Shown: positions 1 through 64,000 of the stretch, piece by piece | Layout: every line of letters starts with the position of its first letter | Numbering within the stretch: position 1 is the stretch's first letter | Origin: Candidatus Nomurabacteria bacterium | GTDB taxonomy: Bacteria > Patescibacteriota > Minisyncoccia > Phycocordibacterales > UBA5272 | Assembly: GCA_028286645.1 (NCBI GenBank) | Contig: JAQBRF010000004.1 | Span: forward strand, 18,830 to 82,829 | Direction of reading: 5' to 3' | Length of the DNA stretch: 64,000 bases | Translations under genes and position numbers: made by a program | The notes under the pieces: model-generated | The model's input: only the letters and a program-made list of their open reading frames with translations | What the model was told of the DNA's origin: nothing | Databases searched by the model: none

Positions 1-132
1 AAGTTCTACTTCGTTAATTTGAAGGGCGATTTCTTTCTCACCGATTTTCCGTACTAAAAACTTCCCCAAAAGGCTTTTAGCCATTTCTTCGCCCGAATTT
101 AGGAAATACTTTTTTGTTAAAACTTTTCTCAT
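1..132 (-). CDS. DNA-3-methyladenine glycosylase (MPG/AAG family), N-terminal fragment; CDS continues past the window start
   Basis: Minus-strand ATG at 132..130. Translation is MRKVLTKKYFLNSGEEMAKSLLGKFLVRKIGEKEIALQINEVEL. The SLLGKxLVR...IvEvEaY pattern is typical of the MPG family N-terminus. Confidence 0.5.
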   Translation of the reverse strand, partial: MRKVLTKKYFLNSGEEMAKSLLGKFLVRKIGEKEIALQINEVEL

Positions 133-145
133 GATATTAGTATAT

Positions 146-176
146 AAAAAAGCGGCGCTTGGCGCCGCGGGGGTTG
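146..176 (-). terminator. Intrinsic terminator (GC hairpin GCGGCGC..GCGCCGC followed by a T-run on the minus strand)
   Basis: agcggcgcttggcgccgc palindrome; a T5 run follows on the minus strand. Confidence 0.4.
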
Positions 177-194
177 AATTTTACTGCAGGAGAC

Positions 195-518
195 CTATGC
201 AGTCTTCTGCAGCAGCTTTCCTTTTTTGATCGCAGGGAGGTACTTCTTTTCTGCGCCTAAAAGGATCAGGTAGCGCCTCTCGCTCATTAAACCTTTTTTA
301 AGTAGAGCGGGATATCGTACCTCTTCATGGCAGACTGGAAGTTGAGCAAGCGTTTCCTTGTCAGGCTGACCATGGTTTATGCACCTTTTGCAGGTACCAG
401 AAAAAGGACAAGTGTTTCCGTTTGACATCATTACGAACCCTTGCTGTTGCACTGTTGATCTAATTGGGTTCTGCCCACATATCCGCCTTCTCAGACGGAC
501 ATCGCTCATGTTTCTCAT
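195..518 (-). CDS. Hypothetical Cys-containing small protein; doubtful ORF in a locally GC-rich stretch
   Basis: ORF track only. No SD, no recognisable domain, and local GC is higher than the flanks. Confidence 0.15.
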   Translation of the reverse strand: MRNMSDVRLRRRICGQNPIRSTVQQQGFVMMSNGNTCPFSGTCKRCINHGQPDKETLAQLPVCHEEVRYPALLKKGLMSERRYLILLGAEKKYLPAIKKGKLLQKTA

Positions 519-576
519 GATCTTGTGGATCTTGTTTCGCTTGGGCGATTCGACTGCGGCAGGGATTTACTATACA

Positions 577-1812
577 ATGTTTCTTATGAAGAAGCAAGAC
601 TGCCAGAAGCTAAAACTCCCCGAAAACCCCGGGGTATATTTTTTCCGCGACAAGGATAAAAATATACTTTATATAGGGAAAGCGACTTCGCTTAAGGACC
701 GAGTGGCGAGTTATTTTAACCCGGATTTAATGTCTAGGCGCGGACTCCGCATGGCGACGATGGTAACGATAGCGGATAATGTAACCTTCCAACAAACCGA
801 GAGTGTGCTTGAAGCATTGCTTCTCGAAAGTAAATTTATAAAAGAGCATCAGCCTCCATATAACGCCAAAGAAAAAGATGACAAGAGCTTTCCTTGTGTA
901 GTAATTACTAAAGAAGAATTCCCTAGAGTTTTAGTTATGAGGATACGAGATTATGAAAAGAAATTTGAAAAAAAGGGGATCCTTACAGTCTACGGACCGT
1001 TTCCTTCAATGTCCCAGCTTAAAGATGCAATGAAAATAATCCGGCGGCTTTTCCCGTATCACGATAGGTGTGATGCCTGCGAGGATAAAAAAGAATGCAA
1101 GCCATGCTTTAACGCACAAATCGGCTTGTGCCCCGGAGTTTGTATAGGTGCGATTTCGAAAGTTGAATATAAAGGACATATTGATAATATAAGAAGGCTT
1201 TTCGAAGGAAAAAGGACAGAAATAAAAAGAGAGCTTGAAAAAGATATGAGCAAATATGCCAAGGAACATGAATTTGAAAAAGCCGCAAAAGTAAGAAATA
1301 CGTTATATGCCTTAGATCATATAAGAGACACAAGCTTAATTAAAGAAGAAGATGTGCTGTCCTTTAAAGATCAAAGCTTTAGAATCGAAGCTTATGACGT
1401 AGCGCATATTTCTGGGAGCCATCGCGTGGGGACAATGGTGGTGATGGAAGGAAAGGAGAAAGCAAAGGACCAATACAGGAGGTTTAAACTTGAAGAAAAA
1501 GTAAATGATGATTATGAGGGCCTCCGACAAATATTGCTCCGAAGATTTAACCATAAAGAATGGAGATACCCGGATTTGATCGTTATCGACGGGGGAGTGG
1601 GACACAAACAAACCGCAGATAAGGTTTTAGCGCACCTTAACCTTCATATTCCAACGGTTTCGGTGGTAAAAGATGATCGGCACAAGCCAAAGGACATATT
1701 GGGAGATAAAGTACATGTGGATAACCATAAAAAGGAAATACTTTTAGCAAACTCCGAAGCCCATAGATTTTCAATCGGATATCATAGAACCTTAAGAAAT
1801 AGGCTAATTTAA
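577..1812 (+). CDS. uvrC: Excinuclease ABC subunit C homolog (UvrC-like). Has GIY-YIG, UVR and RNase H-like endonuclease domains but lacks the C-terminal (HhH)2 domain
   Basis: GIY-YIG motif PGVYFFRDKDKNILYIGKATSLKDRVASYF. Cys cluster CEDKKECKPCF. UVR-like helix EIKRELEKDMSKYAKEHEFEKAAKVRNTLYAL. C-terminal half is typical of the UvrC endonuclease domain. Start chosen at the internal Met at 577 because ORF codons 379-576 look non-coding. Confidence 0.6.
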   Translation: MFLMKKQDCQKLKLPENPGVYFFRDKDKNILYIGKATSLKDRVASYFNPDLMSRRGLRMATMVTIADNVTFQQTESVLEALLLESKFIKEHQPPYNAKEKDDKSFPCVVITKEEFPRVLVMRIRDYEKKFEKKGILTVYGPFPSMSQLKDAMKIIRRLFPYHDRCDACEDKKECKPCFNAQIGLCPGVCIGAISKVEYKGHIDNIRRLFEGKRTEIKRELEKDMSKYAKEHEFEKAAKVRNTLYALDHIRDTSLIKEEDVLSFKDQSFRIEAYDVAHISGSHRVGTMVVMEGKEKAKDQYRRFKLEEKVNDDYEGLRQILLRRFNHKEWRYPDLIVIDGGVGHKQTADKVLAHLNLHIPTVSVVKDDRHKPKDILGDKVHVDNHKKEILLANSEAHRFSIGYHRTLRNRLI

Positions 1813-1942
1813 TTTTAGGGAATGCCCTGTGTCAATAGTTGCTCTTGACACCACCTTTTAAGACAAAAAAAGTGGCTTTTATACTTAAAAAGGTACAATC
1901 AATCTATAAGAGATTTATCAGCAAATAACGTAATCAATATCA

Positions 1943-4939
1943 TTGGAGTGTATGGCTATTTTACAAAATATCAAAAAAAGAAACGGGGAGTTTGTTCCAT
2001 TTGAACCAGATAAGATTGAAAAGGCTATAAAAAAAGCTTTTATTGCTGTAACTAAGGAAGATAAGGCGGCTGTTGCGAAACATATCACAGAGCTTGTAAC
2101 AAAAGAGCTTGAACTTGAAGCGATCACGCGGGATGGCTATATTCCGACTGTGGAACATACACAAGATATTATAGAACGCCATATCATGAGCGCTGGGTTC
2201 TTCGAAGTTGCGAAACGTTATATTATTTACAGATTTGAGCATACTAAGATGCGAGAGGAAAAGAAGCAGGAAATCTTGGAAAAGGTAGAAGAGGGTGGGA
2301 TTTTCATCACCAAGAGAAATGGATTTAAGGAAAGATTTGATATTGAAAAAGTCCGTCGCACTGTTCTTTATTCTGTTTACGGATACGAAAAAGAGATAAA
2401 TGTAGATCAGATACTTAATCAGATTAAGCTTGAAGTTTTCGAAGGAATGACCACGAAAGACATCACGAAAGCGCTGGTCATGACTGTGAGATCGACTATT
2501 GAGCAGGATCCGGCATATTCATACCTGGCATCTCGTTTAATGCTTAAGCAGATAAATGAAGATTTGATCGAAGGAAAAATTGATTATTCAAAAATGGATG
2601 ATCTATATAGACAAGCGTTCATTAATGGAATAAATAAAGGAGTAGACAGAGGAATCCTTGATGAAAGAATGAAGAATTTCGATCTTGAGAGATTGTCCCA
2701 GGCAATTATCAGATCCCGAGATGACTTATTTATGTACTTAGGAACTCAAACTCTTTATGAGAGGTATTTAGTTCGTGACCAAGAAGGAAATGGAAATATA
2801 ATTGAGCACATTCAAGGATTCTGGATGAGAACAGCGATGGGCGTAGCTCTTGCAGAAAAGGAACTAGAAAGAACATCCCGCGCCATCGAATTTTATGAAG
2901 TAATGTCTACACTTCGCTTCGTTCCATCTTCTCCTACTCTTTTCCATGCGGGAACTAAACATCCCCAGCTATCAAGCTGCTACTTAAATGTGGTAGAGGA
3001 TTCTCTGGAACATATCTTTAAAGTTTATGGAGATAATGCTCAGCTATCTAAGTTTGCAGGAGGAATCGGATCTGCGTGGACTAAGGTGCGGGCTTCCGGT
3101 GCTCTTGTTAAGAAAACCGGAATGAAATCAAACGGAGTCGTGCCATTTTTGAAAATCGCAAATGACGTAACTGTAGCTATCAACCGCTCAGGCCGCCGAC
3201 GCGGAGCCACCTGCGTGTATTTGGAAAACTGGCATTATGATATCGATGAGTTTTTGGAACTGCGAAAGAATACTGGCGACGAAAGAAGAAGAACTCATGA
3301 TATGAATACCGCTCTTTGGATTTCTGATGTATTTATGAAAAGAGTTCAAGATGACGGAGAGTGGACACTTTTATCGCCTGACGAATGTCCAGAGCTTACA
3401 GAAACTTTCGGATCTACATTTGAGGCTCACTACACGAGATACGAAAGAATGTGTGACGAGGGAGGCATAAGATTATTTAGGAAAATGAAGGCAAGAGATC
3501 TTTGGAGAAAGATGGTGACAATGCTTTATGAAACAGGGCACCCATGGATTACATTTAAGGATACTTCAAACATCCGTTCTCCTCAGGACCATGCGGGCAT
3601 CATCCATAACTCAAACCTTTGTACGGAAATTACTCTAAATAACAGCGAAACAGAAACAGCGGTATGTAACCTAGGCTCCGTTAACTATCAAAGGATGATA
3701 AACAATGGAAAGTTCGATGTAGATCTTGTAGCAACTACAGTGCGAACAGGAATGAGAATGCTCGATAATGTTATCGATGTAAACTTTTATCCCACTGTTG
3801 AAACTTCAAACTCAAACTTTAAGCATCGACCAGTAGGTCTCGGAATAATGGGTTTCCACGACGCTCTTTATATGCTTGATATAAATTTCGAATCAGATGA
3901 CGCAGTAAAGTTCGCTGATGAATCAATGGAGCTCATCTCATATCATGCGATTCTTTCTTCATCATTGCTTGCTCGAGAACGCGGCGCTTATGCATCATTT
4001 AAGGGAAGTAAGTGGGATCGAGGAATCTTTCCGGTAGATACTTTGGCACTTGTGGAACAAAACAGAGGAACTACCATTAACACTACGAAGACTTGCAAGC
4101 TTGATTGGACTCCAGTGCGCGATGCTGTTAAAGAATACGGAATGAGAAATTCAAACACCATGGCAATGGCACCGACTGCCACGATCTCAAATATTTCTGG
4201 ATGCATTCCATGTATTGAGCCGATTTATAAAAACATTTATGTTAAGTCAAACATGAATGGAGAATTTATCATCATAAACCCATACTTGGTAAATGATTTG
4301 AAAGCGCTTGGCCTATGGGACTTTGAAATGATCGGCATGCTTAAATATCATGATGGATCGGTTCAAGAAGTGTCATCTGTCCCAGATAACCTGAAAGCAA
4401 AGTATAAAGATGTGTTTCAGATTGATCCGCTCATGATGATTAAAATCGCAGCACACCGCGGCAAGTGGGTAGATATGTCACAGTCATTAAATATTTACTT
4501 TGCTGGTTCTTCCGGAAAGGAACTTGCATCCATCTACGAATATGCATGGAACATGGGACTTAAGACTACTTATTATCTGCGCTCCCTCGGCGCTTCTCAG
4601 GTAGAAAAGAGTACTGTAAACGCTGCAGAATTCGGAGCCACACATAAAAGAGGCGGGTCTCTTCCCGGAGCCACCCCAACAGTTTCTTCAGAATCAGTTC
4701 CAAGCATGGTTGTAAACTCAGTCCCTGCTCCTGTAATGAGCGCGGCTGTAACTCCGTCACAAGTTACGGAAGTCACGAAAGTTGCAGTTTCCACCCCACA
4801 AGTCGCCCCTCCTGTAATGTCTTCGGTAATGTCATCAATGCAAGTCGGGGAAAGAGTTTCAGTTTCGGTTGCAAAGCCCGGAGCAGTTACATACAATATA
4901 ACTAAGGTACCGGACGCTCATTGCGACGGCTGCGAATAA
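1943..4939 (+). CDS. nrdA: Ribonucleotide reductase class I large subunit with N-terminal ATP-cone and an unusually long Ser/Val/Pro-rich C-terminal tail ending in CDGCE
   Basis: ATP-cone at ILQNIKKRNGEFVPFEPDKIEKAI. Active-site region NLCTEI. C-terminal YYL motif. The nrdB gene is adjacent. Confidence 0.85.
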   Translation: MECMAILQNIKKRNGEFVPFEPDKIEKAIKKAFIAVTKEDKAAVAKHITELVTKELELEAITRDGYIPTVEHTQDIIERHIMSAGFFEVAKRYIIYRFEHTKMREEKKQEILEKVEEGGIFITKRNGFKERFDIEKVRRTVLYSVYGYEKEINVDQILNQIKLEVFEGMTTKDITKALVMTVRSTIEQDPAYSYLASRLMLKQINEDLIEGKIDYSKMDDLYRQAFINGINKGVDRGILDERMKNFDLERLSQAIIRSRDDLFMYLGTQTLYERYLVRDQEGNGNIIEHIQGFWMRTAMGVALAEKELERTSRAIEFYEVMSTLRFVPSSPTLFHAGTKHPQLSSCYLNVVEDSLEHIFKVYGDNAQLSKFAGGIGSAWTKVRASGALVKKTGMKSNGVVPFLKIANDVTVAINRSGRRRGATCVYLENWHYDIDEFLELRKNTGDERRRTHDMNTALWISDVFMKRVQDDGEWTLLSPDECPELTETFGSTFEAHYTRYERMCDEGGIRLFRKMKARDLWRKMVTMLYETGHPWITFKDTSNIRSPQDHAGIIHNSNLCTEITLNNSETETAVCNLGSVNYQRMINNGKFDVDLVATTVRTGMRMLDNVIDVNFYPTVETSNSNFKHRPVGLGIMGFHDALYMLDINFESDDAVKFADESMELISYHAILSSSLLARERGAYASFKGSKWDRGIFPVDTLALVEQNRGTTINTTKTCKLDWTPVRDAVKEYGMRNSNTMAMAPTATISNISGCIPCIEPIYKNIYVKSNMNGEFIIINPYLVNDLKALGLWDFEMIGMLKYHDGSVQEVSSVPDNLKAKYKDVFQIDPLMMIKIAAHRGKWVDMSQSLNIYFAGSSGKELASIYEYAWNMGLKTTYYLRSLGASQVEKSTVNAAEFGATHKRGGSLPGATPTVSSESVPSMVVNSVPAPVMSAAVTPSQVTEVTKVAVSTPQVAPPVMSSVMSSMQVGERVSVSVAKPGAVTYNITKVPDAHCDGCE

Positions 4940-5048
4940 ATAGATAACAGATAGCAGTCGGCGGATAGCAGATAGATTTAAAAATCTGGAATCTGTATTC
5001 TGACATCTGTAATCAAATCTTATAACCATTAACTAATTTACCAACCAT

Positions 5049-6128
5049 ATGCCTCCACAATCCACAACACCCACTCCAAATACTTCGGCTACTCCGGTAA
5101 TTAACCGCGGGGCTAAGCGAGTAGATATAAATGAGCGCAAAATCATAAACGGCGGAGATGCTGATGTGATTCAGCTTTGGCCTATAAAGCACAAATTCGC
5201 ATGGGATGCGTATAATGTGGGAAATTCCAATCACTGGCTTCCTACAGAAATCAGCATGCAGCTAGACATCGAGCAATGGAAGTCCCAGACTCTTCTTACA
5301 GATGATGAGCGCCATGCTTTGCGAATGGTTTTAGGATTCTTTACTACCGCGGACTCAATAGCTGCGAATAATCTTGTTCTTGCATTCTATAAACACATCA
5401 CTTCTCCGGAAGCGCGCATGTATCTTCTTCGACAAGCTTACGAAGAAGCGATTCATACGCAAGCATATCAATACATCGTAGAATCTCTTGGACTTGATGG
5501 AACAGAAATCTTCAATATGTATCGCGAGGTTGATGCGATTTATAACAAAGAAGAATTTATTCTTTCCTTCAATCAAGGGATATTTAAAGACGACTTTAAA
5601 ACAGGGACATTTGAAAACGATCAGAAGTTCTTAGAAAACATGTGCGTGTTCTCGCTCATTCTTGAAGGCATATTCTTCTATTCATCTTTTGCTGTTATGT
5701 TTGGTTTCCAAAGACAAGGCAAGTTAACGGGTTCAGCTGAACAGATTCAGTACATCATGAGAGATGAAAGCCAGCATATGAACTTCGGAATTGATATGAT
5801 CAACACCATAAAGCAGGAGCAGCCAGAACTCTGGACCCCGCAGTTCGTAGAAAGAATAAAGGCACTAGTACGAAAAGCTGTAGAGCTCGAATACAAATAC
5901 GCCTGGGAAGTTTTCCCTACAGGAATATTTGGATTAAATGCTGAGGGATTCAAACAGTATATTGAATACATTGCTGATAGGCGATTAGGCCGCGTAGGAA
6001 TCGATCCACTATACAATGTATCAAATCCATTCCCATGGATGAGTGAAGCGGTGGATTTGAACAAGGAGAAGAATTTTTTTGAGACGAGGGTTACCGAATA
6101 TAAAACAGGTGGCACCTTGGATTGGTAA
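5049..6128 (+). CDS. nrdB: Ribonucleotide reductase class I small subunit (ferritin-like, di-iron)
   Basis: Motifs EEAIHTQAY, ILEGIFFYSSFA and RDESQHMNFG. Confidence 0.85.
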   Translation: MPPQSTTPTPNTSATPVINRGAKRVDINERKIINGGDADVIQLWPIKHKFAWDAYNVGNSNHWLPTEISMQLDIEQWKSQTLLTDDERHALRMVLGFFTTADSIAANNLVLAFYKHITSPEARMYLLRQAYEEAIHTQAYQYIVESLGLDGTEIFNMYREVDAIYNKEEFILSFNQGIFKDDFKTGTFENDQKFLENMCVFSLILEGIFFYSSFAVMFGFQRQGKLTGSAEQIQYIMRDESQHMNFGIDMINTIKQEQPELWTPQFVERIKALVRKAVELEYKYAWEVFPTGIFGLNAEGFKQYIEYIADRRLGRVGIDPLYNVSNPFPWMSEAVDLNKEKNFFETRVTEYKTGGTLDW

Positions 6129-6260
6129 TCTAATTACAAATATTATGACGCACTACTTTGTCGCCGATAAATTTTCCTCGGTCATCGTATTCCCTATACG
6201 TTTCTCTCGGAAAATTCCTCGTCTTCGCGTATTTCATTCAAAATATTTGAATTAGAAATT

Positions 6261-6941
6261 ATGATTAATTACACTAAAAGCTCTGATATTCATCCCTGCA
6301 TCCTTAATAAGGAAGATTTACAAGATTTAGTTGATTTAGTAATAAAAGATACTCCTAATTATGATAGTAGGGGATTATACATTCGCGGATCTTTTGGAGA
6401 AGTAGATATACATGAAAATAATCTTACGGATTTTTTACAACATAAAAATTTGCCAAAAACTCTAGATAATTTAACCATAAGTTACTCTTCTTATTTAAAG
6501 GACGCTGATCACAGAATAAGAATTGCTTTCTATAAATCATATATCATTCTAGATGTGTCTGGTTCCTCGGAGAGTTTTGTAAAAGGGAAATATAACCAAA
6601 TAAAGGATTTTCTAAAATCGAAAAGACCGTTTTTATGGTTTTTAAAATCGAAAATTGTTTATGGTTTACGAGGTGTACTCTTTGCGGTTGCCGGAACGGT
6701 TTATATGTACCTTATGATTAAATGGGTTAAATATGGCGTGAATCCTAATCTATTTGTTTCTTTAGGTGTAGTCATTTTATTGATAATAGATTATTTTATC
6801 TCGAGAATTGAATTTACTAGAATAAATATAAGCCCTCAAGAAAGTTTCTTAAATAAGCATGAAAGTTTCTTTAAGTATCTTGGGGTGGTAGCTGCTATCT
6901 TTACGATGATTGGTGTAATTTATCAAATTTTTCATTTGTAA
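6261..6941 (+). CDS. Hypothetical membrane protein
   Basis: Hydrophobic C-terminal segments. No known motif. Confidence 0.35.
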   Translation: MINYTKSSDIHPCILNKEDLQDLVDLVIKDTPNYDSRGLYIRGSFGEVDIHENNLTDFLQHKNLPKTLDNLTISYSSYLKDADHRIRIAFYKSYIILDVSGSSESFVKGKYNQIKDFLKSKRPFLWFLKSKIVYGLRGVLFAVAGTVYMYLMIKWVKYGVNPNLFVSLGVVILLIIDYFISRIEFTRINISPQESFLNKHESFFKYLGVVAAIFTMIGVIYQIFHL

Positions 6942-7786
6942 TATTTCTTCCCCACATAAAAATTCTTTTCGAGGAGGGTCGAGAGTTTTTTAGCTTTTGA
7001 TTTGTTTCTATTTATGATAAATCTAATTTTTGATGGAGACGAAACTATGGATTCAAGCTCTTTAATGTTTTCATTTGTAATAACTTTATTTTCTTTATAA
7101 AACTTTTCTATTTTATTAGTTATATCTTTATCATAACGGGCTTCGATAATATAATCACCAATTATATTTAATACAATACCTAAATTATTTGGTCTGTTTT
7201 CAAATAGGGGAGAATCCCTCATATAGTACTGAGACATATTTCCATCAAATTCTTTTGTAATCGCTCTATCAAGCGGAGTTTTATTCCCCGTAGTAAATAA
7301 ATATTTAATTTCTCGAGAATTCATATAGTCGCGTAGCGATAATTCTTCTTTCTTTCTTGCGATCATAAACCAGTTATGGGATGCATACGCATACCACCTA
7401 TCTATATTTGGTAAGGCGTCAAATAATACATAAAGCACATGGTTCCAGAAAGCATCCACCAAAATAGGATTTTTAAATTCATATGTAATCTTATCTCCAT
7501 CTCCCATTTGTAGAAAATGTCCATCCCCGCTTGGTGTTCTATATGCATGCTCAGCAAGGAGGGCAAACTTTTGAATATCTTGTAACCACGATTGATTTAA
7601 CACTGCTTCCTTTTTTGATACCAAAACTATCTGCTGATTTTTTAAAGTGCGAAGGGCTTTATATATTCCTTGGGAGGTTACATTTTTATTATCAAAATAC
7701 TTCAAAATATCCGCCGTCTTCTTTGGCCCGGTCTTTAAAAGTTCTACTATTTTTTCAGCAATTCCTGGGGTAGGAAAATGAGTCAT
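6932..7786 (-). CDS. Hypothetical protein with N-terminal winged-HTH-like region. Its C-terminal 20 aa are encoded by the R1 dispersed repeat
   Basis: ORF is preceded by a perfect TTGACA-18-TATAAT promoter (7818-7847, minus). The C-terminal KSKAKKLSTLLEKNFYV is the repeat translation. Confidence 0.45.
   Translation of the reverse strand: MTHFPTPGIAEKIVELLKTGPKKTADILKYFDNKNVTSQGIYKALRTLKNQQIVLVSKKEAVLNQSWLQDIQKFALLAEHAYRTPSGDGHFLQMGDGDKITYEFKNPILVDAFWNHVLYVLFDALPNIDRWYAYASHNWFMIARKKEELSLRDYMNSREIKYLFTTGNKTPLDRAITKEFDGNMSQYYMRDSPLFENRPNNLGIVLNIIGDYIIEARYDKDITNKIEKFYKENKVITNENIKELESIVSSPSKIRFIINRNKSKAKKLSTLLEKNFYVGKKYYK
6953..7004 (+). repeat. R1 dispersed repeat copy 1 (CACATAAAAAtTCTTTTCGAGGAGGGTcGAGAGtTTTTTAGCTTTtGATTT)
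   Basis: Four copies, 80-90% identical, at 6953, 10026, 10604 and 11517. Confidence 0.6.
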
Positions 7787-7817
7787 AAAACAAACTATTA
7801 GTTTAATTTGTTCTTAT

Positions 7818-7847
7818 ATTATACATAATAATTGCCATGTTTGTCAA
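7818..7847 (-). promoter_or_regulatory. sigma70 promoter TTGACA-N18-TATAAT for the 6932..7786 gene
   Basis: Minus-strand read: TTGACAaacatggcaattattatgTATAAT. Confidence 0.55.
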
Positions 7848-7868
7848 GTCTAATAGAATTGCGGGCAC

Positions 7869-9248
7869 ATGAATGAATTAATAAAACGACCTGTAGATCA
7901 AGGAATCTTGCCTCGCATATTAGGGAGGTTTGACCTAGTTACAATATATTTTACTCTTATATTCGGTTCTTATGGAGCCGCTCAATTAGCGGGAAAAGGG
8001 TGGGCAGGGATTTCCATGCTTTTACTCGCAGTTGTGACATTTCTCATTCCCTGCGCACTAGCTTCATATGAGCTTGGGACATTGTTCCCGGGAGAAGGAG
8101 GGATTTATATGTGGGCAAAAAAAACCCTTGGAATAAAGCACGGATTTATCGCAGGATGGTTATCGTGGGTCCCAGTTTTCTTACTTCTGCCTTTAATTTC
8201 TACGACAATAGTTGCCCATATTCAATTTATCTTTTCTATAAAGTTTCCTCTGTGGTATCAAGTAATACTCCAAGTGGCTGTGATATGGATTATATATTTA
8301 ATCTCAATTAAGAAATTAAAGTTTTCACAGGGATATGTAAGAATTCTCTCAATTGTTGCATTTGCTACTGCAGGGATTGCATATGGTGTAGCTATGATTA
8401 AAGGCCACTCTGTAAATCCTATAAATAGAGAAATATTTTCACTCGATTTAAATAAATATGGGACCCTTTATTCTGCTGCCATTTTATGGCTGCTTGGCGT
8501 AGAAGTTCCATATAACATGGGAGACGAATTCAGTGAACATAAAAAAACTGCAGGATCTATGATTTTGTGGGGGTCACTTGCACTAGTTATTGCATATATA
8601 TTTGGGATTATCGGAGTACTTTATACAACTTCGCTTGATCAGGTAAACCCGACTATTGGTATCGCTCAGGGAGTCGCAAATGTCTATCCAATACTTGGAA
8701 TTGTTGTAGCTTTTTTAATTTGTCTCGCAGTTTCTTCGCAGGGAGTTGCATATATGAATGCTTATTCTCGGCTTTTATTTGTATCAGGCTTAGAAAAATG
8801 TTTACCAGAATCGTATGGGAATATAAGTAAAAATAAAATTCCGACAAAAGCAATGCTTGTACAGGTAATAGGCGCAACTATTGTATTAATTATATTTTCC
8901 ACACAAGCGAACTTAGTGATTGCATTTAATCTTTATCTCGCAGCGCTTGTTGCTGTTTGGTGTGCATCATTATTCTATATTTATATTGGAGTGGTACTTG
9001 CCAGAAGGAACTTAAAGCATGAATATGAAGAAAGGGGAGAAAATATATGGAAGCTTCCATTTGGAAAGATTGGGTTATGGTTTACAGCAATATGGGGATT
9101 TTTCTTTAATATGGTCGCGATTTATTATGTATTTGCAAACCCCTGGGTTGATGGAATAAGTAAAAGTTCGTGGATGTTGTGGCTATCCATCATATCTTTC
9201 GTAGTGGTTGCTTCTGGAACAGTTGTATTTAAATTAAATAGAAAATAA
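7869..9248 (+). CDS. APC-superfamily amino acid permease (12 TM)
   Basis: Hydropathy profile and N-terminal pattern ...GSYGAAQLAGKGWAGISMLLLAVVTFLIPCALASYELGTLFPGEGGIY. Confidence 0.5.
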   Translation: MNELIKRPVDQGILPRILGRFDLVTIYFTLIFGSYGAAQLAGKGWAGISMLLLAVVTFLIPCALASYELGTLFPGEGGIYMWAKKTLGIKHGFIAGWLSWVPVFLLLPLISTTIVAHIQFIFSIKFPLWYQVILQVAVIWIIYLISIKKLKFSQGYVRILSIVAFATAGIAYGVAMIKGHSVNPINREIFSLDLNKYGTLYSAAILWLLGVEVPYNMGDEFSEHKKTAGSMILWGSLALVIAYIFGIIGVLYTTSLDQVNPTIGIAQGVANVYPILGIVVAFLICLAVSSQGVAYMNAYSRLLFVSGLEKCLPESYGNISKNKIPTKAMLVQVIGATIVLIIFSTQANLVIAFNLYLAALVAVWCASLFYIYIGVVLARRNLKHEYEERGENIWKLPFGKIGLWFTAIWGFFFNMVAIYYVFANPWVDGISKSSWMLWLSIISFVVVASGTVVFKLNRK

Positions 9249-9255
9249 AAAAACC

Positions 9256-9285
9256 GGGCAAGATCCGAAGATCTCGCCCGTCCTG
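9256..9285 (-). terminator. Strong intrinsic terminator (CGGGCgAGATC-ttcg-GATCTtGCCCG + T7 on the minus strand). It abuts the stop of the convergent plus-strand permease gene
   Basis: Seen in sequence. Confidence 0.6.
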
Positions 9286-9365
9286 CTTGTTGCTTATTAT
9301 AGCACATTTTCAGGGTTTTGTGCCGTTGCTCGACCGGCTGACAGCCGAAACTCGTCAAGCAATGT
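9256..9365 (-). ncRNA. Candidate small RNA (~110 nt) delimited by a TTGACA-16-TATACT promoter (9372-9399, minus) and the terminator at 9256-9285
   Basis: Promoter and terminator bracket a region with no ORF. Identity unknown. Confidence 0.3.
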
Positions 9366-9424
9366 ATATCCAGTATAGCAAATCCACAGGATTTGTCAAG
9401 TCCTATAAAAAATCTTTATTTTAA

Positions 9425-9439
9425 TGGGTTTGATATACT
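9425..9439 (+). promoter_or_regulatory. Extended -10 promoter (TGaTATACT) for the HAD-like gene, inside a conserved ~80-bp element shared with 11741-11815
   Basis: tttGATATACT lies 26 nt upstream of ATG 9472. Confidence 0.4.
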
Positions 9440-9471
9440 TCCTTTATGAAATATAATCAGTCTTGTTTCTA

Positions 9472-10014
9472 ATGAAAAAAGCGTATAAAAAGATAATATT
9501 TTTTGATGGAGATGGAACGATTTGGTACCCAAAGAAAACAAAGCGCACCGTAGAGCCACACTTAATATATAAAGATGTGTCTATAAGAGATAATAACCAC
9601 CATCTGCACTTAATGCTCACTCCGAAAGTCATAGAAACTCTTCAAGAATTAAAAAGACGCGGAGTTCTGATTGTTTTAGTTTCTACGTATCCACATCAAA
9701 AGAAAGAGGCAGATTTAATTTTAAATAAGAAGGTAAAGCATTTTAACTTAGAGAAAGTTTTCGATGGTATATATACAGCAAGAGACTATCAAGAGGGGAA
9801 GGGTGAAATAATAATGAATGTCTTAAAGAAATATAAACTGCCTAAAGCAAGAGCTGTTATATTAGGAGATAGTTACAGAAGAGACTATTTATCTGCGAAA
9901 CGAATAGGTGTGGACGCTTACTTAATCGAGACTATATATATGAAAGGAAGGCCAAGGGCAAACAATGAAAAATATATTATAAAAGAAGTAGAGGATTTAC
10001 TCAATATAATTTAG
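9472..10014 (+). CDS. HAD-superfamily phosphatase-like protein
   Basis: DxDGT motif (IIFFDGDGTIW) and a later GDS..D motif. Confidence 0.5.
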   Translation: MKKAYKKIIFFDGDGTIWYPKKTKRTVEPHLIYKDVSIRDNNHHLHLMLTPKVIETLQELKRRGVLIVLVSTYPHQKKEADLILNKKVKHFNLEKVFDGIYTARDYQEGKGEIIMNVLKKYKLPKARAVILGDSYRRDYLSAKRIGVDAYLIETIYMKGRPRANNEKYIIKEVEDLLNII

Positions 10015-10025
10015 ACCCACTTCCT

Positions 10026-10070
10026 CACATAAAAATTCTTTCGAGGAGAGAGGAGGTTTTTTAATTTTGG
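10026..10070 (+). repeat. R1 repeat copy 2 (more diverged)
   Basis: Seen in sequence. Confidence 0.5.
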
Positions 10071-10162
10071 AAAATATTATAAAACAATTTTCTTGACTTT
10101 TGTTTTAAATATGGTTGAATTATGGAAAGCTTCACTTGTTCAATCTTTTAGAGAGGTCCTGT

Positions 10163-10543
10163 ATGCTCAGCTTAATCAATACGTTTGTCTGGTACGGGCT
10201 CTGCCTATTTCTGGTGGGACTGATCTCTTACACGATCCTGGGCAGGGAGTGGAAAGAAGGAACTTCCGACTGGTCTACTTACGCCTGCCTCATCCCAAGC
10301 TGTGTGGCGCTGGTTGCGTTTATTGTTACCCCGTTTTTCATAGAGATAGGGGTGACACGCTGGCCGGAGTTTGACACGGCAGATGTTCGTCATTTGGCGC
10401 TGTTCTGGTGCACAAATGAACTACCACCCGAGCAGCTCATCTTCGCGTTGGGTGTCATTGGAATGGCCGTAGCGGTGGGAGTGATCTTTACCGCTACCAT
10501 CGCCCGGATTGGCTCCCTCCGATCGAGAGAATGCGGCGACTAG
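10163..10543 (+). CDS. Hypothetical small membrane protein, high-GC cassette
   Basis: SD AGAGAGG 6 nt before the ATG. 3-4 TM. GC about 55-60%. Terminator at 10572-10608. Confidence 0.45.
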   Translation: MLSLINTFVWYGLCLFLVGLISYTILGREWKEGTSDWSTYACLIPSCVALVAFIVTPFFIEIGVTRWPEFDTADVRHLALFWCTNELPPEQLIFALGVIGMAVAVGVIFTATIARIGSLRSRECGD

Positions 10544-10571
10544 GTCGATCAGTGGGTAAGAAAGATCAGGA

Positions 10572-10608
10572 CAGGGCCTGCGACAGAGATGTCGCGGGCC
10601 TATTTTTT
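10572..10608 (+). terminator. Intrinsic terminator (GGGCCTGCGAC..GTCGCGGGCC + T6)
   Basis: Seen in sequence. Confidence 0.5.
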
Positions 10609-10658
10609 ACATAAAAACTCTTTTCGATGAGAGTGGAGAATTTTTTAGCTTTGGATTT
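10604..10658 (+). repeat. R1 repeat copy 3
   Basis: Seen in sequence. Confidence 0.6.
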
Positions 10659-10662
10659 ATAT

Positions 10663-10880
10663 AAAAAAGAAATAGGGACGCGATCTTCCGATCGCGCCCC
10701 ATGGGGGTTTAGTGGTTCTATGCGATAACCCCCTTTATCGGTCCTCAGACACACGTCTGCATCTGCCGTAATGGTCAGTCTCCGTAGACCGTCCGTTCCT
10801 GTCCTAAATTACGGTTAAGGAATTATAGTGAGAATGAGATTTTCGGCCTATATTGCACCGAGACGGAACTCATCCCCAAA
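10663..10880 (-). ncRNA. Candidate small RNA (~210 nt): promoter TTGACA-17-TAATAT (10887-10915, minus) to terminator hairpin 10675-10700 + T-run
   Basis: Only tiny ORFs inside. Promoter and terminator as stated. Confidence 0.25.
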
Positions 10881-10941
10881 GAACAGCTGCATATTTATAT
10901 TAACTCCGGCGGTGGGATTTGTCAATAGGTGCGTATTTTAG

Positions 10942-10970
10942 TAAAAAAAAGACGGCTCGGGTGAGCCGCC
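10942..10970 (-). terminator. Intrinsic terminator for the 11023..11442 gene (8-bp stem + T8)
   Basis: Minus-strand read: GGCGGCTCacccGAGCCGTCtttttttt. Confidence 0.5.
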
Positions 10971-11022
10971 TGGGAAGGGGGAGAAGGGAGAGGGGATTGG
11001 GGAACTAGGGATGTTGGACGAG

Positions 11023-11442
11023 TTACACCCAGAAGTATTTCATCGCGTTAAGCTCGGCGTGGATTTCGCCAGCGTACTTGCAGGCAAGGTCGATGAAATC
11101 TTCGTCGTTCGGAGCGAGGGCGAGCATCTGAGGAAGACCGCATTGGAAAAATGCGACGAGCGCCTCCAATCGGGATCGACGAGCATTGCGCTCACTCTCT
11201 TTTTCCAGATCTTCATCGACGTCCTTGGTCACCTCATCGATGTATTTCTCGTAGGCACTGGCGGCGACCACGAACTCCAGATTCATCTCTGTGCCGAATT
11301 TCATCGCGATGTAAGCGGCTTCCGCGGGAGCCAGGAAGTTGACGAACTGATTCCCGAATTCTTCTCTGAATGCCCTCGCCATCCTTTTCAGCTCTTCTTC
11401 GTTGCGAGGTGCGCCTTTCTCTTCGTATGCTTGGTTAACCAT
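11023..11442 (-). CDS. Hypothetical acidic protein, high-GC cassette
   Basis: SD AAGGAGA before the ATG, a terminator downstream, and GC-rich sequence. Confidence 0.45.
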   Translation of the reverse strand: MVNQAYEEKGAPRNEEELKRMARAFREEFGNQFVNFLAPAEAAYIAMKFGTEMNLEFVVAASAYEKYIDEVTKDVDEDLEKESERNARRSRLEALVAFFQCGLPQMLALAPNDEDFIDLACKYAGEIHAELNAMKYFWV

Positions 11443-11516
11443 ACTCTTCTCCTTGAGGGTTGTGCAATCATTAAAACACTACAATTCTTTTGTGAAAAAG
11501 TCAATCTTCTAACTTA

Positions 11517-11573
11517 TTCACATAAAAACTCTTTTCGAGGAGGGTGGAGAGCTTTTTAGCTTTGGATTTTGGA
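11517..11573 (+). repeat. R1 repeat copy 4
   Basis: Seen in sequence. Confidence 0.6.
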
Positions 11574-11739
11574 AAATAAAAAGGGCGGGACCACTTGGGA
11601 TCCCGCCCGCTTTGCTACGTTCTCTGCGTGAGGTTCGCAGTCATTCGTAAAATGGGTTTAGTTTCACCTGGGGGCCTCAAGCTTTCCCAGTAGATGGCCT
11701 CAAGAGCGGCGGATGTTTCACCCGTCATTGCCCAGCCAT
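11572..11739 (-). ncRNA. Candidate small RNA (~170 nt): promoter TTGACA-16-TATACT (11746-11773, minus) to terminator GGGCGGGA..TCCCGCCC + T-run (11571-11609)
   Basis: No ORF inside. The promoter spacer carries a CATATGCT/AGCATATG palindrome. Confidence 0.3.
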
Positions 11740-11818
11740 ATGCTCAGTATAGCATATGTAAGGAGTTTGTCAAGTAGTACAAAACCTTTATTTTAAAGGG
11801 TTTTGATATACTGCAAAT

Positions 11819-12076
11819 ATGGGAAACTTATACGAAAATGGGAAGGTAAAAATAAATGCACAATCACTCGTTCTAATCATCCAGGCAGTTGACAGCGAAA
11901 TTCAGAGATTGAAGCGCACGCCGACTGACGAAATGGTGCTCGAGGATTATCAATTTTTAGAAGATTATATTAATGTAGCGGAAGAACTAGAAGAGATCTA
12001 TAAAGAAGCACAAAAGGAAGTAATGAATCTTCCTGTTTACGATAGGCTCGTAGATAAAAAACCAAAGAGTGCATAA
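11819..12076 (+). CDS. Hypothetical small acidic protein. Likely leaderless mRNA, since the extended -10 TGATATACT ends 6 nt before the ATG
   Basis: AT-rich gene with the TGaTATACT element at 11804-11812. Confidence 0.4.
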   Translation: MGNLYENGKVKINAQSLVLIIQAVDSEIQRLKRTPTDEMVLEDYQFLEDYINVAEELEEIYKEAQKEVMNLPVYDRLVDKKPKSA

Positions 12077-12466
12077 ATAGCTTTTCACAATGAAATTGGT
12101 ACTTATACTTAAGATATAATTATAAATATATGGAAAATACACAAAGGGGAAATTTTGGTCCAGGAGGACGAGGTGAAGATAAATATAGATTTCCGCCAGA
12201 AGTAAACGAGGGTGGCTTACAAAAACCAGCCATTGATATAGGCGAGGAATTTAGTCATTTAAACGGCATTGTTCCTTAAGGGTTTACGGGAAATAATACG
12301 GAAACAGAGGAAGATCCAGTATCTTCTGATGTGGCATATATTGAAGGACCAGACGAATATAGGAAGAGAGGATCAATGTAATTGACTTCACCCGTTTAAA
12401 CTGGCAGAGTGAAGTGGAATAACCAGAAATAAATATCTGGTTCAATAACATTGCGAGGATAAAGAC

Positions 12467-12874
12467 ATGGAAGCGGGAATTTTTGCAATTATTTCGTTGT
12501 TTACGCTCTTCCGTTTCGGAAGGACGTTAGGGCGAATATATGTCGGGGCGGAGGATTGGCTGGGTGTTCTCACGTGGATTTTCGGAACAGCCTCCTTCGT
12601 GCTTTCAACTCAAAGTCTGATAGTTGTGATATGGGAGCTCCTAGGCAGCTTTTCACCTTTCTACATCGGTGATAAAGGCCTGTTGTACTGCCTTTCTTGG
12701 GGATGGATGGCTCCGTGGAAAGGGCTGGACATTTTCGTGGCCCAGAGTATTATCCTGGGTGCATTAACTATCTCTTGCACGATGCTTTTGGGGGCTATCT
12801 CGTATTACGCTGTACGGGGACTGCCAGTGCGTGAGCCTTTTGTTTCCAAAGATTCCAATTTCGTTGTACGTTGA
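12467..12874 (+). CDS. Hypothetical membrane protein, high-GC cassette
   Basis: SD GAGGA before the ATG. About 4 TM. Confidence 0.4.
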   Translation: MEAGIFAIISLFTLFRFGRTLGRIYVGAEDWLGVLTWIFGTASFVLSTQSLIVVIWELLGSFSPFYIGDKGLLYCLSWGWMAPWKGLDIFVAQSIILGALTISCTMLLGAISYYAVRGLPVREPFVSKDSNFVVR

Positions 12875-13000
12875 TCCGCGGCGCGCAAGCGTTGCGGTTT
12901 TATTATTGATTTGACTTAATTAGATATAGCTGGCAGAGTATGATTGAGCCACTGGCTTTGATTAGCCGGTATTTATGAATCACTTACAGGAGGAAGTTTC

Positions 13001-13396
13001 ATGGATGAGTATGGATGGTTGTGGGGTCTTTCGTTTATGGGCAATTTCTTCATCCTTATCGTGGTTGCGAGAGCGGTATGGGTGAAATCGCAGAAAAGGA
13101 TTGATGTTGGCATAGCCTTTGCCATCGCATCAATTATCGCTTTTGCGGGGATTACGTACTGCGCGGCCTACGTGCTTTTCTGGGCCGGCTACGCACTTAT
13201 GCCGCACGACATCACCAAGGAGATGCTCGAGGCGGTGGCAAATTTCCAGTTCTCGCATCTGACTGGTCGTGACCTTACGATATCGATCGCGCTCGGATTG
13301 ATCGCCCTAGGGATCAGCTTGGCGATCGTGATCTCGGTCATAAGGGGGGCCATAAAACAGCCGTCGAGAATCGGCAAACCAATCAGGGTCACATAG
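13001..13396 (+). CDS. Hypothetical membrane protein, high-GC cassette
   Basis: SD AGGAGGA before the ATG. About 4 TM. Terminator CCGCGGCGAACAAGCCGCGG + T at 13405-13440. Confidence 0.45.
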   Translation: MDEYGWLWGLSFMGNFFILIVVARAVWVKSQKRIDVGIAFAIASIIAFAGITYCAAYVLFWAGYALMPHDITKEMLEAVANFQFSHLTGRDLTISIALGLIALGISLAIVISVIRGAIKQPSRIGKPIRVT

Positions 13397-13623
13397 GTGT
13401 GACGAGGGCCGCGGCGAACAAGCCGCGGATTTTTTATATAAAACAAGCACCGCCCACAATAGACGGCACTTTCGGTTCTTTCATAATTAGTTTACCATTA
13501 ACTTCTTCTTTAATTTGATCGTGTGGATAGATTTTCCCTTATCCTTTGACTCGAAAAATCAGGAGGAGTACGCTTATAAATGAGCAGCACAAACATGTTC
13601 TAGCACTCGGAGGAGTGAGCAAT

Positions 13624-13923
13624 ATGGGAAAGTCGGATAAAACGGCCCTGGCAACAGGTTTGCAGTTTCTCAGCAATGTGAGGGTCATCAACAGGAACTT
13701 CGTAGGTGATCCGCCAAGCCTTCAGCCTGGGAAACCTGGGATTGAATTTTTCCTTGAATTTCTCGCAGCGCGGAAGGTCACCTTCGAAATGTGCGAGATC
13801 ATCCCGGGGAACGGAGGCAGAGAAATCACCATCCGCGCTACGGGCTGCCCGGAGGCGCTCGAGCTCCTGGGTGAAAGCGGCGAAGGACGCCGTCATGATT
13901 GGGCTTTTCGAGTCACGCATTGA
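13624..13923 (+). CDS. Hypothetical protein, high-GC cassette (start moved to the internal Met that carries a GGAGGAG SD)
   Basis: GGAGGAGtgagcaatATG. A strong bidirectional terminator lies at 14003-14047. The overlapping minus-strand ORF 13600..13998 is the alternative. Confidence 0.3.
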   Translation: MGKSDKTALATGLQFLSNVRVINRNFVGDPPSLQPGKPGIEFFLEFLAARKVTFEMCEIIPGNGGREITIRATGCPEALELLGESGEGRRHDWAFRVTH

Positions 13924-14070
13924 GTTCGAAAGCCCGGACAGAAGCTGATATGGCCAGGTCTCTGCAAGCGAAAGCTGCAGAGACCTTTTATTTGACATAA
14001 GAAAAACAAGAGCGTAAATTAAAATAGTACGCTCTTGTTTTTCCTAGAGCCCTAACTCAAGGAGGATATT

Positions 14071-14319
14071 TTGCCTGAAAGCACCTTACCGAAAGTTCCG
14101 AGAAGTGCGCCTGAACATCCCGATGACGTCGAGGTCTCACACGAAGGGGAGTGGATCGCCCTGTTATTTCATCCGAAAATGATTCTTGAGCCGACAAGCT
14201 ACACATTCGAGGTGGACTCATCCTCTAAGCTGCAAGTTTTCGTCGGCGGATGGCTGGTCGTTGAGTTCGAAAGCCGGGAATGGGTAGTATTTCGTACGTC
14301 CAAGCAGGCTGCCGCGTAA
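14071..14319 (+). CDS. Hypothetical protein, high-GC cassette (TTG start after AAGGAGG)
   Basis: SD and spacing. Terminator at 14337-14367. Confidence 0.35.
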   Translation: MPESTLPKVPRSAPEHPDDVEVSHEGEWIALLFHPKMILEPTSYTFEVDSSSKLQVFVGGWLVVEFESREWVVFRTSKQAAA

Positions 14320-14435
14320 TAAGCGGAACTTGTACTCCGTGGCTCCGCAAGGAGCCACGGTTTTTCTTTGACCTAGAAGTTGCTTTGTAGTACAGTTATA
14401 AAGATTTATTGTTCAACTAACCAGAGGAAACTCAA

Positions 14436-14747
14436 GTGGACGACGACATGATGGACCGTTTCGGAATTGTGGACAAGGGAGGTTGGTCAGATGGAGAGGG
14501 GTGCCTGTCAAACCGGGATCCTGAGGCTCATCAATTGATCGAAGTCGGTCAGTGCAGGTTTGAAAAACTGGTCGATAACGTTCCTAAAGAGGAGTGGATA
14601 GCCCTCGATGCTTTCATCCACGAGTGCGGATTCCCGCTTGCGTCGACCAAGGTTCTGATAACCCCTGCTGACCTGAAGGGGCGACTCTATATACGATGCG
14701 GAGAGAAACAGATTTGTCTCATAACAGGCAAATGGCGGTATGCGTAA
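14436..14747 (+). CDS. Hypothetical protein, high-GC cassette
   Basis: Terminator CTGGGAGC..GCTCCCAG + T8 at 14756-14790. Confidence 0.35.
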   Translation: MDDDMMDRFGIVDKGGWSDGEGCLSNRDPEAHQLIEVGQCRFEKLVDNVPKEEWIALDAFIHECGFPLASTKVLITPADLKGRLYIRCGEKQICLITGKWRYA

Positions 14748-14865
14748 TACCACACTGGGAGCAAGGAAAGCTCCCAGGTTTTTTATTTTTATATTGACTG
14801 GACATATTTAAGGCGCTAAAGTTATAAAGATTGGTCTTTTTGCAATGAACCTTTGTGGAGGATTT

Positions 14866-15420
14866 ATGACGAAACCAATTCTTACGATTGTCCCGCAGCT
14901 CGAAGTAAGAAGGGGTGGAGGAGAACCTCCTCCGCTCCTTGATAAACAGCTTCGGGTGGATGAGACTCCGCCAGCGGCGGCTGATCAAGCCGAGGCAGAG
15001 CCTGATTTCCAAGGAAAGGCAACATCAAGCCCTGACGACGTCCAATCCTTGGGCGATGTTTCAGAGGCCAGTGATGCAGAATCGGCTCAGGTTTCTCCCG
15101 GCGAATTGTGGCGAAAAGATCGCGAGGAAGCATGGAGACTTTACCAGGAAAGTAAAGCGCGCATCAGCCTATCGGATCCGATAAAGTCAGGGATTCCAGC
15201 GGAGTCGGTGATCATTTATTGGACTGACTCGGAGCCGCGGACAAAAATGACCGGCGAAGATGTGATCAATGAAAGTCTCGAGCGCGTAGAAGGAGATCGG
15301 TTCGTAGAGATCAGCACTACAGGAGAATCGAAAAAAGGTGTATGCTTCATTTTCACCTATTCTCACCGGTTCCCGTTTTTCAGGTTTTTCGCACCTGAGG
15401 TCTGCGAAATAAAAAAATAA
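14866..15420 (+). CDS. Hypothetical acidic low-complexity protein, high-GC cassette
   Basis: GGAGGAtttATG. Terminator CCGCGGCTGGAGGGCCGCGG + T-run at 15431-15462. Confidence 0.4.
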   Translation: MTKPILTIVPQLEVRRGGGEPPPLLDKQLRVDETPPAAADQAEAEPDFQGKATSSPDDVQSLGDVSEASDAESAQVSPGELWRKDREEAWRLYQESKARISLSDPIKSGIPAESVIIYWTDSEPRTKMTGEDVINESLERVEGDRFVEISTTGESKKGVCFIFTYSHRFPFFRFFAPEVCEIKK

Positions 15421-15554
15421 GACAGAAATTCCGCGGCTGGAGGGCCGCGGTTTTATTTTTTCACATATCCTTTTTTGAATGTTGATGGTTATAGTATATT
15501 AATTAAGTACTGTTCTGTTTTTTCTTAACCGTTTCATTTTTAATAGAAGAGAAA

Positions 15555-15740
15555 ATGTCGGCAATAAAGAGACCTAAGTCCCCAGTTTTTCCTGAGGGAG
15601 ACGTGCTTCATATCGACGGACGGCTCCTCCAAACGCATAATGGACACAAAGCTACGCCTCCCCCAAAAGGAGGGGATGATTTTCCTGCTGTGCGAGTTTC
15701 TCCAAGCGGTCAAAGTGTCTACCGTTTCCGCCCGAAATGA
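15555..15740 (+). CDS. Hypothetical small protein, high-GC cassette
   Basis: Followed by the terminator GTGCGCAGCGCC-tac-GGCGCTGCGCAC + T7 at 15751-15786. Confidence 0.3.
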   Translation: MSAIKRPKSPVFPEGDVLHIDGRLLQTHNGHKATPPPKGGDDFPAVRVSPSGQSVYRFRPK

Positions 15741-15822
15741 AAGAGGCCAAGTGCGCAGCGCCTACGGCGCTGCGCACTTTTTTTAACTCGCCCTTAAATA
15801 CTCATTTGATATACTAACAACT

Positions 15823-16767
15823 ATGATTCATGTCTCAAATAGTCTTCCAGATATTGCGGTTCTTCGCGGAGGCAATGTTAATTTTAAGAAATCATTAGCA
15901 GAAGGGGGAGAAGTTCTACAATCGCTTATAAAAATCGGATATAACCCAATTGATGTATTAATTGATGAAGAAGGAAACTGGACAGCAAGCGGGATGCCAA
16001 CAGATGCTCACACAATTTTTACTCGTTCTCATACAGTAGTAGACACGACTAGAATGAAAAAAGAAAAGTATCAAGAACTTGCTAAAAATATGGGCATATC
16101 GCTTATATTCTCTCATGATGACGATATGACTATTGATAGAGAGGGGATGTATAGGATCTTAAGGCAGAAAGGATTTAAAGTTCCAGAAACAATTGTGGTG
16201 CGCTCATCTTTTCCGATAAAGCCGGAAATATTTCGGAAGATCTGGTCGACTTATCATACTCCTTTAATGGTGCGTCCTTTAGAATCGCATACTGGAGAAC
16301 CATCCAAGATCGTAAAACTATTTCAAGACTTAGAAAAGACAGTGAGAGATTATCATGAAAAGGGAATTGATGTACACGTGCTCACATACAAGAAGTCTCC
16401 CACTACTTCCATCGCCCTTATTCCAAACTTTCGGGGAGAAAAGATTTACACGCCTGTATGGGTGGAAACATTTGGAAGCTATGATGCTCCGCCAAATGAA
16501 AATTCTCCAATGCGCGCTCATATGCAAGCACCAGACTTTAGAAAGAAACAGGTGTGGGATTTTGCCACAAATGTTTATCAAGAACTTGGACTTAATGTTC
16601 CTGTTTGTATTGATATGGTGCCATATAAGGAAGGATATATAGTGGTAAATATAGACACTCATCCATCGCTACGTAACAATGGCAGATTTATGCAATCTCT
16701 TTTAACTACAGGAGTAGATGCTGGTCAATATATTCATTCGAGAGTGAAAGAGGAGTATGGGATATGA
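15823..16767 (+). CDS. D-alanine--D-alanine ligase-like ATP-grasp protein
   Basis: N-terminal IAVLRGG...SL.SG..V..SL...GY..IDVLIDEEGNW resembles Ddl. Length 314 aa. Terminator at 16810-16855. Confidence 0.4.
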   Translation: MIHVSNSLPDIAVLRGGNVNFKKSLAEGGEVLQSLIKIGYNPIDVLIDEEGNWTASGMPTDAHTIFTRSHTVVDTTRMKKEKYQELAKNMGISLIFSHDDDMTIDREGMYRILRQKGFKVPETIVVRSSFPIKPEIFRKIWSTYHTPLMVRPLESHTGEPSKIVKLFQDLEKTVRDYHEKGIDVHVLTYKKSPTTSIALIPNFRGEKIYTPVWVETFGSYDAPPNENSPMRAHMQAPDFRKKQVWDFATNVYQELGLNVPVCIDMVPYKEGYIVVNIDTHPSLRNNGRFMQSLLTTGVDAGQYIHSRVKEEYGI

Positions 16768-17130
16768 TAGATAAAAAGTAAGCTATTTTATTTGTGAGGA
16801 AAAAGAAAAGAACGCCCCTCTGGTAAGTATGGCGTTCTTCTCTTTTTGTTTCCCCTCCGCATTTCTGCTTCAGGAAGACGTCTTTGTTTGATGCGTTGGC
16901 GGTTGCTTCTTTACAGCTTCCGTTTTTGTTAGCATTACATATTGCTATGCATTGCTTCCAGTTGTTTTGAAGCCGCATCATGCTTTTTTATCGGCATTAT
17001 ACACTTCAAGAATTATCTTAAATTCTATCTATGAGTACTAAAAGCTGATAATTGAAACAACTGTCTGAGAAGTAGTGTAGCAATACTGCGTGATATACTC
17101 AAGTATATAAAAGAAAGTTATTCACACATT

Positions 17131-17526
17131 ATGTCATTCATCGGAAATATTCAAACATTGGTATACAGAAATGATAACTTCAGAGAAGTGGTTTTTACAG
17201 GTGAGAAATCTCAGCTTGTGGTTATGTCTATTCCACCGGGAACGGAGGTGGGGGAAGAAGTCCACGAACATGTGGAACAGACTCTTTATATTATAAGCGG
17301 ATTATGCCAGGCAGTTTTGGATGACAGAGTAACCGAAGTTAGCGGAGGAGATGTAATTGTGGTAACTCCCGGGACTAAACATAATTTTATAAATAACGGA
17401 ACAGAGACAGTTAAAATAATCAGCACCTACGCACCGCCGAATCACATAGACCATCGAGTGCATGTAACAATAGATGATGCAAAAGCTGATATTGAGGACG
17501 AAGACTTTGGAGACAGAGTGCAATAG
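17131..17526 (+). CDS. Cupin-domain protein
   Basis: Cupin-2 type motifs (G.E..EH.HV.EQTLYIISG and VVTPGTKHNFIN). Confidence 0.5.
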   Translation: MSFIGNIQTLVYRNDNFREVVFTGEKSQLVVMSIPPGTEVGEEVHEHVEQTLYIISGLCQAVLDDRVTEVSGGDVIVVTPGTKHNFINNGTETVKIISTYAPPNHIDHRVHVTIDDAKADIEDEDFGDRVQ

Positions 17527-17547
17527 TATCTGTCTAATATATTGTTA

Positions 17548-18246
17548 TTAATTTTTATCTTCAATTCCTAACTCAAGCAAAAGAGAGGAGATTTGTTTTG
17601 GAGATAAATAATGTATCGCCCCCGCTTTTAATCCATGACTTACAAATGATAGAATCCGAGTTCGCTTAAGAGATAGAATAGTAAGATTAAGCGCATTTAG
17701 CATTCGTCTGATTTCGTGCTTCTTACCTTCTGTTAACACAATTCGTAAAGATCTATTTTCACCGTACATTGTAACTGATTTAACTGGAGCATACGTTGCT
17801 TCACGGGTCCTGATGCCTTTCTTTAAAAGAGTGATTACTCGTGGCGTCATTTTTTCCCTCACTACCACCTCGTATTCTTTTTCTCTCCCATGCTTTGGAT
17901 TAAGTAGCGCATCCACGACTCTAAAATCATTTGTATATAATAAAAGGCCTTCGCTTTCCTTGTCTAATCGTCCGATGGGTTCGCATCCGGAAAGTTCATT
18001 TAGCCTGCCAGTTACTTCTCCTCGCTTCTTATAATAAAGCGCATAAATCAAATCTTTAGATGGATTGTCTATTTTTATAATATCTCCTGTTGCCACTTTG
18101 CTTCCCAGAGTTGCTGCCTTTCCATGGATAGTAATAAATTTATTTTTTATATATTCGTCAATTTCTCGTCGTGAGCCCACTCCTTGATCGCGGAGGTAGA
18201 TATTTATCCTTATAGGCGTTTTAGCATTAACCGTGATGATTTTCAT
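17548..18246 (-). CDS. rRNA pseudouridine synthase, RsuA/RluB family with an S4 domain
   Basis: GRLDKESEGLLLYTNDF catalytic motif and an N-terminal S4-like region. Confidence 0.7.
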   Translation of the reverse strand: MKIITVNAKTPIRINIYLRDQGVGSRREIDEYIKNKFITIHGKAATLGSKVATGDIIKIDNPSKDLIYALYYKKRGEVTGRLNELSGCEPIGRLDKESEGLLLYTNDFRVVDALLNPKHGREKEYEVVVREKMTPRVITLLKKGIRTREATYAPVKSVTMYGENRSLRIVLTEGKKHEIRRMLNALNLTILSLKRTRILSFVSHGLKAGAIHYLSPKQISSLLLELGIEDKN

Positions 18247-18351
18247 TGTTTTATGATTGTAGCATATTTGCTCATTCAGTTGTCATATCTGTGTCATATC
18301 TGGCTTATGACCATTTATATGCATAAAGTGAATGCAGTTAAGTGAAGGAGC

Positions 18352-19521
18352 TTATCTCGTATCTTTAATCGGAAGTACATAGGAAATCCCCCACAAGATG
18401 ACTCCTCCTAATACCAGGAACATCAATTGAGGTCTATCTATTAAAAATGGAGAAATTAAAATTCCAACGGCACCTATAAATATAGTCGCAAATATTCCGG
18501 CATTATTAAATAAGGCATTAAGAGAAGAATCAGTGGACTTTATCTTTTTAAAAAAATATGTGTAAGCCATAGTCTCTACTAAGGCTGCTCCTATTCTTGA
18601 AACTACTAGTATTCCGATCCACACCCTTGGATCATTGCTGGTTATTATTACACACATAAATGCGGTTATAGCCAAGATACAAAGCCCAGTAATCATTATT
18701 TCTTTTTCGCCATATTTAGTATCAGCCAGAACTCCCACTTCATACGGAAGGAGAACAAGCGGGACGAGAGCTAAAGGCAAGATGAAACTAAGGTATGTAG
18801 TAAGCGGAATTCCTAAAGTAACCAAATAAATAGGGGAGTAAATAATCATTACCGCATAAAAAGACTGTACGATAAACATCGCAATTAAGGCGCCTTTTAG
18901 ATTAGTGTTTCTGGAGACTTGCCTAATAGCCCAAAATAAATCAACTGAATGATAAGCGGGCTCTTTAATGTGGCTTAGGTATTTATGTAGGAAATATAAA
19001 AATGGAATTAATGTAAGACTTGTTACGATATACAGAATTTCAAATGATCCTATTTTAAGAAGTGCTCCTCCGATAACGGGTGAAACCAATATCCCCATAT
19101 TTAATATAACTAAAAATAGTCCGCGAATGCTGCCGGTTTCCGCGTGGTGGCTAAAGCTTTCAACAAAAATATTCAAACATACATAAAGAAGAGATTGAAG
19201 TAGAAAATGCACAACAAAGAAAATGCCGATGAAGATGGCGCTGTTAGTCGTGGCCATGGCCAACATCGCAAGCATCTCTAAGATAACTAGTCCGAAAGTA
19301 AATGTGTATGTATGGAAGCGCTTAATATATTTAGAAAAGTAGATCGCCGCTATTAAAGCGACAATGCTTGCCAGCATGTATAACCCATTTACCCATGAAG
19401 AAGCAAAAAACTGATGAAGATATGTTGAAGTGGCATAAAGCGGAATTCCATAATGAAGCGCATAAAGAATCGTCAGCATGTAAGTGACGATAAGGAGTTT
19501 ATTGCGAACTATTGCGTGCAT
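18352..19521 (-). CDS. MFS-type transporter (about 12 TM)
   Basis: Hydropathy only. Confidence 0.45.
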   Translation of the reverse strand: MHAIVRNKLLIVTYMLTILYALHYGIPLYATSTYLHQFFASSWVNGLYMLASIVALIAAIYFSKYIKRFHTYTFTFGLVILEMLAMLAMATTNSAIFIGIFFVVHFLLQSLLYVCLNIFVESFSHHAETGSIRGLFLVILNMGILVSPVIGGALLKIGSFEILYIVTSLTLIPFLYFLHKYLSHIKEPAYHSVDLFWAIRQVSRNTNLKGALIAMFIVQSFYAVMIIYSPIYLVTLGIPLTTYLSFILPLALVPLVLLPYEVGVLADTKYGEKEIMITGLCILAITAFMCVIITSNDPRVWIGILVVSRIGAALVETMAYTYFFKKIKSTDSSLNALFNNAGIFATIFIGAVGILISPFLIDRPQLMFLVLGGVILWGISYVLPIKDTR

Positions 19522-19615
19522 AGGAACAGTTTACAGTTTCCAGTGATCAGTTTCCAGGGAAAAAGAAAACCCGCCTCACGACGAGTAATCTTTTATTACT
19601 CGCCGCCGGGCGGGG

Positions 19616-19888
19616 CTATCTGCAGGAAGGGGCATCTTGTTCCTGGAGGTAGTATTTGTACAGAGGGGATCGCCGATCGCCGACGTAATACTCTTGCACT
19701 TGATATGTTTCTGCAGCTTCACCTTTTCGCATGGGGCGGGTCACCGCCGTCAGCCCGTTGTTGCCCCTCAGCGATGCGGATACCACCTTCTGGCATGCCT
19801 CGATCTTGTACGGTTCGGGTCGCGGTTGTGCGGAAACGTCCGCGCCAAAACCCAAGGAAAGAAGCAATGCCACCGTATAGACTTTCAT
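19616..19888 (-). CDS. Small secreted protein (signal peptide), high-GC
   Basis: SD AAGGAGG before the ATG. Signal peptide MKVYTVALLLSLGFGADVSA. Driven by the palindromic consensus promoter at 19945-19980. Confidence 0.5.
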   Translation of the reverse strand: MKVYTVALLLSLGFGADVSAQPRPEPYKIEACQKVVSASLRGNNGLTAVTRPMRKGEAAETYQVQEYYVGDRRSPLYKYYLQEQDAPSCR

Positions 19889-19944
19889 AGGACCTCCTTA
19901 AAATTGTGCGGTTGTCTCCTCCTCAAATAAGGAGAAGAAATACA

Positions 19945-19980
19945 AATGCCAGTATATCATATATACCAGCATTTGTCAAT
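19945..19980 (-). promoter_or_regulatory. sigma70 consensus promoter TTGACA-17-TATACT with an inverted-repeat spacer (copy a of the promoter cassette)
   Basis: Minus-strand read: TTGACAaatgctggtatatatgaTATACT. Confidence 0.55.
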
Positions 19981-20106
19981 AAGGCCGATTCAAAAAAGCT
20001 TACTTAGATAAGTTTTTTTGTTTTACAATCTTTTACACGCCACACGCCACACGCCACATCTACACACTAATAATTACTGATCTCTTCGCGGTGATTATGG
20101 GTAAGA

Positions 20107-20904
20107 CTAATATATAAAATCTTTTATCCATTCTTTTATTTCCTCAACGGTAAATTTCTTTTCTCTATCATTTGTTTTTACTATGTATGTCTTATCCCAT
20201 TTGATGTTGGCGAGCTCTCCTTTGTAGTTTTCAATATCTACGTAACTTTCTCCTTCTACTCCATTAAGCGTTTCAATGGCATGCATGAGGCTGGGGACAG
20301 AACTGATTCCCCTGTCTTTCTTTTTTTCTTTAATAATTTCATCAGTAAGCGGTCCTCTTGGTTTCTTTTCAAAAGGTTTAAATGTAAAGCCTTGAGTCTT
20401 TATATTTGTATATGAAATTCTTATAAGTGGATTGGGCTCTCTTTTAAGATCTGATGGATGCAGAGCTTTAGTATAAAGGTACATCATTTCTTTGGCAGTT
20501 TCTTTACCAGAAAATTCACACTTATATGCTGGGAAAATCTTTCTGGTAATAAGAGATAGCTCTGGATCTTCGACTTTATATGTTTGGCTGATATCGGAAG
20601 AAACAGCAACTAATGTATCAAAGGCATATCCTTTTGATTTGAACCCAGAAATAACGACGTAGTCCTTAAGGCTTGCGATTTCTTCTTCGTGATTAAGTGC
20701 AAAGAGCAGACAGTCGCGCACCAGATTTTCATCAAAAAAATCGCGCGCAGATATCTGAAAGACAAAGCCGCCTTTGCTTAAAGCATCAGCCTTAAAAAGC
20801 TTGCTTGAAGGTTTGTAATAGAAAGCATTAGGCACATCCTTAAACGCCTCTATGTCTGCATTCGGATAAAGCGACGTAAGTTTGCTTTTTAAATTTATGC
20901 TCAT
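20107..20904 (-). CDS. Hypothetical protein, likely co-transcribed with RNase J
   Basis: A 3-nt gap separates it from the upstream rnj stop. No recognisable motif. Confidence 0.4.
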   Translation of the reverse strand: MSINLKSKLTSLYPNADIEAFKDVPNAFYYKPSSKLFKADALSKGGFVFQISARDFFDENLVRDCLLFALNHEEEIASLKDYVVISGFKSKGYAFDTLVAVSSDISQTYKVEDPELSLITRKIFPAYKCEFSGKETAKEMMYLYTKALHPSDLKREPNPLIRISYTNIKTQGFTFKPFEKKPRGPLTDEIIKEKKKDRGISSVPSLMHAIETLNGVEGESYVDIENYKGELANIKWDKTYIVKTNDREKKFTVEEIKEWIKDFIY

Positions 20905-20907
20905 ATT

Positions 20908-22800
20908 TTATACCGATATTATTACCGGAATGATTACCGGCCTCTTCGCAGTCTTCTGGAGCAAGAACTTGGTAGTTGCTTCTGCAACGTCCTGCTTCAT
21001 GTCGTCTAAGTTCATGAACCCACCGCGAGCAAGCGCGTCTTCTATTACTTTCTTCGTAAGAAGGCGTGTTTGATAAAGAAGATCTTGTGATTCTTTCAGA
21101 TATACGAATCCACGAGATATAAGATCAGGGGACTTCTTCAAGGTGTGGGTATGGCTGTCGATCACGCCGATTACGACGAACATGCCGTCTTCTGCGAGTG
21201 TTTGACGATCGCGCATCACGACATCCTGGATCTTTCCAACAGAAGTTCCGTCCACCACGATCATTTCTCCGGGAGCTTTTTCCTTCATGGAGTGAATTGA
21301 AGTTCCTTCATTTCTGATTTCAATAATCATTCCATTATCTGGAATAACGATATTTTCTTCCGGCATACCAAGCTTTCTTTCTAGATCAGCATGCACTCGA
21401 AGCATGTAATGATATCCGTGTACAGGAATGAAGAACTTAGGATGGATCTTTCTGTGGATCCATAGAAGCTCATCGGCATTGGCATGTCCAGATGAATGGA
21501 CGTCTGATGTTTTGTAATGAATCAAGTGTGCTCCTTGGCGAGAAAGTTTATCTTTCAAGTTTTGCACAGCTCTTTCATTTCCGGGAACAATGGATGATGA
21601 CATCAAAATAGTATCGCGCGGAGTAAGACGAATGAATTTATGGGTTTTATTTGCTATTCTTCCTAAAGCCGCAAATTCTTCTCCTTGTGCTCCAGTTGCC
21701 AATATAACTATTTTATTTTCTGGGTATCTTCCCATTTCATCTAAAGTAATTAATGTTTCAGGCTTGATGGTAAGCATGTTGGCAAGTTTGGTCACTTCGA
21801 TATTTGTCTTCATGCTTCGTCCTTCTACTACCACTTTCTTTCCATGGCGTTCAGCTGTTTGTAGCATGTATATCATTCGTTCTACCTGGCTTGCGAAAGT
21901 ACTCACTATTAATCTACCTGGCGTATCTTTAATAACATTGTCGATGTTTTTGAATACAACTCTGTCAGAAATAGAAAATCCAGGGTTCTCACAGTTGGTC
22001 GAGTCTGTCATCAATAATAGAGTCTTTCTATCCTCAAATATCTTATATCTTTCTTTTTCCTCTGGTGTCGGATCTCCATCATCATGATCTAATCGAAGAT
22101 CTCCTGTGTGAACAATGTCTCCATAAGGAGTTTCTACGATGATGCCCATTGAGTCGGGGATAGCGTGAGACACTCCGAAGAATCTAACTTTTAAATCTCC
22201 AAATGTAACGGTATCTCCTTTCTCAACTACATTAATAGTAATCGGGGGAAGATGGGGAAATTCCTCCTGTCTCTTCTTTATCATTAAAGAGGTATACAAG
22301 CGGGAATAAATTTGCGGATTACCAATGCGTGGCAAAAGATAAGGAATAGCTCCAATGTGATCCAAGTGTCCATGAGTAACAACCACACCTTTAATTTTGT
22401 GCTTATGCTCTTCTAAGTATTTAGTGTTTGGCAGAATGAAATCAATTCCAGGAGTGTGAGACTCCGTAAATTGAACTCCGCAGTCTATGATGACAATAGA
22501 ATCTTTGTATTCAACAAGACTCATGTTTCGTCCCACCTCTTCTACACCTCCTAAATGAATTATGCGGATATCTCCATCTTGTAGTGGGGGAATATGATCT
22601 GTTTCTCTTTTGGTTGATACGGTTGTATCAAACTTAGGGCCTACCATTGATCGAGGAGGCCTGTTATTTCGACGAGGTCCCATTCTAGGTCTTTCGGGCG
22701 CGCGCCTATAAGGAGACGCGCTTGGCGAACTAGGAGAGCTGGTGGGTATTTCTACCACTTCGCTTTCATTTGTATTGTTTGTGTTATTTGTTGTGTCCAT
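20908..22800 (-). CDS. rnj: Ribonuclease J (metallo-beta-lactamase/beta-CASP) with a ~70-aa low-complexity N-terminal extension
   Basis: VVTHGHLDHIGAIPYL (HxHxDH) and beta-CASP motifs. Confidence 0.8.
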   Translation of the reverse strand: MDTTNNTNNTNESEVVEIPTSSPSSPSASPYRRAPERPRMGPRRNNRPPRSMVGPKFDTTVSTKRETDHIPPLQDGDIRIIHLGGVEEVGRNMSLVEYKDSIVIIDCGVQFTESHTPGIDFILPNTKYLEEHKHKIKGVVVTHGHLDHIGAIPYLLPRIGNPQIYSRLYTSLMIKKRQEEFPHLPPITINVVEKGDTVTFGDLKVRFFGVSHAIPDSMGIIVETPYGDIVHTGDLRLDHDDGDPTPEEKERYKIFEDRKTLLLMTDSTNCENPGFSISDRVVFKNIDNVIKDTPGRLIVSTFASQVERMIYMLQTAERHGKKVVVEGRSMKTNIEVTKLANMLTIKPETLITLDEMGRYPENKIVILATGAQGEEFAALGRIANKTHKFIRLTPRDTILMSSSIVPGNERAVQNLKDKLSRQGAHLIHYKTSDVHSSGHANADELLWIHRKIHPKFFIPVHGYHYMLRVHADLERKLGMPEENIVIPDNGMIIEIRNEGTSIHSMKEKAPGEMIVVDGTSVGKIQDVVMRDRQTLAEDGMFVVIGVIDSHTHTLKKSPDLISRGFVYLKESQDLLYQTRLLTKKVIEDALARGGFMNLDDMKQDVAEATTKFLLQKTAKRPVIIPVIISV

Positions 22801-22831
22801 AATTTTTTAATTAATTTTTAATATTGAAATT

Positions 22832-24550
22832 TTAGTGAATAATATTTTCGATCTTTTCTATTACATCTTTATAATATGTTTTGGGCCATATGCGATCCGT
22901 ATACTTATACCAGCTTTCTGCTAAAAGGAATCGGGCAGAAGAATCTAAACTGTATATTGGGATCTGGCCTCGTATATTGTCATTAGTTATATAAGTAAGT
23001 GAGGGGGCGAATAAGAAGATGCCTGGAACTTCTTCCGCGAACTCTTTTTTTATTTCTTCGTAAGCGATTTGTCTAGCAGATGCGTCATCGCTTGATCTTA
23101 CTATTTCTAAGTTTGCATCTAGATTCTTGCTTACATAATTAGAAATATTCAATCCAGGATAATTTCTTTGAGACGAATGCCAAAATGCATATAAATCTCC
23201 CGGGTCTTCTGTAATGAATCCAAAGAGTAGCACCTCAAAGTTTCTCTCTTTTATAATAGACTGATTCAAGTCTGCCACTTCGTATACTTGTATATTCGTA
23301 TCTACTCCGATTTTTGCCCAGTCAGCTTTTATCATTTCGGCTACACTTTTCATCTCATCGGTGTTCGCGGTCGTAAGAGTTATAGAAAGGGTAGTAGAGC
23401 CATTAGAGGACGGAGCACTCTTTTCCAAAAGACTTTTTGCTTGTTCTACATCATACACTGATTCTATCTGATTGTCATCAAATGGGAACGGACCGTTAAT
23501 TACCTTTCCGTATTTGTGAAGCACTTTATCAACCAGGGCTTGTTTATCTATTGCCATTTGCAAAGCGGCGCGCACATTTTTATCTGAAAGAATCGTAGTC
23601 TTATTCGGATTAAAAAATACTGAGAAAGTTCGTGGAAGCAAAGATGTGTGGATGTTTGAAGGGTTTATATTTAAGCTATCAATCTTATCAACTGCAATGT
23701 TATGTATGCGATCTATTTTTCTGTTTTGGAAAGCCTGAAGAAGATACTTTTCACTTTGGAAAGTTGCTATTGTTATGGTGTCTATATATGGACGTCCTAA
23801 AGTATAACCTTCGTGAGCAATAAGAGTAAACGTATCAGGAATGCCTGATATAGATGTAACACTTTTTATTTTATATGGGCCTGACCCTATGGCGTGAATG
23901 TTGTAATCGCTTAGGCTTATTTGTTCATCTGTTAAATTTTTCCAAATATGCTTAGGTAGTATTCCCACACTAAGCACATCCATAAATAATGGGTACGGCT
24001 TTTTTAAATTAAAGACCACTTCCTTATCTCCCTTTTTTTCTATAGTTATTCCTTCCCACTTTATGCTAAGAGGACTTTTTAATGCAGGATTTTGAATGAG
24101 GCCGACAGTATAAATAATGTCATCAGCCGTAACTGCAACACCATCATGGAACGTGGCTTTATCTTTTATTAACACATCGTAGCTTAATCCATCGTCACTC
24201 TTATTAATAGACTGTGCCATATCAAGAATGATATTTCCCGCCGCATCCTTTTTAGTAAGCCCTGCAAACACAAGAGATGTTAAATCCTTATCTTGATCGG
24301 TCGTCGAAAATATCGGATTAATAAATCTTGGGGTGCCTATTATGCCTTCTCGTACTTCTCCGCCATAACCTGGCTTTGAAATAAGGAATCTATTATTCAC
24401 CACAACCAGAGCGGAAAATAATAAGATTAAAGACAAACTAAGCAAGCCCCAAAACATCAAAACCCTCTCAGGAGACAAAGAAGAATACAAAGCTTTTATA
24501 TGAGCTCTCCATTTATAATGTGCTCTAGAATTGTTATGTGTGTTGTCCAT
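22832..24550 (-). CDS. Extracellular solute-binding protein, family 5 (peptide/nickel type), N-terminal membrane anchor
   Basis: SBP_bac_5-like pattern and length. No permease or ATPase partner in the window. Confidence 0.55.
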   Translation of the reverse strand: MDNTHNNSRAHYKWRAHIKALYSSLSPERVLMFWGLLSLSLILLFSALVVVNNRFLISKPGYGGEVREGIIGTPRFINPIFSTTDQDKDLTSLVFAGLTKKDAAGNIILDMAQSINKSDDGLSYDVLIKDKATFHDGVAVTADDIIYTVGLIQNPALKSPLSIKWEGITIEKKGDKEVVFNLKKPYPLFMDVLSVGILPKHIWKNLTDEQISLSDYNIHAIGSGPYKIKSVTSISGIPDTFTLIAHEGYTLGRPYIDTITIATFQSEKYLLQAFQNRKIDRIHNIAVDKIDSLNINPSNIHTSLLPRTFSVFFNPNKTTILSDKNVRAALQMAIDKQALVDKVLHKYGKVINGPFPFDDNQIESVYDVEQAKSLLEKSAPSSNGSTTLSITLTTANTDEMKSVAEMIKADWAKIGVDTNIQVYEVADLNQSIIKERNFEVLLFGFITEDPGDLYAFWHSSQRNYPGLNISNYVSKNLDANLEIVRSSDDASARQIAYEEIKKEFAEEVPGIFLFAPSLTYITNDNIRGQIPIYSLDSSARFLLAESWYKYTDRIWPKTYYKDVIEKIENIIH

Positions 24551-24573
24551 ACTATAGGACTACCTATCGGTGT

Positions 24574-24798
24574 TTAATGTGAAAGAAGAGGATATGCAAG
24601 CAATAGTACAAATACCACCGCCACTATAATAGTAAAGCGATGTATTGACCTTTCGGCTCCGCGTTTTTCAAATGTCGCCCCGCTCCCTCCATCAGCTCCT
24701 AAGGCACCCGAAGCGTCCGTGTTAGCACGCTGTACCAATATAAGGATTATTAGGAGGATAGCTAGAGCTAATTGCACAATAGATAGCATTGAAACCAT
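24574..24798 (-). CDS. secG: Preprotein translocase subunit SecG-like
   Basis: Two TM segments flanking a Gly-rich loop (GALGADGGSGATFEKRGAE), about 74 aa. Confidence 0.45.
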   Translation of the reverse strand: MVSMLSIVQLALAILLIILILVQRANTDASGALGADGGSGATFEKRGAERSIHRFTIIVAVVFVLLLAYPLLSH

Positions 24799-24880
24799 GG
24801 GTATATAGTATCAAAAAGGGGTTAAAAAGTAAATATGAGAGGAAATGTACGTCCAAGATTTACTTAGAGTCCTTACAGGA

Positions 24881-25508
24881 CTAGCTAATATTAAGCTTCT
24901 TAAGAGCTTGAAAGAATCCTTCATTGCTTTTAAACAAAACGGCTTTCATTCCGAGCTTCTCTGCAGCATAGATGTTTTCCAGTTTGTCATCTACAAATAA
25001 TGATTCTTGGTTTCACGTTAAGGAGGCCAAGTATTAAGGTGTATGATTTTGCATCAGGCTTTTTTAGATGATCGTCACATGAAATTTCTAAAGCATTGAA
25101 ATTATCATAATACTTCTTGGGCACAAGAACATCTTTAGACAAATGAAATTGAGTAGATAAGATTCCAATTTTATATCTACGCTTCTTTAATTCTAAAACT
25201 TTTTCGTATAAAGCTATGTTTTCAATTATATTTTCAGAATAAACTCTGTGGAACATTTGCTCTAACTCTTTTGGTTTAATATTTAAAATATCTGACATCT
25301 CTTTTAATGTTTCTTTTTTAGTGACGGCACCTATCGTTGACTCCTTATAAATATTTATTAGTTGTTCTTTTGTTTCTGGACTGGTTTTAAGAAAACTGTC
25401 AAGTAAGATCAATGCTTCTTTAAATGAATCTAAAAGATGCCTCTCTTTTCTGTTGTCTTTTGGTAAAAGCAAAACTCCGCCGATATCAAGGATGATTGCT
25501 TTTATCAT
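24881..25508 (-). pseudogene. HAD-family hydrolase with a +1 frameshift near 24994-25003. The C-terminal motif LFVDDKLENIYAAEKLGM continues in another frame
   Basis: N-terminus IILDIGGVLL (DxG motif) and KPDAKSY..LNVKP in frame A. The conserved FVDD...AA..GM is in the frame shifted at atcattAtttgtagatgac. Confidence 0.5.
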
Positions 25509-25542
25509 AATATGTAAAGTATACCAAGTTTTAATTTATTCC

Positions 25543-28500
25543 TTACTTCAACTCTTTTATCTCATCTATTACAATTGTCTTCTCGCCATTTCTTGTTGAA
25601 ACTTTTCCGCGCACAACAAGGGGGCAATCCATAATTATTTTTTTCTTAAAGTTTTTATAAGTTTCTGGAAATACTGCTACTTCAATGCATCCGGAGTAGT
25701 CGCGTAATTTGAGCAAAGCCATCTGATCTCCCTTTTTAGTATTCGTTGTTTTTATATTTTCTATAATCACTGCGATTGAAACTTCTTTTCGATCAGGAAT
25801 AGAATGATGTATTTTATCAATGTCTATTCCGCGAGCTATAATTTTTTCTTTCCATGGATCTAGTGGGAAGCCCGAAACGAAAAGTCCTAATAAATCTTTT
25901 TCCCATTTTAATTTCTGCTCATTACTTACCGGAGGGGCAGGCTTCATGTTAAAAGAAGAAGCTCCGTCAAATGCAAATAAGCTGTCCTGCATAATATTAT
26001 CTTTCACTACATGCTTATGGAATTCCAAGATGCTTTCCATGTTGGCAAGTATCTGTCCGCGTTCTGCGAATTCATCTAATGCTCCGCACATAGTGAGAGC
26101 TTCTAATGATTTTTTATTTAAATTCTTATGGGTGACTCGGCGTATAAAGTCTTCGAATGATTTGTATGGGCCGCTTTTTACTCTTTCTTCCATTATAGCG
26201 TCTCCAATATCTACTCCTAAGTTTTTAATAGTGTGAAGTCCAAATCTTATTTCTTCCGTACCTTCATCATTTTTAACAATGCTAAATCCACCCTCGCTTT
26301 TATTTATATTCGGTGGAAGAACTGTAATATTCATTCTTTTACATTCAGAAACAATTTCGGCGATCTTTTCTGTGTCTCCGCTTTCGTTACTCATGATAGA
26401 AGTCATGTAGGCAACAGGGAAGTTTGCTTTCATATATGCCGTTTGATACGCTACTCGTCCATAACTTGCAGCATGGGCTTTGTTAAATCCGTAAGCAGCA
26501 AAAGGCTCGATCAGCCTCCAGAGTTCCTGGGCCTTTTTAGTCGAAAGTCCGTGCTCGACGAATCCTGCCAAAAGCTTTTCTTTCTGATCTTGCATTTCTG
26601 CAGGGATTTTCTTTCCCATGGCTTTTCTTAGCTTATCTGCTTCAAGCCACGAATATCCTGCCAAGTGAATGGCGATAAGCATCACGTCATCTTGGTACAC
26701 GATTACTCCGAAAGATTGATCAAGGATTGGTTCAAGTCTTGGATCAACGAAACTTATTAACTTAGGATCATGTTTTCTTGCGATGTATTCCGGAATCATT
26801 TCAAGAGGTCCGGGACGATAAAGTGCGACCATGGCATTAATATCAAAAATTGTAGTTGGCTTTAATTCCTTTAAAAACTTTGTCATGCCAGAACCATTTA
26901 ATTGGAATAACCCCATCGTTTCTCCTCGCGAAAGCATTTCAAAAGTTTTTTTATCATCAAGCGGAATTTCTTCGATATCAATATCTATATTGTATTTATC
27001 TTTTGCTATTTTAATCGCGTCTCCTAAAATTGTAAGATTTCTAATTCCGAGGAAGTCAAATTTAAGAAGCCCCGCATCTTCAATGTTATACATATCATAC
27101 TGTGTGATAATTTTTCCTCCTTTGGGATCTTTTTGAATCGGAGTCCATTCCCAAAGTGCAGCAGGGGAGATAACAGTGCCGGCTGCGTGTACAGAAATAT
27201 GCCTGGCACATCCTTCCACCTTTTGTGCCATGTCTAATATTATCTGAGCCTCTCGATCGTTGTCGTACATTTCTTTAAGTTCGGGAACTTCATTTAATGC
27301 TCCGGCAATTGTTACAGGGAAGCCTTGCTTCGGCATAGGTATGAGCTTACTTATCCGGTCTCCCACCATGTATGGGAATTTCATCGCGCGTGCAACGTCG
27401 CGAACCGCACCGCGCGCCATCATAGTACCGAATGTTCCTATTTGGGCCACATTATCCATTCCGTATTTGCTTCTTACATAATCAATAACCTCGTCTCGCC
27501 TAGTATCTGAAAAGTCCATGTCTATGTCTGGTGCCGATGGGCGTTCTGGATTTAAGAATCTTTCAAACGGGAGTTTATAAGCTAGCGGGTCGCATTTGGT
27601 AATACGAAGAAGATAAGTTGTAAGAGACCCTGCAACAGACCCTCGAATATTTGTAAGAATACCATGATCTCGGGCGTATCTAAGCAGATCATATACTACT
27701 AAAAAGTATGGCGAATATCCTTTATCGGCGATGACTTTTAATTCATAGTCGAGTCTGGTTTTTACTTCATCTGTTAATTCCATGCAGCGAACTTCCAAGC
27801 CGCCATATGCAAGAGCACGCACGTCTTCGTTATATGTTTTCTTTGTGGTGATGTTTGGAAATACCCACGAACCAAGCGGGATTTCCAAATTAACCATTTC
27901 TGCAATTTTATTAGTATTTTCTATGGCTTCAGGAATATCAGAAAATTGTTTACTTGCAGCATCATGGCTTATAAATGCATAAGATTCTTTGTTAAACATA
28001 TGTGCATACTCTTCTTCCGAAGTGGAAGTTCCTTGGATTAAGAAAAGTGTTTTATGCGCACTTATATCCTGATCACTTAAATAATGTGTATTCCATGTAG
28101 CGACAAGGGGAGTGCCGGTGGCGTGCGCGAGTTCGATTGTTTTCCTCCTCATATTGTCCGCATGCTCCATATTTCTTTGAGGATTCAGTTCAAGGTAAAA
28201 GTCATTACCAAAATTTTTCTTATAAAAATCTAATCTATCCTCAGCCTCCTTTGTGTTCTTTATAAGAACATTACTGATGTCTCCCCACATGCCGCCGGAT
28301 AAAACAATGAGGCCTTCCTTATGTGCTAATAGGACCTCATCTTTTAAAATTGGATGAAGAGGGTTGTCTATGTTTACTAATGATGTAATTCTCATTAAGT
28401 TTTTGTAACCCATCATATCTTTTGCTATAAGTACGATTTGGAATGTTCTTTCTTTGTATAAGATAGAAAACTCTACCCCTATAATCGGCTTTATGTTTTT

Positions 28501-28665
28501 CTTTTTACAAGCCTTAAAGAATTCAATGGTCCCATACATATTATTGTAGTCCGTAATAGCCAGAGAATTCATGTCCAAATCTTTTGCTTTTTGTACAAGG
28601 GCATCTATCTTCGGAAGTGATTTTAATAGGGAATAATGAGTATGGTTACGGAGGTGGGTTAACAT
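25543..28665 (-). CDS. dnaE: DNA polymerase III alpha subunit (PHP + polymerase core)
   Basis: PHP N-terminus HLRNHTHYSLL. DnaE core motifs. 1040 aa. Confidence 0.85.
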   Translation of the reverse strand: MLTHLRNHTHYSLLKSLPKIDALVQKAKDLDMNSLAITDYNNMYGTIEFFKACKKKNIKPIIGVEFSILYKERTFQIVLIAKDMMGYKNLMRITSLVNIDNPLHPILKDEVLLAHKEGLIVLSGGMWGDISNVLIKNTKEAEDRLDFYKKNFGNDFYLELNPQRNMEHADNMRRKTIELAHATGTPLVATWNTHYLSDQDISAHKTLFLIQGTSTSEEEYAHMFNKESYAFISHDAASKQFSDIPEAIENTNKIAEMVNLEIPLGSWVFPNITTKKTYNEDVRALAYGGLEVRCMELTDEVKTRLDYELKVIADKGYSPYFLVVYDLLRYARDHGILTNIRGSVAGSLTTYLLRITKCDPLAYKLPFERFLNPERPSAPDIDMDFSDTRRDEVIDYVRSKYGMDNVAQIGTFGTMMARGAVRDVARAMKFPYMVGDRISKLIPMPKQGFPVTIAGALNEVPELKEMYDNDREAQIILDMAQKVEGCARHISVHAAGTVISPAALWEWTPIQKDPKGGKIITQYDMYNIEDAGLLKFDFLGIRNLTILGDAIKIAKDKYNIDIDIEEIPLDDKKTFEMLSRGETMGLFQLNGSGMTKFLKELKPTTIFDINAMVALYRPGPLEMIPEYIARKHDPKLISFVDPRLEPILDQSFGVIVYQDDVMLIAIHLAGYSWLEADKLRKAMGKKIPAEMQDQKEKLLAGFVEHGLSTKKAQELWRLIEPFAAYGFNKAHAASYGRVAYQTAYMKANFPVAYMTSIMSNESGDTEKIAEIVSECKRMNITVLPPNINKSEGGFSIVKNDEGTEEIRFGLHTIKNLGVDIGDAIMEERVKSGPYKSFEDFIRRVTHKNLNKKSLEALTMCGALDEFAERGQILANMESILEFHKHVVKDNIMQDSLFAFDGASSFNMKPAPPVSNEQKLKWEKDLLGLFVSGFPLDPWKEKIIARGIDIDKIHHSIPDRKEVSIAVIIENIKTTNTKKGDQMALLKLRDYSGCIEVAVFPETYKNFKKKIIMDCPLVVRGKVSTRNGEKTIVIDEIKELK

Positions 28666-28765
28666 TGGTAAATTTTAACATATTAATCCCTATGTATTAT
28701 TAATCGTTAAAATAGAGGAATAGGTTGATTTCTATGATTGCCAACATTATTGTAAACTCTTAATA

Positions 28766-29404
28766 ATGAAAAAACTTGCCTTTAGTAGAGAGCTTAAAAA
28801 AATAGGAGTGATCGGAGTAGATGAAGTAGGAAGAGGGCCGCTTGCGGGACCTGTTACAGTATGCGCCACATATTTAATGGATCCATTATTAGTAAAAAAA
28901 GATCTTTTTCTTGATACCGTTAGAGATTCTAAAAAGATTAATAAAGCTTTACGCAATAGCATATATCAAACTATTAGAAATAAACGAACAAATATTTACC
29001 TAGTAAAATATGCTATAAAATCTAAAAGTGCTTCTTACATTGATACTCACGGAATTAGTAAAGCTATCCGGAATTGTGTCAAAGAGGTTATTTTAGATTT
29101 AAAGAAACAAGGAGTACCTGTATATAGCATTAAAGTTAACTTAGATGCGGGTTTAAAAGTGGCAATAGAAGGAGTAGTTGAAGAGAGCTATATAAAAGGT
29201 GATGAGAGGTATGTAGAGATAGCTCTTGCTTCTATAATTGCTAAGGAGTATAGAGATTCTTATATGAAAAGAATTGCTAAGGAGCATAGTAATTACTCTT
29301 GGGAAAGAAATGTAGGATATGGAACAAAAGAGCATAGAGAAGCGATTACAAAGTTTGGACCCTGCAAACATCATAGAAACAGTTTCCTAAAGGCATTTAA
29401 ATAG
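28766..29404 (+). CDS. rnhB: Ribonuclease HII
   Basis: GVDEVGRGPLAGPV motif. Confidence 0.8.
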   Translation: MKKLAFSRELKKIGVIGVDEVGRGPLAGPVTVCATYLMDPLLVKKDLFLDTVRDSKKINKALRNSIYQTIRNKRTNIYLVKYAIKSKSASYIDTHGISKAIRNCVKEVILDLKKQGVPVYSIKVNLDAGLKVAIEGVVEESYIKGDERYVEIALASIIAKEYRDSYMKRIAKEHSNYSWERNVGYGTKEHREAITKFGPCKHHRNSFLKAFK

Positions 29405-29639
29405 TTAGGTATTCCGGATAGTTAATAAATGTGACAGAAAAAAGGGCTTAAAAACAGATTATTAGCTCTTAGAATTAAATATTTAAAATAAAGGATGAAT
29501 TCAGCGGTTTTCTGCAATTTTTTAGCCATTGATTTAACTAAAAATCCTTTTTGCCATAAGGTTTTTTTAAGCGTCCTTTATCCCCAGTTTTTTCACATAT
29601 TGTGCACAGAATTTTATATACTTTGAATAAGTTAAATTC

Positions 29640-32600
29640 ATGAAAAAAGGTATTAAAAAATGTGGAGCAAAAGTTTGGGTTATTTTTTTTACATTTATTT
29701 TAATTTCATCTTTTTCTGCTAATAGCTCAGTTCATGCAGCCGAAAGCAAAATTCTCAATTTCCCGGTCTATCCATTACAAAGTGTAATAAGATTTATTTC
29801 ATTTAAAACATTTTCTTTGTATTCTGTTTCATCGCATGCATATGCCCTAGCTCATAACCTGCCACAATTTGCGCCAACGAAACTTTCAGCCATACCATCG
29901 ATTAAAACTGACGAGTTATCGCCTCTTTTAAATATAGGAAATAGTGCCAGCCAAAATACTGTCATATTATCAGATGCTGTCAATGAGCTTGGCTGCGAGT
30001 TAGTTAAATTTATTAGGATTAATTTATGCGCAGGTGAGAGTAACTTTGTGACGCCGAAATTAGCGATGAATAAAGTAGATAATAATGATTTAGTTATCGA
30101 TTCTGCTATTCCACGGCAAATTGCTATAGTAGGAGAAGAACTTCATTCGCCGCTTATTGAGTCAATAAAAAACTTTGCTTTAAATTTAAATACTGCAACT
30201 GTGCCAAAGCAGCAACCTTATGAAGAAATCCAAAATGATATTCCAGATCTCAAATTTAACTTTCCGCGCTTAGCAGAGTTTAGCCTTCTTCCTTTTAAGC
30301 AATATTCATCATTTGCAACAGGAGATAATAAAGCAAGCGCTCAAGGAATTTCGGTTCCAGTGAAGAAGAGTACACTGCCATTTTTAGACAGATTATCACT
30401 TTCTGTTTTCTGTAAAATAAAATCTTTATCAGGAGTCGTTGATGAAAACAGATGCAGTTATGATTCGCTTGCGGGAAACTTTTTAATAAACAATTTAGCA
30501 AATTTAAATGATGGCAATACTCAGCCATCAACACTAAATAGTAGTGGGGCCACTTCAACCTCAACAGGCTCCTCTAACACTCCTCAAGACACTTTTACAA
30601 ACTCTGGAAATATTTCAAAACCGGTTTATATAACTCAGTATCTCACTAAGTATATTACTCTTGCGGGTTCTCCGGGTCCTAAAGGTCCTTCTGGTGTAGA
30701 TGGAAAAGATGGCCTAGATGGAATGAGTGGTCAGAATGGAGCTAACTCACAAGGAGGATTCGGAGGATTTATTAATCCATCAAGTTCTTATGTTGCGCCG
30801 ACTCCGTATGTGGCGCAAAGCCTTGTGGGGATTTCTACTATTGGATATTTGCGTGATACTACGATTGAGTATGCGAAGTTTAATTATGGTACAGCTAATA
30901 ATCTAAGCCTGATAAGCCCTACTGTAGATAACGGCGTGTTTAACGGAACGAATATATTTAATGGAGGCGTACGATTTAATGATAATGTAGACATAAACAT
31001 CCTAACTGCCACCTCGAGTAATTTCCTAAATTCAAGCACGACAAATTCGTTTGCAAATAATTTTTCTGCAGTAAATTCTATACTTGGGGATGCAATCATA
31101 ACAAATGCGAATGTAACTAATTCGACTACGACAAATCAGTCTACAACTAATTTAAATCTTACAAACGGTACTACAAGTAATCAATTTATTAATAATCTTG
31201 CGGTAATTAATTCCACAACGACAAATGCGAGCACCACAAATAGCTACATAAGTAATTTATTAAATGATAATAGTACCACTACCAACTTGGTAGTTACAAA
31301 TGCAAGCACAACGAATGCGACTACTACGAATTCTTTTATTTCTAAATTATGGTCCACTCTTGCTAACATTACTGATCTAATAATTGGCAATGCCACAACA
31401 ACTAATCTATTTGCTGCGAATGCGACTTCCACCAACTTCTTTTCAACTCTTGCCCGCATCACGGGTCTCACAGTAGATAATTCAGTTACAACTAATGCAA
31501 CGACTACAAATGGCTACATATCTAATTTAACTAATGATAATGGAAATATCGGAAATCTTGTCGTAACTAATGCAAGCACAACTAATGGCACCACGACAAA
31601 TAGTTACATAGCAAATTTAGCAAATACAAACGCGGTGATTACCAATGCTACGACCACAAATTCTTTCATTGCACGATTGTGGTCCACTTTAGGCGATATA
31701 ACAGGATTAAATACAGTTAATTTGACCGCTACGAATGCTACTAGTACAAATTTCTTTTCAACCCTTGCCCGCATCACGGGTCTTACTGTCGATAATTCCG
31801 TTACGACTAATGCAACCACAACAAATAGTTTTATTGCAAATCTGACTGCAGATAATGCTGTAATTAACAATATCAATTTTGGCAGCGCTTCATCTACAAA
31901 CTCGACGTCGACAAATGGTTTTATTGCAAACCTAACGATGAATAACGGAACATCAACGAACTTCTTTACTCAAAACCTTTCCGTTGGAAATACAAATGTT
32001 AGCGGCAATCAAACAATTAATGGTACGTTCACTGTTTTAGGTACTACCACACTCGGAGCAGCAACGACAATTGTGGGGAATATACTCTTGGGGACAAGTA
32101 CCTCGAATTTTATAACAGTAAATGGCCTATTTAATTCTCATCTGGTTCCCGCGCAAAATATTACATACGATCTGGGTTCCCCATCATTTTATTATAGGAC
32201 TTTATATGTTGATACCATTACCGCAAATACCGTTTCTGCTGTTAGCTCTACGATCAATGGAACAACAAATAGTTCATTTTCAATAAACGCAGATAATGTT
32301 TCCGCAGACGCAGAAGATTCTACCCTTGTCTTTTTTAGAGGATTAGTTACTCCGAATGCAGTTATTAGGTGGAATTCCATTTCGAAGAGATTGGAGGCGA
32401 ATATGTCTATTAATGTTATGAATGAAACTCCTGTAACCGGTTCCACCACTTTTTCAGTACAGGGAGGGGCTGGTCAGGGAACAACACCGTTATTTAAGCT
32501 GCTAGATAATTCTGAGAACACTCTTTCATACTTTGACCAAAATGGCTCATTAGGAATTGGGACTAGTACGATCACCTCAGGGGCGAAGGTGGATGTATGG

Positions 32601-35600
32601 GGTAATTTAAATGTAGGAACTTCTTCAACCCCGACACTGTTTGCTAACACGGCCACAGGAAATGTGGGGATTGGGACTTCAACTCCTGGCTCTACTCTCA
32701 CAGTTGCGGGCACTGGGTTATTTACCAGCAACCTTTCAACTCTTGGCACTTTAGGGGTCAGCGGACAGACTACCTTAACAACAGCATCCTCAACTGCATT
32801 TACTGCCACGACTCTCTTTTCCACAACGGGGACTATTGCAAACTTAATAAATACTAATGCAACCTCATCTAATTTATTTGCAAGTCTTGGGACGCTGGGA
32901 GCCTTAACGGTAACTGGTCAAACTGTTTTATCTAACGCTTCTACCACCAACCTAACAGTCTCTGGAAACCTATACAGTACCAATCAAATTACCACTACAG
33001 AAACAGTAACTAACTCTTCCACTACCAACCAAACAACTTCTGGTAACACCTACTTCTCCGGATTAACCGCAGGTTCTATCCCATTTATTGGTGGAGGTGG
33101 CTTACTAAGCCAGAACAATGCAAATCTATTCTGGGACAATACGAATGCGAGGTTAGGGGTGGGGACGACGACGCCGGGAGCACTTCTAACCGTTTCTTCT
33201 TCTACCGCAACGGGAACTACTGGATTATTTAGCATAGCGACTTCATCAAATCCTCTGCTTAGTGTGCTGGCAAATGGAATTATTCAATTGAAAACTGGCA
33301 GGGTTAATAATGGAGTGCAATTTATAGGTGGAGTGGGAGGAAGTTTAGAATTTACTAACTCTGCAAGCGGCGTATTTTCTGCACAAGGTAATGGTCTAGG
33401 ACAAGTGACATGGAATGGAACAGAAGTAGATTTAGGAAATAACTTCGGCGTAGCGGGAAGATTCAATTGTGTGTCGGGAAGCTGCCGAACAAGCTTTAAC
33501 AGTACAAATTTTCCTGTAGCCACGGCGCAAAACTTTTTCAAGTCTAATGCAGATGGAAACATCGGAATGATCATTGCTCAGAATTCTGTATCACAAACAG
33601 GAGACTTATTTCAGTTAACAGATTCAGCCGGGACATCTGTACTCTCTACATTTTCAGCATCTGGCAGTTTAGGTATCGGTTCCACCACTCCCGGCTCCAA
33701 ACTGTCTATAACCGGAACAAGCGGAGCCACTACGCCGCTATTTACTGTCGCTTCCTCTACAAACTCTGTAATATTTAATGTGCTTGCTAATGGAAATGTA
33801 GGAATTGGTACTACAACACCAGATCAGAAACTTGTCGTTGAGGGGAATAACCCAGCAATTGCGATTAACAACACCGGATCTGGAAGTGGAAATTTCCCTA
33901 TATTTATATTAAGACATGCTGGCGCAGACAAATCATATTTATATTGGGACAATGCAAATAGTTTTACAAAATTTAGTTCTGCAGGAGCCTTGCGGTTTGA
34001 TACAAATGGCTTAGGAAATACAAATATGACTCTTCTTGCTAATGGCAACCTCGGCATCGGTACCACCACTCCCTCCACCAAACTCTCCGTTGCCGGCAAT
34101 GGCCTCTTCGACGGAGTTGTAACAGCATCTAACTTCGTAGCAACGTCGACCGCACCTTCCACATTTACTAATGCAACTATTACAAATGCTTCTACCACAA
34201 ATACTACCGGGACAGGACTTACATTTACTAATGGATTATTCTTAAATTCGCTTGCTTCTAACGGTACATTAAATATTACAGGTCAAACTGTCCTAGCTAA
34301 CGCTTCCACCACTAACCTCTCAATCTCAGGAAATCTTTATGCACCTAATTTTCTTGGAACAACAGGATCCTTTAGTACTTTAAGCGCAACGAATGCTTCT
34401 ACTACTAACTTTACTAATTCAAACAATTCATACTTCTCCGCCCTCACCGCAGGCTCCATCCCATTTATTGGTGGAGGTGGACTACTAAGCCAGAACAATG
34501 CAAACCTATTCTGGGACAATACGAATGCGAGGTTAGGGGTGGGGACTACGACACCCATAGCTAAGCTAAGCGTATCCGATGCAACTAATTATGGAAACGT
34601 AACTGCTGATCAAACAAAGTTCGGAAGCTATTATTTATATTCTCCCCAAGCTGTTATTACAGGAACTTCTACTGCTCCAGCAGGAACGTATATTGGAGTT
34701 AATAGCGATTTAAATGGAAGCAATATTTCACTAACCTCTTCTAGCAATTTCATAGGGACTAATTTAAGTTCTATTAAAGGGTCTGTGTCAGGCTCTCCCG
34801 TGGTTAATCTAAATCTTAATGCAAATACGGGACTGGGCTTTGTATCTACTGCTGCAATCGAAGGAAATGCAAATGTAACTCCCGTTTATATCAGCGGAGA
34901 TCAATTATTCTTTAATTCCTATGGAGGACAGTTTACAAACACTAGTGGAAATGGAGTATCTACGACTCCAACATCAAATATATATGGTATTAATGCATCA
35001 TCAAATAGTAATTTGGCGAGAGGATCTCATTATGGAGGTAATTTTATCGCTGCAGGAACAGCGTCAAGTAATTATGGGGTAAGAGTTGCAAGCGTATCCG
35101 GAGCTGGAAGTAATTATGGATTAATGATTGATACTGTGGCGGCATCTTCTACTAACTATGCGCTTTATTCAGGTGCATTAGCGCAAAGCTATTTTGCGGG
35201 CAACGTCGGAATTGGCACGCTGTCTCCTACGGGGAAGTTTTCGATTATCACTTCACCAAGCGGTATGATAGACGCTCCAGCGATGGATATACTATCGACT
35301 CATGCTATCGGTTCTGTTACGACCTCGGGGGTGCGTACGTTTACTATGGCAAGTTCGACATATAATCCTTCAGCCACTCTTAGTAATAGTAGCGTTTCAG
35401 GAACTAATGTAATTATTGCAAACGGAAACACTCAGAATATTAATTTAAACAACTTCACATTAAGTGACGTAACAGGAGTTGGAGCGAGAAACGCTCTAAC
35501 AGTAAATGGCTATACTGCAACTCTTACGGGTAGTCCAGTAATAAATGATACAAATCCTGATGGCCTAGGCCAAGTGATAACAGTTGCGGGTTTTAGTGGA

Positions 35601-38600
35601 AACGTTAGCGTAACTCCAGCTGTTACTAGTCTTGTAAATATTGGGAATTTCAATTCCATAGCAGGTGAGTTCAATAATACTAGTTCTGATGGCGGTTCTA
35701 ATTTATCTTCTCTTGCCTATGGCATCAAAGTATCTAACACGGCTACTCTTGCTACGGCTAACGCTAGTGATCTTTATGGCGGATTCTTTAATGTTTCTGG
35801 TACAGCCACTAATGCCTACGGCCTTAAGGTAAATGTAATCGGGTCTACAAATAATCATGGTATGCTCATAAGCTCAGTTTCAGGAGGAGCTAGCAATTAT
35901 GGTTTGCGTATCGACACCGTGGCCGCATCCTCTACTAACTATGCGCTTTATTCAGGTGCATTAGCGCAAAGCTATTTTTCAGGCAATCTTGGTATCGGTA
36001 CAACTTCTCCAACTGAAAAACTCTCCGTTGCCGGCAACGGCCTATTTGACGGAGTAGTAACAGCATCAAATTTCTTTGCGACTTCCACCACCCCATCAAC
36101 ATTTATAAATGCTTCCACTACTAACCTAACAGTCTCAGGAAACCTATATAGTACTAACCAAATTACAACCACAGAAACAGTAACTAATTCTTCCACTACC
36201 AACCAAACAACTTCTGGTAACTCCTACTTCTCTGCTTTAACTTCCGGCTCTATCCCATTCATTGGTGCAGGAGGATTACTATCCCAGAACAACTCTAATC
36301 TCTTCTGGGACAACACGAATGCGAGGTTAGGGGTGGGAACGAGTACGCCAGTTAACGCTTTAACTGTGGTGGGTAATGGATTATTAACAGGAAGCTTAAC
36401 AGTAGGGAACGGAAGTACTAATGCCATAGTAGATATTAATGGTCTTTCATCAAATAGTGCTTTGCTTAGATTCTTGCGAAGCGGTACGGAAGCAGGAAGA
36501 ATAACATTTGCGAATAGTGCAGATATGACTTTCCAACTTGGTTCTAGTCCAGCAGAAATGATGAGAATTACTTCTGCGGGTAACATTGGAATCGGTTCCA
36601 CCACTCCTGGATCAAAGCTTTCTGTTACTGGTGCTTCTGGCAGTATTGCACCATTATTTACAGTCGCCTCATCAACGAACTCTGTACTATTTAATGTATT
36701 AGCGAATGGAAATGTTGGGATAGGAACGACCACCCCCCTTGCTGCTCTCCATGTCACAACCCAAGTGGCCGATATTGCTTACTTTAATAGCTCCATAAGT
36801 CCGCTGGGAAGATTATTTATAGCAGCACGTGGCGGACCAAATGGAGAGATAGAAATAGGAAACCATGATGGAGCTTACAGATTGCTGGACGTTCAGGGTT
36901 CGATACTTACATTTGGTGTGAGTGGTACTGAAAAAATGAGGATTGACGCATCTGGTAATATTGGTATCGGATCGACAACTCCAACGGCGAAATTCACAGT
37001 GTCCGGAGATAATGGAGCCGTGTCATCAGACAGCTTGGTGGTTTTCGGAGATAATTTAAATTCTGTAACAGGAGCTACCACAGCGAAACTTACAATTGGT
37101 AATATAGACGGTAATAGTGAACTTTTGATTGGGCAAGACGGAACACATAACTTGGTAAATGCTTGGATATATAATGCGACAGCGGCTAGTGGTTACGGAC
37201 TTATCGCAGGATATGGCGGAAATAATAATATAGTTCTCCAAAGGGACGGAGGAAATGTTGGAATAGGAGCTACCACTACTCCATCTGCTCGTCTTTCTAT
37301 AAAAGGAATAGGCACTACTACTGGTATCAATTTTCAGACTACTAACTCAAGCAATGTTCCGTTGTTTAGTATTTTAGATAATGGAAACGTGGGGATTGGA
37401 ACTTCTAGTCCAATAGCAAATTTACAAATTGGAAACACTACATCAGCCTCAACCGCTTCCCCAGTCACTTTATCACTTGGAGGAACCTTCAGTTCTGTCG
37501 CTGGGGCTAACTTGAAATTAAAATTATTCGATAGCGGAGCAAACGTCTACGGTCTCGGAGTATCAGCGAATTCTCTCGATGTATCTTCAGCGGCGGCATT
37601 AAATTTTTATACAAACGCAAGTACCACTCCAAGCATGACAGTGGCTGCGACAGGAAATGTTGGAGTTGGAACAGGCGCTCCGGTTTCGACCTTAAACGTA
37701 AATCAGTTAGCTGGAACTACCAAAGGCATATCCATTACAGGAGATGAAACATTTGCATCAGGTAATGGGTCTATAACATCTGGAGTGAGAATTGCCCTTG
37801 GGGTATCAAGAGCTAATAATCGTCAATTATGGCTTGGAGATATTGCCGCTTATGGAAGCTCGACAGCGGGACTTTTTAGATATAACACAGGGCAAACAGG
37901 CTGGGGAGGATTTGATGTGGTGAGTGGCGATGGTTCTAGTAGATTTCTTACAGTTGCGGGTAGTGACACTTCTAATGTTGGAATAGGATACAACGGATCA
38001 CCTGTTGACCCGACTTTATACACAGGAAAGTTAAATGTATTTTCTTATAACGATTCAGCTGCTTCTACTACCTTAAACTTAAGACATTTCGGAACAGCAA
38101 GTGGAAATTATTTAGATATAAAAAATAGCGCTGGAACCTTGCTGGCGACATTTACAAATGCTGGAAATATGGGAATAGGTGTAACATCTCCGACCTCGCT
38201 TCTATCGATTGCGTCTACTACAGCAAGTGGAGCCACAGGATTATTCTCAGTAGCCAGCTCATCTTCTATTTTTAATATACTTGCTAATGGAAACGTAGGG
38301 ATAGGTACAACAACTTCGATTCAAAAACTTGATGTAAATAGTTCCACATTTTTAGCAAACTCCGTTAATGGAGCATACGTAACAAGTGATAGTGCAGTAA
38401 CTAACAGCGCATATCTGGCTTCCAATGCTTATTATAATGGATCTAGTTGGCAGAAACCTTTTGCTCTTAAATCGGCCATATTTGGTTCAGCTGGTTCAGG
38501 AGCGTCGAAGGGGTTTTATATATATGGATCTGAAAGCACAACAGCCGGCACAATCTCAGACTTTGAAGAAAGGTTTAAGGTCCTTACTACAGGAAATGTA

Positions 38601-41600
38601 ATTATGGGAGTGGGTGCTGGAGGAGGCAACGTCGGCGTCGGCACCACCACCCCCTCCACTAAACTCTCCGTTGCCGGCAATGGCCTATTTGACGGAGTGG
38701 TAACAGCATCAAACTTTGTTGCTACTTCAACTACTCCTTCTACATTTATAAATGCTTCTACTACTAACCATACAAACTCTGGTAACAATTACTTCTCTGC
38801 TTTAACTTCCGGCTCCATCCCATTTATTGGTGCAGGCGGCTTACTAAGCCAGAACAATGCTAATCTGTTTTGGGACAACACTAATGGGAGGTTAGGGGTG
38901 GGGACGACAACGCCAGGATCCCTCCTTACTGTCTCATCTTCCACAGCAACAGGGACTACTGACCTCTTCTCGGTTTCTACATCATCACCAATATTTAACA
39001 TACTTGCGAATGGCAACATCGGAATCGGGACAACAACCCCGACAGACAAACTTTTTGTTTCTGGTACGTTTTCAGCGGGAACAAGTACGCTAAATAACCT
39101 TATTGTTACAAATACTAGCACATCAACATTTGCTGGTGCGGTACAAATTACAAAATCTACAGTGGGACCTACTACCGTATTAACATTGAAAAATGGCCAA
39201 TTTAATGTAGGAGATACTTCAGATATACTTTTCTCTCACGGCAACTTGCAAGCTTTTTCAAAAATTAGCTCATCACTTCCCGGTAGTAATCAGACCCATC
39301 TAGCCTTCTACACTAGTTCAAATACAAACTCTTTAGTTGAAGCGATGAGGATTGATGGAAATGGAAAGGTGGGAATAGGAACATCAAGCCCAGCTAATTT
39401 ACTTCACATATCTGGAAATGGCGATAGTCGAGTGATGTCTGAAACAACAGGGGCAGATACTGTAGGCACTGCGGGTTTTGTTATGAAAGGAGGAGGAACA
39501 AACGCACAATGGCAAATATTTACTAACCGTTCAGATCTTGCCGGAGCTGCAGATAATTTTGCCATTCGTAAAAATGCCGGCACGACAGGAGTAAAGTTGG
39601 TCATTCAAGATAACGGAAATGTCGGTATTGGAACAACCACACCTATTTATTCCTTAGATGTAGTCGGTAATATTCGTACGGCTGGTGCTGCTTCTGGTTT
39701 CATTATGAATAACCGAGCGACAAATCAGACTTCAGCACAATGGTATAGTCCAACAGCTGGAGAAACAAGGCTCTTTGACCATGTTGCAGGATTGGATCGA
39801 TTTACTATAAATTCGTCCGGAAGCGTAGGTATTGGAACTACTACCCCTGGTAACACTTTAAGCGTTGAAGGTTCGGGTAACGTAGCTAGATTCGGCACAT
39901 CGGCAAATGCATTTTCATTCATTCAGGTAGATTCTAATAATGCAACAATTAAGAATGTATTCGGAACGGATATTAGCGGTACTCCCACAGGATTCTTAGG
40001 AACTCTTACCAATCATGATCTCATTCTTCGTACAAATAATACAGAAAAGGTACGTATAACAACTGGTGGAAATGTCGGTATTGGAGTAAGCCCCGCTCTC
40101 GCAAGACTACAAGTAAACGATGGTGGCGGTACTGCTGCGAGTGAAATTTTAAGTTTGCAAACAGGTTACGCAGCTAACAGCGCCCAAAAAGCCTTAACCT
40201 GGAGAGATGGGGTAAATATTACAGGCCAAATAGACACAAGATACGATGGCACATCAATCGATATGGTCTTTGGACATCTTTATAATTCTGGTTATAACAC
40301 AACGGATAGAATGGTGATTAAAGGTACAGGAAATGTGGGTATCGGAACGCTTGCGCCGTTTAGTAGACTACATGTAGCCCAAGATGTAACACAATATTCT
40401 ACATCGGGAACTTTTGCTCAATTGGAAGTTACGGGTGGAACAAATATTAACCAAAGACTGGCTATTGGATATAACACATCTACGAACGTCGGTTTTATTC
40501 AAGCTATAATAAATGGAGTTTCATTTCAGCCGCTTGCTCTCCAGCCGCTGGGTGGTAATGTCGGTATTGCGACATCAACCCCAGGACAAGCTCTTGCTGT
40601 AGTTGGTACCATCCAGCAATCTGCCGCAAAGAGCTGTGCTCTTTCATCGAATGCCTCAGGAGATATCATTTGTACGTCTGACGAGCGTTTGAAAGATATT
40701 GCTGGAATATATAATGGAGGCATCGGACAATTGCTTTCGATTAATCCAATCAGATTCAATTATAAAAATGAATCATACCAGCACGTTGGATTCTCTGCGC
40801 AAAATATCGCATCGGTTCTTCCAGAAGGTGCTCCAATCCAATCTAATGGATTCTATGGATTAGACTCAAATGCAGTACTTGCTCTTACACTTAATTCCGT
40901 GAAAGATATAGCTCATAGAATCGATTTCTCAAATGCTCCAAACTCTGCATCCCTTATTATAGATAACTTAGGAGGAATCATGGCTAAAAACTTTATGACT
41001 GACACCACTTCGTCAGTTGCAGAAAGGTTCCCAGCAGAAGAAGCGGTGGATGTAGGAACTGTAGTGGCATTTGGAGACTCATCATATTCATTTAATGACA
41101 TTCATGCATCATCTACTGACACATACAGCATGTCAGGTGTTAGAAAGGCTCGCACTCAAGGAGAAGCAATTGGTGTGGTCACATCAAATGCCGGACTTAT
41201 AACAGGAACATCAAGCAATGGCGGCGTACCGGTGGTATTTTCTGGACGCACTGTCGTTCAAGTTACGAATGAATATGGCCCAATTCAAAAAGGAGATTAT
41301 TTAACACTTTCTACTACTACTCCAGGAAAAGCTACGAAGATGTCAGGAGAAGGACAATCTCTCGGTGTAGCGGTATCCGCTGATAATGGTTCTGGCAGAA
41401 TCCTTGTAGTACTTAATACTGGATATCAAAAGGTTGATACTAACAGCCGGGCAATTTCTACAAGCGGAATGCTTACCACTGGAAACTTGGATCTTAATGC
41501 CAATGGCGTAGCGATTTTGAATATTAAATCTCTTGCGTCCGCAAACGGCACTTGGTCTATCAATGAAGATGGGCGTATCATCGCAAAGATTCTTTGTCTG

Positions 41601-41894
41601 GAAGATGTATGTATTGATAAAACACAGCTTACAAATCTTCTTAATAATTCTGGCCAAGGCGGAGCTCCTGCTTCTATTCAAAACTCTACTTCAACTCCAT
41701 CAGGGGATGTATATGCAAATGATGTAAATCAGGGAACTCTATATTCCTCATCCACTCCTTCAGGCACGCATAGCGGAATGGTAGCCGGCACTTCTACGGA
41801 GGCCATGCCAGCAATTGATACAGCCCCAATTGTAAGTGAACCGGCAAGCGGGGGTGTATCAGTTGCGCCCACAGATGGGGCAGTAACACCATAA
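29640..41894 (+). CDS. Giant secreted fibre-like surface protein (4084 aa). Signal peptide, collagen-like Gly-X-Y stretch, many N/T/S-rich repeats (GNVGIGTTTP-type), C-terminal intramolecular chaperone/peptidase S74-like domain
   Basis: A single uninterrupted ORF. Signal peptide MKKGIKKCGAKVWVIFFTFILISSFSANSSVHA. Collagen-like GSPGPKGPSGVDGKDGLDGMSGQNGANSQGG. Repeats LLSQNNANLFWDNTNARLGVGTTTP recur x4 or more. C-terminal SDERLKDI...NPIRFNYKNESYQHVGFSAQNIASVLPE matches the endosialidase/tail-fibre auto-chaperone. Confidence 0.85.
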   Translation: MKKGIKKCGAKVWVIFFTFILISSFSANSSVHAAESKILNFPVYPLQSVIRFISFKTFSLYSVSSHAYALAHNLPQFAPTKLSAIPSIKTDELSPLLNIGNSASQNTVILSDAVNELGCELVKFIRINLCAGESNFVTPKLAMNKVDNNDLVIDSAIPRQIAIVGEELHSPLIESIKNFALNLNTATVPKQQPYEEIQNDIPDLKFNFPRLAEFSLLPFKQYSSFATGDNKASAQGISVPVKKSTLPFLDRLSLSVFCKIKSLSGVVDENRCSYDSLAGNFLINNLANLNDGNTQPSTLNSSGATSTSTGSSNTPQDTFTNSGNISKPVYITQYLTKYITLAGSPGPKGPSGVDGKDGLDGMSGQNGANSQGGFGGFINPSSSYVAPTPYVAQSLVGISTIGYLRDTTIEYAKFNYGTANNLSLISPTVDNGVFNGTNIFNGGVRFNDNVDINILTATSSNFLNSSTTNSFANNFSAVNSILGDAIITNANVTNSTTTNQSTTNLNLTNGTTSNQFINNLAVINSTTTNASTTNSYISNLLNDNSTTTNLVVTNASTTNATTTNSFISKLWSTLANITDLIIGNATTTNLFAANATSTNFFSTLARITGLTVDNSVTTNATTTNGYISNLTNDNGNIGNLVVTNASTTNGTTTNSYIANLANTNAVITNATTTNSFIARLWSTLGDITGLNTVNLTATNATSTNFFSTLARITGLTVDNSVTTNATTTNSFIANLTADNAVINNINFGSASSTNSTSTNGFIANLTMNNGTSTNFFTQNLSVGNTNVSGNQTINGTFTVLGTTTLGAATTIVGNILLGTSTSNFITVNGLFNSHLVPAQNITYDLGSPSFYYRTLYVDTITANTVSAVSSTINGTTNSSFSINADNVSADAEDSTLVFFRGLVTPNAVIRWNSISKRLEANMSINVMNETPVTGSTTFSVQGGAGQGTTPLFKLLDNSENTLSYFDQNGSLGIGTSTITSGAKVDVWGNLNVGTSSTPTLFANTATGNVGIGTSTPGSTLTVAGTGLFTSNLSTLGTLGVSGQTTLTTASSTAFTATTLFSTTGTIANLINTNATSSNLFASLGTLGALTVTGQTVLSNASTTNLTVSGNLYSTNQITTTETVTNSSTTNQTTSGNTYFSGLTAGSIPFIGGGGLLSQNNANLFWDNTNARLGVGTTTPGALLTVSSSTATGTTGLFSIATSSNPLLSVLANGIIQLKTGRVNNGVQFIGGVGGSLEFTNSASGVFSAQGNGLGQVTWNGTEVDLGNNFGVAGRFNCVSGSCRTSFNSTNFPVATAQNFFKSNADGNIGMIIAQNSVSQTGDLFQLTDSAGTSVLSTFSASGSLGIGSTTPGSKLSITGTSGATTPLFTVASSTNSVIFNVLANGNVGIGTTTPDQKLVVEGNNPAIAINNTGSGSGNFPIFILRHAGADKSYLYWDNANSFTKFSSAGALRFDTNGLGNTNMTLLANGNLGIGTTTPSTKLSVAGNGLFDGVVTASNFVATSTAPSTFTNATITNASTTNTTGTGLTFTNGLFLNSLASNGTLNITGQTVLANASTTNLSISGNLYAPNFLGTTGSFSTLSATNASTTNFTNSNNSYFSALTAGSIPFIGGGGLLSQNNANLFWDNTNARLGVGTTTPIAKLSVSDATNYGNVTADQTKFGSYYLYSPQAVITGTSTAPAGTYIGVNSDLNGSNISLTSSSNFIGTNLSSIKGSVSGSPVVNLNLNANTGLGFVSTAAIEGNANVTPVYISGDQLFFNSYGGQFTNTSGNGVSTTPTSNIYGINASSNSNLARGSHYGGNFIAAGTASSNYGVRVASVSGAGSNYGLMIDTVAASSTNYALYSGALAQSYFAGNVGIGTLSPTGKFSIITSPSGMIDAPAMDILSTHAIGSVTTSGVRTFTMASSTYNPSATLSNSSVSGTNVIIANGNTQNINLNNFTLSDVTGVGARNALTVNGYTATLTGSPVINDTNPDGLGQVITVAGFSGNVSVTPAVTSLVNIGNFNSIAGEFNNTSSDGGSNLSSLAYGIKVSNTATLATANASDLYGGFFNVSGTATNAYGLKVNVIGSTNNHGMLISSVSGGASNYGLRIDTVAASSTNYALYSGALAQSYFSGNLGIGTTSPTEKLSVAGNGLFDGVVTASNFFATSTTPSTFINASTTNLTVSGNLYSTNQITTTETVTNSSTTNQTTSGNSYFSALTSGSIPFIGAGGLLSQNNSNLFWDNTNARLGVGTSTPVNALTVVGNGLLTGSLTVGNGSTNAIVDINGLSSNSALLRFLRSGTEAGRITFANSADMTFQLGSSPAEMMRITSAGNIGIGSTTPGSKLSVTGASGSIAPLFTVASSTNSVLFNVLANGNVGIGTTTPLAALHVTTQVADIAYFNSSISPLGRLFIAARGGPNGEIEIGNHDGAYRLLDVQGSILTFGVSGTEKMRIDASGNIGIGSTTPTAKFTVSGDNGAVSSDSLVVFGDNLNSVTGATTAKLTIGNIDGNSELLIGQDGTHNLVNAWIYNATAASGYGLIAGYGGNNNIVLQRDGGNVGIGATTTPSARLSIKGIGTTTGINFQTTNSSNVPLFSILDNGNVGIGTSSPIANLQIGNTTSASTASPVTLSLGGTFSSVAGANLKLKLFDSGANVYGLGVSANSLDVSSAAALNFYTNASTTPSMTVAATGNVGVGTGAPVSTLNVNQLAGTTKGISITGDETFASGNGSITSGVRIALGVSRANNRQLWLGDIAAYGSSTAGLFRYNTGQTGWGGFDVVSGDGSSRFLTVAGSDTSNVGIGYNGSPVDPTLYTGKLNVFSYNDSAASTTLNLRHFGTASGNYLDIKNSAGTLLATFTNAGNMGIGVTSPTSLLSIASTTASGATGLFSVASSSSIFNILANGNVGIGTTTSIQKLDVNSSTFLANSVNGAYVTSDSAVTNSAYLASNAYYNGSSWQKPFALKSAIFGSAGSGASKGFYIYGSESTTAGTISDFEERFKVLTTGNVIMGVGAGGGNVGVGTTTPSTKLSVAGNGLFDGVVTASNFVATSTTPSTFINASTTNHTNSGNNYFSALTSGSIPFIGAGGLLSQNNANLFWDNTNGRLGVGTTTPGSLLTVSSSTATGTTDLFSVSTSSPIFNILANGNIGIGTTTPTDKLFVSGTFSAGTSTLNNLIVTNTSTSTFAGAVQITKSTVGPTTVLTLKNGQFNVGDTSDILFSHGNLQAFSKISSSLPGSNQTHLAFYTSSNTNSLVEAMRIDGNGKVGIGTSSPANLLHISGNGDSRVMSETTGADTVGTAGFVMKGGGTNAQWQIFTNRSDLAGAADNFAIRKNAGTTGVKLVIQDNGNVGIGTTTPIYSLDVVGNIRTAGAASGFIMNNRATNQTSAQWYSPTAGETRLFDHVAGLDRFTINSSGSVGIGTTTPGNTLSVEGSGNVARFGTSANAFSFIQVDSNNATIKNVFGTDISGTPTGFLGTLTNHDLILRTNNTEKVRITTGGNVGIGVSPALARLQVNDGGGTAASEILSLQTGYAANSAQKALTWRDGVNITGQIDTRYDGTSIDMVFGHLYNSGYNTTDRMVIKGTGNVGIGTLAPFSRLHVAQDVTQYSTSGTFAQLEVTGGTNINQRLAIGYNTSTNVGFIQAIINGVSFQPLALQPLGGNVGIATSTPGQALAVVGTIQQSAAKSCALSSNASGDIICTSDERLKDIAGIYNGGIGQLLSINPIRFNYKNESYQHVGFSAQNIASVLPEGAPIQSNGFYGLDSNAVLALTLNSVKDIAHRIDFSNAPNSASLIIDNLGGIMAKNFMTDTTSSVAERFPAEEAVDVGTVVAFGDSSYSFNDIHASSTDTYSMSGVRKARTQGEAIGVVTSNAGLITGTSSNGGVPVVFSGRTVVQVTNEYGPIQKGDYLTLSTTTPGKATKMSGEGQSLGVAVSADNGSGRILVVLNTGYQKVDTNSRAISTSGMLTTGNLDLNANGVAILNIKSLASANGTWSINEDGRIIAKILCLEDVCIDKTQLTNLLNNSGQGGAPASIQNSTSTPSGDVYANDVNQGTLYSSSTPSGTHSGMVAGTSTEAMPAIDTAPIVSEPASGGVSVAPTDGAVTP

Positions 41895-41941
41895 AATATT
41901 AAATTGCCAAAATACTTTTTGTGGTGTAGAATGTAACAACT

Positions 41942-42139
41942 ATGGTAGTACGAATGAGACATACACGGGCGCATACCGCCAATCGCCGAAGTCATCACGC
42001 GCTTAAGGCTTCTAATTTAGTGACTTGCAAGAACTGTCAGGCTTTTAAGGCGCCGCATAAGGTGTGTGATGCTTGTGGATTTTATAAAGGTAAAAAAGCA
42101 GTGGCAGTTAAATCTAAAAAACAGGTAACAAAGGCATAA
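41942..42139 (+). CDS. rpmF: 50S ribosomal protein L32
   Basis: RRSHHALKA...CKNC...[13 protein letters not shown] pattern. Confidence 0.75.
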
Positions 42140-42227
42140 TCTATACTTATTTAAATGAATCCTGTTCCTTCTCAAACAAATAAATGATAACTAATGACTA
42201 ATAACCATTAACTTAATAACTATCTAC

Positions 42228-43124
42228 ATGAGTACTCGCCACATCGCTCGAACCCTTGCATTACAAACACTCTTCGAACTTGATATGAAAGGGGAATTAG
42301 GTATTTCGCCAAATGAAGTAGAAGGTATAATTGCAAGAAATAGGGATGAGGCTGGAGAAGCGGTTAAGGATCTTTCGTTTGCGAAAGAGGTAGTAACTAA
42401 CGCTCTTTCTAGACGAATTACAATTGATGACATTATTACTCGGGCTGCGCCGGATTGGCCTCTTGATAAAATAGGAATAGTAGACAGAAATATTTTAAGG
42501 CTGGGATTAACTGAACTCCTTTTTGGCGATCGTACTCAGGTGCCTCCTAAAGTGGCTATAGATGAAGCTATAGAGCTTGCGAAAGCATTTGGAGGAGAAA
42601 CTTCCGGCCGATTTGTTAATGGAGTATTAGGGGCAATTTACAAAGAAATGGGTGAGCCAGAAAAAGGACAAACTACGAAAAGCAAGAAAGAGTATTTTGA
42701 AAGCGGAAAAAGAGAATTACTCGCTGGTGCCGTAGTATGCGCTCATCATAATAATAAAGTTCAAGTTGCTCTCGTTCATGACGTATTTGGGTATTGGACT
42801 TTGCCTAAGGGTCATATCGGTCTTGAAGAAAAAGGCGAAGAGGGGGTGGTAAGAGAAATAAAAAAAGAAATTGGATTATATATTACAGTTCTCGAAAAGC
42901 TAGGAGAGAATCAGTACATTGCCAATAAGCCTGATCAAGGGAAAGTAGTTAAGCATGTAAATTATTACCTGGCTACATCAGACTATACCGATCTTCAATT
43001 AGAAAAAAAGGGCGGACTAGACGAAGCGAAATGGTTTAGTGAGATAGATGCTGTAAATTTACGGGTTTATGATGACATAAAACCTCTTATAAGGAATGCT
43101 ATTGATAAGGTAAAAAATGTGTAA
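42228..43124 (+). CDS. nusB: NusB-like N-terminal domain fused to a C-terminal NUDIX hydrolase domain
   Basis: NusB-like residues 1-150 (ARTLALQTLFELD ... RFVNGVLGAI). Nudix box GHIGLEEKGEEGVVREIKKEIGL at residues about 195-220. Confidence 0.6.
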   Translation: MSTRHIARTLALQTLFELDMKGELGISPNEVEGIIARNRDEAGEAVKDLSFAKEVVTNALSRRITIDDIITRAAPDWPLDKIGIVDRNILRLGLTELLFGDRTQVPPKVAIDEAIELAKAFGGETSGRFVNGVLGAIYKEMGEPEKGQTTKSKKEYFESGKRELLAGAVVCAHHNNKVQVALVHDVFGYWTLPKGHIGLEEKGEEGVVREIKKEIGLYITVLEKLGENQYIANKPDQGKVVKHVNYYLATSDYTDLQLEKKGGLDEAKWFSEIDAVNLRVYDDIKPLIRNAIDKVKNV

Positions 43125-43133
43125 GCTGAAAAT

Positions 43134-43823
43134 ATGACCATAGAAGAATTTAAGGAAAGAAATAAAATAAGTTTTAAAAATGACAAACTGCTGGAGCAGG
43201 CTTTTATTCATCGAAGCTATATTAATGAAAGCGGCAGAACAGGTCTTAATCATAATGAAAGACTGGAATTCTTGGGGGATGCTGTGCTTGAACTTATTGT
43301 TACGGAATATTTATATGAAACTTATCCTAATCAAAATGAAGGAGACTTGACTGCGTACAGGTCAGCGCTAGTGAATGCGGTAACGCTCGGGGAAGTGGCT
43401 TCTTATTTATCATTTAATGACATGATGAGGCTCTCAAAAGGGGAGGCGAAAGATGTAACAAGGGCGAGATCTTCTATTTTAGCTGATGCATATGAAGCAT
43501 TTATCGGAGCTCTTTATTTAGATCAGGGTTATGCAGCTTCAAAGGAATTTATAAAAAATACAATACTTATAAAAACAGAGGATATTATAAAAAATGGCCT
43601 TTATAAAGATGCTAAAAGTTTAGTTCAAGAGAGGGCGCAAGATATTTACAGTGTTACTCCATTTTATAAGCTGCTGGATGAAGAGGGGCCAGATCATGAT
43701 AAGAGGTTCACTGTCGGTATATTTTTTGGAGATGAAAAGGTAGCAGAAGGCGCCGGTAAAAGTAAGCAAGAAGCAGAAACTCTTGCAGCAAGAGAGGCAA
43801 TAAAAATTAAGAATTGGAAATAG
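43134..43823 (+). CDS. rnc: Ribonuclease III
   Basis: ERLEFLGDAVLEL signature and a C-terminal dsRBD. Confidence 0.85.
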   Translation: MTIEEFKERNKISFKNDKLLEQAFIHRSYINESGRTGLNHNERLEFLGDAVLELIVTEYLYETYPNQNEGDLTAYRSALVNAVTLGEVASYLSFNDMMRLSKGEAKDVTRARSSILADAYEAFIGALYLDQGYAASKEFIKNTILIKTEDIIKNGLYKDAKSLVQERAQDIYSVTPFYKLLDEEGPDHDKRFTVGIFFGDEKVAEGAGKSKQEAETLAAREAIKIKNWK

Positions 43824-43917
43824 CAGAGAATAATTTAAGGTTAATTTAAGGTAATAAAGAAAAATCCGCCTGTAAGGGCGGATTTTTCTTTATTACCTAG
43901 TCTCTTCTTCTACTTGA

Positions 43918-44232
43918 TTAGTATGCGCGACGTGGGCGATCTTCACGAGGAGCTAGTGGTCTTGCAATGTTAACTGTAAGACGACGTCCTTGGAAGTCCT
44001 GATCGTGAAACATCTGGATAGCCTTCATAGCTTCATCCTCAGATGACATTTCAACGAAGCCGAAGCCTTTTGAACGATTTGTCATCTTATCGATAATAAT
44101 TTGAGCGGAAACTACATTTCCAGCTGGTGCAAAGTGGTTCTTTAGATCATCATTTGTTGATGTATAAGGGATGCCACCTACGTATAGTTTTGCGTTTGAA
44201 TTTGCCGCAGAACTGTTATTTGTTGGATTCAT
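43918..44232 (-). CDS. RRM-type RNA-binding protein
   Basis: RNP-2 KLYVGGI and RNP-1 KGFGFVEM. A Gly/Arg tail. Confidence 0.7.
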   Translation of the reverse strand: MNPTNNSSAANSNAKLYVGGIPYTSTNDDLKNHFAPAGNVVSAQIIIDKMTNRSKGFGFVEMSSEDEAMKAIQMFHDQDFQGRRLTVNIARPLAPREDRPRRAY

Positions 44233-44463
44233 TTATTTTTAGAAACTAATTATTAACAATAAGCCCTGGCACACATTCATACAAGTAATCTTGATAGAAA
44301 CGTTACAGTTGCTTACTTTATGTCTATTCTACAACATTACCACTCTTTTGTCCATCAATTCCTATAAAAGGCTTGTTTATAAAGGGAACTTGACTTTTTA
44401 ACATAAAAGTAGCACAATATCTTACGAGCTTCGTAAACCTGTAGTACCTCTGGAGGAGGTCGC

Positions 44464-44625
44464 ATGTCGGCGAACATTTGCACCCAAGGCGAACACGAAA
44501 AGAAGGATGAGGTGGGGGGCAAGACCCCTTATCACTGTGAGGTCTCTGACCTCTATGCGCGGTATTTTTTGGCGGTATGTGCCGCCTGCCTCCTCGCGGA
44601 TCACCTTCTTCCGCATGTCGGTTGA
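44464..44625 (+). CDS. Putative small Cys/His-containing protein (53 aa) in an isolated high-GC patch. Not in the ORF track because it is under 60 aa
   Basis: Strong SD GGAGGAGGtcgcATG. Translation MSANICTQGEHEKKDEVGGKTPYHCEVSDLYARYFLAVCAACLLADHLLPHVG. Followed by the bidirectional terminator at 44650-44680. Confidence 0.3.
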   Translation: MSANICTQGEHEKKDEVGGKTPYHCEVSDLYARYFLAVCAACLLADHLLPHVG

Positions 44626-44649
44626 GCTACTCATCCGAGGTAGCCAAAA

Positions 44650-44680
44650 CAACAAGGTCCCGCTCTAGCGAAGCGGGCCT
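44650..44680 (-). terminator. Terminator of the ABC-F gene (GCCCGCT..AGCGGGaC + T-rich tail); bidirectional
   Basis: Seen in sequence. Confidence 0.5.
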
Positions 44681-46156
44681 TTATAATTTTCCTAAATCAA
44701 GCGTTTCGGTAACTCCTATATCTTTTACGAATTCATCCACGTGAGAAACTATAATCATGGGTCCCGCATAATTTTTTAAAGCTTCAGCTATCACCGGTAT
44801 ATGCCGGAAGTTAATGTGGTTAGTCGGTTCATCCAAAATCAATAGTCCAGGTTTTAGTAACCGTAAATATGCAAACATCAAAAGCCCTTTCTGTCCTTCA
44901 GATAATAATCCAATCTTTGCCTTTAATTGCTCGCTGCCCAGAAGCATGCTTGCGGCAGTCTTTCTAAGCAATTGATCATCCAGCTTCTTTAAAACTTTTG
45001 CAAGTTCCTCATAGGATGATTTATCGAAGTCGAGCGTAGAAAAGTCTTGCCGGTAATAACCTATATTGATACCATCCTGCACTTCAACGCCTTTTTCTTT
45101 TCTATTGGCTATCTTTTCAAGCAGAGTTGTTTTTCCGATTCCATTTGGTCCGATGATATGAAGCTTGTCGCCCTTTCTTAATTCGATAGACACATCTCTT
45201 TTTACTGGTTTGCCATTATGAAGCACTTCTACAGAATTAAATTTAACGATGACGCTGCCGATGTCTTCCTGAGTTTCTATGGCAAAGGGGCGAATAGTTC
45301 TGTCTTCTTTTCTTACATCAACTTTGTTTTCTTCCATTTCTTCGGCTTCCTCTTTTAATTTAGCTGCGAGTTTTCTCATCTTTCCTCCTTTATGAGCGAA
45401 GAAATTTACCTTATCTTTATTTTCCTGTATTTCTTTTTCTAATTGCGAGTTGGCTCTTTGTTCGCGCTCTACCTGTCTTTTTATATCTTCTACCACTTTA
45501 TAGTAATTCCCTATATATTGCTCAACTTTAAAGTTTTGAGTATTTATATATAAAACTCCATGAGTAAATGAGTTTAAGAAAGCTTCATCATGGGAAATAA
45601 CTATCACTGTTCCAGGATAGTTTTTCATAAAGTTCGTAAGCAGCTCCACGCCGGCTTTATCTAAATTGTTAGTGGGTTCATCAAGAAGCAGTATGTCTGG
45701 CTTTTGTATGAGGGCCTGGGCGATGAGCAATCTTCCTTTTTGTCCGCCAGAAAGCTTCCTAATAGGGGAATCAAGTTCTACATAAAGCTTAAGGGTTTCA
45801 AACATAAGTTTGGCGCGCTTGTCTATGTCGTAAATTTTTTCAGGAAATGGCTTTTCTAAAAACTCCCGCACCGTCATGCTCCATTCATCATGTGGAATAA
45901 ATTGCTTAGCTATAGCCACATTCAAACCTTGTCCTATTAGTATTCTTCCTTCCTCTGGCTTCCTTTCTTTTGTGATTAGAGAAAATAAAGTAGATTTCCC
46001 TGATCCATTTGGTCCCATTAAGGTAAGCTTGGTTCCTTTACGCACAACAAAGTTCGTCTCCTTGAGAATTGGTTTGTTTTCTCCAAAGTTAAAAGACAAA
46101 TCTTCAAATCGAAGAACTGCTTCACCTCCAGAAGGAATTTGCTTTTCTACTGCCAT
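44681..46156 (-). CDS. ABC-F family ATPase (two ABC domains, no TMD), putative translation/antibiotic-resistance factor
   Basis: Two Walker A motifs (GPNGSGKST and GPNGIGKTT) and two signatures (LSGGQKGRL and LSEGQKGLL). Confidence 0.8.
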   Translation of the reverse strand: MAVEKQIPSGGEAVLRFEDLSFNFGENKPILKETNFVVRKGTKLTLMGPNGSGKSTLFSLITKERKPEEGRILIGQGLNVAIAKQFIPHDEWSMTVREFLEKPFPEKIYDIDKRAKLMFETLKLYVELDSPIRKLSGGQKGRLLIAQALIQKPDILLLDEPTNNLDKAGVELLTNFMKNYPGTVIVISHDEAFLNSFTHGVLYINTQNFKVEQYIGNYYKVVEDIKRQVEREQRANSQLEKEIQENKDKVNFFAHKGGKMRKLAAKLKEEAEEMEENKVDVRKEDRTIRPFAIETQEDIGSVIVKFNSVEVLHNGKPVKRDVSIELRKGDKLHIIGPNGIGKTTLLEKIANRKEKGVEVQDGINIGYYRQDFSTLDFDKSSYEELAKVLKKLDDQLLRKTAASMLLGSEQLKAKIGLLSEGQKGLLMFAYLRLLKPGLLILDEPTNHINFRHIPVIAEALKNYAGPMIIVSHVDEFVKDIGVTETLDLGKL

Positions 46157-46246
46157 AAATTAAATAAAGGCCCTCATGGGCGTTTGTTGCCTAATTGTAC
46201 AATAATTTTACATTTTTGTCACATTCATTATAATGAATAGATCCCT

Positions 46247-47113
46247 ATGCAACCTCAAGAGCCTATTAAGGACATCGTGGTCATTTACCATGCGTACTGC
46301 ATTGATGGTTTCGGCGCGGCTTGGGCGGCCTGGAAAAGACTAGGCGACACTGCTACTTATATTCCCGCTCTCTACAGAGATGAATTCCCGGAAGGAATAG
46401 TAGAAAAAGAAGTATATATACTTGATTTCTGCTTTAAGGCAGATATCACCAAGGACCTAGCTCTTAAGAACAAAAAGTTAGTTTTAATAGATCACCACGT
46501 TAGTGAAAAAGATATTATAGAAAGTGTAGAGAATCATAAATTTGCGCTTGATAAGTCAGCGGCTAAATTGACATGGGAATATTTCCATCCCAATATTCCG
46601 GTTCCTGAGCTTATAGAATATATTTCAGATAGCGATATGACGGAACATACGCTCCCTAATTGGCGAGAAGTAGAGGAATATATTTACGCTCAAGACTATT
46701 CATTTGAAAGTTATGATGATGTATATTATGAGTTAGAAAAAAACAAAAAGGGGATTGTAAAAATTGGCACTGCCCTTGCTAAACAAATAGATAAGGTGGT
46801 AGACAGGCATATAGAAAAAGCAAGGTTAGTAAGCTTTGAAGGATATGAAGTATATGCCTGCAACGCCCCCACCATAATACTTGATAAATTAGGAGAGAAA
46901 TTAAATGAGAAAAAAGGCCCGTTTACTATTTTATATAGATTTGAAAGAGATAATTTAAGAGTATTATTTAGGGGAAATGGGACCGTGGATGTATCCAAGA
47001 TCGCCAAAAAGTACGGAGGAGGGGGACATCATGATTCTGCGGGCATTAGATTCAAAGATAAATTCCCATTATCATTTCTTCTCAGTGGAGAAAAAGATAG
47101 CGCCAATCTTTAA
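46247..47113 (+). CDS. DHH/DHHA1 phosphoesterase (NrnA-like nanoRNase / pAp phosphatase)
   Basis: DHH motif (LIDHHV) and GGGH motif (YGGGGHHDSAG). Confidence 0.65.
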   Translation: MQPQEPIKDIVVIYHAYCIDGFGAAWAAWKRLGDTATYIPALYRDEFPEGIVEKEVYILDFCFKADITKDLALKNKKLVLIDHHVSEKDIIESVENHKFALDKSAAKLTWEYFHPNIPVPELIEYISDSDMTEHTLPNWREVEEYIYAQDYSFESYDDVYYELEKNKKGIVKIGTALAKQIDKVVDRHIEKARLVSFEGYEVYACNAPTIILDKLGEKLNEKKGPFTILYRFERDNLRVLFRGNGTVDVSKIAKKYGGGGHHDSAGIRFKDKFPLSFLLSGEKDSANL

Positions 47114-47158
47114 AATAAGAAAATCTAAAGATAAAGTTTGTGCTAGAATATATTTATT

Positions 47159-47737
47159 ATGGTATCTATTGATTGTGAAATGACAGGGCTAAATCCTGAG
47201 CGATCAGCTATTGTTTCTATCGGCGCTATTGATCTACAGAAGCCTGAAAGAAGAATTTATATAGAAATGCAGCCATTTGAAGGGGCTGATATTAATGATG
47301 AGTCTATTGCCATCTGTGGTTATACACGAGAGGCCTTGGCAAATATAAAACTTAGTCAAAAGGAAGGGCTTACACTGCTGAAGCAGTTTTTAGATGAAAG
47401 TAACGAAAGAAATGTGGTTGGTCAAAATGTTACATTCGATGTGCTTTTTCTAAATTATTCATTCATGAGAGAAGGAGTGGATTGTAAAATTCCTTATCGA
47501 GTTTTAGATTTGCATAGCATGGTTTGTTCAAAGCTTATTTTATCTGGTAAGCAAGTTCCTATAGAAGATAGAAAATCTACATTAAATTTAGATGGCCTTT
47601 TAAATATGTCTGGTATTCCTGAGGAACCGAAACCGCACAATGCCTTAACTGGAGCCTTATCGGCGGCAGAAGTATATTTTAGATTAATCGAAGGCAGAGC
47701 CGTACTTCCAGAATTCAAAGAATATTCTATCCAATAA
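47159..47737 (+). CDS. DEDDh 3'-5' exonuclease (DnaQ/oligoribonuclease-like)
   Basis: Exo I VSIDCEMTGL. Exo III H...L.GALSAAEVYF. Confidence 0.6.
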   Translation: MVSIDCEMTGLNPERSAIVSIGAIDLQKPERRIYIEMQPFEGADINDESIAICGYTREALANIKLSQKEGLTLLKQFLDESNERNVVGQNVTFDVLFLNYSFMREGVDCKIPYRVLDLHSMVCSKLILSGKQVPIEDRKSTLNLDGLLNMSGIPEEPKPHNALTGALSAAEVYFRLIEGRAVLPEFKEYSIQ

Positions 47738-47849
47738 AGTGATAAGTATCTATTAATAAAAGAGTTTCGTTAGTAGGGTTGATCCATCCAAACTAAATAT
47801 CTGTGGACATAAAATAGGCAGAAAAACTCCTAAGCTATATACTGAAAAT

Positions 47850-48317
47850 ATGAATTCATATCAATTAGGGGTAGTGGCGCTTCTTGTTATTTTCGCAGGA
47901 AGTATTTTTTATTATATTAATGGCACAGATAGCGCTGGGGTGCTTCAAAGTGCAGTAGGAAAAGCTGAAGTTACCACTCAGCCGATAGCAATTGAGTCTG
48001 TTTACGGAAACTATGAATGCAATATTGACTCAGGATGTAAAAATCCATATACATTAAGTTTAATAGAAGATAATTCGGCTATTGTGACAACTTCATATAA
48101 TGACGGAGTAGAAGTCAGAAAGGAAAGCGGGTCGTGGAAGTTAGAAGATGACAATTCTATAACGATTCTTCTGAATGAATCAAATGCCGGTCCATATGAC
48201 ACTCCTCACATCATTACGACTAAACCCGCGGGAAAGAATCTGGTATCCCTTACATTGGCTGCGTATGATAGGAAGTTTTACGATGATATGATAAAGCCTT
48301 TGTTTATTAAAAGATAA
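47850..48317 (+). CDS. Hypothetical secreted/membrane-anchored protein
   Basis: N-terminal TM. No motif. Confidence 0.35.
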   Translation: MNSYQLGVVALLVIFAGSIFYYINGTDSAGVLQSAVGKAEVTTQPIAIESVYGNYECNIDSGCKNPYTLSLIEDNSAIVTTSYNDGVEVRKESGSWKLEDDNSITILLNESNAGPYDTPHIITTKPAGKNLVSLTLAAYDRKFYDDMIKPLFIKR

Positions 48318-48357
48318 ATTTCAGGGCAAAACGCCTGCCTTTTGTTATACTATATTT

Positions 48358-48681
48358 ATGAACTCACTCGATAAAGGTCCCCGCATGGATGACCCAGCTA
48401 CACAGGAAAATTTTAAAAAAAGAGATGGGATAGAAAAGTTATTGCGCGGTAAAATTAGTGAAATCTTTCCGGATGGTGCGAAAACTCCCTTAGATTTTGT
48501 AAGCGGGAGATTAACTAATTGCATGATTGATGCGGGTCTCGATCCCAATAATCAAAAAGATGTAATTTTTTTTAAAGGAGAAATAGAAAGAGCGTATAAT
48601 GATGTAGTCCCTGCGTATAGAGAAAATATAAGTTTAAAAAATAAATTATTTTTTTATATTCAAATAAACTGGACCCCGTAG
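48358..48681 (+). CDS. Hypothetical protein
   Basis: ORF plus the bidirectional terminator at 48665-48700. Confidence 0.3.
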   Translation: MNSLDKGPRMDDPATQENFKKRDGIEKLLRGKISEIFPDGAKTPLDFVSGRLTNCMIDAGLDPNNQKDVIFFKGEIERAYNDVVPAYRENISLKNKLFFYIQINWTP

Positions 48682-48700
48682 GGGCCCAGTTTATTTTCTC
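48665..48700. terminator. Bidirectional intrinsic terminator (AAACTGGaCCCC..GGGGcCCAGTTT) between convergent genes
   Basis: Seen in sequence. Confidence 0.5.
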
Positions 48701-48726
48701 TCAAACGAAAAAACTAAATTTACAAC

Positions 48727-48924
48727 CTACTGTGTTCCGCCAGCTGACCCACCTGTAGGAATGGTTGTATTTACATTAACTCCAGCGCTTCCTGCATTCT
48801 TACCGCGTAATGCTGGTAGTCCGAAGAATAGCGCCACAATTACTATGATTACTAATATAGCGATGATCCAACCAGTGCTACCGCTGTTATCTCCGTTCCC
48901 AGGGTTATTTATTACAGTTGTCAT
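48727..48924 (-). CDS. Small membrane protein
   Basis: Central TM helix. 65 aa. Confidence 0.3.
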   Translation of the reverse strand: MTTVINNPGNGDNSGSTGWIIAILVIIVIVALFFGLPALRGKNAGSAGVNVNTTIPTGGSAGGTQ

Positions 48925-49006
48925 ATTTTTTATTATTTAATGCTAACAACTGAACTTTACAATATTTAAGAAGAAATGCAAATGTATAACTACACAGATA
49001 AATTTA

Positions 49007-49603
49007 TTAGAATCTAACAGGTATTCTTAAAGAATCATCTCTGCTTGGGTCTCCGCTTGGGTTATCTTTATGAAGTATAAGAGTGCCGGTGGCAGTTGTA
49101 GGTTTAGAAAAGGTTAAAGTCACCGTAAATGGCACAAAGTCCGTAGTCATCCATTCACCCTGCGCTTGTGCTGGCTTCATGGTTATTTGCTTTCCATTTC
49201 CATCCATAAGTTCTACAGGAAATGATGCTTCAAAATACCAGGTTCCACGAGCCTGACCTTTTATCGTTAGGGGACTAGTTACTATTTGACTAACAGTAAT
49301 ATTATCAACTTTTATTAAATTACTTTTATCGGTTGAAGTACTAGTTGTGGGAGTACTACTCGTAGCGGTGGTTATAGCAGTTTCTATTGGAGTGCTAACT
49401 TGCTGATTTGGATTAGTGAAAATTCTGTTATCTGGAGTCTTACATGTTTGCGGGTAAGAATCTAAAATAGGATATCCGGCAGATATGCATTGCTCGTAGT
49501 TATTTACTGTTAAATACTTGTCCTGGTTATGTTTAAAATAAAAATAAACCCCAATAAGAATAATGATAATAGCTATGGCAGATAATATATTTTTTGAGTT
49601 CAT
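49007..49603 (-). CDS. Membrane-anchored protein with a Thr/Ser linker and a C-terminal Ig-like (Gmad2/GerMN-like) domain
   Basis: WYFEASFPVELMDGNGKQI...GEWMTTDFVPFTVTLTF...LILHKDNPSG pattern. Confidence 0.35.
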   Translation of the reverse strand: MNSKNILSAIAIIIILIGVYFYFKHNQDKYLTVNNYEQCISAGYPILDSYPQTCKTPDNRIFTNPNQQVSTPIETAITTATSSTPTTSTSTDKSNLIKVDNITVSQIVTSPLTIKGQARGTWYFEASFPVELMDGNGKQITMKPAQAQGEWMTTDFVPFTVTLTFSKPTTATGTLILHKDNPSGDPSRDDSLRIPVRF

Positions 49604-49769
49604 AAGTTTAAGTATACCAAATCAAGATGTATGGAACCTTCATGCTATTACACTAGTCTAAGCAAATTAAGGATGTTTGACCTTTATGTGCTTAGATGGT
49701 TAAATAAAAAAGGGGGGAATTACTGGCTCTGTTTATTAAAGTAAACAGAAATCCTAATTGAAATTAAAT

Positions 49770-50219
49770 ATGAATCCAATTGAAATAATTAAAGCTGATC
49801 ACAAAAAAGTTGAAAGTTTATTTAAGAAGTATGAAGAGCTGGGCGATAAGGCATTTAAGACAAAGAAAGACCTCGCTATGGAAATAATGAACGAACTTAG
49901 TCTGCATGCTGAAATGGAAGAAACAATTCTTTACCCAGTTCTTAAGGATAGATTTAATAAAGAGGGGGATAAGATGGTAGAAGAAGCATATGCTGAACAT
50001 GGGGTAGCAAAAGACTTAATTGCAGAACTTGAGTCACTTGATCCAGGAGATCCTCAATTTGATGCTAAGATTAAAGTTTTAAATGAAAATATAGATCATC
50101 ATGTTAAAGAAGAGGAGGAAGAGTTGCTTCCTAGAGCAGAGAAAGAATTGGCAAGAGAAGAGCTCGAAGATATAGGAAGAAAAATGAAGGAGTTTAAGGA
50201 TGAAGAAGCGAAAGAATAA
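49770..50219 (+). CDS. Hemerythrin-like (HHE cation-binding) domain protein
   Basis: IKADHKKVESLF...LHAEMEETILYPVL motif. Terminator at 50233-50272. Confidence 0.55.
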   Translation: MNPIEIIKADHKKVESLFKKYEELGDKAFKTKKDLAMEIMNELSLHAEMEETILYPVLKDRFNKEGDKMVEEAYAEHGVAKDLIAELESLDPGDPQFDAKIKVLNENIDHHVKEEEEELLPRAEKELAREELEDIGRKMKEFKDEEAKE

Positions 50220-50501
50220 TATGTATAAAATACTAAAACAGGCATAAATATTATGCCTGTTTTAGTATTGAGAAATTAAGACATGAACCTTTTTAATAGG
50301 TTTGTAATATATCTTATTTTGGTCCGTCTGGAAGAGTGTAAGGGGGAAATCTCCCAAACAAAACTGGACTTATAGGGAGATACTACAGGATCGATAAATG
50401 AAAGAATTAAGTCCAGCCTATGTGAAGAAACCATATCAGTCATATAGAATAAAAATTAGAAATAACTATTGAAAAATATTAAAAACTAATAATAAAAATA
50501 T

Positions 50502-51143
50502 ATGAAAACAACACTATTCAAAAAAACACTTATCGGTACAGGCTCAGTGGCTCTTGCGCTGGCTCTTGCGGGTAATGCAAGCGCTTTAAGTTTGGGAAGC
50601 CTAAATATCCTAGGCGAAGGTAACGGCACATATTCAGGCGCCTACTCACAAAGCGGTTCAGTAGACGCTAACTCATCTCTAAATGCCAATTCCAACACTT
50701 CCAACACTAATGCATCTGGAAATGCGAGTGCCCAGAGTTCTTCAAATGGAAATATTTCAAACGGCGAAACGTCTTCGTCCAATAGTAATCAAAGCGCTAA
50801 CGGATCTACAAGCGCAACGGCAAATTCTAATGCCAACACAAATGATAATACATCATTACGCGGATCACTAAACGCAATGCTGCATGGAAGGAGCAATGTT
50901 CAAACAAATTCACAGACAAATAGAAATGTTCAAAGTGGAATGAACTCAAGTTCCAATGGAAGTATTTCTGGAAGCGTAAATACTAACGCAAATGTGGACG
51001 GGTCTCTAAATTCATCTACAGATGCAAATTCAAATGGGGGTAATAGCGGATTCTTCGCTCATCTAAGCGCATGGTTTAACGCAATGCTACATGTATTTGC
51101 TTCTACAGATTCCAATATACAAGTTTCCGCTAATTCAAGATAA
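50502..51143 (+). CDS. Secreted Ser/Asn-rich low-complexity protein
   Basis: Signal peptide + SNxS repeats. Terminator at 51166-51190. Confidence 0.4.
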   Translation: MKTTLFKKTLIGTGSVALALALAGNASALSLGSLNILGEGNGTYSGAYSQSGSVDANSSLNANSNTSNTNASGNASAQSSSNGNISNGETSSSNSNQSANGSTSATANSNANTNDNTSLRGSLNAMLHGRSNVQTNSQTNRNVQSGMNSSSNGSISGSVNTNANVDGSLNSSTDANSNGGNSGFFAHLSAWFNAMLHVFASTDSNIQVSANSR

Positions 51144-51191
51144 AATCTAAATTAGTCGGAAATACAAAAAAGCCCGCGATGGGCTTTTTTG

Positions 51192-52226
51192 TTATGTGAA
51201 TAGCAAATCACTCTCTTTAAAAACAGCGATGCCATACTCCCAATTGTTTTCTGTGGCACTTTCTCTTTCTTTTGATCGGGCTTGGTAAAATAAATAAATT
51301 TTATCTTGCTCTATAATGAGCGCCGCGTGACCATTCTCGCCGGACTCCCAGCTTTCTAAATTTTCATTTAAGATTGGACCTAATGTTTGATATGGGCCTG
51401 TACACTTTTCTGAAATAGCAAAGAAGACTCTTTGCCTTGTTCCAAAGGATCCATACGGCAAAAAACATGTTGCATTAAGCAGGAATTTGCCATTATTAAG
51501 CTTGGCTATTTGAGGCCCTTCGATTCCCCATTCGTACATCGGATCGTCTTTACGGTTATGGTGAGAAGCAATTTCTTCATGATCTAAAATCTTCCCCAGG
51601 CTTTTCCATGGACCACTCCACCGATCGGATTCGCTTACTGCGAGATGTACATCTGGTTGTGGGCGGACTATTTCCCTTCCGGAAATAGTTGTAGATTTTA
51701 CAAGGTTACCACTATTATCTGTCGCAGAATAAACGATGTACTTTTTTTCATCTAAACAAAAGGGGTGGGGATCATATATCCCAAGAGCGTGTTCTGCCGA
51801 CGAAAGGACGCGATTTATTTTAGTAAAGATGCTTCCGTCTGGAGAGGTTAGATACTCTATGCCGCTATTAAGAACCGTAAAATCTGTTTGCAAAAACATA
51901 TGAAACAGTTTTGCTTCAGAATCATAAATTACTCCCGGCGCGCACACTCTCTTTCCTAATATGCTATTTTCATCCATTCCTATTAAAACTACGCTATCTT
52001 CTTCTGACCACGGACCTTCCAAATTTGGCGAAGTGGCGTGAAGGACTTCCCATTCTTCTGGGCGCACATCGCCTCCTGAGCCAAATATATGATATAACTT
52101 TCCGTCAAAAACTGGGCAGGGATCCTTCACATCTTTGTACTTTGAAGATTTAAACAAGGGGCCAAATTTATTAGTTGGATTTATTTTCTTATGCCGATGT
52201 TCCGTAAAAATTAAAGCCTCGTTCAT
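51192..52226 (-). CDS. Five-bladed beta-propeller glycosidase-like protein (GH43/GH130/DUF377 clan)
   Basis: DPCPVFDGKLYHIFGSG, DPHPFCLDEKKYIVYSA and further W/D-rich blades. Family-level call only. Confidence 0.35.
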   Translation of the reverse strand: MNEALIFTEHRHKKINPTNKFGPLFKSSKYKDVKDPCPVFDGKLYHIFGSGGDVRPEEWEVLHATSPNLEGPWSEEDSVVLIGMDENSILGKRVCAPGVIYDSEAKLFHMFLQTDFTVLNSGIEYLTSPDGSIFTKINRVLSSAEHALGIYDPHPFCLDEKKYIVYSATDNSGNLVKSTTISGREIVRPQPDVHLAVSESDRWSGPWKSLGKILDHEEIASHHNRKDDPMYEWGIEGPQIAKLNNGKFLLNATCFLPYGSFGTRQRVFFAISEKCTGPYQTLGPILNENLESWESGENGHAALIIEQDKIYLFYQARSKERESATENNWEYGIAVFKESDLLFT

Positions 52227-52269
52227 ATTGTTATATTAACATTTTAATATTTCTAGTATAATAGGCACC

Positions 52270-52506
52270 ATGAACCCCCAAGAAGAAATTGGTGAATTAA
52301 CTGATCAGATTGAGGAACTTAAGGAAGAAATAAAAGAATCAAATTCAGCCAAGAGGGTATTCTTAAGAGGTATTGTAATGGGGATTGGAACTTTTATCGG
52401 AGCCACCATTCTTGCTGCTATAATTATAGGAATTATATTAAAAGTTCTCGGCTGGGTTGGGATTCGAGAGGTGGTGTTAAATTTTATAAATTCTCTTAGT
52501 CAATAA
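52270..52506 (+). CDS. Small membrane protein
   Basis: Acidic N-terminus + TM. Confidence 0.3.
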   Translation: MNPQEEIGELTDQIEELKEEIKESNSAKRVFLRGIVMGIGTFIGATILAAIIIGIILKVLGWVGIREVVLNFINSLSQ

Positions 52507-52535
52507 TTTACCATTTTTAATGGGTGTAAATGAAG

Positions 52536-52898
52536 TTATGGGAGGGCTCTTATAGTGAATGAATTTATAGAAATTTTTCCATTGGTGCCTGTCTTATAAG
52601 TAAAATCAGCCATATAGTTATTGTGTCCATCTTCATAATATACGTTACCATACCCATCTTTGCTTGAAATATTAGTTACGTAATATCTGCCGCCTAATTG
52701 TTCCTTAACGGGAGATAGAGAAGAAATATTCGCTGTAACATACTCATTAATAGTTTGTTTCGAGGTTGTATCGCCAGAAGATGAGAGATACGTAGCATCT
52801 TCGTAACGGGCTACTGTTTTATTTACATAATAGGCACCTGCAATTAGGATTAATATTAACGCTAAAACAAGGCTTAGGATGGTTTTATTCGTTTTCAT
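52536..52898 (-). CDS. Small secreted/membrane-anchored protein
   Basis: N-terminal TM. Confidence 0.3.
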   Translation of the reverse strand: MKTNKTILSLVLALILILIAGAYYVNKTVARYEDATYLSSSGDTTSKQTINEYVTANISSLSPVKEQLGGRYYVTNISSKDGYGNVYYEDGHNNYMADFTYKTGTNGKISINSFTIRALP

Positions 52899-52985
52899 AA
52901 ATATTATGGTATCACATGAGCCACGCTGATAATTAGGCTGAGGATTATTATTTGTAATTTATTGGGTTACGTGTAAACTTTATAT

Positions 52986-54146
52986 ATGAAAAAAGATTAC
53001 TCTAAAAGTGCTATTGAATTACATAAGAAATACAAAGGAAAGCTAAGCACCGTCTCTCTTGCCAAGTTACAGAATAAAGACGATTTATCGGTTCTTTATA
53101 CTCCCGGAGTGGCAGCTGTATCGCTTGCTATCGCTAAAGATAAAAAGCTTGCTAGAGTTTTGACCATGAAAGGTAGAACAATTGCAGTGGTTACTGATGG
53201 GTCCGCAGTGCTCGGGCTTGGGAATATTGGACCGGAAGCGGCGCTTCCTGTAATGGAAGGGAAGTCAGTGCTGTTTAAGGAATTTGGAGGATTAGATTCT
53301 GTTCCTATAGTGCTAGGGACTCAAAATGTAGAAGAAATAATATCCATAGTAAAGGCGATCTCGCCAGGGTTCGCTGGTATAAACTTAGAAGACATATCGG
53401 CTCCGAGATGCTTTGAAATTGAAAGCCGATTAATAGAAGAGTTAGATATCCCGGTGATGCATGACGACCAGCATGGTACGGCAATTGTAGTATTGGCAGC
53501 ACTTATTAATTCTTTAAAGATTACAAAGAAAAAAGCAGAAGATGTAAAAGTTGTAATTTCAGGGGCCGGCGCTGCTTCTACAGCGACGCTTAAGCTTTTA
53601 CTAAAAGCAGGAGTTAAGCCAAAAAATGTTTTAATTCTTGATTCAAAAGGAATTATTCATATAAAAAGAGAGGATTTAAATAATGAAAAAATAAATTTGT
53701 GTAAACTTTCAAATGGAAAGCATGAAGGAGGGGACTTGGAAAAAGCCTTGATAGGAGCGGATGTATTTATCGGCATGTCTATGGGGAATATTTTAAAAAA
53801 AGAATGGGTAGAAACCATGAATGATAATCCGATAATTTTCGCTCTCGCTAACCCGGTTTCGGAAATATCATATGAAGATGCTTTAAAAACAAAAGCAAAA
53901 GTTATAGGAACTGGACGATCTGATCACCCTAATCAAATTAACAATGTCCTTGCTTTCCCCGGAGTATTCCGCGGAGCAATAGATAGCGGTGCGAAAAGAA
54001 TTACAGATAAAATGAAAATCGCGGCTGCGCACGCAATCGCCAGTTTAGTTTCTAAAGTAGAGCTTAGCAAAGGAATAATTATTCCTGATCCATTTAATAA
54101 AAAAGTGGCAAAATCAGTAGCGGCAGCTGTAGCTAAGGCGAAGTAA
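52986..54146 (+). CDS. NAD(P)-dependent malic enzyme (short form)
   Basis: LSVLYTPGVA, VVTDGSAVLGLGNIGP and the GAGAA Rossmann motif. Confidence 0.8.
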   Translation: MKKDYSKSAIELHKKYKGKLSTVSLAKLQNKDDLSVLYTPGVAAVSLAIAKDKKLARVLTMKGRTIAVVTDGSAVLGLGNIGPEAALPVMEGKSVLFKEFGGLDSVPIVLGTQNVEEIISIVKAISPGFAGINLEDISAPRCFEIESRLIEELDIPVMHDDQHGTAIVVLAALINSLKITKKKAEDVKVVISGAGAASTATLKLLLKAGVKPKNVLILDSKGIIHIKREDLNNEKINLCKLSNGKHEGGDLEKALIGADVFIGMSMGNILKKEWVETMNDNPIIFALANPVSEISYEDALKTKAKVIGTGRSDHPNQINNVLAFPGVFRGAIDSGAKRITDKMKIAAAHAIASLVSKVELSKGIIIPDPFNKKVAKSVAAAVAKAK

Positions 54147-54224
54147 TAAATATTCTTGAAATATTATGTGTATGTAGTTCGTCTCCTTATATATCGGGAC
54201 TTATAAGCTTATTGATGCATAATT

Positions 54225-55484
54225 ATGAAAACAACATGGGAAGAATACAGAAACATTGAAGAATTTCCATCTTTAACTAAATCTGCAAGTCCAGACGTAG
54301 TAATAGTGGGAGGCGGAATGGCAGGGCTTTTATCTGCATACTTAATATCAAAAGAAGGGAAAAAAGTAATTATTTTAGAAAAGGGGAGGATTGCTGCTGG
54401 AGTAACCATGTATACCACGGCATTTTTAACCCACTCTCTTGATACGGATTATACAGACTTAATAAAGATATATGGTAATAAGAATGCGAAAACTATTATA
54501 GATTCTCATAGAAAGGCGATTGATCTTATAGAGCAGATAGTGAGGGACGAAAGAATAGATTGCGACTTTACGAGATGTTCGAATTATATTTATGCAAATT
54601 CTAAAAAAGATACCAAAGGATTTGAAGATGAATTAAATGCTATAAAAGAGTTAGGAGGAAAGGGGAAGATTATTCAACAGGTAAACGACTTAGGATTTAA
54701 AAATGCAGGATATCTTGAAATACAAAATCAAGCGAAATTTAATCCTCTTAAATTCGTATCAGCCCTTTTAAAGACACTTAAGAAAATGGGGGTAAAGATC
54801 TATGAAAATACTGAGGTTGTAAAAGTTGGAAGTGATGGAGATACTGGGGAAGTAGAAACAAAAAGTAAAATCATACTTCTTCCTAAATGGGTAATAGTTG
54901 CAACTTATGAGCCCCTTGATCAGCCTTTAAGATTATTCTTTAAAAAGGGTCTTTATGTTTCCTATGTGCTTGAAGCAGAGCTTAAAAATATAAAGATTAA
55001 AGAAGGGACATATGAAGATACATATAATCCATATCACTATTTTAGGATTGACGAAGTTAATGGCACACAAAGGTTAATAGCAGGAGGAGAGGATCATCGC
55101 CAAGAAATAAAAATGGCAGAAAGCAAAAACTTTAATTCTCTTAAAGAATATTTAGATAAAACAATCGGGAAGGAAAACTATAAAGTTACAAAGAAATGGC
55201 GGGGGCCTATATTAGAGCCCGTAGACGGAATAGCACATATTGGCAGGCTTGATCCTGAGAATGTTCTGTATGCGATGTCTTTCTCGGGAAATGGTATGAC
55301 CTACTCCGGAATATCCGCTATTATTTTTTCAGATATTATTTCTGGAAGAAAGAGTAAATATGAGAGAATTTACTCCCCAAAAAGAATTCCAAACTTTCAG
55401 TCTTTGCTTACTAAAGGTAAGGACTATGGGGAGGAATTTGTTAAAGGTGCGCTTAAGAATATTGTTATACAAAGAAAGAGGTAG
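54225..55484 (+). CDS. FAD-dependent oxidoreductase (DAO family)
   Basis: DVVIVGGGMAGLLSAYLISKEGKKVIILEK dinucleotide-binding motif. Confidence 0.65.
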   Translation: MKTTWEEYRNIEEFPSLTKSASPDVVIVGGGMAGLLSAYLISKEGKKVIILEKGRIAAGVTMYTTAFLTHSLDTDYTDLIKIYGNKNAKTIIDSHRKAIDLIEQIVRDERIDCDFTRCSNYIYANSKKDTKGFEDELNAIKELGGKGKIIQQVNDLGFKNAGYLEIQNQAKFNPLKFVSALLKTLKKMGVKIYENTEVVKVGSDGDTGEVETKSKIILLPKWVIVATYEPLDQPLRLFFKKGLYVSYVLEAELKNIKIKEGTYEDTYNPYHYFRIDEVNGTQRLIAGGEDHRQEIKMAESKNFNSLKEYLDKTIGKENYKVTKKWRGPILEPVDGIAHIGRLDPENVLYAMSFSGNGMTYSGISAIIFSDIISGRKSKYERIYSPKRIPNFQSLLTKGKDYGEEFVKGALKNIVIQRKR

Positions 55485-55562
55485 AACTTCAGTCGAAAGT
55501 CTCCGAATAATCTTTAATGGAGTTATATGTAATTAAATAAGTAAATCCAGAACTCTTGGATT

Positions 55563-55904
55563 TTAGTGTATTGCTTTGTTTTTTACTTCAATAGTTTTCA
55601 TTTCTAGCTCCTTTAGAAATTGATATTTGTCCCATAGCGGGGTGTTTGGTATAAGCTTTTTTTCTGATTTTCTGAATTTTGGGTCATTCTCTTCCATAAC
55701 CCCAGCCTGCATGAGTATTACTTGTTTTTCATATTTGATCATCTCTAAGGCACGGTTCACCATTCCAGCATTTACAAACCTTAAGTTTTGATTAGAAAAT
55801 TCATTCTTGTATGCTTTTTCTTTTTCTGCTTCACTGGTTACGGGTTCTTGCGGTGATAATTCGGGGGATGCATTAAATGGATTAAACATATTTTGATTAA
55901 ACAT
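55563..55904 (-). CDS. Hypothetical protein
   Basis: ORF only. Confidence 0.3.
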   Translation of the reverse strand: MFNQNMFNPFNASPELSPQEPVTSEAEKEKAYKNEFSNQNLRFVNAGMVNRALEMIKYEKQVILMQAGVMEENDPKFRKSEKKLIPNTPLWDKYQFLKELEMKTIEVKNKAIH

Positions 55905-56058
55905 ATTAATAGTGTATCATTTTCAAATTAGAAGCAAAACAGTTGTTCACATATGGGAGTACTATGAAATAACCCCGTATTTCCTTGCTTTTTGTGTATA
56001 CGGTCCCATTTTAACCTCGCTGCAATGCTAAGGAAGTCAAGAAAAAGAAACCTTTGTT

Positions 56059-56541
56059 TTAGTTAGCGGCAGTGAGGAAGGAGTTTAGTTTGCCTAGTTG
56101 CTGTGTGAAACCAGCCTCCATTCCTTGCACCGCCATCTGAGCCTCTGGACCAGTTTTGTAAATAACGGCTTTAATGCTGACTTTAGTTTTGCCATCCTCT
56201 TCAGAAAAGGTGATTTCTGTCATTTGGTCAATCATAGTTTCTTCCTTTTTCCCCTCAGTCCAAGCGTTAGCGTTATAAGAAAGCCTAGAGTTTGGAACTA
56301 CCTCTGTAAATTCTGCAAGCATCGGCCACTTTAAGCCCTTATAAGGCCCCATGCCAACTCCTGCTTCCATAACTATATAAAATTTACCTCCCCTTCGTAG
56401 ATCGACTTCGCATAGAGGTATCGTTACATTATTCGGACCCCACCACTTTTTTAGCATTTCTGGATCAGTCCAAGCTTTCCATACTGATTCTAAGGAAGCG
56501 TCGTAAATTCTTTCTATTGATAATTCTTTTATATTTTCCAT
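56059..56541 (-). CDS. SRPBCC / Aha1-domain protein
   Basis: ERIYDASLESVWKAWTDPEMLKKWW pattern. Confidence 0.55.
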   Translation of the reverse strand: MENIKELSIERIYDASLESVWKAWTDPEMLKKWWGPNNVTIPLCEVDLRRGGKFYIVMEAGVGMGPYKGLKWPMLAEFTEVVPNSRLSYNANAWTEGKKEETMIDQMTEITFSEEDGKTKVSIKAVIYKTGPEAQMAVQGMEAGFTQQLGKLNSFLTAAN

Positions 56542-56602
56542 ATATTTATTTATTATTTTTGTTTATCTTTCAAACTTAGTAATCATTAAACTTGTTTAAA
56601 GT

Positions 56603-57313
56603 TTAATGTGCAACCGTTTCGGCATCGCCGGATTCTATCGCATCTTTGATCCGTTCTGCTATATATTCAGGAGAGTCTGCCTGAGGCAAGTTTCCGCGAT
56701 TCCTTGATGCCATGCCGACGGCCACCTCATCGCTTTTGATAGCATTTTTCCCAAAGTCCGTATCAGTTAATCCTGGAAGCATAATCCCTACGATAATATT
56801 ATCTTTTGCAAGTTCTGCTCGTGCGGTAAGCGATATAGCATTTAATGCATACTTGGTAGATGCATATGCTCCAAGATAGGGGATATAAGCGCGCGTTACG
56901 AGTGAGCTTATGTTTAAAATCATACCGCCACCTTGTTCCCGCATATGAGGAATTACCTTTTGCATGGCGATGAGAACACCGACTACATTTAATTCAATTA
57001 CTTTTTTGTATTCGAGAGCGTTAACTTTTTCTATAGCTCCATATATTCCTTGTCCGGCATTATTTATAAGGATGTCGATGCGACCGAATTGTTTAATGGT
57101 TGTGTTTATTAAATTATTTATATCATCTTCGCTAGTCATGTCGGCCATTATTGGGAATGAGTTCGGGATTTCCTTAGAAATTTCTTCGAGTTTATCTTTT
57201 GACCGTGCTGATAGTACGACAGTTGCGCCTTCGCTTGCCAAGAGTCTCGCAGTTGCTAAACCAATGCCATAGGATGCTCCTGTTATAATGATGACCTTAT
57301 TTTTTATTTCCAT
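56603..57313 (-). CDS. Short-chain dehydrogenase/reductase (SDR)
   Basis: TGASYGIG Rossmann motif, NNAG, and YxxxK (YASTK). Confidence 0.75.
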   Translation of the reverse strand: MEIKNKVIIITGASYGIGLATARLLASEGATVVLSARSKDKLEEISKEIPNSFPIMADMTSEDDINNLINTTIKQFGRIDILINNAGQGIYGAIEKVNALEYKKVIELNVVGVLIAMQKVIPHMREQGGGMILNISSLVTRAYIPYLGAYASTKYALNAISLTARAELAKDNIIVGIMLPGLTDTDFGKNAIKSDEVAVGMASRNRGNLPQADSPEYIAERIKDAIESGDAETVAH

Positions 57314-57467
57314 ACTTTTATCTTACAACAAATTGAATGAAAAAGAAAAATCCAATTAACCAAGTACTATAATTCCTAGCTATTTTTACTATTTTGCTTC
57401 GCATCTTAATAAATCTGTAAACTTACTTGGATTGCATATAAATAAAAACACCCTCGAAAATCGAGGG

Positions 57468-57731
57468 TCATTCTACAAGCTCTACACTGACGAATTCGTA
57501 CTTGTCCGTTGCGTTACGAGCCAGCTGTTCCACCTCAGTTGGTGTTAGCTGTTCGTCTACATCCGCCGTGCAAGTTATCACGTGCGGTCTTTCCGCGAAA
57601 GGACTTTCCTTCGGATCGTGGTAAGTCGCTATCCACCTTCTTTTCCCTTCCGGCGGATTATTCGGAAGGGATTGGTCCTGTGAAAAGGTTTTCATACTTG
57701 TCTCCGTTACTGTACTCCTTAAAACTAGCAA
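57468..57731 (-). CDS. Hypothetical protein, high-GC
   Basis: Terminator CCCTCGAaaatCGAGGG + T-run directly downstream at 57442-57468. Confidence 0.35.
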   Translation of the reverse strand: MLVLRSTVTETSMKTFSQDQSLPNNPPEGKRRWIATYHDPKESPFAERPHVITCTADVDEQLTPTEVEQLARNATDKYEFVSVELVE

Positions 57732-57812
57732 TTGCAGAAGCGGGAGTCAAGGAAATAAAAAGCCGCCCCTCGTCCGAAGAAAAGGTTTGGCTTTTCTCAG
57801 AACGAAGAGCGG

Positions 57813-58157
57813 TTACCAACTGTAATGGGAAGGGTCGTTGCTCACCGGAATTTCGTGCGCAGGATCGAAACCCCACTTCCTTACTTCGTAATCCCGGAGG
57901 AGAACGAAGTACTTGAGTGAAGGTTTCCCGTCCGGCTCGCAGTGCGCCGGCGATGAGCAGATGATGGTCGAAGGTATAAAACCTGCTTTCCGCCAGATCG
58001 GATCGTATGCCTTCGGCATGAGGTATAGTGGTTCATTGCGATGAACCCACCATTCCACCATGTCTTTTCCGACGCTGTAAGTGCAGCCGCCGATCATGGC
58101 AAGCAGGAAAGCACCCGCTGCCCAACCTTTCAAGTTATCAATCATTTCGCGATTCAC
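57813..58157 (-). CDS. Hypothetical membrane-anchored protein, high-GC, GTG start after GAAGGAGG
   Basis: Driven by promoter cassette copy b (58192-58228). Confidence 0.45.
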   Translation of the reverse strand: MNREMIDNLKGWAAGAFLLAMIGGCTYSVGKDMVEWWVHRNEPLYLMPKAYDPIWRKAGFIPSTIICSSPAHCEPDGKPSLKYFVLLRDYEVRKWGFDPAHEIPVSNDPSHYSW

Positions 58158-58191
58158 TCGGCGCCTCCTTCATTGTAAGCAGAGAAATGTT

Positions 58192-58228
58192 CAATTACTA
58201 ATATATCATATATACTGGTAATTGTCAA
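58192..58228 (-). promoter_or_regulatory. sigma70 promoter TTGACA-17-TATATT with a palindromic spacer (promoter cassette copy b)
   Basis: Minus-strand read: TTGACAattaccagtatatatgaTATATT. Confidence 0.5.
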
Positions 58229-58232
58229 TATC

Positions 58233-58253
58233 TTGCTCCGCGGTAGGGGTATC
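58233..58253 (-). repeat. tRNA 3'-end-like fragment (TTGCTCCGCGGTAGGGGTATC), att-like remnant
   Basis: Similar to the tRNA-Asn 3' end TTGCTCCGTGGGTAGGGATCG. Confidence 0.4.
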
Positions 58254-58479
58254 TTCCACTAGTAAATTTTTGTCGTCACAAAAAATTTCTCGCGGACCGC
58301 TCCTCGCCATTTTTACTGCTGTAAAAATACTACTGCGGACTTTCGATCCCTACACGCATGTGAAGCAGTTCACGTGCTCCACGTAGCTCAAAAAATCAAA
58401 GGCCGCCATTTCTGGCGACCTAAGATTTTACTAGCTCCAAGGGTTGATCACTAGGAGAATTTTTTTTGGAAAAAGAAAA

Positions 58480-58716
58480 CTATGCTATTAACCGGGGGTT
58501 AGGGGGATTAGAATTAGCTAGTTTTTCAAAATCTTCATTACTCATTCCTACATTTTTAGCTAAAGTTTCTGCATACTCAAACCAATCTTTTTGTAAATAA
58601 TTCTTAATGCCTCTGATGGTTTCTTCTCTATAGATCTCATCTTTTAGAAATCGTTCTGGATCACCCTTTACGTCTATTGTCGGTTCCCTATTTTCTTGAT
58701 TTTGATTGAATTGCAT
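58480..58716 (-). CDS. Hypothetical small protein
   Basis: ORF + downstream terminator at 58392-58420. Confidence 0.3.
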   Translation of the reverse strand: MQFNQNQENREPTIDVKGDPERFLKDEIYREETIRGIKNYLQKDWFEYAETLAKNVGMSNEDFEKLANSNPPNPRLIA

Positions 58717-58776
58717 ATATATTGTTTAGTATATATTTAGTGTGGCAAAGTATATAAAGACTTACTACAAGCTTGT

Positions 58777-58798
58777 TTTGCTCCGCACCTGGGACGAT
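58777..58798 (-). repeat. tRNA 3'-end-like fragment (TTGCTCCGCACCTGGGACGATC), direct repeat of 60028-60048
   Basis: 21/22 identical to the copy at 60028. Confidence 0.45.
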
Positions 58799-59209
58799 CT
58801 TTGAACTTACTTGTGGAAAAGACAGGGAATAATCAACTTAGTTTATTAGAAAAAGCAATGTTAGAATATATCTAAAGGAGGGTGGCCCATGAACACCATG
58901 CGGAGTTTGCTTGGCATGATTTGTACTGAAGCATCTGAAGGGATAGGAAAAGGATCTCCGGAAGGAGTTCCTCCGGAAGTCCGGACTAAGTCCACTCTTC
59001 CCCCGATGAAATTCGATTCCGAGCTTTTCTGTAATCCCGACGGAACACCAGACTCAGAAGAGTAATCTCCTGCATCTGTTCTCACGAGAGTGACGAGCAG
59101 GTGCAGGATTTTTATTTTGTGCGGTATGGTGATCAGATGTGTATTTTGAAGATATATAAAAAGAAACCGCCCGAACAGACGCGGTGTCTTTTCGAGCGGT
59201 GGGGCACTT

Positions 59210-59848
59210 TCAGTCGAGTTGCCAGCCTTCGGCGATCATTTCCTTACGGATTTGATCGACGAACTTGGGGCAGAGAAGCGGAATCATGAGCGCCCAGAGT
59301 TCCTTCGCGTGAGCGAGCACCGTAGGGTGCTGGAACATCGCATGGTAGCAATCGAAGTCCTTCTGTTCCCAGTCGCCGTTGTGGTCGATGGTCGAGCAGA
59401 CGAGCGTGTTCGCCGCCGCATCCCATCGATGAGTCTCGATCCGCATGAGGAGATCTTCTCTCCACTGCGGCCAGCCTTCAATGCGACGCTTGATGACGAC
59501 GCGTGCCCCCATCTGAACTGCATATGCGGTGAAGCGCAAGCCCTTCGAGTTAAGGGCTCGGGAAAGAAATTTCGCATTCCTGCCGATAGCGAGAATGCGC
59601 CCGCGCTTGGTACGTTCCTCGGTACTTCCGCGCTTGGTATCGCGAAAGTATAACCACTCGCCGACACGCTGCCCATTGCCACCGATCTCCACCATTTCCA
59701 TCTCGCTCGGATCGAACGGACAGCCGATGATGGGGTCGGTGCTAAATATAGCGACGCCGAGTTGCCGAGCACGAGGGGTGAAATCCACCCCACCCTTGTT
59801 CGCCCACGTTTTCCAATTCCCAGGATTACGGACTTTGCTGATATTCAT
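59210..59848 (-). CDS. Hypothetical protein, high-GC, inside the module bounded by the 58777/60028 direct repeats
   Basis: ORF. No motif recognised. The opposite-strand ORF 59219..59653 is the alternative. Confidence 0.35.
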   Translation of the reverse strand: MNISKVRNPGNWKTWANKGGVDFTPRARQLGVAIFSTDPIIGCPFDPSEMEMVEIGGNGQRVGEWLYFRDTKRGSTEERTKRGRILAIGRNAKFLSRALNSKGLRFTAYAVQMGARVVIKRRIEGWPQWREDLLMRIETHRWDAAANTLVCSTIDHNGDWEQKDFDCYHAMFQHPTVLAHAKELWALMIPLLCPKFVDQIRKEMIAEGWQLD

Positions 59849-60027
59849 GGCAATCCTTCCATTGTTAGGGATTCAAAAGGCATAAATATGCCCAAACCAT
59901 ATTCAAATGACAGTATACCATAAATATGTTAGATGTCAATAGAATGATTATTATGTAGGGATCGCGTCTCGCTTTGCTCGACATCCTACATTTTTATAAT
60001 CACTTCGTTCATTAAAAATGTGGACCT

Positions 60028-60048
60028 TTGCTCCGCACCTGGGACGAT
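60028..60048 (-). repeat. tRNA 3'-end-like fragment, direct repeat of 58777-58798
   Basis: Seen in sequence. Confidence 0.45.
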
Positions 60049-60135
60049 ATCCGATCTGTTTGTTAGAGGAGAAGTAAAAAAGCCCACGAGAAGCGGTTGG
60101 GCTAATCGTGGGCTAGGCTTTCTAGGTAACTTCCG

Positions 60136-60519
60136 TTACCAGCGGCTGGCGCATCGAAAATAACTTTCATAGTACATCTCTTCTTTAACTGTCCGTCCAC
60201 AGAATGAACAGACGGCGCCTGTTTTAAGTGGTTCGTGGTCGACATGCACAAACCTATAGGCATAACGATACATTGCCTCTATCGCTTCCTGGCGTTCTTT
60301 AAAGCTGGGGTGCTCTTTTCCGTCTAGTTGATAATGGGCAACCCACTGCTCATCAACTAGTTCAATGTCACCCATTGGACGTTCACCCCACGGGGTAGCC
60401 TCCCAAAGATTGTAGCGCTGGTTGTGCCCATCTACGTGAACGAGCTCAACTACCCGTGCCACATCCGCCCTCCAAATGTCTTTAAGGCGGAGTGAGACTT
60501 TTTCGGATTCTTTGCTCAC
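60136..60519 (-). CDS. Hypothetical protein, high-GC (GTG start after AAGGAG)
   Basis: SD AAGGAGtggaacGTG. The upstream part of the track ORF is AT-rich and probably not coding. Confidence 0.35.
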   Translation of the reverse strand: MSKESEKVSLRLKDIWRADVARVVELVHVDGHNQRYNLWEATPWGERPMGDIELVDEQWVAHYQLDGKEHPSFKERQEAIEAMYRYAYRFVHVDHEPLKTGAVCSFCGRTVKEEMYYESYFRCASRW

Positions 60520-60583
60520 GTTCCACTCCTTGTGTACAAGATTTAACAAGACTATACAATATAAAAATACTTCTGTCAAAGAT

Positions 60584-60605
60584 GAGCTCCGTGGGTAGGA
60601 CTCCC
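60584..60605 (-). repeat. Degenerate tRNA-Asn 3'-end fragment (GAGCTCCGTGGGTAGGACTCCC)
   Basis: Seen in sequence. Confidence 0.35.
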
Positions 60606-60756
60606 TTTTCCCTTTGGTCGAAACTCACTATTTTTATTGTCATTCCATTTCTTAAAAATAGGAGCCTTTGGTTCGATCCCAAACTCATAAAGCTAGAAAT
60701 AACAAAAGCCCGACATGAAGTCGGGCTTTTGTTATTTTGCTCCCAATGCTGTCCAA

Positions 60757-60822
60757 GTTCAGAACCCTGAATTGGAGAAGTATAGATATTGAAATGAAAC
60801 AATTTAGTTTTGTATAAAAAAA
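60757..60822 (-). repeat. R2 repeat copy A (~65 bp) immediately after a terminator
   Basis: About 85% identical to 61349-61414. Confidence 0.5.
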
Positions 60823-60858
60823 ACCCACTCGCCGAAGCGAGGGGCTGAAGCGAGTGTT

Positions 60859-61254
60859 TCAGCACTCGATGCTCATATCTTGTACTACCAAAAGTTCGAA
60901 TGGGTCCAGCTCATAAGCTACCATGCTGTAACCCTCTTCGTGACTGTTTTTCTTCGAAACAGTCCACTTGAGAATCGCAACTCCCATGTAAGGATGCTGT
61001 GAAAGCGGAGGAGTGCGGAGACTTTGTATGTCGAGCGTGAGAACGCCCATCGCGATCTGATCGGGATAAACCTGCTTGAGCTCTTCGAGGATCTGCTTTC
61101 GTCCGTAGAGTATGCCGTCTCTGCTAGCATACACGGCATCAGGAGCGTACCCATTACAGAATCCTTCTAAGTCTCCAGCATTCCAGAGTCTAATGGCTCT
61201 GTGATTGAATTCAGTTACTTTTTGAGCAAAAGCAATGTCATAAGGTCCGCTCAT
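60859..61254 (-). CDS. NTF2-like / SnoaL-like (DUF4440-type) protein
   Basis: Fold-typical length and pattern. Terminator at 60817-60844. Confidence 0.4.
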   Translation of the reverse strand: MSGPYDIAFAQKVTEFNHRAIRLWNAGDLEGFCNGYAPDAVYASRDGILYGRKQILEELKQVYPDQIAMGVLTLDIQSLRTPPLSQHPYMGVAILKWTVSKKNSHEEGYSMVAYELDPFELLVVQDMSIEC

Positions 61255-61348
61255 TTATTTCTCCCAGAACATATGCGTAAAAACGCGATAAGCACACACT
61301 ACAATATTAAAATAATAACGTCAACCTCTGGCTCCCTCTACTAAACAA

Positions 61349-61414
61349 ATTCAGAACTCTGAATTGGAGGAATATAAAAATTGAAATGAAACAATTGAGT
61401 TTTGTATAAAAAAG
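61349..61414 (-). repeat. R2 repeat copy B
   Basis: Seen in sequence. Confidence 0.5.
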
Positions 61415-61628
61415 AAAACCCGCTGGCTAGGCGGGGTGGAGATAGGCGCGAAGCCTTCTCACGCGGGGACGTATTCCATTTTGGAGCGCCCCGTGTAGTA
61501 CTGCGTGTTATTTCTGTGGTCGTTGCAGACCTCGTAGAGCGCGATGTGACACGGTAGCCACCCTGAACAATGCTTGTGCTCATTTTTTGCCACCAGTAAC
61601 TTTGCATAGTTAGCTCCTCAGAATATGA
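61408..61628 (-). ncRNA. Short high-GC transcript unit: palindromic consensus promoter (61626-61665) to terminator CCCGCctagccaGCGGG + T-run. Either an sRNA or a small Cys protein
   Basis: SD GAGGAG + ATG at 61607, but the ATG frame is R/S/T-rich and runs through the terminator. An alternative frame gives HKHCSGWLPCHIALYEVCNDH. Confidence 0.3.
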
Positions 61629-61665
61629 CAAATACCAGTATATCATATATACTGGTATTTGTCAA
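61626..61665 (-). promoter_or_regulatory. Perfect 39-bp palindrome containing TTGACA-17-TATACT on the minus strand and aTGACA-17-TATACT on the plus strand (promoter cassette copy c)
   Basis: TGACAAATACCAGTATAT-cat-ATATACTGGTATTTGTCA. Confidence 0.55.
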
Positions 61666-61801
61666 TATGTGGCTCCCTATAGTAAGTAAGTTCAGAACTT
61701 TAAATTGGGTACAAGTTGAGAAAGAGCTGAGGTGCTTGAGCCTAGTAGAAACCATCTTCTCCATTGTATAAAAACAGGAAGTGGCCAATAAATAAAGAAA
61801 T

Positions 61802-61993
61802 TTAACGTTTGAATGCAAAAGACATCAATATGATGATTAAGGCATTAAGAACCACCAACACTAAGACTGTCTGCCATTTTGCTGTAAGTGGATTATTTAT
61901 AATATAAACCGTATAGATTATTGCAACAATCGCAGCACCGAGAAAATTTCCTTTTATCATATTTTTATATTTATTTATTAAATTTATAAACAA
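61802..61993 (-). CDS. Small membrane protein
   Basis: ORF with TM segment. Low support. Confidence 0.25.
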   Translation of the reverse strand: MFINLINKYKNMIKGNFLGAAIVAIIYTVYIINNPLTAKWQTVLVLVVLNALIIILMSFAFKR

Positions 61994-61994
61994 C

Positions 61995-62240
61995 CTATCT
62001 TCTAAACAACTCTGAAAACTTTAACTTGAGAATTCCCAACAAATAAATAATTTCAAGAACACCTAAAGTGTGCACAAAGATAAATAAAATAAACCACAAA
62101 AGTTGGCCTCGTTTTGCTGAATGCCACAACCCAAGTCCTGCCCAAAAAAGACTCCACAGAATAACTAGAAAAAACGTTAGTTGATGTGTGTGTATCCAGA
62201 TGGATAATCCTACTCCTGATGAATTGTTCATATCTTTCAT
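61995..62240 (-). CDS. Small membrane protein
   Basis: ORF, 2-3 TM. Low support. Confidence 0.25.
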   Translation of the reverse strand: MKDMNNSSGVGLSIWIHTHQLTFFLVILWSLFWAGLGLWHSAKRGQLLWFILFIFVHTLGVLEIIYLLGILKLKFSELFRR

Positions 62241-62307
62241 TATACATCTTATTGTTAAAATAGTTCTTAAACCTATTTGGGTGTCATAATAAGCCTTGAT
62301 AAATAAG

Positions 62308-62329
62308 GCTCAAAAAAGTGCTCCGTGGG
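62308..62329 (-). repeat. Duplicate of the tRNA-Asn 3' end (GTGCTCCGTGGGTAGGGATCGG), about 150 bp from the intact gene
   Basis: 20/21 identical to 62474-62494. Confidence 0.55.
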
Positions 62330-62424
62330 TAGGGATCGGTCACAAAACTACTCGCTTTGCTCGAGAAAGTTTCGCGACCCCGTATTCGATCCCTAACGCA
62401 AGCAAAGCAGTTTGCTTGCTCCTT

Positions 62425-62466
62425 TAGAAACGAATTGAAAATACCAGAGAAAGAATCTCTGGTATT
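62425..62466. terminator. Palindromic terminator (ACCAGAGAaagaATCTCTGGT + U-rich) just 3' of the tRNA
   Basis: Seen in sequence. Confidence 0.45.
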
Positions 62467-62475
62467 TTCAATTTG

Positions 62476-62821
62476 CTCCGTGGGTAGGGATCGAACCTAC
62501 GACCAATTCCTTACATTTATCCTAAAGTTTCCTAAAGGGATGGACTATATCATCACCCGTATTTTTACAAATCGAGGGTGCAAGGCGCTTCGGACCAGTT
62601 TTATCTGGCACTACTCCTTTCGGATAGTCTCTACACCTTCCCCCCACTAATTTTGTTTTAAATATTTAAAACAAAATTAGTGGGGGGCTTGGCTCGGTAT
62701 TACCCTCCATCGGTTAGATGGGGAGGGCTTCACCGAATTCACCTTGTTTTTCAATTCACCTTACGATGAAAAGCTGCGTTTATTGCCACAGGGAACTGCT
62801 CTACCGCTGAGCTACCACGGA
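62476..62821 (-). tRNA. tRNA-Asn (anticodon GUU) interrupted in the anticodon loop by a group I intron. Exons 62821..62788 and 62513..62476
   Basis: 5' exon UCCGUGGUAGCUCAGCGGUAGAGCAGUUCCCUGU. 3' exon UAAGGAAUUGGUCGUAGGUUCGAUCCCUACCCACGGAG. Spliced loop is CU-GUU-AA. Acceptor 7/7, D, anticodon (G.U) and T stems all pair. Discriminator is G. Confidence 0.7.
62514..62787 (-). ncRNA. Group I self-splicing intron (274 nt) within tRNA-Asn
   Basis: It follows a U and ends in G. IGS GCAG pairs with exon CUGU including a terminal G.U. P7-forming R element GAGACUA and S element GAUAUAGUC are present. Confidence 0.6.
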
Positions 62822-62894
62822 ATATATAAACCTATTTGATTATAGCAATTTATGTGATTATGGCAACCTTAACACCAGATGTTATACTTAATTT

Positions 62895-63239
62895 ATGTTA
62901 AAGAGATGCAGTAAGCATGGTGAGACGAAACATTTCAAAAGATTAGATGCAACTTTTCGTTGTGGTAAATGTGCTTCTTTGTGGGTAATAAATAACAGAC
63001 GAAATAAAAAGCAGAAACTAATTAAATTATTTGGAGGAAAATGTATTGTTTGTGGATATGATAAATATGCAGGGGCTTTGGATTTTCATCATACGGATCC
63101 AAAAAATAAATCTTTCGCCTTAAGTGTTAAAGGGCTGTCTTATTCTTGGGAAAGCATTTTAGTTGAAGCGAAGAAATGTATTCTGGTATGCAAAAACTGT
63201 CATGCCGAAATTGAAGCCGACATTAATAAAGTAATTTGA
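62895..63239 (+). CDS. HNH endonuclease (free-standing)
   Basis: CxxC...HH...N...CxxCH pattern: CIVCGY...DFHHTDPKNK...LVCKNCHAEIE. Confidence 0.65.
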   Translation: MLKRCSKHGETKHFKRLDATFRCGKCASLWVINNRRNKKQKLIKLFGGKCIVCGYDKYAGALDFHHTDPKNKSFALSVKGLSYSWESILVEAKKCILVCKNCHAEIEADINKVI

Positions 63240-63258
63240 TATAAAATCTAAAAATACT

Positions 63259-63975
63259 CTATGAAAGCTCGGTCTGGGTGTGATATGTATGATGAAGCTT
63301 TCTATAAAGATAAGTCATGGCCAGAAGACTAACGGGCACTGTAATTAATAGCCCAATTCCAAGTGCGATAATACCCACTATATTAAATAAAACAATGAGT
63401 ATTAGAAACCCAAAGATTTTCCAGAATCTACCTCTTGTAATTTCCATGCTTTTTTTGATTGCATCAATGGGCCCGATATCCTTTATATCAATTACAATGA
63501 ATTTATAAAATTGCAGACGAACTATCACATAAACGCCGAATAATGCAAGTAGAATAAAAACACTTCCAAGCCCGATAGTTAGATCAGTTACTGCGTGAGG
63601 AATAAAGGTTTCACCCCGCAAACTTGAAAGAAAATAAAGCACTAAAAGTACAGCGATAGGAGCCCACAATACCACCATTATTAATCCGACAAGAATGGAA
63701 GCCAAAATATAATTAAGAGTGATCTTATAATCTTTGAAGTTCTTTACTAAGTCGCCATATGTCGGAGTTTGGTTATTTGTAATAACTAAAGCCACTGTAG
63801 TAAGAGCAATGCTTACAATTATTCCAACGATTGCCCCAAGGAGGGGTACACGGTTACAAATCATGGTCACAACGCCTGCTAAAATTAATACGATTATTAA
63901 GTACCAGGCATTTTCTTTATATTTTGCCCATGAGTCAGTAAAGATATCTTTAATGGAAATGTGTTGTGTTGTCAT
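63259..63975 (-). CDS. Hypothetical integral membrane protein (5-6 TM)
   Basis: Hydropathy. Confidence 0.4.
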   Translation of the reverse strand: MTTQHISIKDIFTDSWAKYKENAWYLIIVLILAGVVTMICNRVPLLGAIVGIIVSIALTTVALVITNNQTPTYGDLVKNFKDYKITLNYILASILVGLIMVVLWAPIAVLLVLYFLSSLRGETFIPHAVTDLTIGLGSVFILLALFGVYVIVRLQFYKFIVIDIKDIGPIDAIKKSMEITRGRFWKIFGFLILIVLFNIVGIIALGIGLLITVPVSLLAMTYLYRKLHHTYHTQTELS

Positions 63976-64000
63976 GAAAATAGTATACAGTCTCCAGTTT

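Follow-up and report, generated by a model that had tools for sequence, protein, structure and literature searches.

Locus and conservation of the fibre gene

The 64,000-nt stretch of DNA analysed here (the window) comes from a MAG of Candidatus Nomurabacteria, a member of the CPR, which fits the small-genome bacterium proposed in an earlier sequence-only reading. It carries a single giant open reading frame without internal stops that takes up 12,255 nt, or 19%, of the window, and the length and extent claimed in that reading were found to be exact (Table 1). The product is annotated by NCBI as 'hypothetical protein JWN37_428'. Scans for promoters and terminators near the gene gave background signals only and were uninformative.

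Table 1. Coordinates of the fibre gene, its neighbours and the parts of its product within the window.
Feature	Position	Strand	Basis or remarks
dnaE	25543-28665	-	neighbour
rnhB	28766..29404	+	upstream neighbour, conserved in orthologous loci
fibre gene MDB5260197.1	29640..41894	+	ATG start, 4084 aa plus stop
leader, aa 1-35	29640..29744	+	hydropathy scan; Lys-rich N-terminus, hydrophobic TM-like aa 8-26, then VHA-AE
N-terminal ectodomain, aa 36-342	29745..30665	+	blastp against L029, L003, P0074/79/86/87
collagen-like trimer 'neck' (putative), aa 343-369	30666..30746	+	9 G-X-Y triplets; orthologue conservation
post-collagen segment, aa 370-440	30747..30959	+	conserved; GGFGGF...GISTIGYLRDTTIEY
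Asn/Thr-rich block, aa 441-800	30960..32039	+	composition, repeat family D2, self-similarity
shaft, aa 801-3638	32040..40553	+	motif count, PDB and PHROGs matches, repeats
S74 intramolecular chaperone, aa 3639-3762	40554..40925	+	Pfam core aa 3680-3729; last capping loop included
SDERLK, aa 3680-3685	40677..40694	+	predicted autocleavage N-terminal to Ser3680; Ser/Lys dyad
module B, aa 3778-4008	40971..41663	+	beta-barrel, phi29 gp12 autochaperone fold; extension NANGVAILNIKSLASANGTWSINEDGRI..CLEDVC
SVAERF, aa 3792-3797	41013..41030	+	degenerate G2 cleavage motif; Asp to Ser
C-terminal tail, aa 4009-4084	41664..41891	+	Ser/Thr/Gly/Pro-rich, zero basic residues
rpmF (L32)	41942..42139	+	downstream neighbour, conserved in at least 24 orthologous loci

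As stated before, the gene lies next to dnaE, rnhB and rpmF; a NusB-NUDIX fusion and RNase III are further neighbours. It is separated from rnhB by 236 bp and from rpmF by 47 bp. Each flanking gene examined was a housekeeping gene, in agreement with the earlier remark that phage structural genes do not flank it. No phage genes were found within the 64-kb window, and PHROGs matched nothing in the window's two blocks of unusual composition.

The gene order dnaE-rnhB-FIBRE-rpmF-nusB was kept in at least 24 species-level Patescibacteria genomes, so the check for orthologues across the lineage, suggested earlier, was strongly positive. Complete orthologues of 2796, 3080, and 3327 aa were found between rnhB and rpmF/nusB, and complete copies at this locus ranged from 2796 to 4084 aa. 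Across orthologues module B showed 42-59% identity and the neighbouring proteins 60-90%, while the middle of the fibre could not be aligned; the shaft and the C-terminal cassette thus diverge far more quickly than the neighbouring genes. The fibre gene is a positionally conserved orthologue and not a prophage gene. Because its position is conserved in at least 24 species-level genomes it is neither of prophage origin nor an assembly artefact at the level of the locus, and the cellular origin proposed earlier is supported by the housekeeping flanks and the slot shared with relatives.

Domain organisation of the fibre protein

Most of the protein is rich in Asn, Thr, Ser, and Gly and low in charge, and a composition count confirmed the Asn/Thr/Ser-rich character described before. 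The protein contains 113 N-x-S/T sequons compared to 109±8.6 expected from composition, and since this is not above the composition level we make no claim of glycosylation. Besides Cys8 of the leader there are 10 cysteines, arranged as five close pairs 5-14 residues apart. Together with the single N-terminal TM-like segment these pairs suggest that the protein is extracytoplasmic.

A hydropathy scan identified residues 8-26 as the sole hydrophobic TM-like segment of the protein. The leader may serve as a signal peptide or as a signal anchor of N-in/C-out topology. Of the signal peptide read from the sequence before, the N-terminal hydrophobic segment is present, but it may instead be an uncleaved membrane anchor. 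Homologues have one TM segment at the equivalent position, which in some is preceded by a cytoplasmic HTH domain: in L003/P0070, L029, P0079, and P0087 a transposase-type HTH (HTH_23, E 9e-9) is followed by one TM helix and the same neck and fibre. L053, P0123, P0139, and P0171 carry another N-terminal helix-turn-helix-like segment, which resembles MerR/excisionase by eye only.

Residues ~241-342 of the ectodomain, including the pair Cys258/Cys272, are conserved among orthologues. A Pfam search of the ectodomain (aa 36-342) gave no match, and neither did a search of the N-terminal 420 aa against a database of 5.8 billion proteins; homologues of the N-terminal region were found only through loci and proteins reached by way of the C-terminal module. 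An AF2 model of aa 36-440, built on a seven-sequence alignment, had a pLDDT of 30 and was unusable. As the N-terminal domain is without detectable relatives in these searches, the mode by which the N-terminus would be anchored is a guess.

The ectodomain is followed by nine uninterrupted G-X-Y triplets, where ~1.5e-5 such runs are expected from composition, and six homologues have 6-8 triplets at the equivalent position. The collagen-like stretch reported previously is thus present, but its score against Pfam Collagen (PF01391) was 14-16.7 bits and below the gathering score of 27.2; NCBIfam SclB matched this part faintly. The Asn/Thr-rich block consists of short degenerate repeats (TN-A/S-T-TTN-x-F/Y-I-x-NL) that are spaced by multiples of 15 nt in the DNA. 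Searches of these repeats and of the N-terminal part with Pfam and NCBIfam yielded no significant match.

All but one of the 23 capping-loop motifs (GNVGIGTTTPxxKLxV) lie in the shaft, together with a super-repeat of ~80 aa that is present four times (DNA family D1). The recurring GNVGIGTTTP repeats had been noticed before, and their number is far above chance: the motif G[NSKT][VILM]G[IV][GA] occurs 23 times in the protein, whereas 200 shuffled versions averaged 0.14 and never exceeded 2. The last ~450 aa ahead of the S74 domain contain more charged residues and are a candidate for the fibre tip. When residues 3111-3359 were searched as a single sequence against the PDB, the Bdellovibrio protein Bd2133 was matched (8ond, E 2e-7; 8ojn, 3e-5). 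A family profile matched 8ond at 1e-16 and also 8ojn, 8oml, and 8ol4. Judged by these sequence matches the shaft is homologous to the solved Bdellovibrio MAT fibres, which was not part of the earlier reading.

The S74 domain was recognised by Pfam Peptidase_S74 (PF13884) over aa 3680-3729 with 28.3 bits against a gathering score of 22. This search of the C-terminal region (~3600-3800) had been proposed earlier, and the hallmark strings named at that time, SDERLKDI, NPIRFNYK, and HVGFSAQNIASVLPE, were all found. The limits of the domain were drawn from homologues whose protein stops there. The SDxxxK dyad corresponds to Ser3680 and Lys3685, and its Ser, Asp, and Lys are conserved without exception in 21 aligned relatives; the mechanism predicted for cleavage at Ser3680 is adopted from the work on MAT fibres (PMC10769870). 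A family profile matched the S74 structures 8jov, 7dc3 (MYRF), and 6f45, whereas phmmer with the S74 region alone gave no match in the PDB, i.e., S74 structures were reached by profiles only. The domain had been described as C-terminal. The match is significant and the dyad intact, but 322 residues follow it; many relatives end 14-22 aa past S74.

These residues include module B (~230 aa), which was found to have the fold of the phi29 gp12 C-terminal barrel (Peptidase_G2 type), followed by a highly conserved extension. Module B is a second autochaperone-type domain beyond S74 and was absent from the earlier reading. The phi29 cleavage motif S|DFAEYF (S691|D692-F-A-E695-Y-F) corresponds to ADLAEnF in the family consensus and to SVAERF in the window protein. 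Of 71 relatives, 63 retained D-x-A-E-x-[FYW], and it was lacking in both loci where S74 abuts module B. Unlike the phi29 gp12 autochaperone (3GQH; PF11962), the window copy no longer carries the Asp, stands behind S74 and bears the extra conserved extension of ~70 aa with a Cys pair. It was missed by PF11962 even at E<=10, and Pfam and NCBIfam searches of module B gave nothing significant. PF11962 weakly matched 10 of 40 relatives (best 8e-4), and a family profile matched 3gqh at E 0.003. Module B comprised 1312 clusters at 50% identity. When 2.9 million IMG/VR viral contigs were scanned with the module-B alignment, no relative was confirmed, which, given the narrow degenerate patterns of the scan, is a weak negative.

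Comparison with known fibres and a model for the function

The closest precedent is the MAT (mosaic adhesive trimer) fibre of Bdellovibrio bacteriovorus (Bd3182, S74 type; Bd2133, 8OND; Caulton et al. 2024), which serves in prey recognition. MAT fibres are surface-exposed, processed by S74 and bind prey glycans, and the substitution S782A in Bd3182 prevents cleavage (PMC10769870). Like these, the window fibre is chromosomal, is predicted to be exported and has a shaft resembling phage tail fibres, with a repeated capping-loop motif (V-G-x-G-x-x-x-P-x-x-x-L type) and a C-terminal S74 domain with SDxxxK; in both, family members differ in a mosaic C-terminal cassette that can be swapped between them, and the bearer lives, in the CPR case probably, on other bacteria. 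MAT fibres are ~1000 aa long and belong to a diderm predator, whereas the window fibre is four times longer with its 4084 aa and belongs to a monoderm-type CPR cell. It also differs in its collagen-like neck, in its block of Asn/Thr repeats, and in that S74 precedes a gp12-type barrel instead of closing the protein. Its N-terminal region appears unrelated or is unrecognisable. MAT fibres begin with a signal peptide and a conserved beta-rich base of ~130 aa; the window fibre has an N-terminal hydrophobic segment, which the ectodomain without a Pfam or database match follows. CPR is unmentioned in the text and three text supplements of the MAT paper (PMC10769870).

The S74 domain resembles those of phages (K1F endosialidase, the T5 pb1 L-shaped tail fibre; PF13884) in its above-threshold match, its intact dyad and its place directly after a fibre with capping loop. 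It differs from them in its cellular setting and in being internal, with residues beyond it. An internal S74 is also found in eukaryotic MYRF, and the family profile matched 7DC3 at E 5e-7. In MYRF cleavage frees an N-terminal transcription factor and the anchor is C-terminal to S74, while the anchor of the window protein is N-terminal and its S74 domain would be extracellular, 3600 residues from the anchor. A short G-X-Y triple helix close to the anchored end is also found in trimeric surface filaments such as streptococcal Scl and Bacillus BclA, but in the window fibre the nine triplets score below threshold, LPXTG is absent and the collagen forms a small neck instead of the stalk. Finally, the giant membrane and surface proteins of the predator Vampirococcus lugosii (up to 4163 aa; PMC8080830) are also from CPR and were proposed to be fibrous surface proteins for host attachment; they bear WD40, PKD, integrin, and fibronectin-type domains, and no S74/tail-fibre architecture was reported.

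We consider it fairly probable that the gene is a vertically inherited cellular gene encoding a giant homotrimeric surface fibre of the phage tail-fibre type, of the same kind as Bdellovibrio MAT. Its function is most likely that of a trimeric, self-processing, membrane-anchored adhesive fibre ~0.2 µm long, with which the tiny, probably host-dependent bacterium would grip other cells. Going by the domain families and homologues, we infer trimerisation, cleavage, and host binding as follows. The N-terminal hydrophobic segment would direct Sec export, and the N-terminus would probably be kept at the cytoplasmic membrane. S74 and the trailing gp12-like barrel would register three chains from the C-terminus, and the short collagen-like neck would set the chain register at the fibre base. 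By homology to the solved MAT trimers, the shaft with its capping loops would fold as a triple beta-helix, and the length of ~0.2 µm is extrapolated from ~550 Å of Bd3182. A cut by the Ser3680/Lys3685 dyad, predicted from the motif, would release or uncap a C-terminal fragment of 405 aa and expose the distal tip. By analogy with MAT, the bared tip may then bind a structure on the host or partner surface, probably a glycan. A role in host attachment has been suggested before for giant surface proteins of CPR (PMC8080830). As the shaft is homologous to MAT fibres that bind prey glycans, the idea of host attachment gains what may, by analogy, serve as an experimental precedent.

Alternative explanations and wider meaning

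A fibre of the same architecture could instead be a structural part of the envelope without a specific host receptor, such as a brush of the glycocalyx or S-layer type, a fibre for biofilm or cell-cell cohesion, or a shield or spacer against phages and grazers. The low-charge, Asn/Thr/Ser/Gly-rich composition would suit such a role, the positional conservation resembles that of a core envelope gene, and Pfam and NCBIfam searches recognised no tip domain of lectin or adhesin type. We nevertheless think this unlikely. The protein has its homologues among adhesive fibres and the receptor-binding proteins of phages, not among S-layer proteins, S74 maturation typically bares a binding tip (PMC10769870), and the rapid, mosaic variation of shaft and C-terminal cassette beside conserved flanks is as expected of an interaction surface.

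The exact length of 4084 aa derives from one short-read MAG assembly, and it is very unlikely that it is an artefact of repeats being mis-joined, collapsed or expanded or of genes being fused. The internal DNA repeats, 67-89% identical, reach 86-89% over 118-242 nt; an independent Logan contig, 100% identical to positions 26654-33044, breaks within internal repeat D1, and for the majority of relatives in public genomes the contig ends partway through the gene, all of which would fit an artefact. The repeats are, however, diverged rather than identical, and the Logan assembly agrees exactly with the gene over its first 3.4 kb; Logan run SRR13312974 contains the same sequence. In other assemblies this locus, or the slot next to it, carries complete single ORFs of 2796-4454 aa, and one such ORF was present on 21 contigs from different samples. 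Fusion of several genes by misassembly was ruled out by the complete orthologues. Given these ORFs and the exact 3.4-kb match, the existence of the giant gene is safe and the repeat count is the only uncertain point.

It is highly improbable that the fibre is mainly a sensor, passing contact or tension through the single TM helix to gene regulation in a ToxR-like manner. The relatives that join HTH_23 via one TM to the neck and fibre, and those with the other HTH-like N-terminus seen by eye, would fit such a role. The window protein itself is without a cytoplasmic domain: only 7 residues precede its hydrophobic segment, and a gap of 236 bp separates the start of the gene from the end of rnhB. 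Release of a transcription factor as in MYRF was ruled out for the window protein, which has no cytoplasmic domain and its S74 at the far extracellular end.

That the gene encodes a phage tail fibre and is merely chromosomal, either left over from a prophage or serving a resident phage or tailocin, is hardly credible. PHROGs tail-fibre families did match (phrog_9942 at 1e-19; also phrog_33119), and chaperones of the S74 and gp12 types are well known from phages. Against this stand 64 kb without phage genes, the rnhB-rpmF slot with its short spacers, filled in at least 24 species, the N-terminal export or anchor segment with the paired cysteines, and the lack of a close module-B relative among the viral contigs; prophage origin as such was ruled out by the housekeeping flanks, the absence of phage genes and the conserved synteny.

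An adhesive surface fibre bears on a largely obscure part of CPR/Patescibacteria biology, namely how hosts are found and held, for which type IV pili are the sole well-supported device in the literature searched. The fibre locus is a concrete and conserved second candidate for CPR host attachment. A bolder proposal, which we regard as quite unlikely, is that the gene occupies a dedicated fibre locus, dnaE-rnhB-[fibre]-rpmF-nusB ... ABC-F-[second fibre slot]-DHH, kept throughout a Patescibacteria clade, and encodes the main organelle by which this clade captures hosts, made of cell-length, self-maturing fibres with S74 and G2-type autochaperones in series that in sister versions are wired by one TM helix to a cytoplasmic DNA-binding domain. 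If true, the locus would be of a new kind, a contact-sensing adhesin-regulator that reports host contact directly to the chromosome.

The receptor-binding architecture common to phages, Bdellovibrio and the window fibre suggests that dwellers on bacterial surfaces converge on, or exchange, a toolkit, and the predicted self-cleavage at Ser3680 offers a simple biochemical handle. The fibre family is large yet nearly invisible in annotation, with its 'hypothetical' label, no Pfam model for module B and breaks at contig ends. For this reason host-range determinants of CPR have probably been overlooked systematically in metagenomes.

Architecture of the fibre gene and its relation to MAT fibres

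The sequence-only reading had described a single giant ORF encoding a secreted fibre with a collagen-like segment, recurring loop repeats and an S74 chaperone, and all the sequence features it listed for the fibre were found. The ORF (29640-41894 (+)) runs through 4084 codons with zero internal stops. It was identified by exact look-up as NCBI MDB5260197.1, encoded on a MAG contig of 514 kb and alone in its 90% identity cluster. Pfam Peptidase_S74 matched aa 3680-3729 with 28.3 bits (gathering score 22), and the catalytic dyad, Ser 3680 and Lys 3685, lies within SDERLK. The collagen-like stretch consists of nine unbroken G-X-Y triplets (~1.5e-5 such runs expected by chance) and scores under the Pfam collagen threshold. 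The motif G[NSKT][VILM]G[IV][GA] occurs 23 times, compared to 0.14 expected from shuffles. Cys8 of the leader aside, the fibre has ten cysteines, all in five tight pairs, a pattern that fits and is compatible with an exported, disulphide-stabilised protein.

Parts of the window fibre (in aa) and features of related loci (L) and proteins (P)
Feature	Position or size	Remarks
Lys-rich start and sole TM-like hydrophobic segment of the protein	aa 1-35	
Region of unknown fold	aa 36-342	final 100 residues, including Cys258/Cys272, kept in orthologues
Collagen-like neck	aa 343-369	
Conserved segment after neck	aa 370-440	
Short Asn/Thr-rich repeats	aa 441-800	
Shaft	aa 801-3638	capping-loop motifs and four copies of a ~80-aa super-repeat
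S74 domain	aa 3639-3762	
Module B	aa 3778-4008	
Ser/Thr/Gly/Pro tail	aa 4009-4084	
Cys pairs	119/130, 258/272, 1277/1282, 3666/3678, 3986/3991	
Complete orthologue P0079	3327 aa	on 21 contigs
Complete orthologue P0074	3080 aa	GCA_040384045.1
Complete orthologue P0086	2796 aa	
Second-slot fibre, L003	1946 aa	
Second-slot fibre, P0087	4454 aa	L083/L084
Second-slot fibre, L029	3613 aa	probably
HTH_23/HTH_32 fusions	L003:5123-10963; L029:386-11227; L085:6001-15984 (P0079); L083:6001-19365 (P0087)	transposase-type, E 9e-9
23S_rRNA_IVP/bAvd-like genes	L083:3469-3819 (-); L085:799-1176, 4581-4955 (-); L087:4649-5011 (-)	

Searched by plain sequence against all PDB chains, the full-length fibre matched two entries, Bd2133 8OND (E 2e-7) and 8OJN, both from the study defining the mosaic adhesive trimer (MAT) fibres of Bdellovibrio bacteriovorus. 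A profile of CPR relatives around the S74 region matched four MAT structures (8OND at 1e-16) as well as the S74 structures 8JOV, MYRF 7DC3 and 6F45. MAT fibres are trimers resembling phage tail fibres, are exposed on the predator surface and bind glycans with their tips; 13 of the 21 end in S74 with the SDxxxK motif, and Bd3182 was found to cleave itself at S782, which is abolished in S782A (PMC10769870). Their capping loops have a consensus (PMC10769870) of the same kind as the motif repeated in the window fibre. The family was widened to Micavibrio, Omnitrophica and Uabimicrobium in a supplementary list, and there is no mention of CPR in the text or its three text-form supplementary files (PMC10769870).

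The C-terminal chaperone cassette

In many relatives only 14-22 residues follow S74 before the protein ends, while the window fibre and a subset of relatives carry a ~230-aa domain, module B, after S74. Module B of the window had no match in Pfam or NCBIfam. Its BFVD matches were "preneck appendage protein barrel" and tail-fibre C-termini, and the family profile matched 3GQH (E 0.003) via GKIRKAEKGEKIIGVISETAGFVLG in phi29 gp12 and SGVRKARTQGEAIGVVTSNAGLITG in the window. Pfam Peptidase_G2 ("IMC autoproteolytic cleavage domain") matched weakly in 10 of 40 family members and did not match the window copy. The BFVD, 3GQH and Peptidase_G2 matches agree and are consistent with a gp12-like module B.

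Xiang et al. in 2009 (Mol Cell) reportedly described the gp12 domain as an autochaperone removed after trimerisation by a cut between S691 and D692. The phi29 genome reads S691-D-F-A-E-Y-F at this position, and D-x-A-E-x-[FYW] was found at the equivalent place in 63 of 71 related ORFs (consensus AAD[LIV]AEnF). The window fibre reads S-V-A-E-R-F there, and the Asp of the G2-type motif is therefore lost. The motif is also lost in L035 and L036, the two loci where a true S74 directly abuts module B. Our reading is that the fibre carries two phage autochaperone types in series. Judging from only these three cases, S74 may be the active protease here, with the G2-type barrel kept for trimerisation/cap.

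The most conserved stretch in the whole family is aa 3940-4008 (nt ~41457-41663), an extension beyond the gp12-like barrel that lacks a counterpart in phi29 gp12. The family sequence is GNLDLNANGVAIxNIKSLASANGTWSIDENGRI..CLEDVCIDK with an invariant Cys pair, and the structure model has low confidence in this extension.

Proposed assembly and alternative roles

We infer that the fibre would be exported and anchored by its N-terminus. One TM helix lies at the equivalent place in homologues, some of which carry a cytoplasmic helix-turn-helix (HTH) ahead of it, implying an N-in/C-out topology. Judging by the usual roles of these domain families, the trimer would be nucleated from the C-terminus by S74 and module B, and the collagen-like neck would fix the register at the base. 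Homology to MAT trimers supports a shaft that would form a triple beta-helix. Given the observed motif, self-cleavage N-terminal to Ser3680 would free a 405-aa fragment. By analogy with MAT fibres, the tip thus exposed would attach to a molecule on the host surface; the sequence-only reading had named the fibre a candidate host-attachment or surface-layer organelle. The chief rival reading, a non-specific role in the envelope or as a brush, is rather unlikely.

A length artefact is improbable and possible only for the repeat count. An independent Logan contig was identical (100%) over 26654-33044 and then ends within D1, the DNA family of the shaft super-repeat; the fibre's internal DNA repeats are diverged (67-89% identity). 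Since independent assemblies have single giant ORFs at the locus, doubt about the assembly is settled in principle, with the repeat number less secure. Most public copies of the family start mid-gene at a contig start (L002-L081). Short-read assemblies break systematically inside fibre genes (L002-L081; L001 against window position 33044), and the family is therefore under-counted and mis-annotated.

A second conserved slot, from ABC-F(-) to a DHH/DHHA1 gene, holds paralogous giant fibres in other genomes and is empty in the window (46156-46247), where the two genes are 90 bp apart. In sister fibre genes one TM helix connects a cytoplasmic HTH to the same neck, followed by the giant extracellular fibre. 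Another common N-terminal segment, MerR/excisionase-like by eye alone, was seen in L053, P0123, P0139 and P0171. The HTH-fused homologues would suit a sensor or regulator, a role that is highly improbable for the window copy, which is without any cytoplasmic domain and cannot work so.

Genomic context and distribution of the family

The fibre is flanked by dnaE, rnhB and rpmF, as the sequence-only reading had stated, and further by a NusB-NUDIX fusion, RNase III, an RRM protein and ABC-F. The reported absence of flanking phage genes held throughout the 64 kb, and Pfam assigned 30 flanking ORFs to housekeeping/metabolic families. Two compositionally odd blocks (~10000-15800 and ~57400-61700) had no match in PHROGs; both have raised G+C (about 46% vs 35-40% around) and short ORFs only, none with Pfam-style annotation. 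Several ORFs of the first block resemble small multi-pass membrane proteins.

An intron-containing tRNA gene adjoins the second block, which could therefore be an integrated element. The anticodon loop of this tRNA gene (~62472-62821 (-)) is interrupted by a group I intron with its core at 62521-62804 (Rfam RF00028, 70.8 bits). ARAGORN called zero tRNAs in 64 kb and one after in silico intron removal, and the anticodon depends on the splice junction. An adjoining 114-aa ORF (62895-63239 (+)) has Cys-x-x-Cys/His motifs and looks like a candidate HNH homing endonuclease.

A scan with the module-B alignment of one genome per GTDB species found 173 loci. The best 80 of these were nearly all labelled Patescibacteria/CPR, with a few Bdellovibrionales and others, and module B almost always forms the end of a very large ORF, usually cut by the contig start or the 10-kb flank. 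In at least 24 loci the giant ORF is followed in window order by rpmF, NusB-NUDIX, RNase III, RRM(-) and ABC-F(-), with neighbour proteins 60-90% identical to those of the window. Three complete orthologues also show the upstream side: SBP_bac_5(-), dnaE(-) and rnhB precede the fibre, and rpmF and/or nusB come after it (the L088 locus stops one gene past the fibre). This evidence favours a cellular gene over a phage gene, and a prophage origin is very unlikely. Since phage genes are absent, synteny is shared and complete orthologues are in place, the fibre gene is cellular, vertically inherited and conserved in position.

The NusB-NUDIX gene (42228-43124 (+)) joins a NUDIX hydrolase domain to NusB in one 298-aa protein and is kept in all syntenic relatives examined (61-75% identity). 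The P0079 genome has an extra 1616-aa gene between rpmF and nusB, right after the fibre (L085:16545-21395 (+)), with just faint Pfam hints (EPTP and DUF6242_C) and no counterpart in the window. Small 23S_rRNA_IVP/bAvd-like four-helix-bundle genes recur adjoining the fibre locus in relatives, one with a weak match to bAvd, a diversity-generating retroelement accessory protein; no equivalent was seen in window 44233-44680.

Alignment between orthologues is confined to the C-terminal cassette and the N-terminal third (31-52% identity), and the middle of the shaft is not alignable between them. Three or more cassette versions exist: one with G2 alone, one with S74, a spacer and G2, and one in which S74 is joined directly to a degenerate G2. 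Conservation is far higher in the flanking genes than in the fibre. As judged from these alignments, the fibre is mosaic and evolves fast, as phage receptor-binding proteins and MAT fibres have been described to do.

Phage-like adhesive fibres of cellular origin, processed by S74 and borne by a bacterium living on other bacteria, have been known since 2024, and some CPR relatives carry the NCBI label "tail fiber domain-containing protein". Within the literature that could be searched, the new elements are the occurrence of the fibre family at a conserved syntenic locus in CPR, its giant size, its collagen-like neck, the cassette with S74 and G2-type chaperones in tandem, and the sister genes fused to an HTH. 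Bd3182 measures about 550 Å for roughly 780 residues (PMC10769870). Scaling from it, the ~3240 shaft residues suggest a fibre of roughly 0.2 µm. This predicted length is close to the diameter of CPR cells.

Follow-up and report, generated by a model that had tools for sequence, protein, structure and literature searches.

The window (the whole stretch of 64,000 nt of DNA that was analysed) contains a giant open reading frame annotated as a hypothetical protein of a Candidatus Nomurabacteria MAG. The gene is chromosomal, extends over 12.3 kb and runs for 4,084 codons without interruption on a 514-kb contig. It is located between rnhB (28766–29404) and nusB-NUDIX (42228–43124), with dnaE, rnc, RNase J and an ABC ATPase as further neighbours, and these neighbour genes are exact matches to the 514-kb contig of the MAG. 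The 90% clusters of the giant gene and of its neighbours are all singletons, and the nearest metagenome relatives of the giant gene are ≤59% identical (≤54% over longer matches). None of the window ORFs that were scanned showed a recombinase, invertase or reverse transcriptase. A virion tail fibre of a phage or prophage was rejected as the identity of the protein, given the housekeeping neighbours and the lack of phage-type domains in the other window ORFs scanned.

Table 1. Features of the giant gene and the protein that it encodes (window coordinates)
Feature	Position	Strand	Remarks
Giant ORF, 4,084 aa	29640..41894	+	MDB5260197.1, 'hypothetical protein JWN37_428', Candidatus Nomurabacteria MAG
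Signal-peptide-like N-terminus, MKKGIKKCGAKVWVIFFTFILISSFSANSSVHA	29640..29738	+	Read from sequence
Collagen-like G-X-Y run, short	30666..30746	+	aa 343–369
Degenerate 'TTTN' repeat region	31413..31857	+	Not a true tandem array (self-BLASTN, Tandem Repeats Finder)
Junction module copy 1	32934..33222	+	Spacer NASTTNLTVSGNLYSTNQ..., block A aa 1127–1183 GSIPFIGGGGLLSQNNANLFWDNTNARLGVGTTTP, downstream segment GALLTVSSSTATGTT
33-nt exact repeat	33015..33047	+	Identical to 36189–36221
Shaft unit, GIGSTTPGSKLS..FNVLANGNVGIGTTT	33672..33820	+	Repeated at 36588–36736
Junction module copy 2	34044..34568	+	Block B aa 1469–1511 GNLGIGTTTPSTKLSVAGNGLFDGVVTASNFVATST..., long ASTTN spacer, block A aa 1587–1643; holds 41-nt exact repeat 34506–34546
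Pre-B repeat copy 1, SNYGL.IDTVAASSTNYALYSGALAQSYF	35100..35203	+	85% to 35886–35986; holds 48-nt run 35148–35195
Pre-B repeat copy 2, then junction module copy 3	35886..36362	+	Block B aa 2115–2157, spacer of 26 aa, block A aa 2185–2241
Junction module copy 4	38625..38961	+	Block B aa 2996–3038 directly into block A aa 3040–3096
Bd2133-homologous region	38970..39716	+	aa 3111–3359; PDB 8OND, also 8OJN, 8OML
Peptidase_S74 domain (intramolecular chaperone and autoprotease)	40677..40826	+	SDERLK from aa 3680

Architecture of the protein

The features along the protein are itemized in Table 1. The first 345 residues have no homologue in a search of 5.8 billion proteins, and no match in Pfam, NCBIfam or PHROG. 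Further along the chain the junction modules lie between larger, dissimilar shaft segments. Block A (consensus GSIPFIGxGGLLSQNNxNLFWDNTNxRLGVGTTTP) is present in four copies, and three of these are preceded by block B (GNxGIGTTTPSTKLSVAGNGLFDGVVTASNF..). The spacer from B to A comprises ASTTN-type repeats and varies in length among the copies (0, +26 or +74 aa), while the segment downstream of block A is common to copies 1 and 4.

Towards the C terminus, residues 3111–3359 match the beta-helix fibre of the Bdellovibrio MAT protein Bd2133 (E = 5e-8 with PDB 8OND and 8e-6 with 8OJN). They are followed by a match to Peptidase_S74 (PF13884, 28.3 bits against a cutoff of 22, aa 3680–3729) that starts with a catalytic-type SDxxxK motif. 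The protein also matches the PHROG tail-fibre families 9942 (E = 2.5e-25) and 18345 (E = 7.7e-18). AlphaFold2 modelled one module as a monomer with low confidence (pLDDT 60, pTM 0.28). Judged from these sequence matches, the product is probably a secreted, phage-tail-fibre-like protein that forms a trimeric surface fibre.

Direct repeats within the gene

Comparison of the ORF with itself by BLASTN (a search space of 12.3 kb) gave 14 pairs of repeats. All are direct, every offset is divisible by three, and the pairs are 64–279 nt in length with 71–86% identity and E-values from 1e-9 to 3e-79. None of the four repeat groups named by an earlier note on this DNA can be attributed to chance. Its description of them as near-identical, or recurring almost perfectly, is overstated given the range of identity, and the longest exact runs are 48 nt (35148–35195 and 35931–35978), 41 nt (34506–34546 and 33126–33166) and 33 nt, with all remaining runs ≤26 nt. 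Tandem Repeats Finder detected no array anywhere in the giant gene, and simple-sequence tracts are also absent.

The main repeat had been placed at 33055–33190 with two further copies. That at 34435–34570 is confirmed in register at 86%, while the other, at 84%, is found at 38794–38929, displaced by 11 nt. Copies 1 and 2 encode the peptide quoted for this group exactly, the 38.8-kb copy with two substitutions. A fourth copy at 36108–36349 was overlooked; together with 32934–33175 it forms the best pair of all, at 86% over 242 nt. The segment 35115–35215 indeed recurs, at 35898–35998 (83%, a shift of 3 nt), and the string reported as ∼50 bp of perfect identity falls inside the 48-nt exact repeat. 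For 34060–34140 both partners are real, at 35998–36078 (79%) and 38641–38721 (89%), but had been located 12 and 9 nt away. The two tandem units of ∼300 bp described for 31320–31810 are only weakly developed; whole-unit identity is about 56% at a lag of 315 nt. The only part of it that reaches 79% is a stretch of 130 nt (31413–31542 against 31728–31857), at the same lag. Since all the repeats are in frame, recombination between copies would yield in-frame deletions, and the earlier suggestion that they could mediate such events is sound.

Origin of the copies

Codon usage distinguishes two classes of repeat. In blocks A, B and pre-B the same codon is used at 54–75% of sites with identical residues, compared with 35–38% expected from the codon usage of the giant gene itself (P from <1e-5 to 0.015), whereas in the GIGS unit and in the 22 generic GN(V)GIGT motifs of the protein codon sharing is at the level of chance. 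The excess indicates that the copies of A, B and pre-B are true DNA duplicates, so that the similarity of the module copies exists at the level of DNA and not merely of amino acids, a distinction on which the earlier note had staked its claim. The repeated blocks have amino-acid identities of 79–96% with dN of 0.02–0.19, while dS is 0.26–1.1 for A, B and pre-B and reaches 2.6 for other units. Between module copies dN/dS is ∼0.1, with third codon positions accounting for most of the mismatches. The A, B and pre-B copies are thus old paralogues at the DNA level that have remained similar mainly through purifying selection on the peptide. The shaft unit at 33672–33820 and 36588–36736 (88% identical as protein, only 72% as DNA, dS ∼2.6), in which codon sharing does not exceed chance, is likewise an old duplicate, but one whose conservation is confined to the amino acids.

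We consider it likely that the repeats were left by duplication, in frame and within a single chromosomal fibre gene, of its structural modules. Constraint or convergence acting on the peptide, with no shared ancestry of the DNA, could account for the low dN/dS, for the 60–78% protein identity of block A across phyla and in viral contigs, and for the GIGS unit and generic GNVGIGT motifs that are alike as amino acids alone. For the main repeat families it is contradicted by the codon-sharing test and by the exact runs of 33–48 nt, and is very improbable. Diversity-generating retroelements (DGRs) often target fibre or adhesin genes, including those of CPR bacteria, and the copies might accordingly be read as template and variable repeats of such an element. 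The mismatches have no adenine-specific bias in either copy, however, and thus lack the DGR signature; in addition they fall largely at third codon positions, and no reverse transcriptase domain is present in the window ORFs scanned. We regard a DGR as extremely improbable.

The earlier note had also proposed a hotspot of recombination or phase variation, in which frequent RecA-dependent crossing-over would switch the length and composition of the fibre within a population. Any crossover would stay in frame, the copies share exact cores of 48, 41 and 33 nt, and the length of the spacer from B to A differs among copies. Moreover the copies cluster by gene: the nearest neighbour is in the same protein for 78 of 131 modules, and within the Nomurabacteria gene the module copies are 84–93% alike, compared with 73% for the best outside match. 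Internal repeats also occur in each of 13 other large homologues. Nearly every pair is in frame, without exception in 11 of these genes, and some pairs are of much more recent origin, with 97.5% identity across 318 nt or an exact run of 212 nt, which points to recurrent duplication or conversion over evolutionary time. Yet frequent conversion would keep the copies nearly identical, and here they differ at 14–29% of positions with the dS of the main blocks as given above, which speaks against a hotspot. Neither a tandem array nor a simple-sequence tract is present, no candidate recombinase or invertase is encoded among the ORFs scanned, and the databases contain no strain variants that would show a change in length, the 90% cluster of the gene being a singleton with distant metagenome relatives. 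With dispersed repeats of 71–86% identity and exact runs ≤48 nt, the locus is not a phase-variable (contingency) locus by repeat type. Nothing indicates programmed or high-frequency variation; the hotspot remains speculation, and quite unlikely. The evidence for exchange between module copies is likewise weak. Incongruent site patterns among the four copies of block A are not significantly clustered (P = 0.12), and serial duplication explains the differently shared flanks as well as does gene conversion.

Exact cores of 33–48 nt suffice to break up a de Bruijn assembly at k = 31. In Logan contigs each 31-mer is held only once, and an independent Logan contig of the same organism (k = 31, SRR13312974) is 100% identical to 26654–33044 of the window and terminates, at 33044, with the last 31-mer that is still unique ahead of the 33-nt exact repeat. 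The breaking of this contig at the first repeat bears out, at low k, the suggestion that the repeats are mis-assembly points, but no repeated k-mer is left in the giant gene at k ≥ 49, so a modern multi-k assembler would not typically collapse the sequence there. The giant ORF might itself be an artefact of assembly, several fibre genes or strains having been fused into a chimera through k-mers that they share. Such a join would leave the ORF unbroken, as all the repeats are in frame; contig ends carry more homologues than expected (4 of 21 on contigs ≥100 kb against an expectation of 0.3–0.7, plus P0004); and the fragmentation of metagenome assemblies by giant, repeat-rich bacterial genes is documented (West-Roberts et al. 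2023, bioRxiv 10.1101/2023.11.21.568195). The copies, however, differ from one another in their substitutions and their flanks and have therefore not been collapsed, and with no repeated k-mer at k ≥ 49 a multi-k or long-read assembler can traverse the gene unambiguously. The long uninterrupted frame, the complete agreement of the Logan contig up to the repeat, and the frequent occurrence of relatives of 3,000–6,600 aa that share this architecture also argue against a chimera, which we consider quite improbable.

If the repeats arose by in-frame duplication of modules, as we favour, later patchy exchange between some of the copies may have followed. The 33–48-nt cores are slightly above the minimum length of homology generally cited for recombination by RecA, and rare in-frame deletion or duplication of whole blocks of 460–1,913 aa is thus possible. 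Six sizes of in-frame deletion are predicted (1380, 1794, 2565, 3174, 4359 and 5739 nt). Such rare events are the probable way in which the length of the family changes over evolutionary time. Most likely the giant protein is a long adhesive fibre by which the bacterium attaches to a host cell.

Relation to known fibres and significance

Block A is found at 47 genome loci (CPR, Bacteroidota, Kapabacteria, Marinamargulisbacteria and Bdellovibrionales) and in 208 IMG/VR viral contigs, mostly in single copy. The viral proteins that contain it have a median length of 611 aa, with a single copy in 52 of 58; no match was found in GenBank records of cultured phages. A profile of B+A (alignment A1) matched 13,280 representative proteins, some of which reach 6,621 aa with 20–43 matched stretches. 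Internal repeats are ordinary for this family of giant fibre proteins, and homologues in other phyla have similar and often younger ones.

The closest described system is that of the MAT (mosaic adhesive trimer) fibres of Bdellovibrio bacteriovorus, an S74 subfamily (Caulton et al. 2024, PMC10769870; PDB 8OND, 8OJN, 8OML). Like these, the Nomurabacteria protein has a signal-peptide-like start, a shaft of 'xxIxxxGNxGIGTxxPxxxLxV' beta-helix units that match Bd2133, a C-terminal Peptidase_S74 with SDxxxK, and a mosaic, modular build encoded by a chromosomal, non-phage gene. It differs in being ∼4 times longer (4,084 compared with roughly 1,000 aa), in the ∼400 aa that follow the S74 serine, and in its host, a CPR bacterium that is no predator. 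The collagen-like stretch, the TTTN-repeat region and the four B+A junction modules are undescribed in the MAT paper (PMC10769870). In MAT fibres the signal peptide is followed by a conserved beta-rich N-terminal domain of ∼130 aa (PMC10769870); as residues 1–345 are without a detectable homologue, the anchoring end of the Nomurabacteria protein cannot be equated with it.

Phage tail fibres and tailspikes with an S74 intramolecular chaperone (of the endosialidase K1F and T5 L-shaped tail fibre type; PHROGs 9942, 18345 and 5906) likewise have the S74 domain, GNVGIGT shaft repeats and block A, but the Nomurabacteria gene has housekeeping neighbours (dnaE, rnhB, nusB, rnc) and no phage genes close by. 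For T-even phages, experiments have demonstrated that fibre segments are exchanged between genomes. Recombination there is reportedly located at conserved motifs of the distal tail-fibre and adhesin genes (gp37/gp38; compare Trojet et al. 2011). As in those genes, short conserved segments beside dissimilar ones provide in-frame homology at which modules might be swapped or lost; in the Nomurabacteria gene, by contrast, such segments recur inside a single gene, and any exchange is putative. The giant genes of West-Roberts et al. 2023 likewise encode large extracellular repeat proteins whose internal repeats cause contig breaks. The present protein is far smaller than those of over 30,000 aa and has other domains, and its repeats have diverged enough to be resolved at k ≥ 49.

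The protein is a further, very long CPR member of the already known MAT-like, tail-fibre-like proteins, and it draws attention to a conserved junction motif of ∼40 aa that thousands of fibre proteins from bacteria and viruses share and that no Pfam or NCBIfam model covers. Should fibres of this kind attach episymbiotic Patescibacteria to their hosts, growth by modules would be relevant to host range. On the technical side, where most of the practical value lies, the ending of a k = 31 contig at a 33-nt exact repeat inside a fibre gene is documented to the base. With the family over-represented at the ends of MAG contigs, giant fibre genes are likely to be under-counted and truncated in short-read metagenomes.

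A more far-reaching proposal is that the B+A module is a portable in-frame recombination joint common to the fibres of phages and of CPR bacteria, Bacteroidota and predators, with the 4,084-aa protein a concatenation of at least four cassettes that could be deleted, duplicated or exchanged, possibly with infecting phages. We think this unlikely, but if true an ultrasmall episymbiont could adjust, without a recombinase, how long its attachment fibre is and what repertoire of targets it binds.

Repeated modules of the giant gene

The repeats all lie within a single open reading frame of 4,084 codons, encoding MDB5260197.1 ('hypothetical protein JWN37_428'). Comparison of this gene with itself by BLASTN gave 14 pairs, all direct (E-values 9e-10 to 3e-79) and with 71-86% identity over 64-279 nt; in all 14 the offset is divisible by three. 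No exact run exceeds 48 nt, the next longest being 41 and 33 nt, and thus the term near-identical used in the earlier note was an overstatement. The four groups that it named are all present, although some are displaced. The main repeat at 33055-33190 matches 34435-34570 as described, its third copy is found 11 nt from the place assigned to it, and a fourth copy, absent from that account, contributes the best of all the pairs. The partner of 35115-35215 begins at 35898 and not at 35895 (35895-35995 had been given), and the string quoted for this group falls within the 48-nt exact repeat. The matches of 34060-34140 are genuine but shifted. The 'two ~300-bp tandem units' placed at 31320-31810 are weak, the whole unit being ~56% identical at a lag of 315 nt with only 130 nt reaching a higher value, and Tandem Repeats Finder found no tandem arrays in the gene.

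Coordinates of the features in the window (strand where reported; identities are at the nucleotide level unless stated)
Feature	Position	Matching position	Remarks
Giant gene	29640-41894 (+)		MDB5260197.1
N-terminal region	29640-30674 (+)		aa 1-345
Tandem group	31413-31542	31728-31857	79%
Junction module, copies 1-4	32934-33222; 34044-34568; 35886-36362; 38625-38961		copy 3 includes second pre-B
Best pair overall (main repeat)	32934-33175	36108-36349	86% over 242 nt
33-nt exact repeat	33015-33047	36189-36221	
Main repeat	33055-33190	34435-34570; 38794-38929	86%; 84%
Shaft unit	33672-33820	36588-36736	88% (protein)
Second group	34060-34140	35998-36078; 38641-38721	79%; 89%
Pre-B segment	35100-35203	35886-35986	
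Third group	35115-35215	35898-35998	83%
48-nt exact repeat	35148-35195	35931-35978	
C-terminal region	40680-41891 (+)		aa 3681-4084
nusB-NUDIX gene	42228-43124 (+)		
tRNA gene	62476-62821 (-)		
Group I intron	62521-62804		Rfam RF00028
Palindromic hairpin	62640-62687		48 nt, in intron
G+C-rich segment	10000-15800		

At the protein level the repeats are modules, the chief family being a composite junction module in four copies. It comprises block B (GNxGIGTTTPSTKLSVAGNGLFDGVVTASNF.., clearly recognizable in copies 2-4 but diverged in copy 1), a spacer built of ASTTN-type repeats with a length of 0, +26 or +74 aa according to the copy, and block A (GSIPFIGxGGLLSQNNxNLFWDNTNxRLGVGTTTP). The flanks are shared unevenly, the spacer being common to copies 1 and 3, the segment following A to copies 1 and 4, and block B to copies 2, 3 and 4. 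A separate pre-B segment occurs twice. The A copies are spaced by 1380, 1794 and 2565 nt, and between them lie long shaft segments that are mutually dissimilar. An AlphaFold2 monomer of aa 2086-2330, based upon a 20-sequence alignment, is mostly coil (pLDDT 60, pTM 0.28).

The N-terminus of the protein resembles a signal peptide. Residues 1-345 have no homologue in a search of 5.8 billion proteins, nor does Pfam, NCBIfam or PHROG give any match, so that the fibre has an orphan sequence at the end presumed to anchor it to the cell. The protein also has a short collagen-like run (aa 343-369), a region of degenerate TTTN repeats, 22 GN(V)GIGT motifs and a Peptidase_S74 domain (aa 3680-3729) with the motif SDERLK. 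Searching ten sub-segments against Pfam and NCBIfam returned only S74 as significant, plus a weak collagen match. The shaft matches the PHROG tail-fibre families 9942 and 18345, and aa 3111-3359 align with the solved beta-helix fibre Bd2133 of Bdellovibrio (PDB 8OND, E 5e-8) and also match 8OJN and 8OML. These are structures of the mosaic adhesive trimer (MAT) family, which the giant protein resembles by sequence alignment. MAT proteins are described as surface fibres in which the N-terminal end is conserved, the shaft is trimeric and the tips can be swapped, and 13 of 21 members end in an S74 domain with SDxxxK (PMC10769870). The giant protein is probably a trimeric surface fibre, and extrapolation from ~0.4 Å per residue in the Bd2133 tip would give a length of the order of 0.15 µm.

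In the C-terminal region PHROG matches extend to about aa 3762, Pfam and NCBIfam give the S74 match only, and towards the end Ser, Thr, Pro and Gly are abundant. The ~400 residues after the putative S74 cleavage serine, of which the Pfam match covers 50, would well exceed the usual size of a released chaperone. The gene directly downstream encodes NusB (aa 6-139) joined to a NUDIX hydrolase (aa 168-289).

The giant gene is flanked by dnaE, rnhB, the nusB-NUDIX fusion, rnc and genes for RNase J and an ABC ATPase, which places it in the chromosome of a cell rather than in a phage. A Candidatus Nomurabacteria MAG has, on a contig of 514,133 nt, exact matches to the neighbouring proteins (MDB5260195, MDB5260196, MDB5260199 and MDB5260200). 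At 90% identity these and the giant protein are all singletons, so a close strain is yet to be sampled. An exact look-up found no encoding contig on record for the giant protein, and a search of metagenome contigs for strain-level relatives with the C-terminal 685 aa returned only distant ones (35-59% identity in the best segments).

Age of the duplicates and selection

The repeated blocks have 79-96% protein identity with dN of 0.02-0.19, and dS is 0.26-1.1 for A, B and pre-B. At sites with identical residues these three blocks use the same codon in 54-75% of cases, compared with 35-38% expected from the codon usage of the giant gene itself (P <1e-5 to 0.015). This marks them as genuine paralogues at the DNA level, and the similarity extends to the nucleotides as had been claimed. 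In the shaft unit codon sharing is at chance and dS is ~2.6, and the 22 generic GNVGIGT motifs also share codons at chance level; the duplicates thus differ in age. Blocks A and B are the youngest in the gene, yet far from recent. With dN/dS ~0.1 for the repeated blocks the peptide is under strong purifying selection.

Sites in the four A copies give mutually incongruent patterns: 7 sites pair copies 1 with 2 and 3 with 4, 5 sites pair 1 with 3 and 2 with 4, and 3 sites pair 1 with 4 and 2 with 3. These sites are not significantly clustered (P = 0.12), so that gene conversion among the A copies is possible rather than demonstrated. A template/variable-repeat relationship of a diversity-generating retroelement is excluded, as mismatches between copies have no adenine bias.

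Structural modules of a MAT-like, tail-fibre-like gene have thus been duplicated, and the repeats are the resulting in-frame paralogues, old and dispersed. The proposal that they form a hotspot of high-frequency recombination or phase variation is not supported. The conserved joints would permit rare in-frame gain or loss of blocks of 460-1,913 aa.

Repeats and assembly

One of the repeats breaks an assembly at k=31. An independent Logan contig (SRR13312974) is 100% identical to 26654-33044; it carries rnhB and runs off within the giant gene after 1,135 codons. The first repeated 31-mer of the gene begins at 33015, in the 33-nt exact repeat, and the last unique one consequently ends at 33044. 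Since each 31-mer occurs only once in Logan contigs by construction (PMC12424806), the break is explained to the base. The view of the repeats as mis-assembly points consequently holds at k=31; it fails at k>=49, where no repeated k-mer is left in the 64-kb window. The predicted downstream Logan contig, with a product that runs from 36192 to the stop codon, is not on record, and look-ups for nusB and rnc contigs also gave none.

The giant gene as assembled is unlikely to be a collapse or a chimera, though it may contain an in-frame misjoin. Against collapse or chimera, the module copies carry distinct substitutions and flanks, the reading frame is uninterrupted and the gene contains no long exact repeats.

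Homologues are cut by a contig end at 14 of 47 loci. On contigs of at least 100 kb, 4 of 21 are cut compared with 0.3-0.7 expected (P ~0.0003-0.004). An Andersenbacteria homologue (GCA_021414205.1, locus L001, 1-1174) is truncated where a 470-kb contig ends, and those at four other loci (L003, L008, L013 and L031) likewise run off large contigs (100-470 kb with L001 included). That homologues run off large contigs in other MAGs suggests that such fibre genes commonly break contigs and that too few of them are reported at full length. Repeat-driven fragmentation of giant genes is documented (bioRxiv 10.1101/2023.11.21.568195).

Within the window repeated 31-mers are confined to the giant gene, except for the palindromic hairpin in the group I intron (70.8 bits, E 6e-16). 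This intron splits the anticodon loop of a tRNA gene, and the reported 5′ end of the match overlaps the D-arm. Only when the intron is excised or permitted does ARAGORN detect a tRNA in the 64 kb. Which tRNA it is varies with the splice sites, His(GUG) being given by the ARAGORN intron option and Leu, Tyr or Thr anticodons by other boundaries. Elsewhere, the G+C-rich segment (0.46-0.47, against ~0.32-0.42 in adjoining 2-kb windows) has only short ORFs, on both strands, with no Pfam matches among those scanned; candidate explanations are an island, gene decay and non-coding sequence.

Module duplication in the fibre family

Block A occurs at 47 loci among species-representative genomes, in many CPR lineages, Bacteroidota, Kapabacteria, Marinamargulisbacteria, Fibrobacteria, Armatimonadota and Bdellovibrionales, in proteins of 270 to >4,366 aa with 1-6 copies each. 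It is also present in 208 IMG/VR viral contigs, where the block is single-copy in 52 of the 58 complete ORFs (median ORF length 611 aa). A tblastn search with the module gave no match in cultured-phage records, though uncultivated viral contigs hold many. No Pfam or NCBIfam model corresponds to block A, the sole match being PHROG 5906 (function unknown). A profile of B plus A matched 13,280 representative proteins at E<=1e-3; among the best 150 of these, 29 have at least 3,000 aa, the largest has 6,621 aa, and there are up to 43 matched stretches. Such giant relatives are known solely through this representative-library search, the matches listed by the other homology search being of ~1,200 aa at most.

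Internal repeats are also found in 13 other large homologues, in frame for nearly all pairs and for every pair in 11 of the 13. The nearest neighbour of a module is in the same protein in 78 of 131 cases, with mean identity of 67% within proteins and 44% between; the copies in the giant gene are 84-93% alike, with a best outside match of 73%. Duplication or homogenization is therefore recurrent in the family. Younger internal repeats occur in a Dojkabacteria gene (L032, 7019-20116; 97.5% over 318 nt with a 212-nt exact run) and a Chitinophagia gene (L017, 3548-11437; 98% over 221 nt with a 200-nt exact run). These genes, with their much younger repeats, would be better candidates than the present window for ongoing recombination or assembly collapse.

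The most useful by-products of the analysis are the base-exact assembly break and a widespread junction motif without a name. Intragenic duplication, or homogenization, of modules is a recurrent evolutionary route of the fibre family, of which the giant gene is an unremarkable, rather diverged example. The predicted fibre would probably be used by an episymbiotic CPR cell for attachment.

What the first reader, a model, noticed from the sequence alone, without database searches (positions are those of the whole stretch)
58230..62500. Array of tRNA 3'-end fragments that look like tandem integration-site remnants downstream of tRNA-Asn
At least five minus-strand 21-22-nt segments start with TTGCTCCG, the reverse complement of a tRNA 3' acceptor end. 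They are 62308-62329 (near-exact copy of the Asn 3' end), 60584-60605, 60028-60048 and 58777-58798 (a direct-repeat pair, 21/22 identical, about 1.25 kb apart, bracketing the high-GC gene 59210-59848), and 58233-58253. Additional TTCGATCCCTA T-arm fragments occur on the plus strand at about 58350 and 62378. The intervening modules carry high-GC small genes, each with its own terminator. This is the signature of repeated site-specific integration into a tRNA 3' end, leaving stacked attL/attR scars. No integrase is present within the window.
Basis: partly seen in the sequence, partly recalled or inferred. Interest (0 to 1): 0.65.

Follow-up and report, generated by a model that had tools for sequence, protein, structure and literature searches.

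The report
Recombinase-scar cassette array behind tRNA-Asn
The 5 kb downstream of an intron-split tRNA-Asn gene in this Nomurabacteria (CPR) genome is an insertion hotspot. Its repeats are leftover tail ends of a serine-recombinase gene that integrates at tRNA 3' ends, plus copies of a widespread and apparently undescribed tRNA-mimicking hairpin element.

Summary
The repeats are real but are of two kinds, and only one kind is tRNA-derived.

**The tRNA.** It is a tRNA-Asn(GTT) split by a 274-nt group I intron, so ARAGORN misses it. This intron type is already published.

**The array.** Downstream, 62475 to 57390 on the minus strand, lie about eight small modules. Most are high-GC and have their own promoter and terminator. 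Every junction ends in GGAGC.

**Recombinase tails.** Five clear and two degenerate junctions are not tRNA fragments. Read antisense, they encode the C-terminal tail (LPLVDKFRTLNW… or LRTWDDVR…) of a large serine recombinase family (more than 1,800 homologues, carried in Patescibacteria MAGs). Its attP lies inside its own 3' end.
- Of the 120 closest homologues, 98 are fused to antisense tRNA (integrated form).
- 15 of them keep the tail.
- A 9.4-kb circular form exists in two samples.

**E elements.** The truly tRNA-like fragments are the two arms of "E" hairpins. This structured element was found more than 120 times in metagenomes, beside at least 20 tRNA species. It is absent from Rfam.

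**Not found.** No recombinase gene lies in the window.

**Verdict.** The enzyme class, the nature of most scars and the E elements were not foreseen.

The parts
62788..62821 (-). tRNA-Asn(GTT) 5' exon
   Evidence: In-silico splicing gives a canonical cloverleaf. ARAGORN misses the interrupted gene.
62514..62787 (-). Group I intron in the anticodon loop, position 35/36
   Evidence: Rfam RF00028, 70.8 bits, E=5.9e-16. Same intron position as published for Patescibacteria (PMC13011429).
62476..62513 (-). tRNA-Asn 3' exon. Its last bases GGAGC are the junction core.
62433..62473 (-). Perfect 18-bp hairpin directly after the tRNA
   Evidence: pair I6.
62319..62422 (-). E1, a tRNA-flank hairpin element. 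It has hairpin H, an antisense T-arm (62385-62395 on +), an inner hairpin, and a 20-nt sense copy of the tRNA 3' end (62319-62338).
   Evidence: Exact match to the E pattern, 0 expected by chance. Fold -43.8 kcal/mol, z=-4.8. Aligns with metagenome copies.
62263..62285 (-). Native tRNA-Asn flank motif GACACCCAAATAGGTTTAAGAAC
   Evidence: The same motif follows the tRNA-Asn terminator in L022.
61802..62240 (-). Low-GC module: DUF5652 gene (61995-62240) and a 63-aa membrane ORF
   Evidence: Pfam PF18893, E=4.9e-17.
61672..61771 (+). Type C scar 3. The + strand reads LPIVSKFRTLNWVQVEKELRCLSLVETIFSIV*, a serine-recombinase tail.
61419..61665 (-). Module: promoter (61637-61665), 44-aa ORF (61459-61593), terminator (61419-61435)
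61331..61413 (+). Type C scar 2 (LPLLNKFRTLNWRNIKIEMKQLSFV*)
   Evidence: family D3 (84% identical to scar 1).
60824..61324 (-). Module: TTGACG promoter, SnoaL-like 131-aa gene (60859-61254), terminator (60824-60841)
60739..60821 (+). Type C scar 1 (LPMLSKFRTLNWRSIDIEMKQFSFV*)
60586..60737 (-). Hairpin (60697-60737) plus E2, a degenerate E element. Antisense T-arm at 60665-60683; sense tRNA-like end at 60586-60601.
   Evidence: I5, D6.
60075..60579 (-). Module: promoter (60551-60579), roughly 128-aa gene (60136-60522), terminator
60027..60057 (+). Type B scar (LLRTWDDIRSVC*), a recombinase tail variant
   Evidence: D4. Matches tails of P0048 and P0051 and the L042 ORF.
59954..59990 (-). E4, a short remnant of an E element (shares the apical hairpin TCGAGCAAAGCGAG and CGATCCCTAC with E1)
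58889..59939 (-). Module: promoter (59912-59939), 212-aa orphan gene (59210-59848), terminator (59168-59181), and a convergent 58-aa ORF on + (58889-59065)
   Evidence: Only one homologue among 5.8 billion proteins, and it too sits in a cassette array (L012).
58777..58807 (+). Type B scar (LLRTWDDL*)
   Evidence: D4.
58480..58716 (-). 78-aa low-GC gene
58234..58454 (-). Degenerate tail plus core (58434-58454), terminator (58400-58421) and E3 (58234-58380). E3 is a full-length E element whose arms match a CCGCGGA-type tRNA-Asn.
   Evidence: (z=-3.9).
57450..58228 (-). Module: promoter (58200-58228), 114-aa and 87-aa genes, terminator (57450-57468)
57393..57423 (+). Degenerate type B scar marking the distal end of the array
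   Evidence: families D4 and D10.

Best explanation
The stretch 57390-62475 is the attachment hotspot of integrative elements that use a large serine recombinase (LSR).

**How the elements integrate.**
- In the free circular element (about 9.4 kb) the attP site lies inside the last 25-45 codons of the LSR gene itself.
- The LSR gene points against the tRNA. The exchange happens within the shared bases GGAGC(C) at the very end of tRNA-Asn.
- After integration the LSR reading frame runs into antisense tRNA sequence.
- The detached tail of the gene is left at the far end of the insert, next to cargo genes that point the same way as the tRNA.

**What the window holds.** Repeated insertion and loss have left only the far-end parts. 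These are one- or two-gene modules, each with its own promoter and terminator and each closed by a tail scar (three type C, two type B, two degenerate).

**The tRNA-like fragments.** They belong to a second unit, the E element. It is a structured RNA-like hairpin of roughly 100-250 nt in the copies measured. Its outer helix pairs a sense copy of the tRNA's last ~20 nt with an antisense copy. By duplicating the tRNA end plus its native flank, E provides a second landing site. Modules sit directly at the E2 and E3 cores.

**Shown:** homology of the scars to LSR tails; integrated, tandem and circular forms in other genomes; linkage to tRNA-Asn; conserved structure and wide distribution of E.

**Inferred:** the exact crossover position; that the LSR-less modules can be moved in trans; any function of E.
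For: **Scars are recombinase tails.**
- The type C pattern hits 53 stretches, almost all in Patescibacteria genomes. tRNA-Asn lies upstream and co-oriented in 11 loci, and the only other tRNA found is one tRNA-Arg.
- The antisense strand encodes a conserved peptide. Information per codon position is 0.36/0.61/0.26 outside the fixed pattern, as expected for coding sequence.
- Peptide P0004 joins an LSR C-terminus to an intact tail. P0006 joins one to antisense tRNA-Asn. Zinc-ribbon sequence lies upstream in P0008, P0011 and P0021.

**The recombinase family.**
- A full 507-aa LSR (Resolvase + Recombinase + Zn_ribbon_recom) abuts antisense tRNA-Asn in L066, and four type B and two type C junctions lie in the same array.
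- Of the 120 closest homologues, 98 end in antisense-tRNA sequence and 15 keep a type C or type B tail.
- L189 and L190 are the same 9436-nt contig in two samples, with a 30-nt terminal overlap and rotated starts. This is a circular form with an intact-tail LSR.

**Junction features.**
- TTGAC[ATG] lies 2-6 nt after the core in 14 of 59 sites, against 0.3 expected.
- The window junctions read LP..KFRTLNW, LRTWDD or antisense tRNA.

**E elements.**
- More than 120 metagenome stretches match.
- 73 of 124 copies have a tRNA directly upstream, covering 20 anticodons.
- 23 of 38 predicted pairs show compensatory changes, and one G-U pair is kept in 12 of 13 copies.
- The block 'tail, core, hairpin, E, core' recurs in L045 and L046.
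Against: - No LSR gene or LSR body remnant is in the window. The array may be a fossil.
- The circular element has no second 'core + TTGACA' site that would explain how LSR-less modules form.
- E elements mostly sit beside housekeeping genes with no island. Their link to integration may be incidental.
- Only 2 of 23 well-delimited metagenome E copies are followed by a TTGACA module.
- Three 'hairpin + E' blocks in one array are not predicted by simple tandem integration.
- No recombination has been observed directly.
Confidence: 0.72

Rival explanations
1. Classical tyrosine-integrase genomic islands have stacked at tRNA-Asn. Each fragment is a displaced tRNA 3' end (attR), and the integrase genes were lost.
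For: - The tRNA 3' end and E1 form a 20-nt perfect direct repeat flanking about 135 nt.
- The sense copies in E elements begin at the same place in the T-loop in several genomes. A T-loop crossover would produce this.
Against: - No tyrosine recombinase was identified in the window. None stood out among the recurrent ORF families of the 53 related loci, and none of the listed recurrent families near 120 E loci looks like a recombinase. Those families were not individually scanned against Pfam.
- Five of the junction repeats are recombinase-gene tails, not tRNA sequence.
- E has conserved internal structure with covariation, which a scar would not keep.
Confidence: 0.1
2. The array is an integron-like cassette system. 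E hairpins act like attC sites, folded single strands that mimic the double-stranded tRNA end. The tRNA end acts like attI, and modules are inserted one at a time.
For: - E is an imperfect inverted repeat whose stem reproduces the tRNA-gene end. It has a bulged hairpin on one strand and a variable apical part.
- Modules begin immediately after E cores in the window (E2, E3) and in L045.
Against: - No integron integrase was identified (same partial checks as for tyrosine recombinases).
- The modules carry their own promoters.
- A conserved G-U pair points to RNA rather than DNA structure.
- Most E copies have no cassette next to them.
- Most modules end in LSR tails, not E.
Confidence: 0.07
3. 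E is a co-oriented tRNA-mimic RNA with a cellular role, for example in 3' processing or as a decoy for enzymes that recognise the acceptor/T-arm helix. It is unrelated to integration, and its presence in the array is a passive consequence of sitting next to the tRNA.
For: - It is found beside 20 tRNA species in housekeeping contexts.
- Covariation and a conserved G-U pair lie on the tRNA-sense strand.
- A terminator usually follows it.
Against: - Three to four copies lie inside one array, with arms matching different tRNA-Asn variants.
- Modules are inserted exactly at its 3' core.
- No expression data are available.
Confidence: 0.35
4. The similarities arise by chance, or the region is a decayed tRNA gene cluster.
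For: The common motif is short (8 nt). One of 100 shuffles reaches the observed count.
Against: - The repeats are homologous to sequences in more than 50 genomes and more than 120 metagenome contigs.
- No second tRNA is present.
- The strand bias is strong.
Confidence: 0.01

Closest known systems
Large serine recombinase (serine integrase) integrative elements, such as phiC31, Bxb1, A118 and ccr of SCCmec
   Same: The recombinase has the Resolvase + Recombinase + zinc-ribbon architecture. attL and attR share only a very short identity. The element has a circular form and carries an HTH_17 gene that may act as a directionality factor.
   Different: - The target is the extreme 3' end of a tRNA gene. 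Serine-integrase use of t(m)RNA genes was called previously unreported in PMC7192596 (14 of 297 cases).
- attP lies inside the recombinase's own coding end, so integration truncates the gene.
SSV1-type archaeal integrases
   Same: attP lies within the integrase gene. Integration into a tRNA gene splits the integrase gene into two parts flanking the insert. (This description of SSV1-type integrases is from my own knowledge; the review PMC8371274 appeared in the search list but was not read.)
   Different: Those are tyrosine recombinases of archaeal viruses. Here the enzyme is a serine recombinase in bacteria, and only the last 25-45 codons are detached.
Tandem genomic-island arrays and integrase-less cis-mobilisable elements at tRNA genes
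   Same: Several units are stacked at one tRNA, separated by repeated junction sequences. Some units lack a recombinase (tandem arrays are described in PMC7192596).
   Different: The units here are single genes of 0.3-1.3 kb with a promoter abutting the junction. The junction repeats are recombinase tails rather than tRNA fragments.
Integron cassette arrays
   Same: Small one-gene units lie in one orientation, each closed by a recombination-site remnant. Content is hypervariable.
   Different: No IntI and no attC consensus are present. The modules have their own promoters and terminators. The inferred enzyme is a serine recombinase.
Group I introns in tRNA-Asn of Patescibacteria (PMC13011429)
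   Same: The intron occupies the same position (35/36) and is missed by tRNA finders in the same way.
   Different: That paper's text contains no 'recombinase' or 'integrase', and its single use of 'integrative' is in the reference list.

Membership tests
Large serine recombinase integrative element | A recombinase with Resolvase, Recombinase and zinc-ribbon domains is encoded in the element | tested here: not met
   Not in the window. Present in related arrays and in the circular form (L066, L188, L189).
Large serine recombinase integrative element | attL and attR are hybrids of attP and attB that share only a short core | tested here: met
   The LSR body is fused to antisense tRNA. Tails follow unrelated sequence. 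The shared block is GGCTCC(C).
Large serine recombinase integrative element | A free circular attP form exists | tested here: met
   L189 and L190 are rotated 9436-nt contigs with a 30-nt terminal overlap and an intact-tail LSR.
Large serine recombinase integrative element | Recombination between attP and attB is catalysed | not testable with these tools
   Needs an in vitro or in vivo assay, or read-level junction evidence.
Tyrosine-integrase tRNA island | A tyrosine recombinase gene lies at one end | tested here: not met
   None in the window's larger ORFs. None stood out among the recurrent ORF families of related loci, though those were not individually scanned.
Tyrosine-integrase tRNA island | A direct repeat of at least 15 nt of the tRNA 3' part flanks the insert | tested here: met
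   True only for E1 (20 nt). The 'insert' between the repeats is about 135 nt.
Integron | An IntI gene, attI, and promoterless cassettes with attC sites | tested here: not met
   No IntI was identified. The modules have their own promoters. Type C repeats do not fold better than shuffles.
Group I intron (RF00028) | Covariance-model score above the gathering threshold, and splicing that restores the tRNA | tested here: met
   70.8 bits against a threshold of 50. The spliced product is tRNA-Asn.
Any Rfam family, for the E element | A match to a curated covariance model | tested here: not met
   No hit at gathering or at E<=1 in the window. No hit at gathering in six E-bearing loci.

The most novel reading that the evidence does not exclude
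The promoter-led one-gene modules are true cassettes that the serine recombinase moves in trans. Each circularised module would rebuild an attP-like site (tail, core, TTGACA). This would be a serine-recombinase analogue of an integron that uses a tRNA 3' end as its docking site. The E element would be a new class of structured tRNA-mimic RNA that sits beside many Patescibacteria tRNA genes and duplicates that docking site.
Probability: 0.3. Interest if true: 0.85.

Novelty: new variant of a known kind. Interest (0 to 1): 0.72.

Why it matters
- **Mobile elements in CPR bacteria.** Patescibacteria have tiny genomes and few described mobile elements. This points to a very large serine-recombinase family (more than 1,800 homologues). 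It targets tRNA 3' ends, which serine integrases were thought hardly ever to do. It also carries its attachment site inside its own gene.
- **Annotation.** It gives a simple rule for annotating hundreds of 'short recombinase fragments' and orphan small ORFs in these genomes.
- **Biotechnology.** It offers natural attP/attB pairs of possible use.
- **A new RNA motif candidate.** The hairpin elements beside at least 20 tRNA species are absent from Rfam. They could bear on tRNA processing, or on protection of tRNA genes, in organisms with reduced RNA-processing machinery.

Tried and rejected
- **attP in viral contigs.** I scanned IMG/VR for the tRNA-Asn 3' end. All 9 hits lie in annotated tRNA-Asn genes, several inside phage tRNA clusters; the two contigs whose ORFs I read looked T4-like by eye. 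None is an att site. The type C pattern gave 0 viral hits.
- **Type C repeats as hairpins or attC-like sites.** Their folds are no better than shuffles (z -0.6, -0.3, +0.8). The palindrome AATTCAGA/TCTGAATT is not conserved in other genomes.
- **Type B or C as fragments of another tRNA.** They do not fit a T-arm and acceptor register. Coding periodicity explains them instead.
- **Protein families for the tail peptides.** Pfam and NCBIfam found nothing.
- **Protein families for the module genes.** Only DUF5652 is above cut-off, and SnoaL_2 is just below it.
- **Synteny with L066.** The AHSA1 proteins are only 24.5% identical, so the two loci are not orthologous.
- **A second core+TTGACA site in the circular element.** None was found.
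- **A shared junction upstream of the recurrent 100-codon LSR fragments.** None was found.
- **Motifs in E.** I compared E by eye with ribozyme and group II domain V consensus sequences recalled from memory and saw no convincing match. Rfam also gave none.
- **Literature.** Searches for this recombinase family or for E in CPR bacteria found nothing relevant.

Full report
**What is in the sequence**

ARAGORN reports no tRNA anywhere in the window. Rfam, however, finds a group I intron at 62521-62804 on the minus strand (70.8 bits). Joining the flanking exons (62788-62821 and 62476-62513) gives a canonical tRNA-Asn(GTT), with the intron between anticodon positions 35 and 36. That is the situation recently described for Patescibacteria (PMC13011429).

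The host is a Candidatus Nomurabacteria MAG. Reading the minus strand downstream of this tRNA shows about eight short modules between 62475 and 57390.

- Most modules are 45-58% GC, in a genome of about 33-38%.
- Each has a near-consensus sigma-70 promoter (first hexamers at 61665, 60579, 59939 and 58228) and a terminator.
- Every junction ends in GGAGC(A/C/T), usually 4-6 nt before the -35 box.
- GCTCC occurs 14 times on the + strand and 3 times on the - strand inside the array.

TTGCTCCG is enriched: 7 copies against 1.62 expected.

- The copy near 62320 is a 20/20 duplicate of the tRNA end.
- The copy at 60586 shares 14 nt with it.
- The copy at 58234 is a tRNA-Asn-type end with a different acceptor sequence.
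- The pair at 60027 and 58777 is a perfect 22-nt direct repeat 1250 nt apart, but it shares only the first ~8 nt with the tRNA.
- The plus-strand TTCGATCCCTA copies are real (58342-58353 and 62385-62395).
- Three longer repeats were not noticed (60739-60821, 61331-61413 and 61672-61771, families D2 and D3).

**The non-tRNA repeats are detached tails of a serine recombinase gene**

A degenerate 37-nt pattern built from the three long repeats and one copy in an unrelated contig (L012) hit 53 stretches in species-representative genomes. Almost all are Patescibacteria. There were no hits in viral contigs.

In 11 of these loci a tRNA-Asn lies upstream in the same orientation, and the only other tRNA found is one tRNA-Arg. 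The repeats do not fold better than shuffled sequence.

On the opposite strand they translate to a conserved peptide, (W)LP[LI]VDKFRTLNW..I..EL.FSGI…stop. Nothing is conserved upstream of LP. Outside the positions fixed by the search pattern, conservation follows codon periodicity at 0.36/0.61/0.26 bits for positions 1/2/3.

ORFs recurring near these sites include C-terminal pieces of one protein. Searching with one of them returned three kinds of protein:

- proteins that join this C-terminus to the intact tail (P0004: …HPIGLPIVDEFRTANWAGIKSDLQFSGILGLFPILELQN);
- proteins that join it to the antisense translation of a tRNA-Asn 3' end (P0006: …QPIGLRGQDSNLRPID);
- longer pieces carrying the YYSC…C zinc ribbon.

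Locus L066 holds a full 507-aa protein with Resolvase, Recombinase and Zn_ribbon_recom domains. Its last codons run into antisense tRNA-Asn at the contig end. An older degraded copy and six further tail scars lie behind it.

The window's 60027/58777 repeat reads LLRTWDD…. This is the tail variant seen in P0048 and P0051 (…WLRTWDDVR…) and in L042.

**Integrated, tandem and free forms**

The full recombinase has 1,857 homologues at E<=1e-20. Among the 120 closest:

- 98 end two or three codons after WL, or continue as …Q[GD]SNLRPID. That is antisense tRNA, so these are integrated forms of 498-539 aa.
- 15 keep a type C or type B tail (511-575 aa).
- A few are fused to antisense sequence of other tRNAs.

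Two samples yielded the same 9436-nt contig with a 30-nt terminal overlap and different start points. It is therefore a circular molecule of about 9.4 kb. It carries an intact-tail recombinase, an HTH_17 gene, a restriction-modification gene and a 372-aa protein with no Pfam hit on record.

The sequence common to attL, attR and attP is only (G)GCTCC(C). This fits a serine recombinase. I infer, but have not shown, that the crossover lies there.

Published surveys regarded serine-integrase use of tRNA genes as previously unreported and in need of proof (PMC7192596). I found no paper on this family.

**The modules**

In an integrated element, the cargo genes next to the tail point the same way as the tRNA and end just before the tail. 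This is the layout of every module in the window: promoter, gene, terminator, tail, core.

A -35-like TTGAC[ATG] lies 2-6 nt after the core in 14 of 59 type C sites, against 0.3 expected. The same is true directly after tRNA-Asn in L033 and L043.

Its position mirrors the TGTCCA in the tail arm. I therefore suspect it doubles as the second half-site. A circularised module would then rebuild an attP-like site and could be moved in trans. This is inference. The circular element has no internal site that would generate such modules, and the window has no recombinase.

Module content is unique to each genome. None of the window's module proteins recurs in the 55 other loci except the 212-aa orphan, which sits in another such array.

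**The tRNA-like fragments belong to a different, widespread element (E)**

E1 (62319-62422), E3 (58234-58380), the degenerate E2 (60586-60690) and the remnant E4 share one architecture with copies in L042, L045 and L046. In order, it consists of:

1. an antisense copy of the acceptor 3' strand;
2. a conserved hairpin H (AAGCAAnnnnnnTTGCTT);
3. an antisense copy of the T-arm;
4. one or two inner hairpins;
5. a sense copy of the tRNA's last 17-20 nt.

E1 folds at -43.8 kcal/mol with z=-4.8, and E3 at z=-3.9.

A 22-base pattern for hairpin H plus the antisense T-arm matches E1 only in the window, with 0 expected by chance.

- In 73 of 124 copies a tRNA lies directly upstream (median 46 nt). These cover 20 different anticodons.
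- Some of the remainder follow intron-split tRNA-Asn genes.
- The arms match the neighbouring tRNA.
- Neighbouring genes are housekeeping genes, and none of the listed recurrent families looks like a recombinase.
- RNAalifold on 13 copies gives 38 pairs. Of these, 23 show compensatory changes, and one G-U pair is kept in 12 of 13 copies. This places the structure on the tRNA-sense strand and suggests RNA.
- No Rfam family matches.

**How E and the recombinase scars fit together**

In the window, L045 and L046, the block 'hairpin + E' follows a core, either of the tRNA or of a tail. The sequence after E1 (GACACCCAAATAGGTTTAAGAAC) is the same motif that follows the tRNA-Asn terminator in L022, which has no E.

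E therefore sits between the tRNA and its native flank, and it duplicates the tRNA end together with that flank. It offers a second copy of the attachment site. Modules begin exactly at the E2 and E3 cores, and at the L045 E core.

Why the window has three such blocks is unexplained, as is why E3 has arms of a foreign tRNA-Asn type.

**Verdict**

The finding is real and more than chance. The reading 'stacked integration scars at tRNA-Asn' is right in outline. However, the enzyme is a serine recombinase, most scars are pieces of its own gene, and the tRNA-like pieces belong to an independent structured element of unknown function.

I rate this a new variant of a known kind, namely site-specific integrative elements and tandem arrays at tRNA genes. 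It comes with a possibly new RNA motif attached.

Noticed in passing
window 10000-15800: A second block of small high-GC (45-51%) genes, each with a TTGACT-type promoter and a terminator. No tRNA or recombinase tail is visible. It has its own junction repeat (CACATAAAAACTCTTTTCGAGGAG…TTTTTAGCTTTGGATTT at about 10020, 10608 and 11518) and a duplicated promoter region (about 9370-9440 and 11740-11815).
   Followed up: partly
window 62895-63239 (+): A free-standing 114-aa ORF with weak, below-threshold HNH-endonuclease similarity lies about 75 nt upstream of the intron-split tRNA-Asn. It may be a homing helper for the intron.
   Followed up: no
window 62640-62687: A perfect 48-nt palindrome inside the group I intron. 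The independent Logan contig L001 breaks there, and L002 breaks at the 60027 repeat.
   Followed up: partly
window 61626-61664 and 58192-58227: An 18-nt perfect inverted repeat (TGACAAATACCAGTATAT / ATATACTGGTATTTGTCA) overlaps the promoters of two different modules. It could be a shared operator or a bidirectional promoter.
   Followed up: no
L189 and L190 (whole loci): A circular element of about 9.4 kb seen in two samples. It carries an intact-tail serine recombinase, an HTH_17 gene, an MmeI-like restriction-modification gene and a 372-aa protein with no Pfam hit on record. A 370-426-aa 'MIDTV…' ORF family, which had no Pfam hit when scanned, recurs in five tail-bearing loci and is possibly the same protein; the two were not compared.
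   Followed up: partly
L021, L036, L042, L058, L062, L065; L066:10010-10315: Many loci keep only the last ~100 codons of the recombinase gene, always starting near residue 404 (ITKDDYDKK…), with unrelated sequence upstream. The recurrent breakpoint is unexplained.
   Followed up: partly
L042:4941-5013: A second tRNA-Asn copy whose acceptor halves do not match (5' TCCGCAG, 3' CCACGGA). This is the expected product of recombination with a foreign 3' end. A 5' tRNA fragment lies just upstream.
   Followed up: no
L119, L120, L146, L175: Tandem duplicate E elements, each unit being a tRNA-end copy, a hairpin and an E body, about 165-180 nt apart.
   Followed up: no
L042:1630-1745: A type C tail interrupted by an insertion of about 80 nt exactly at the centre of its conserved GTTC|TGAAC palindrome.
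   Followed up: no
window 29640-41894 (+): A single 4084-aa ORF.
   Followed up: no
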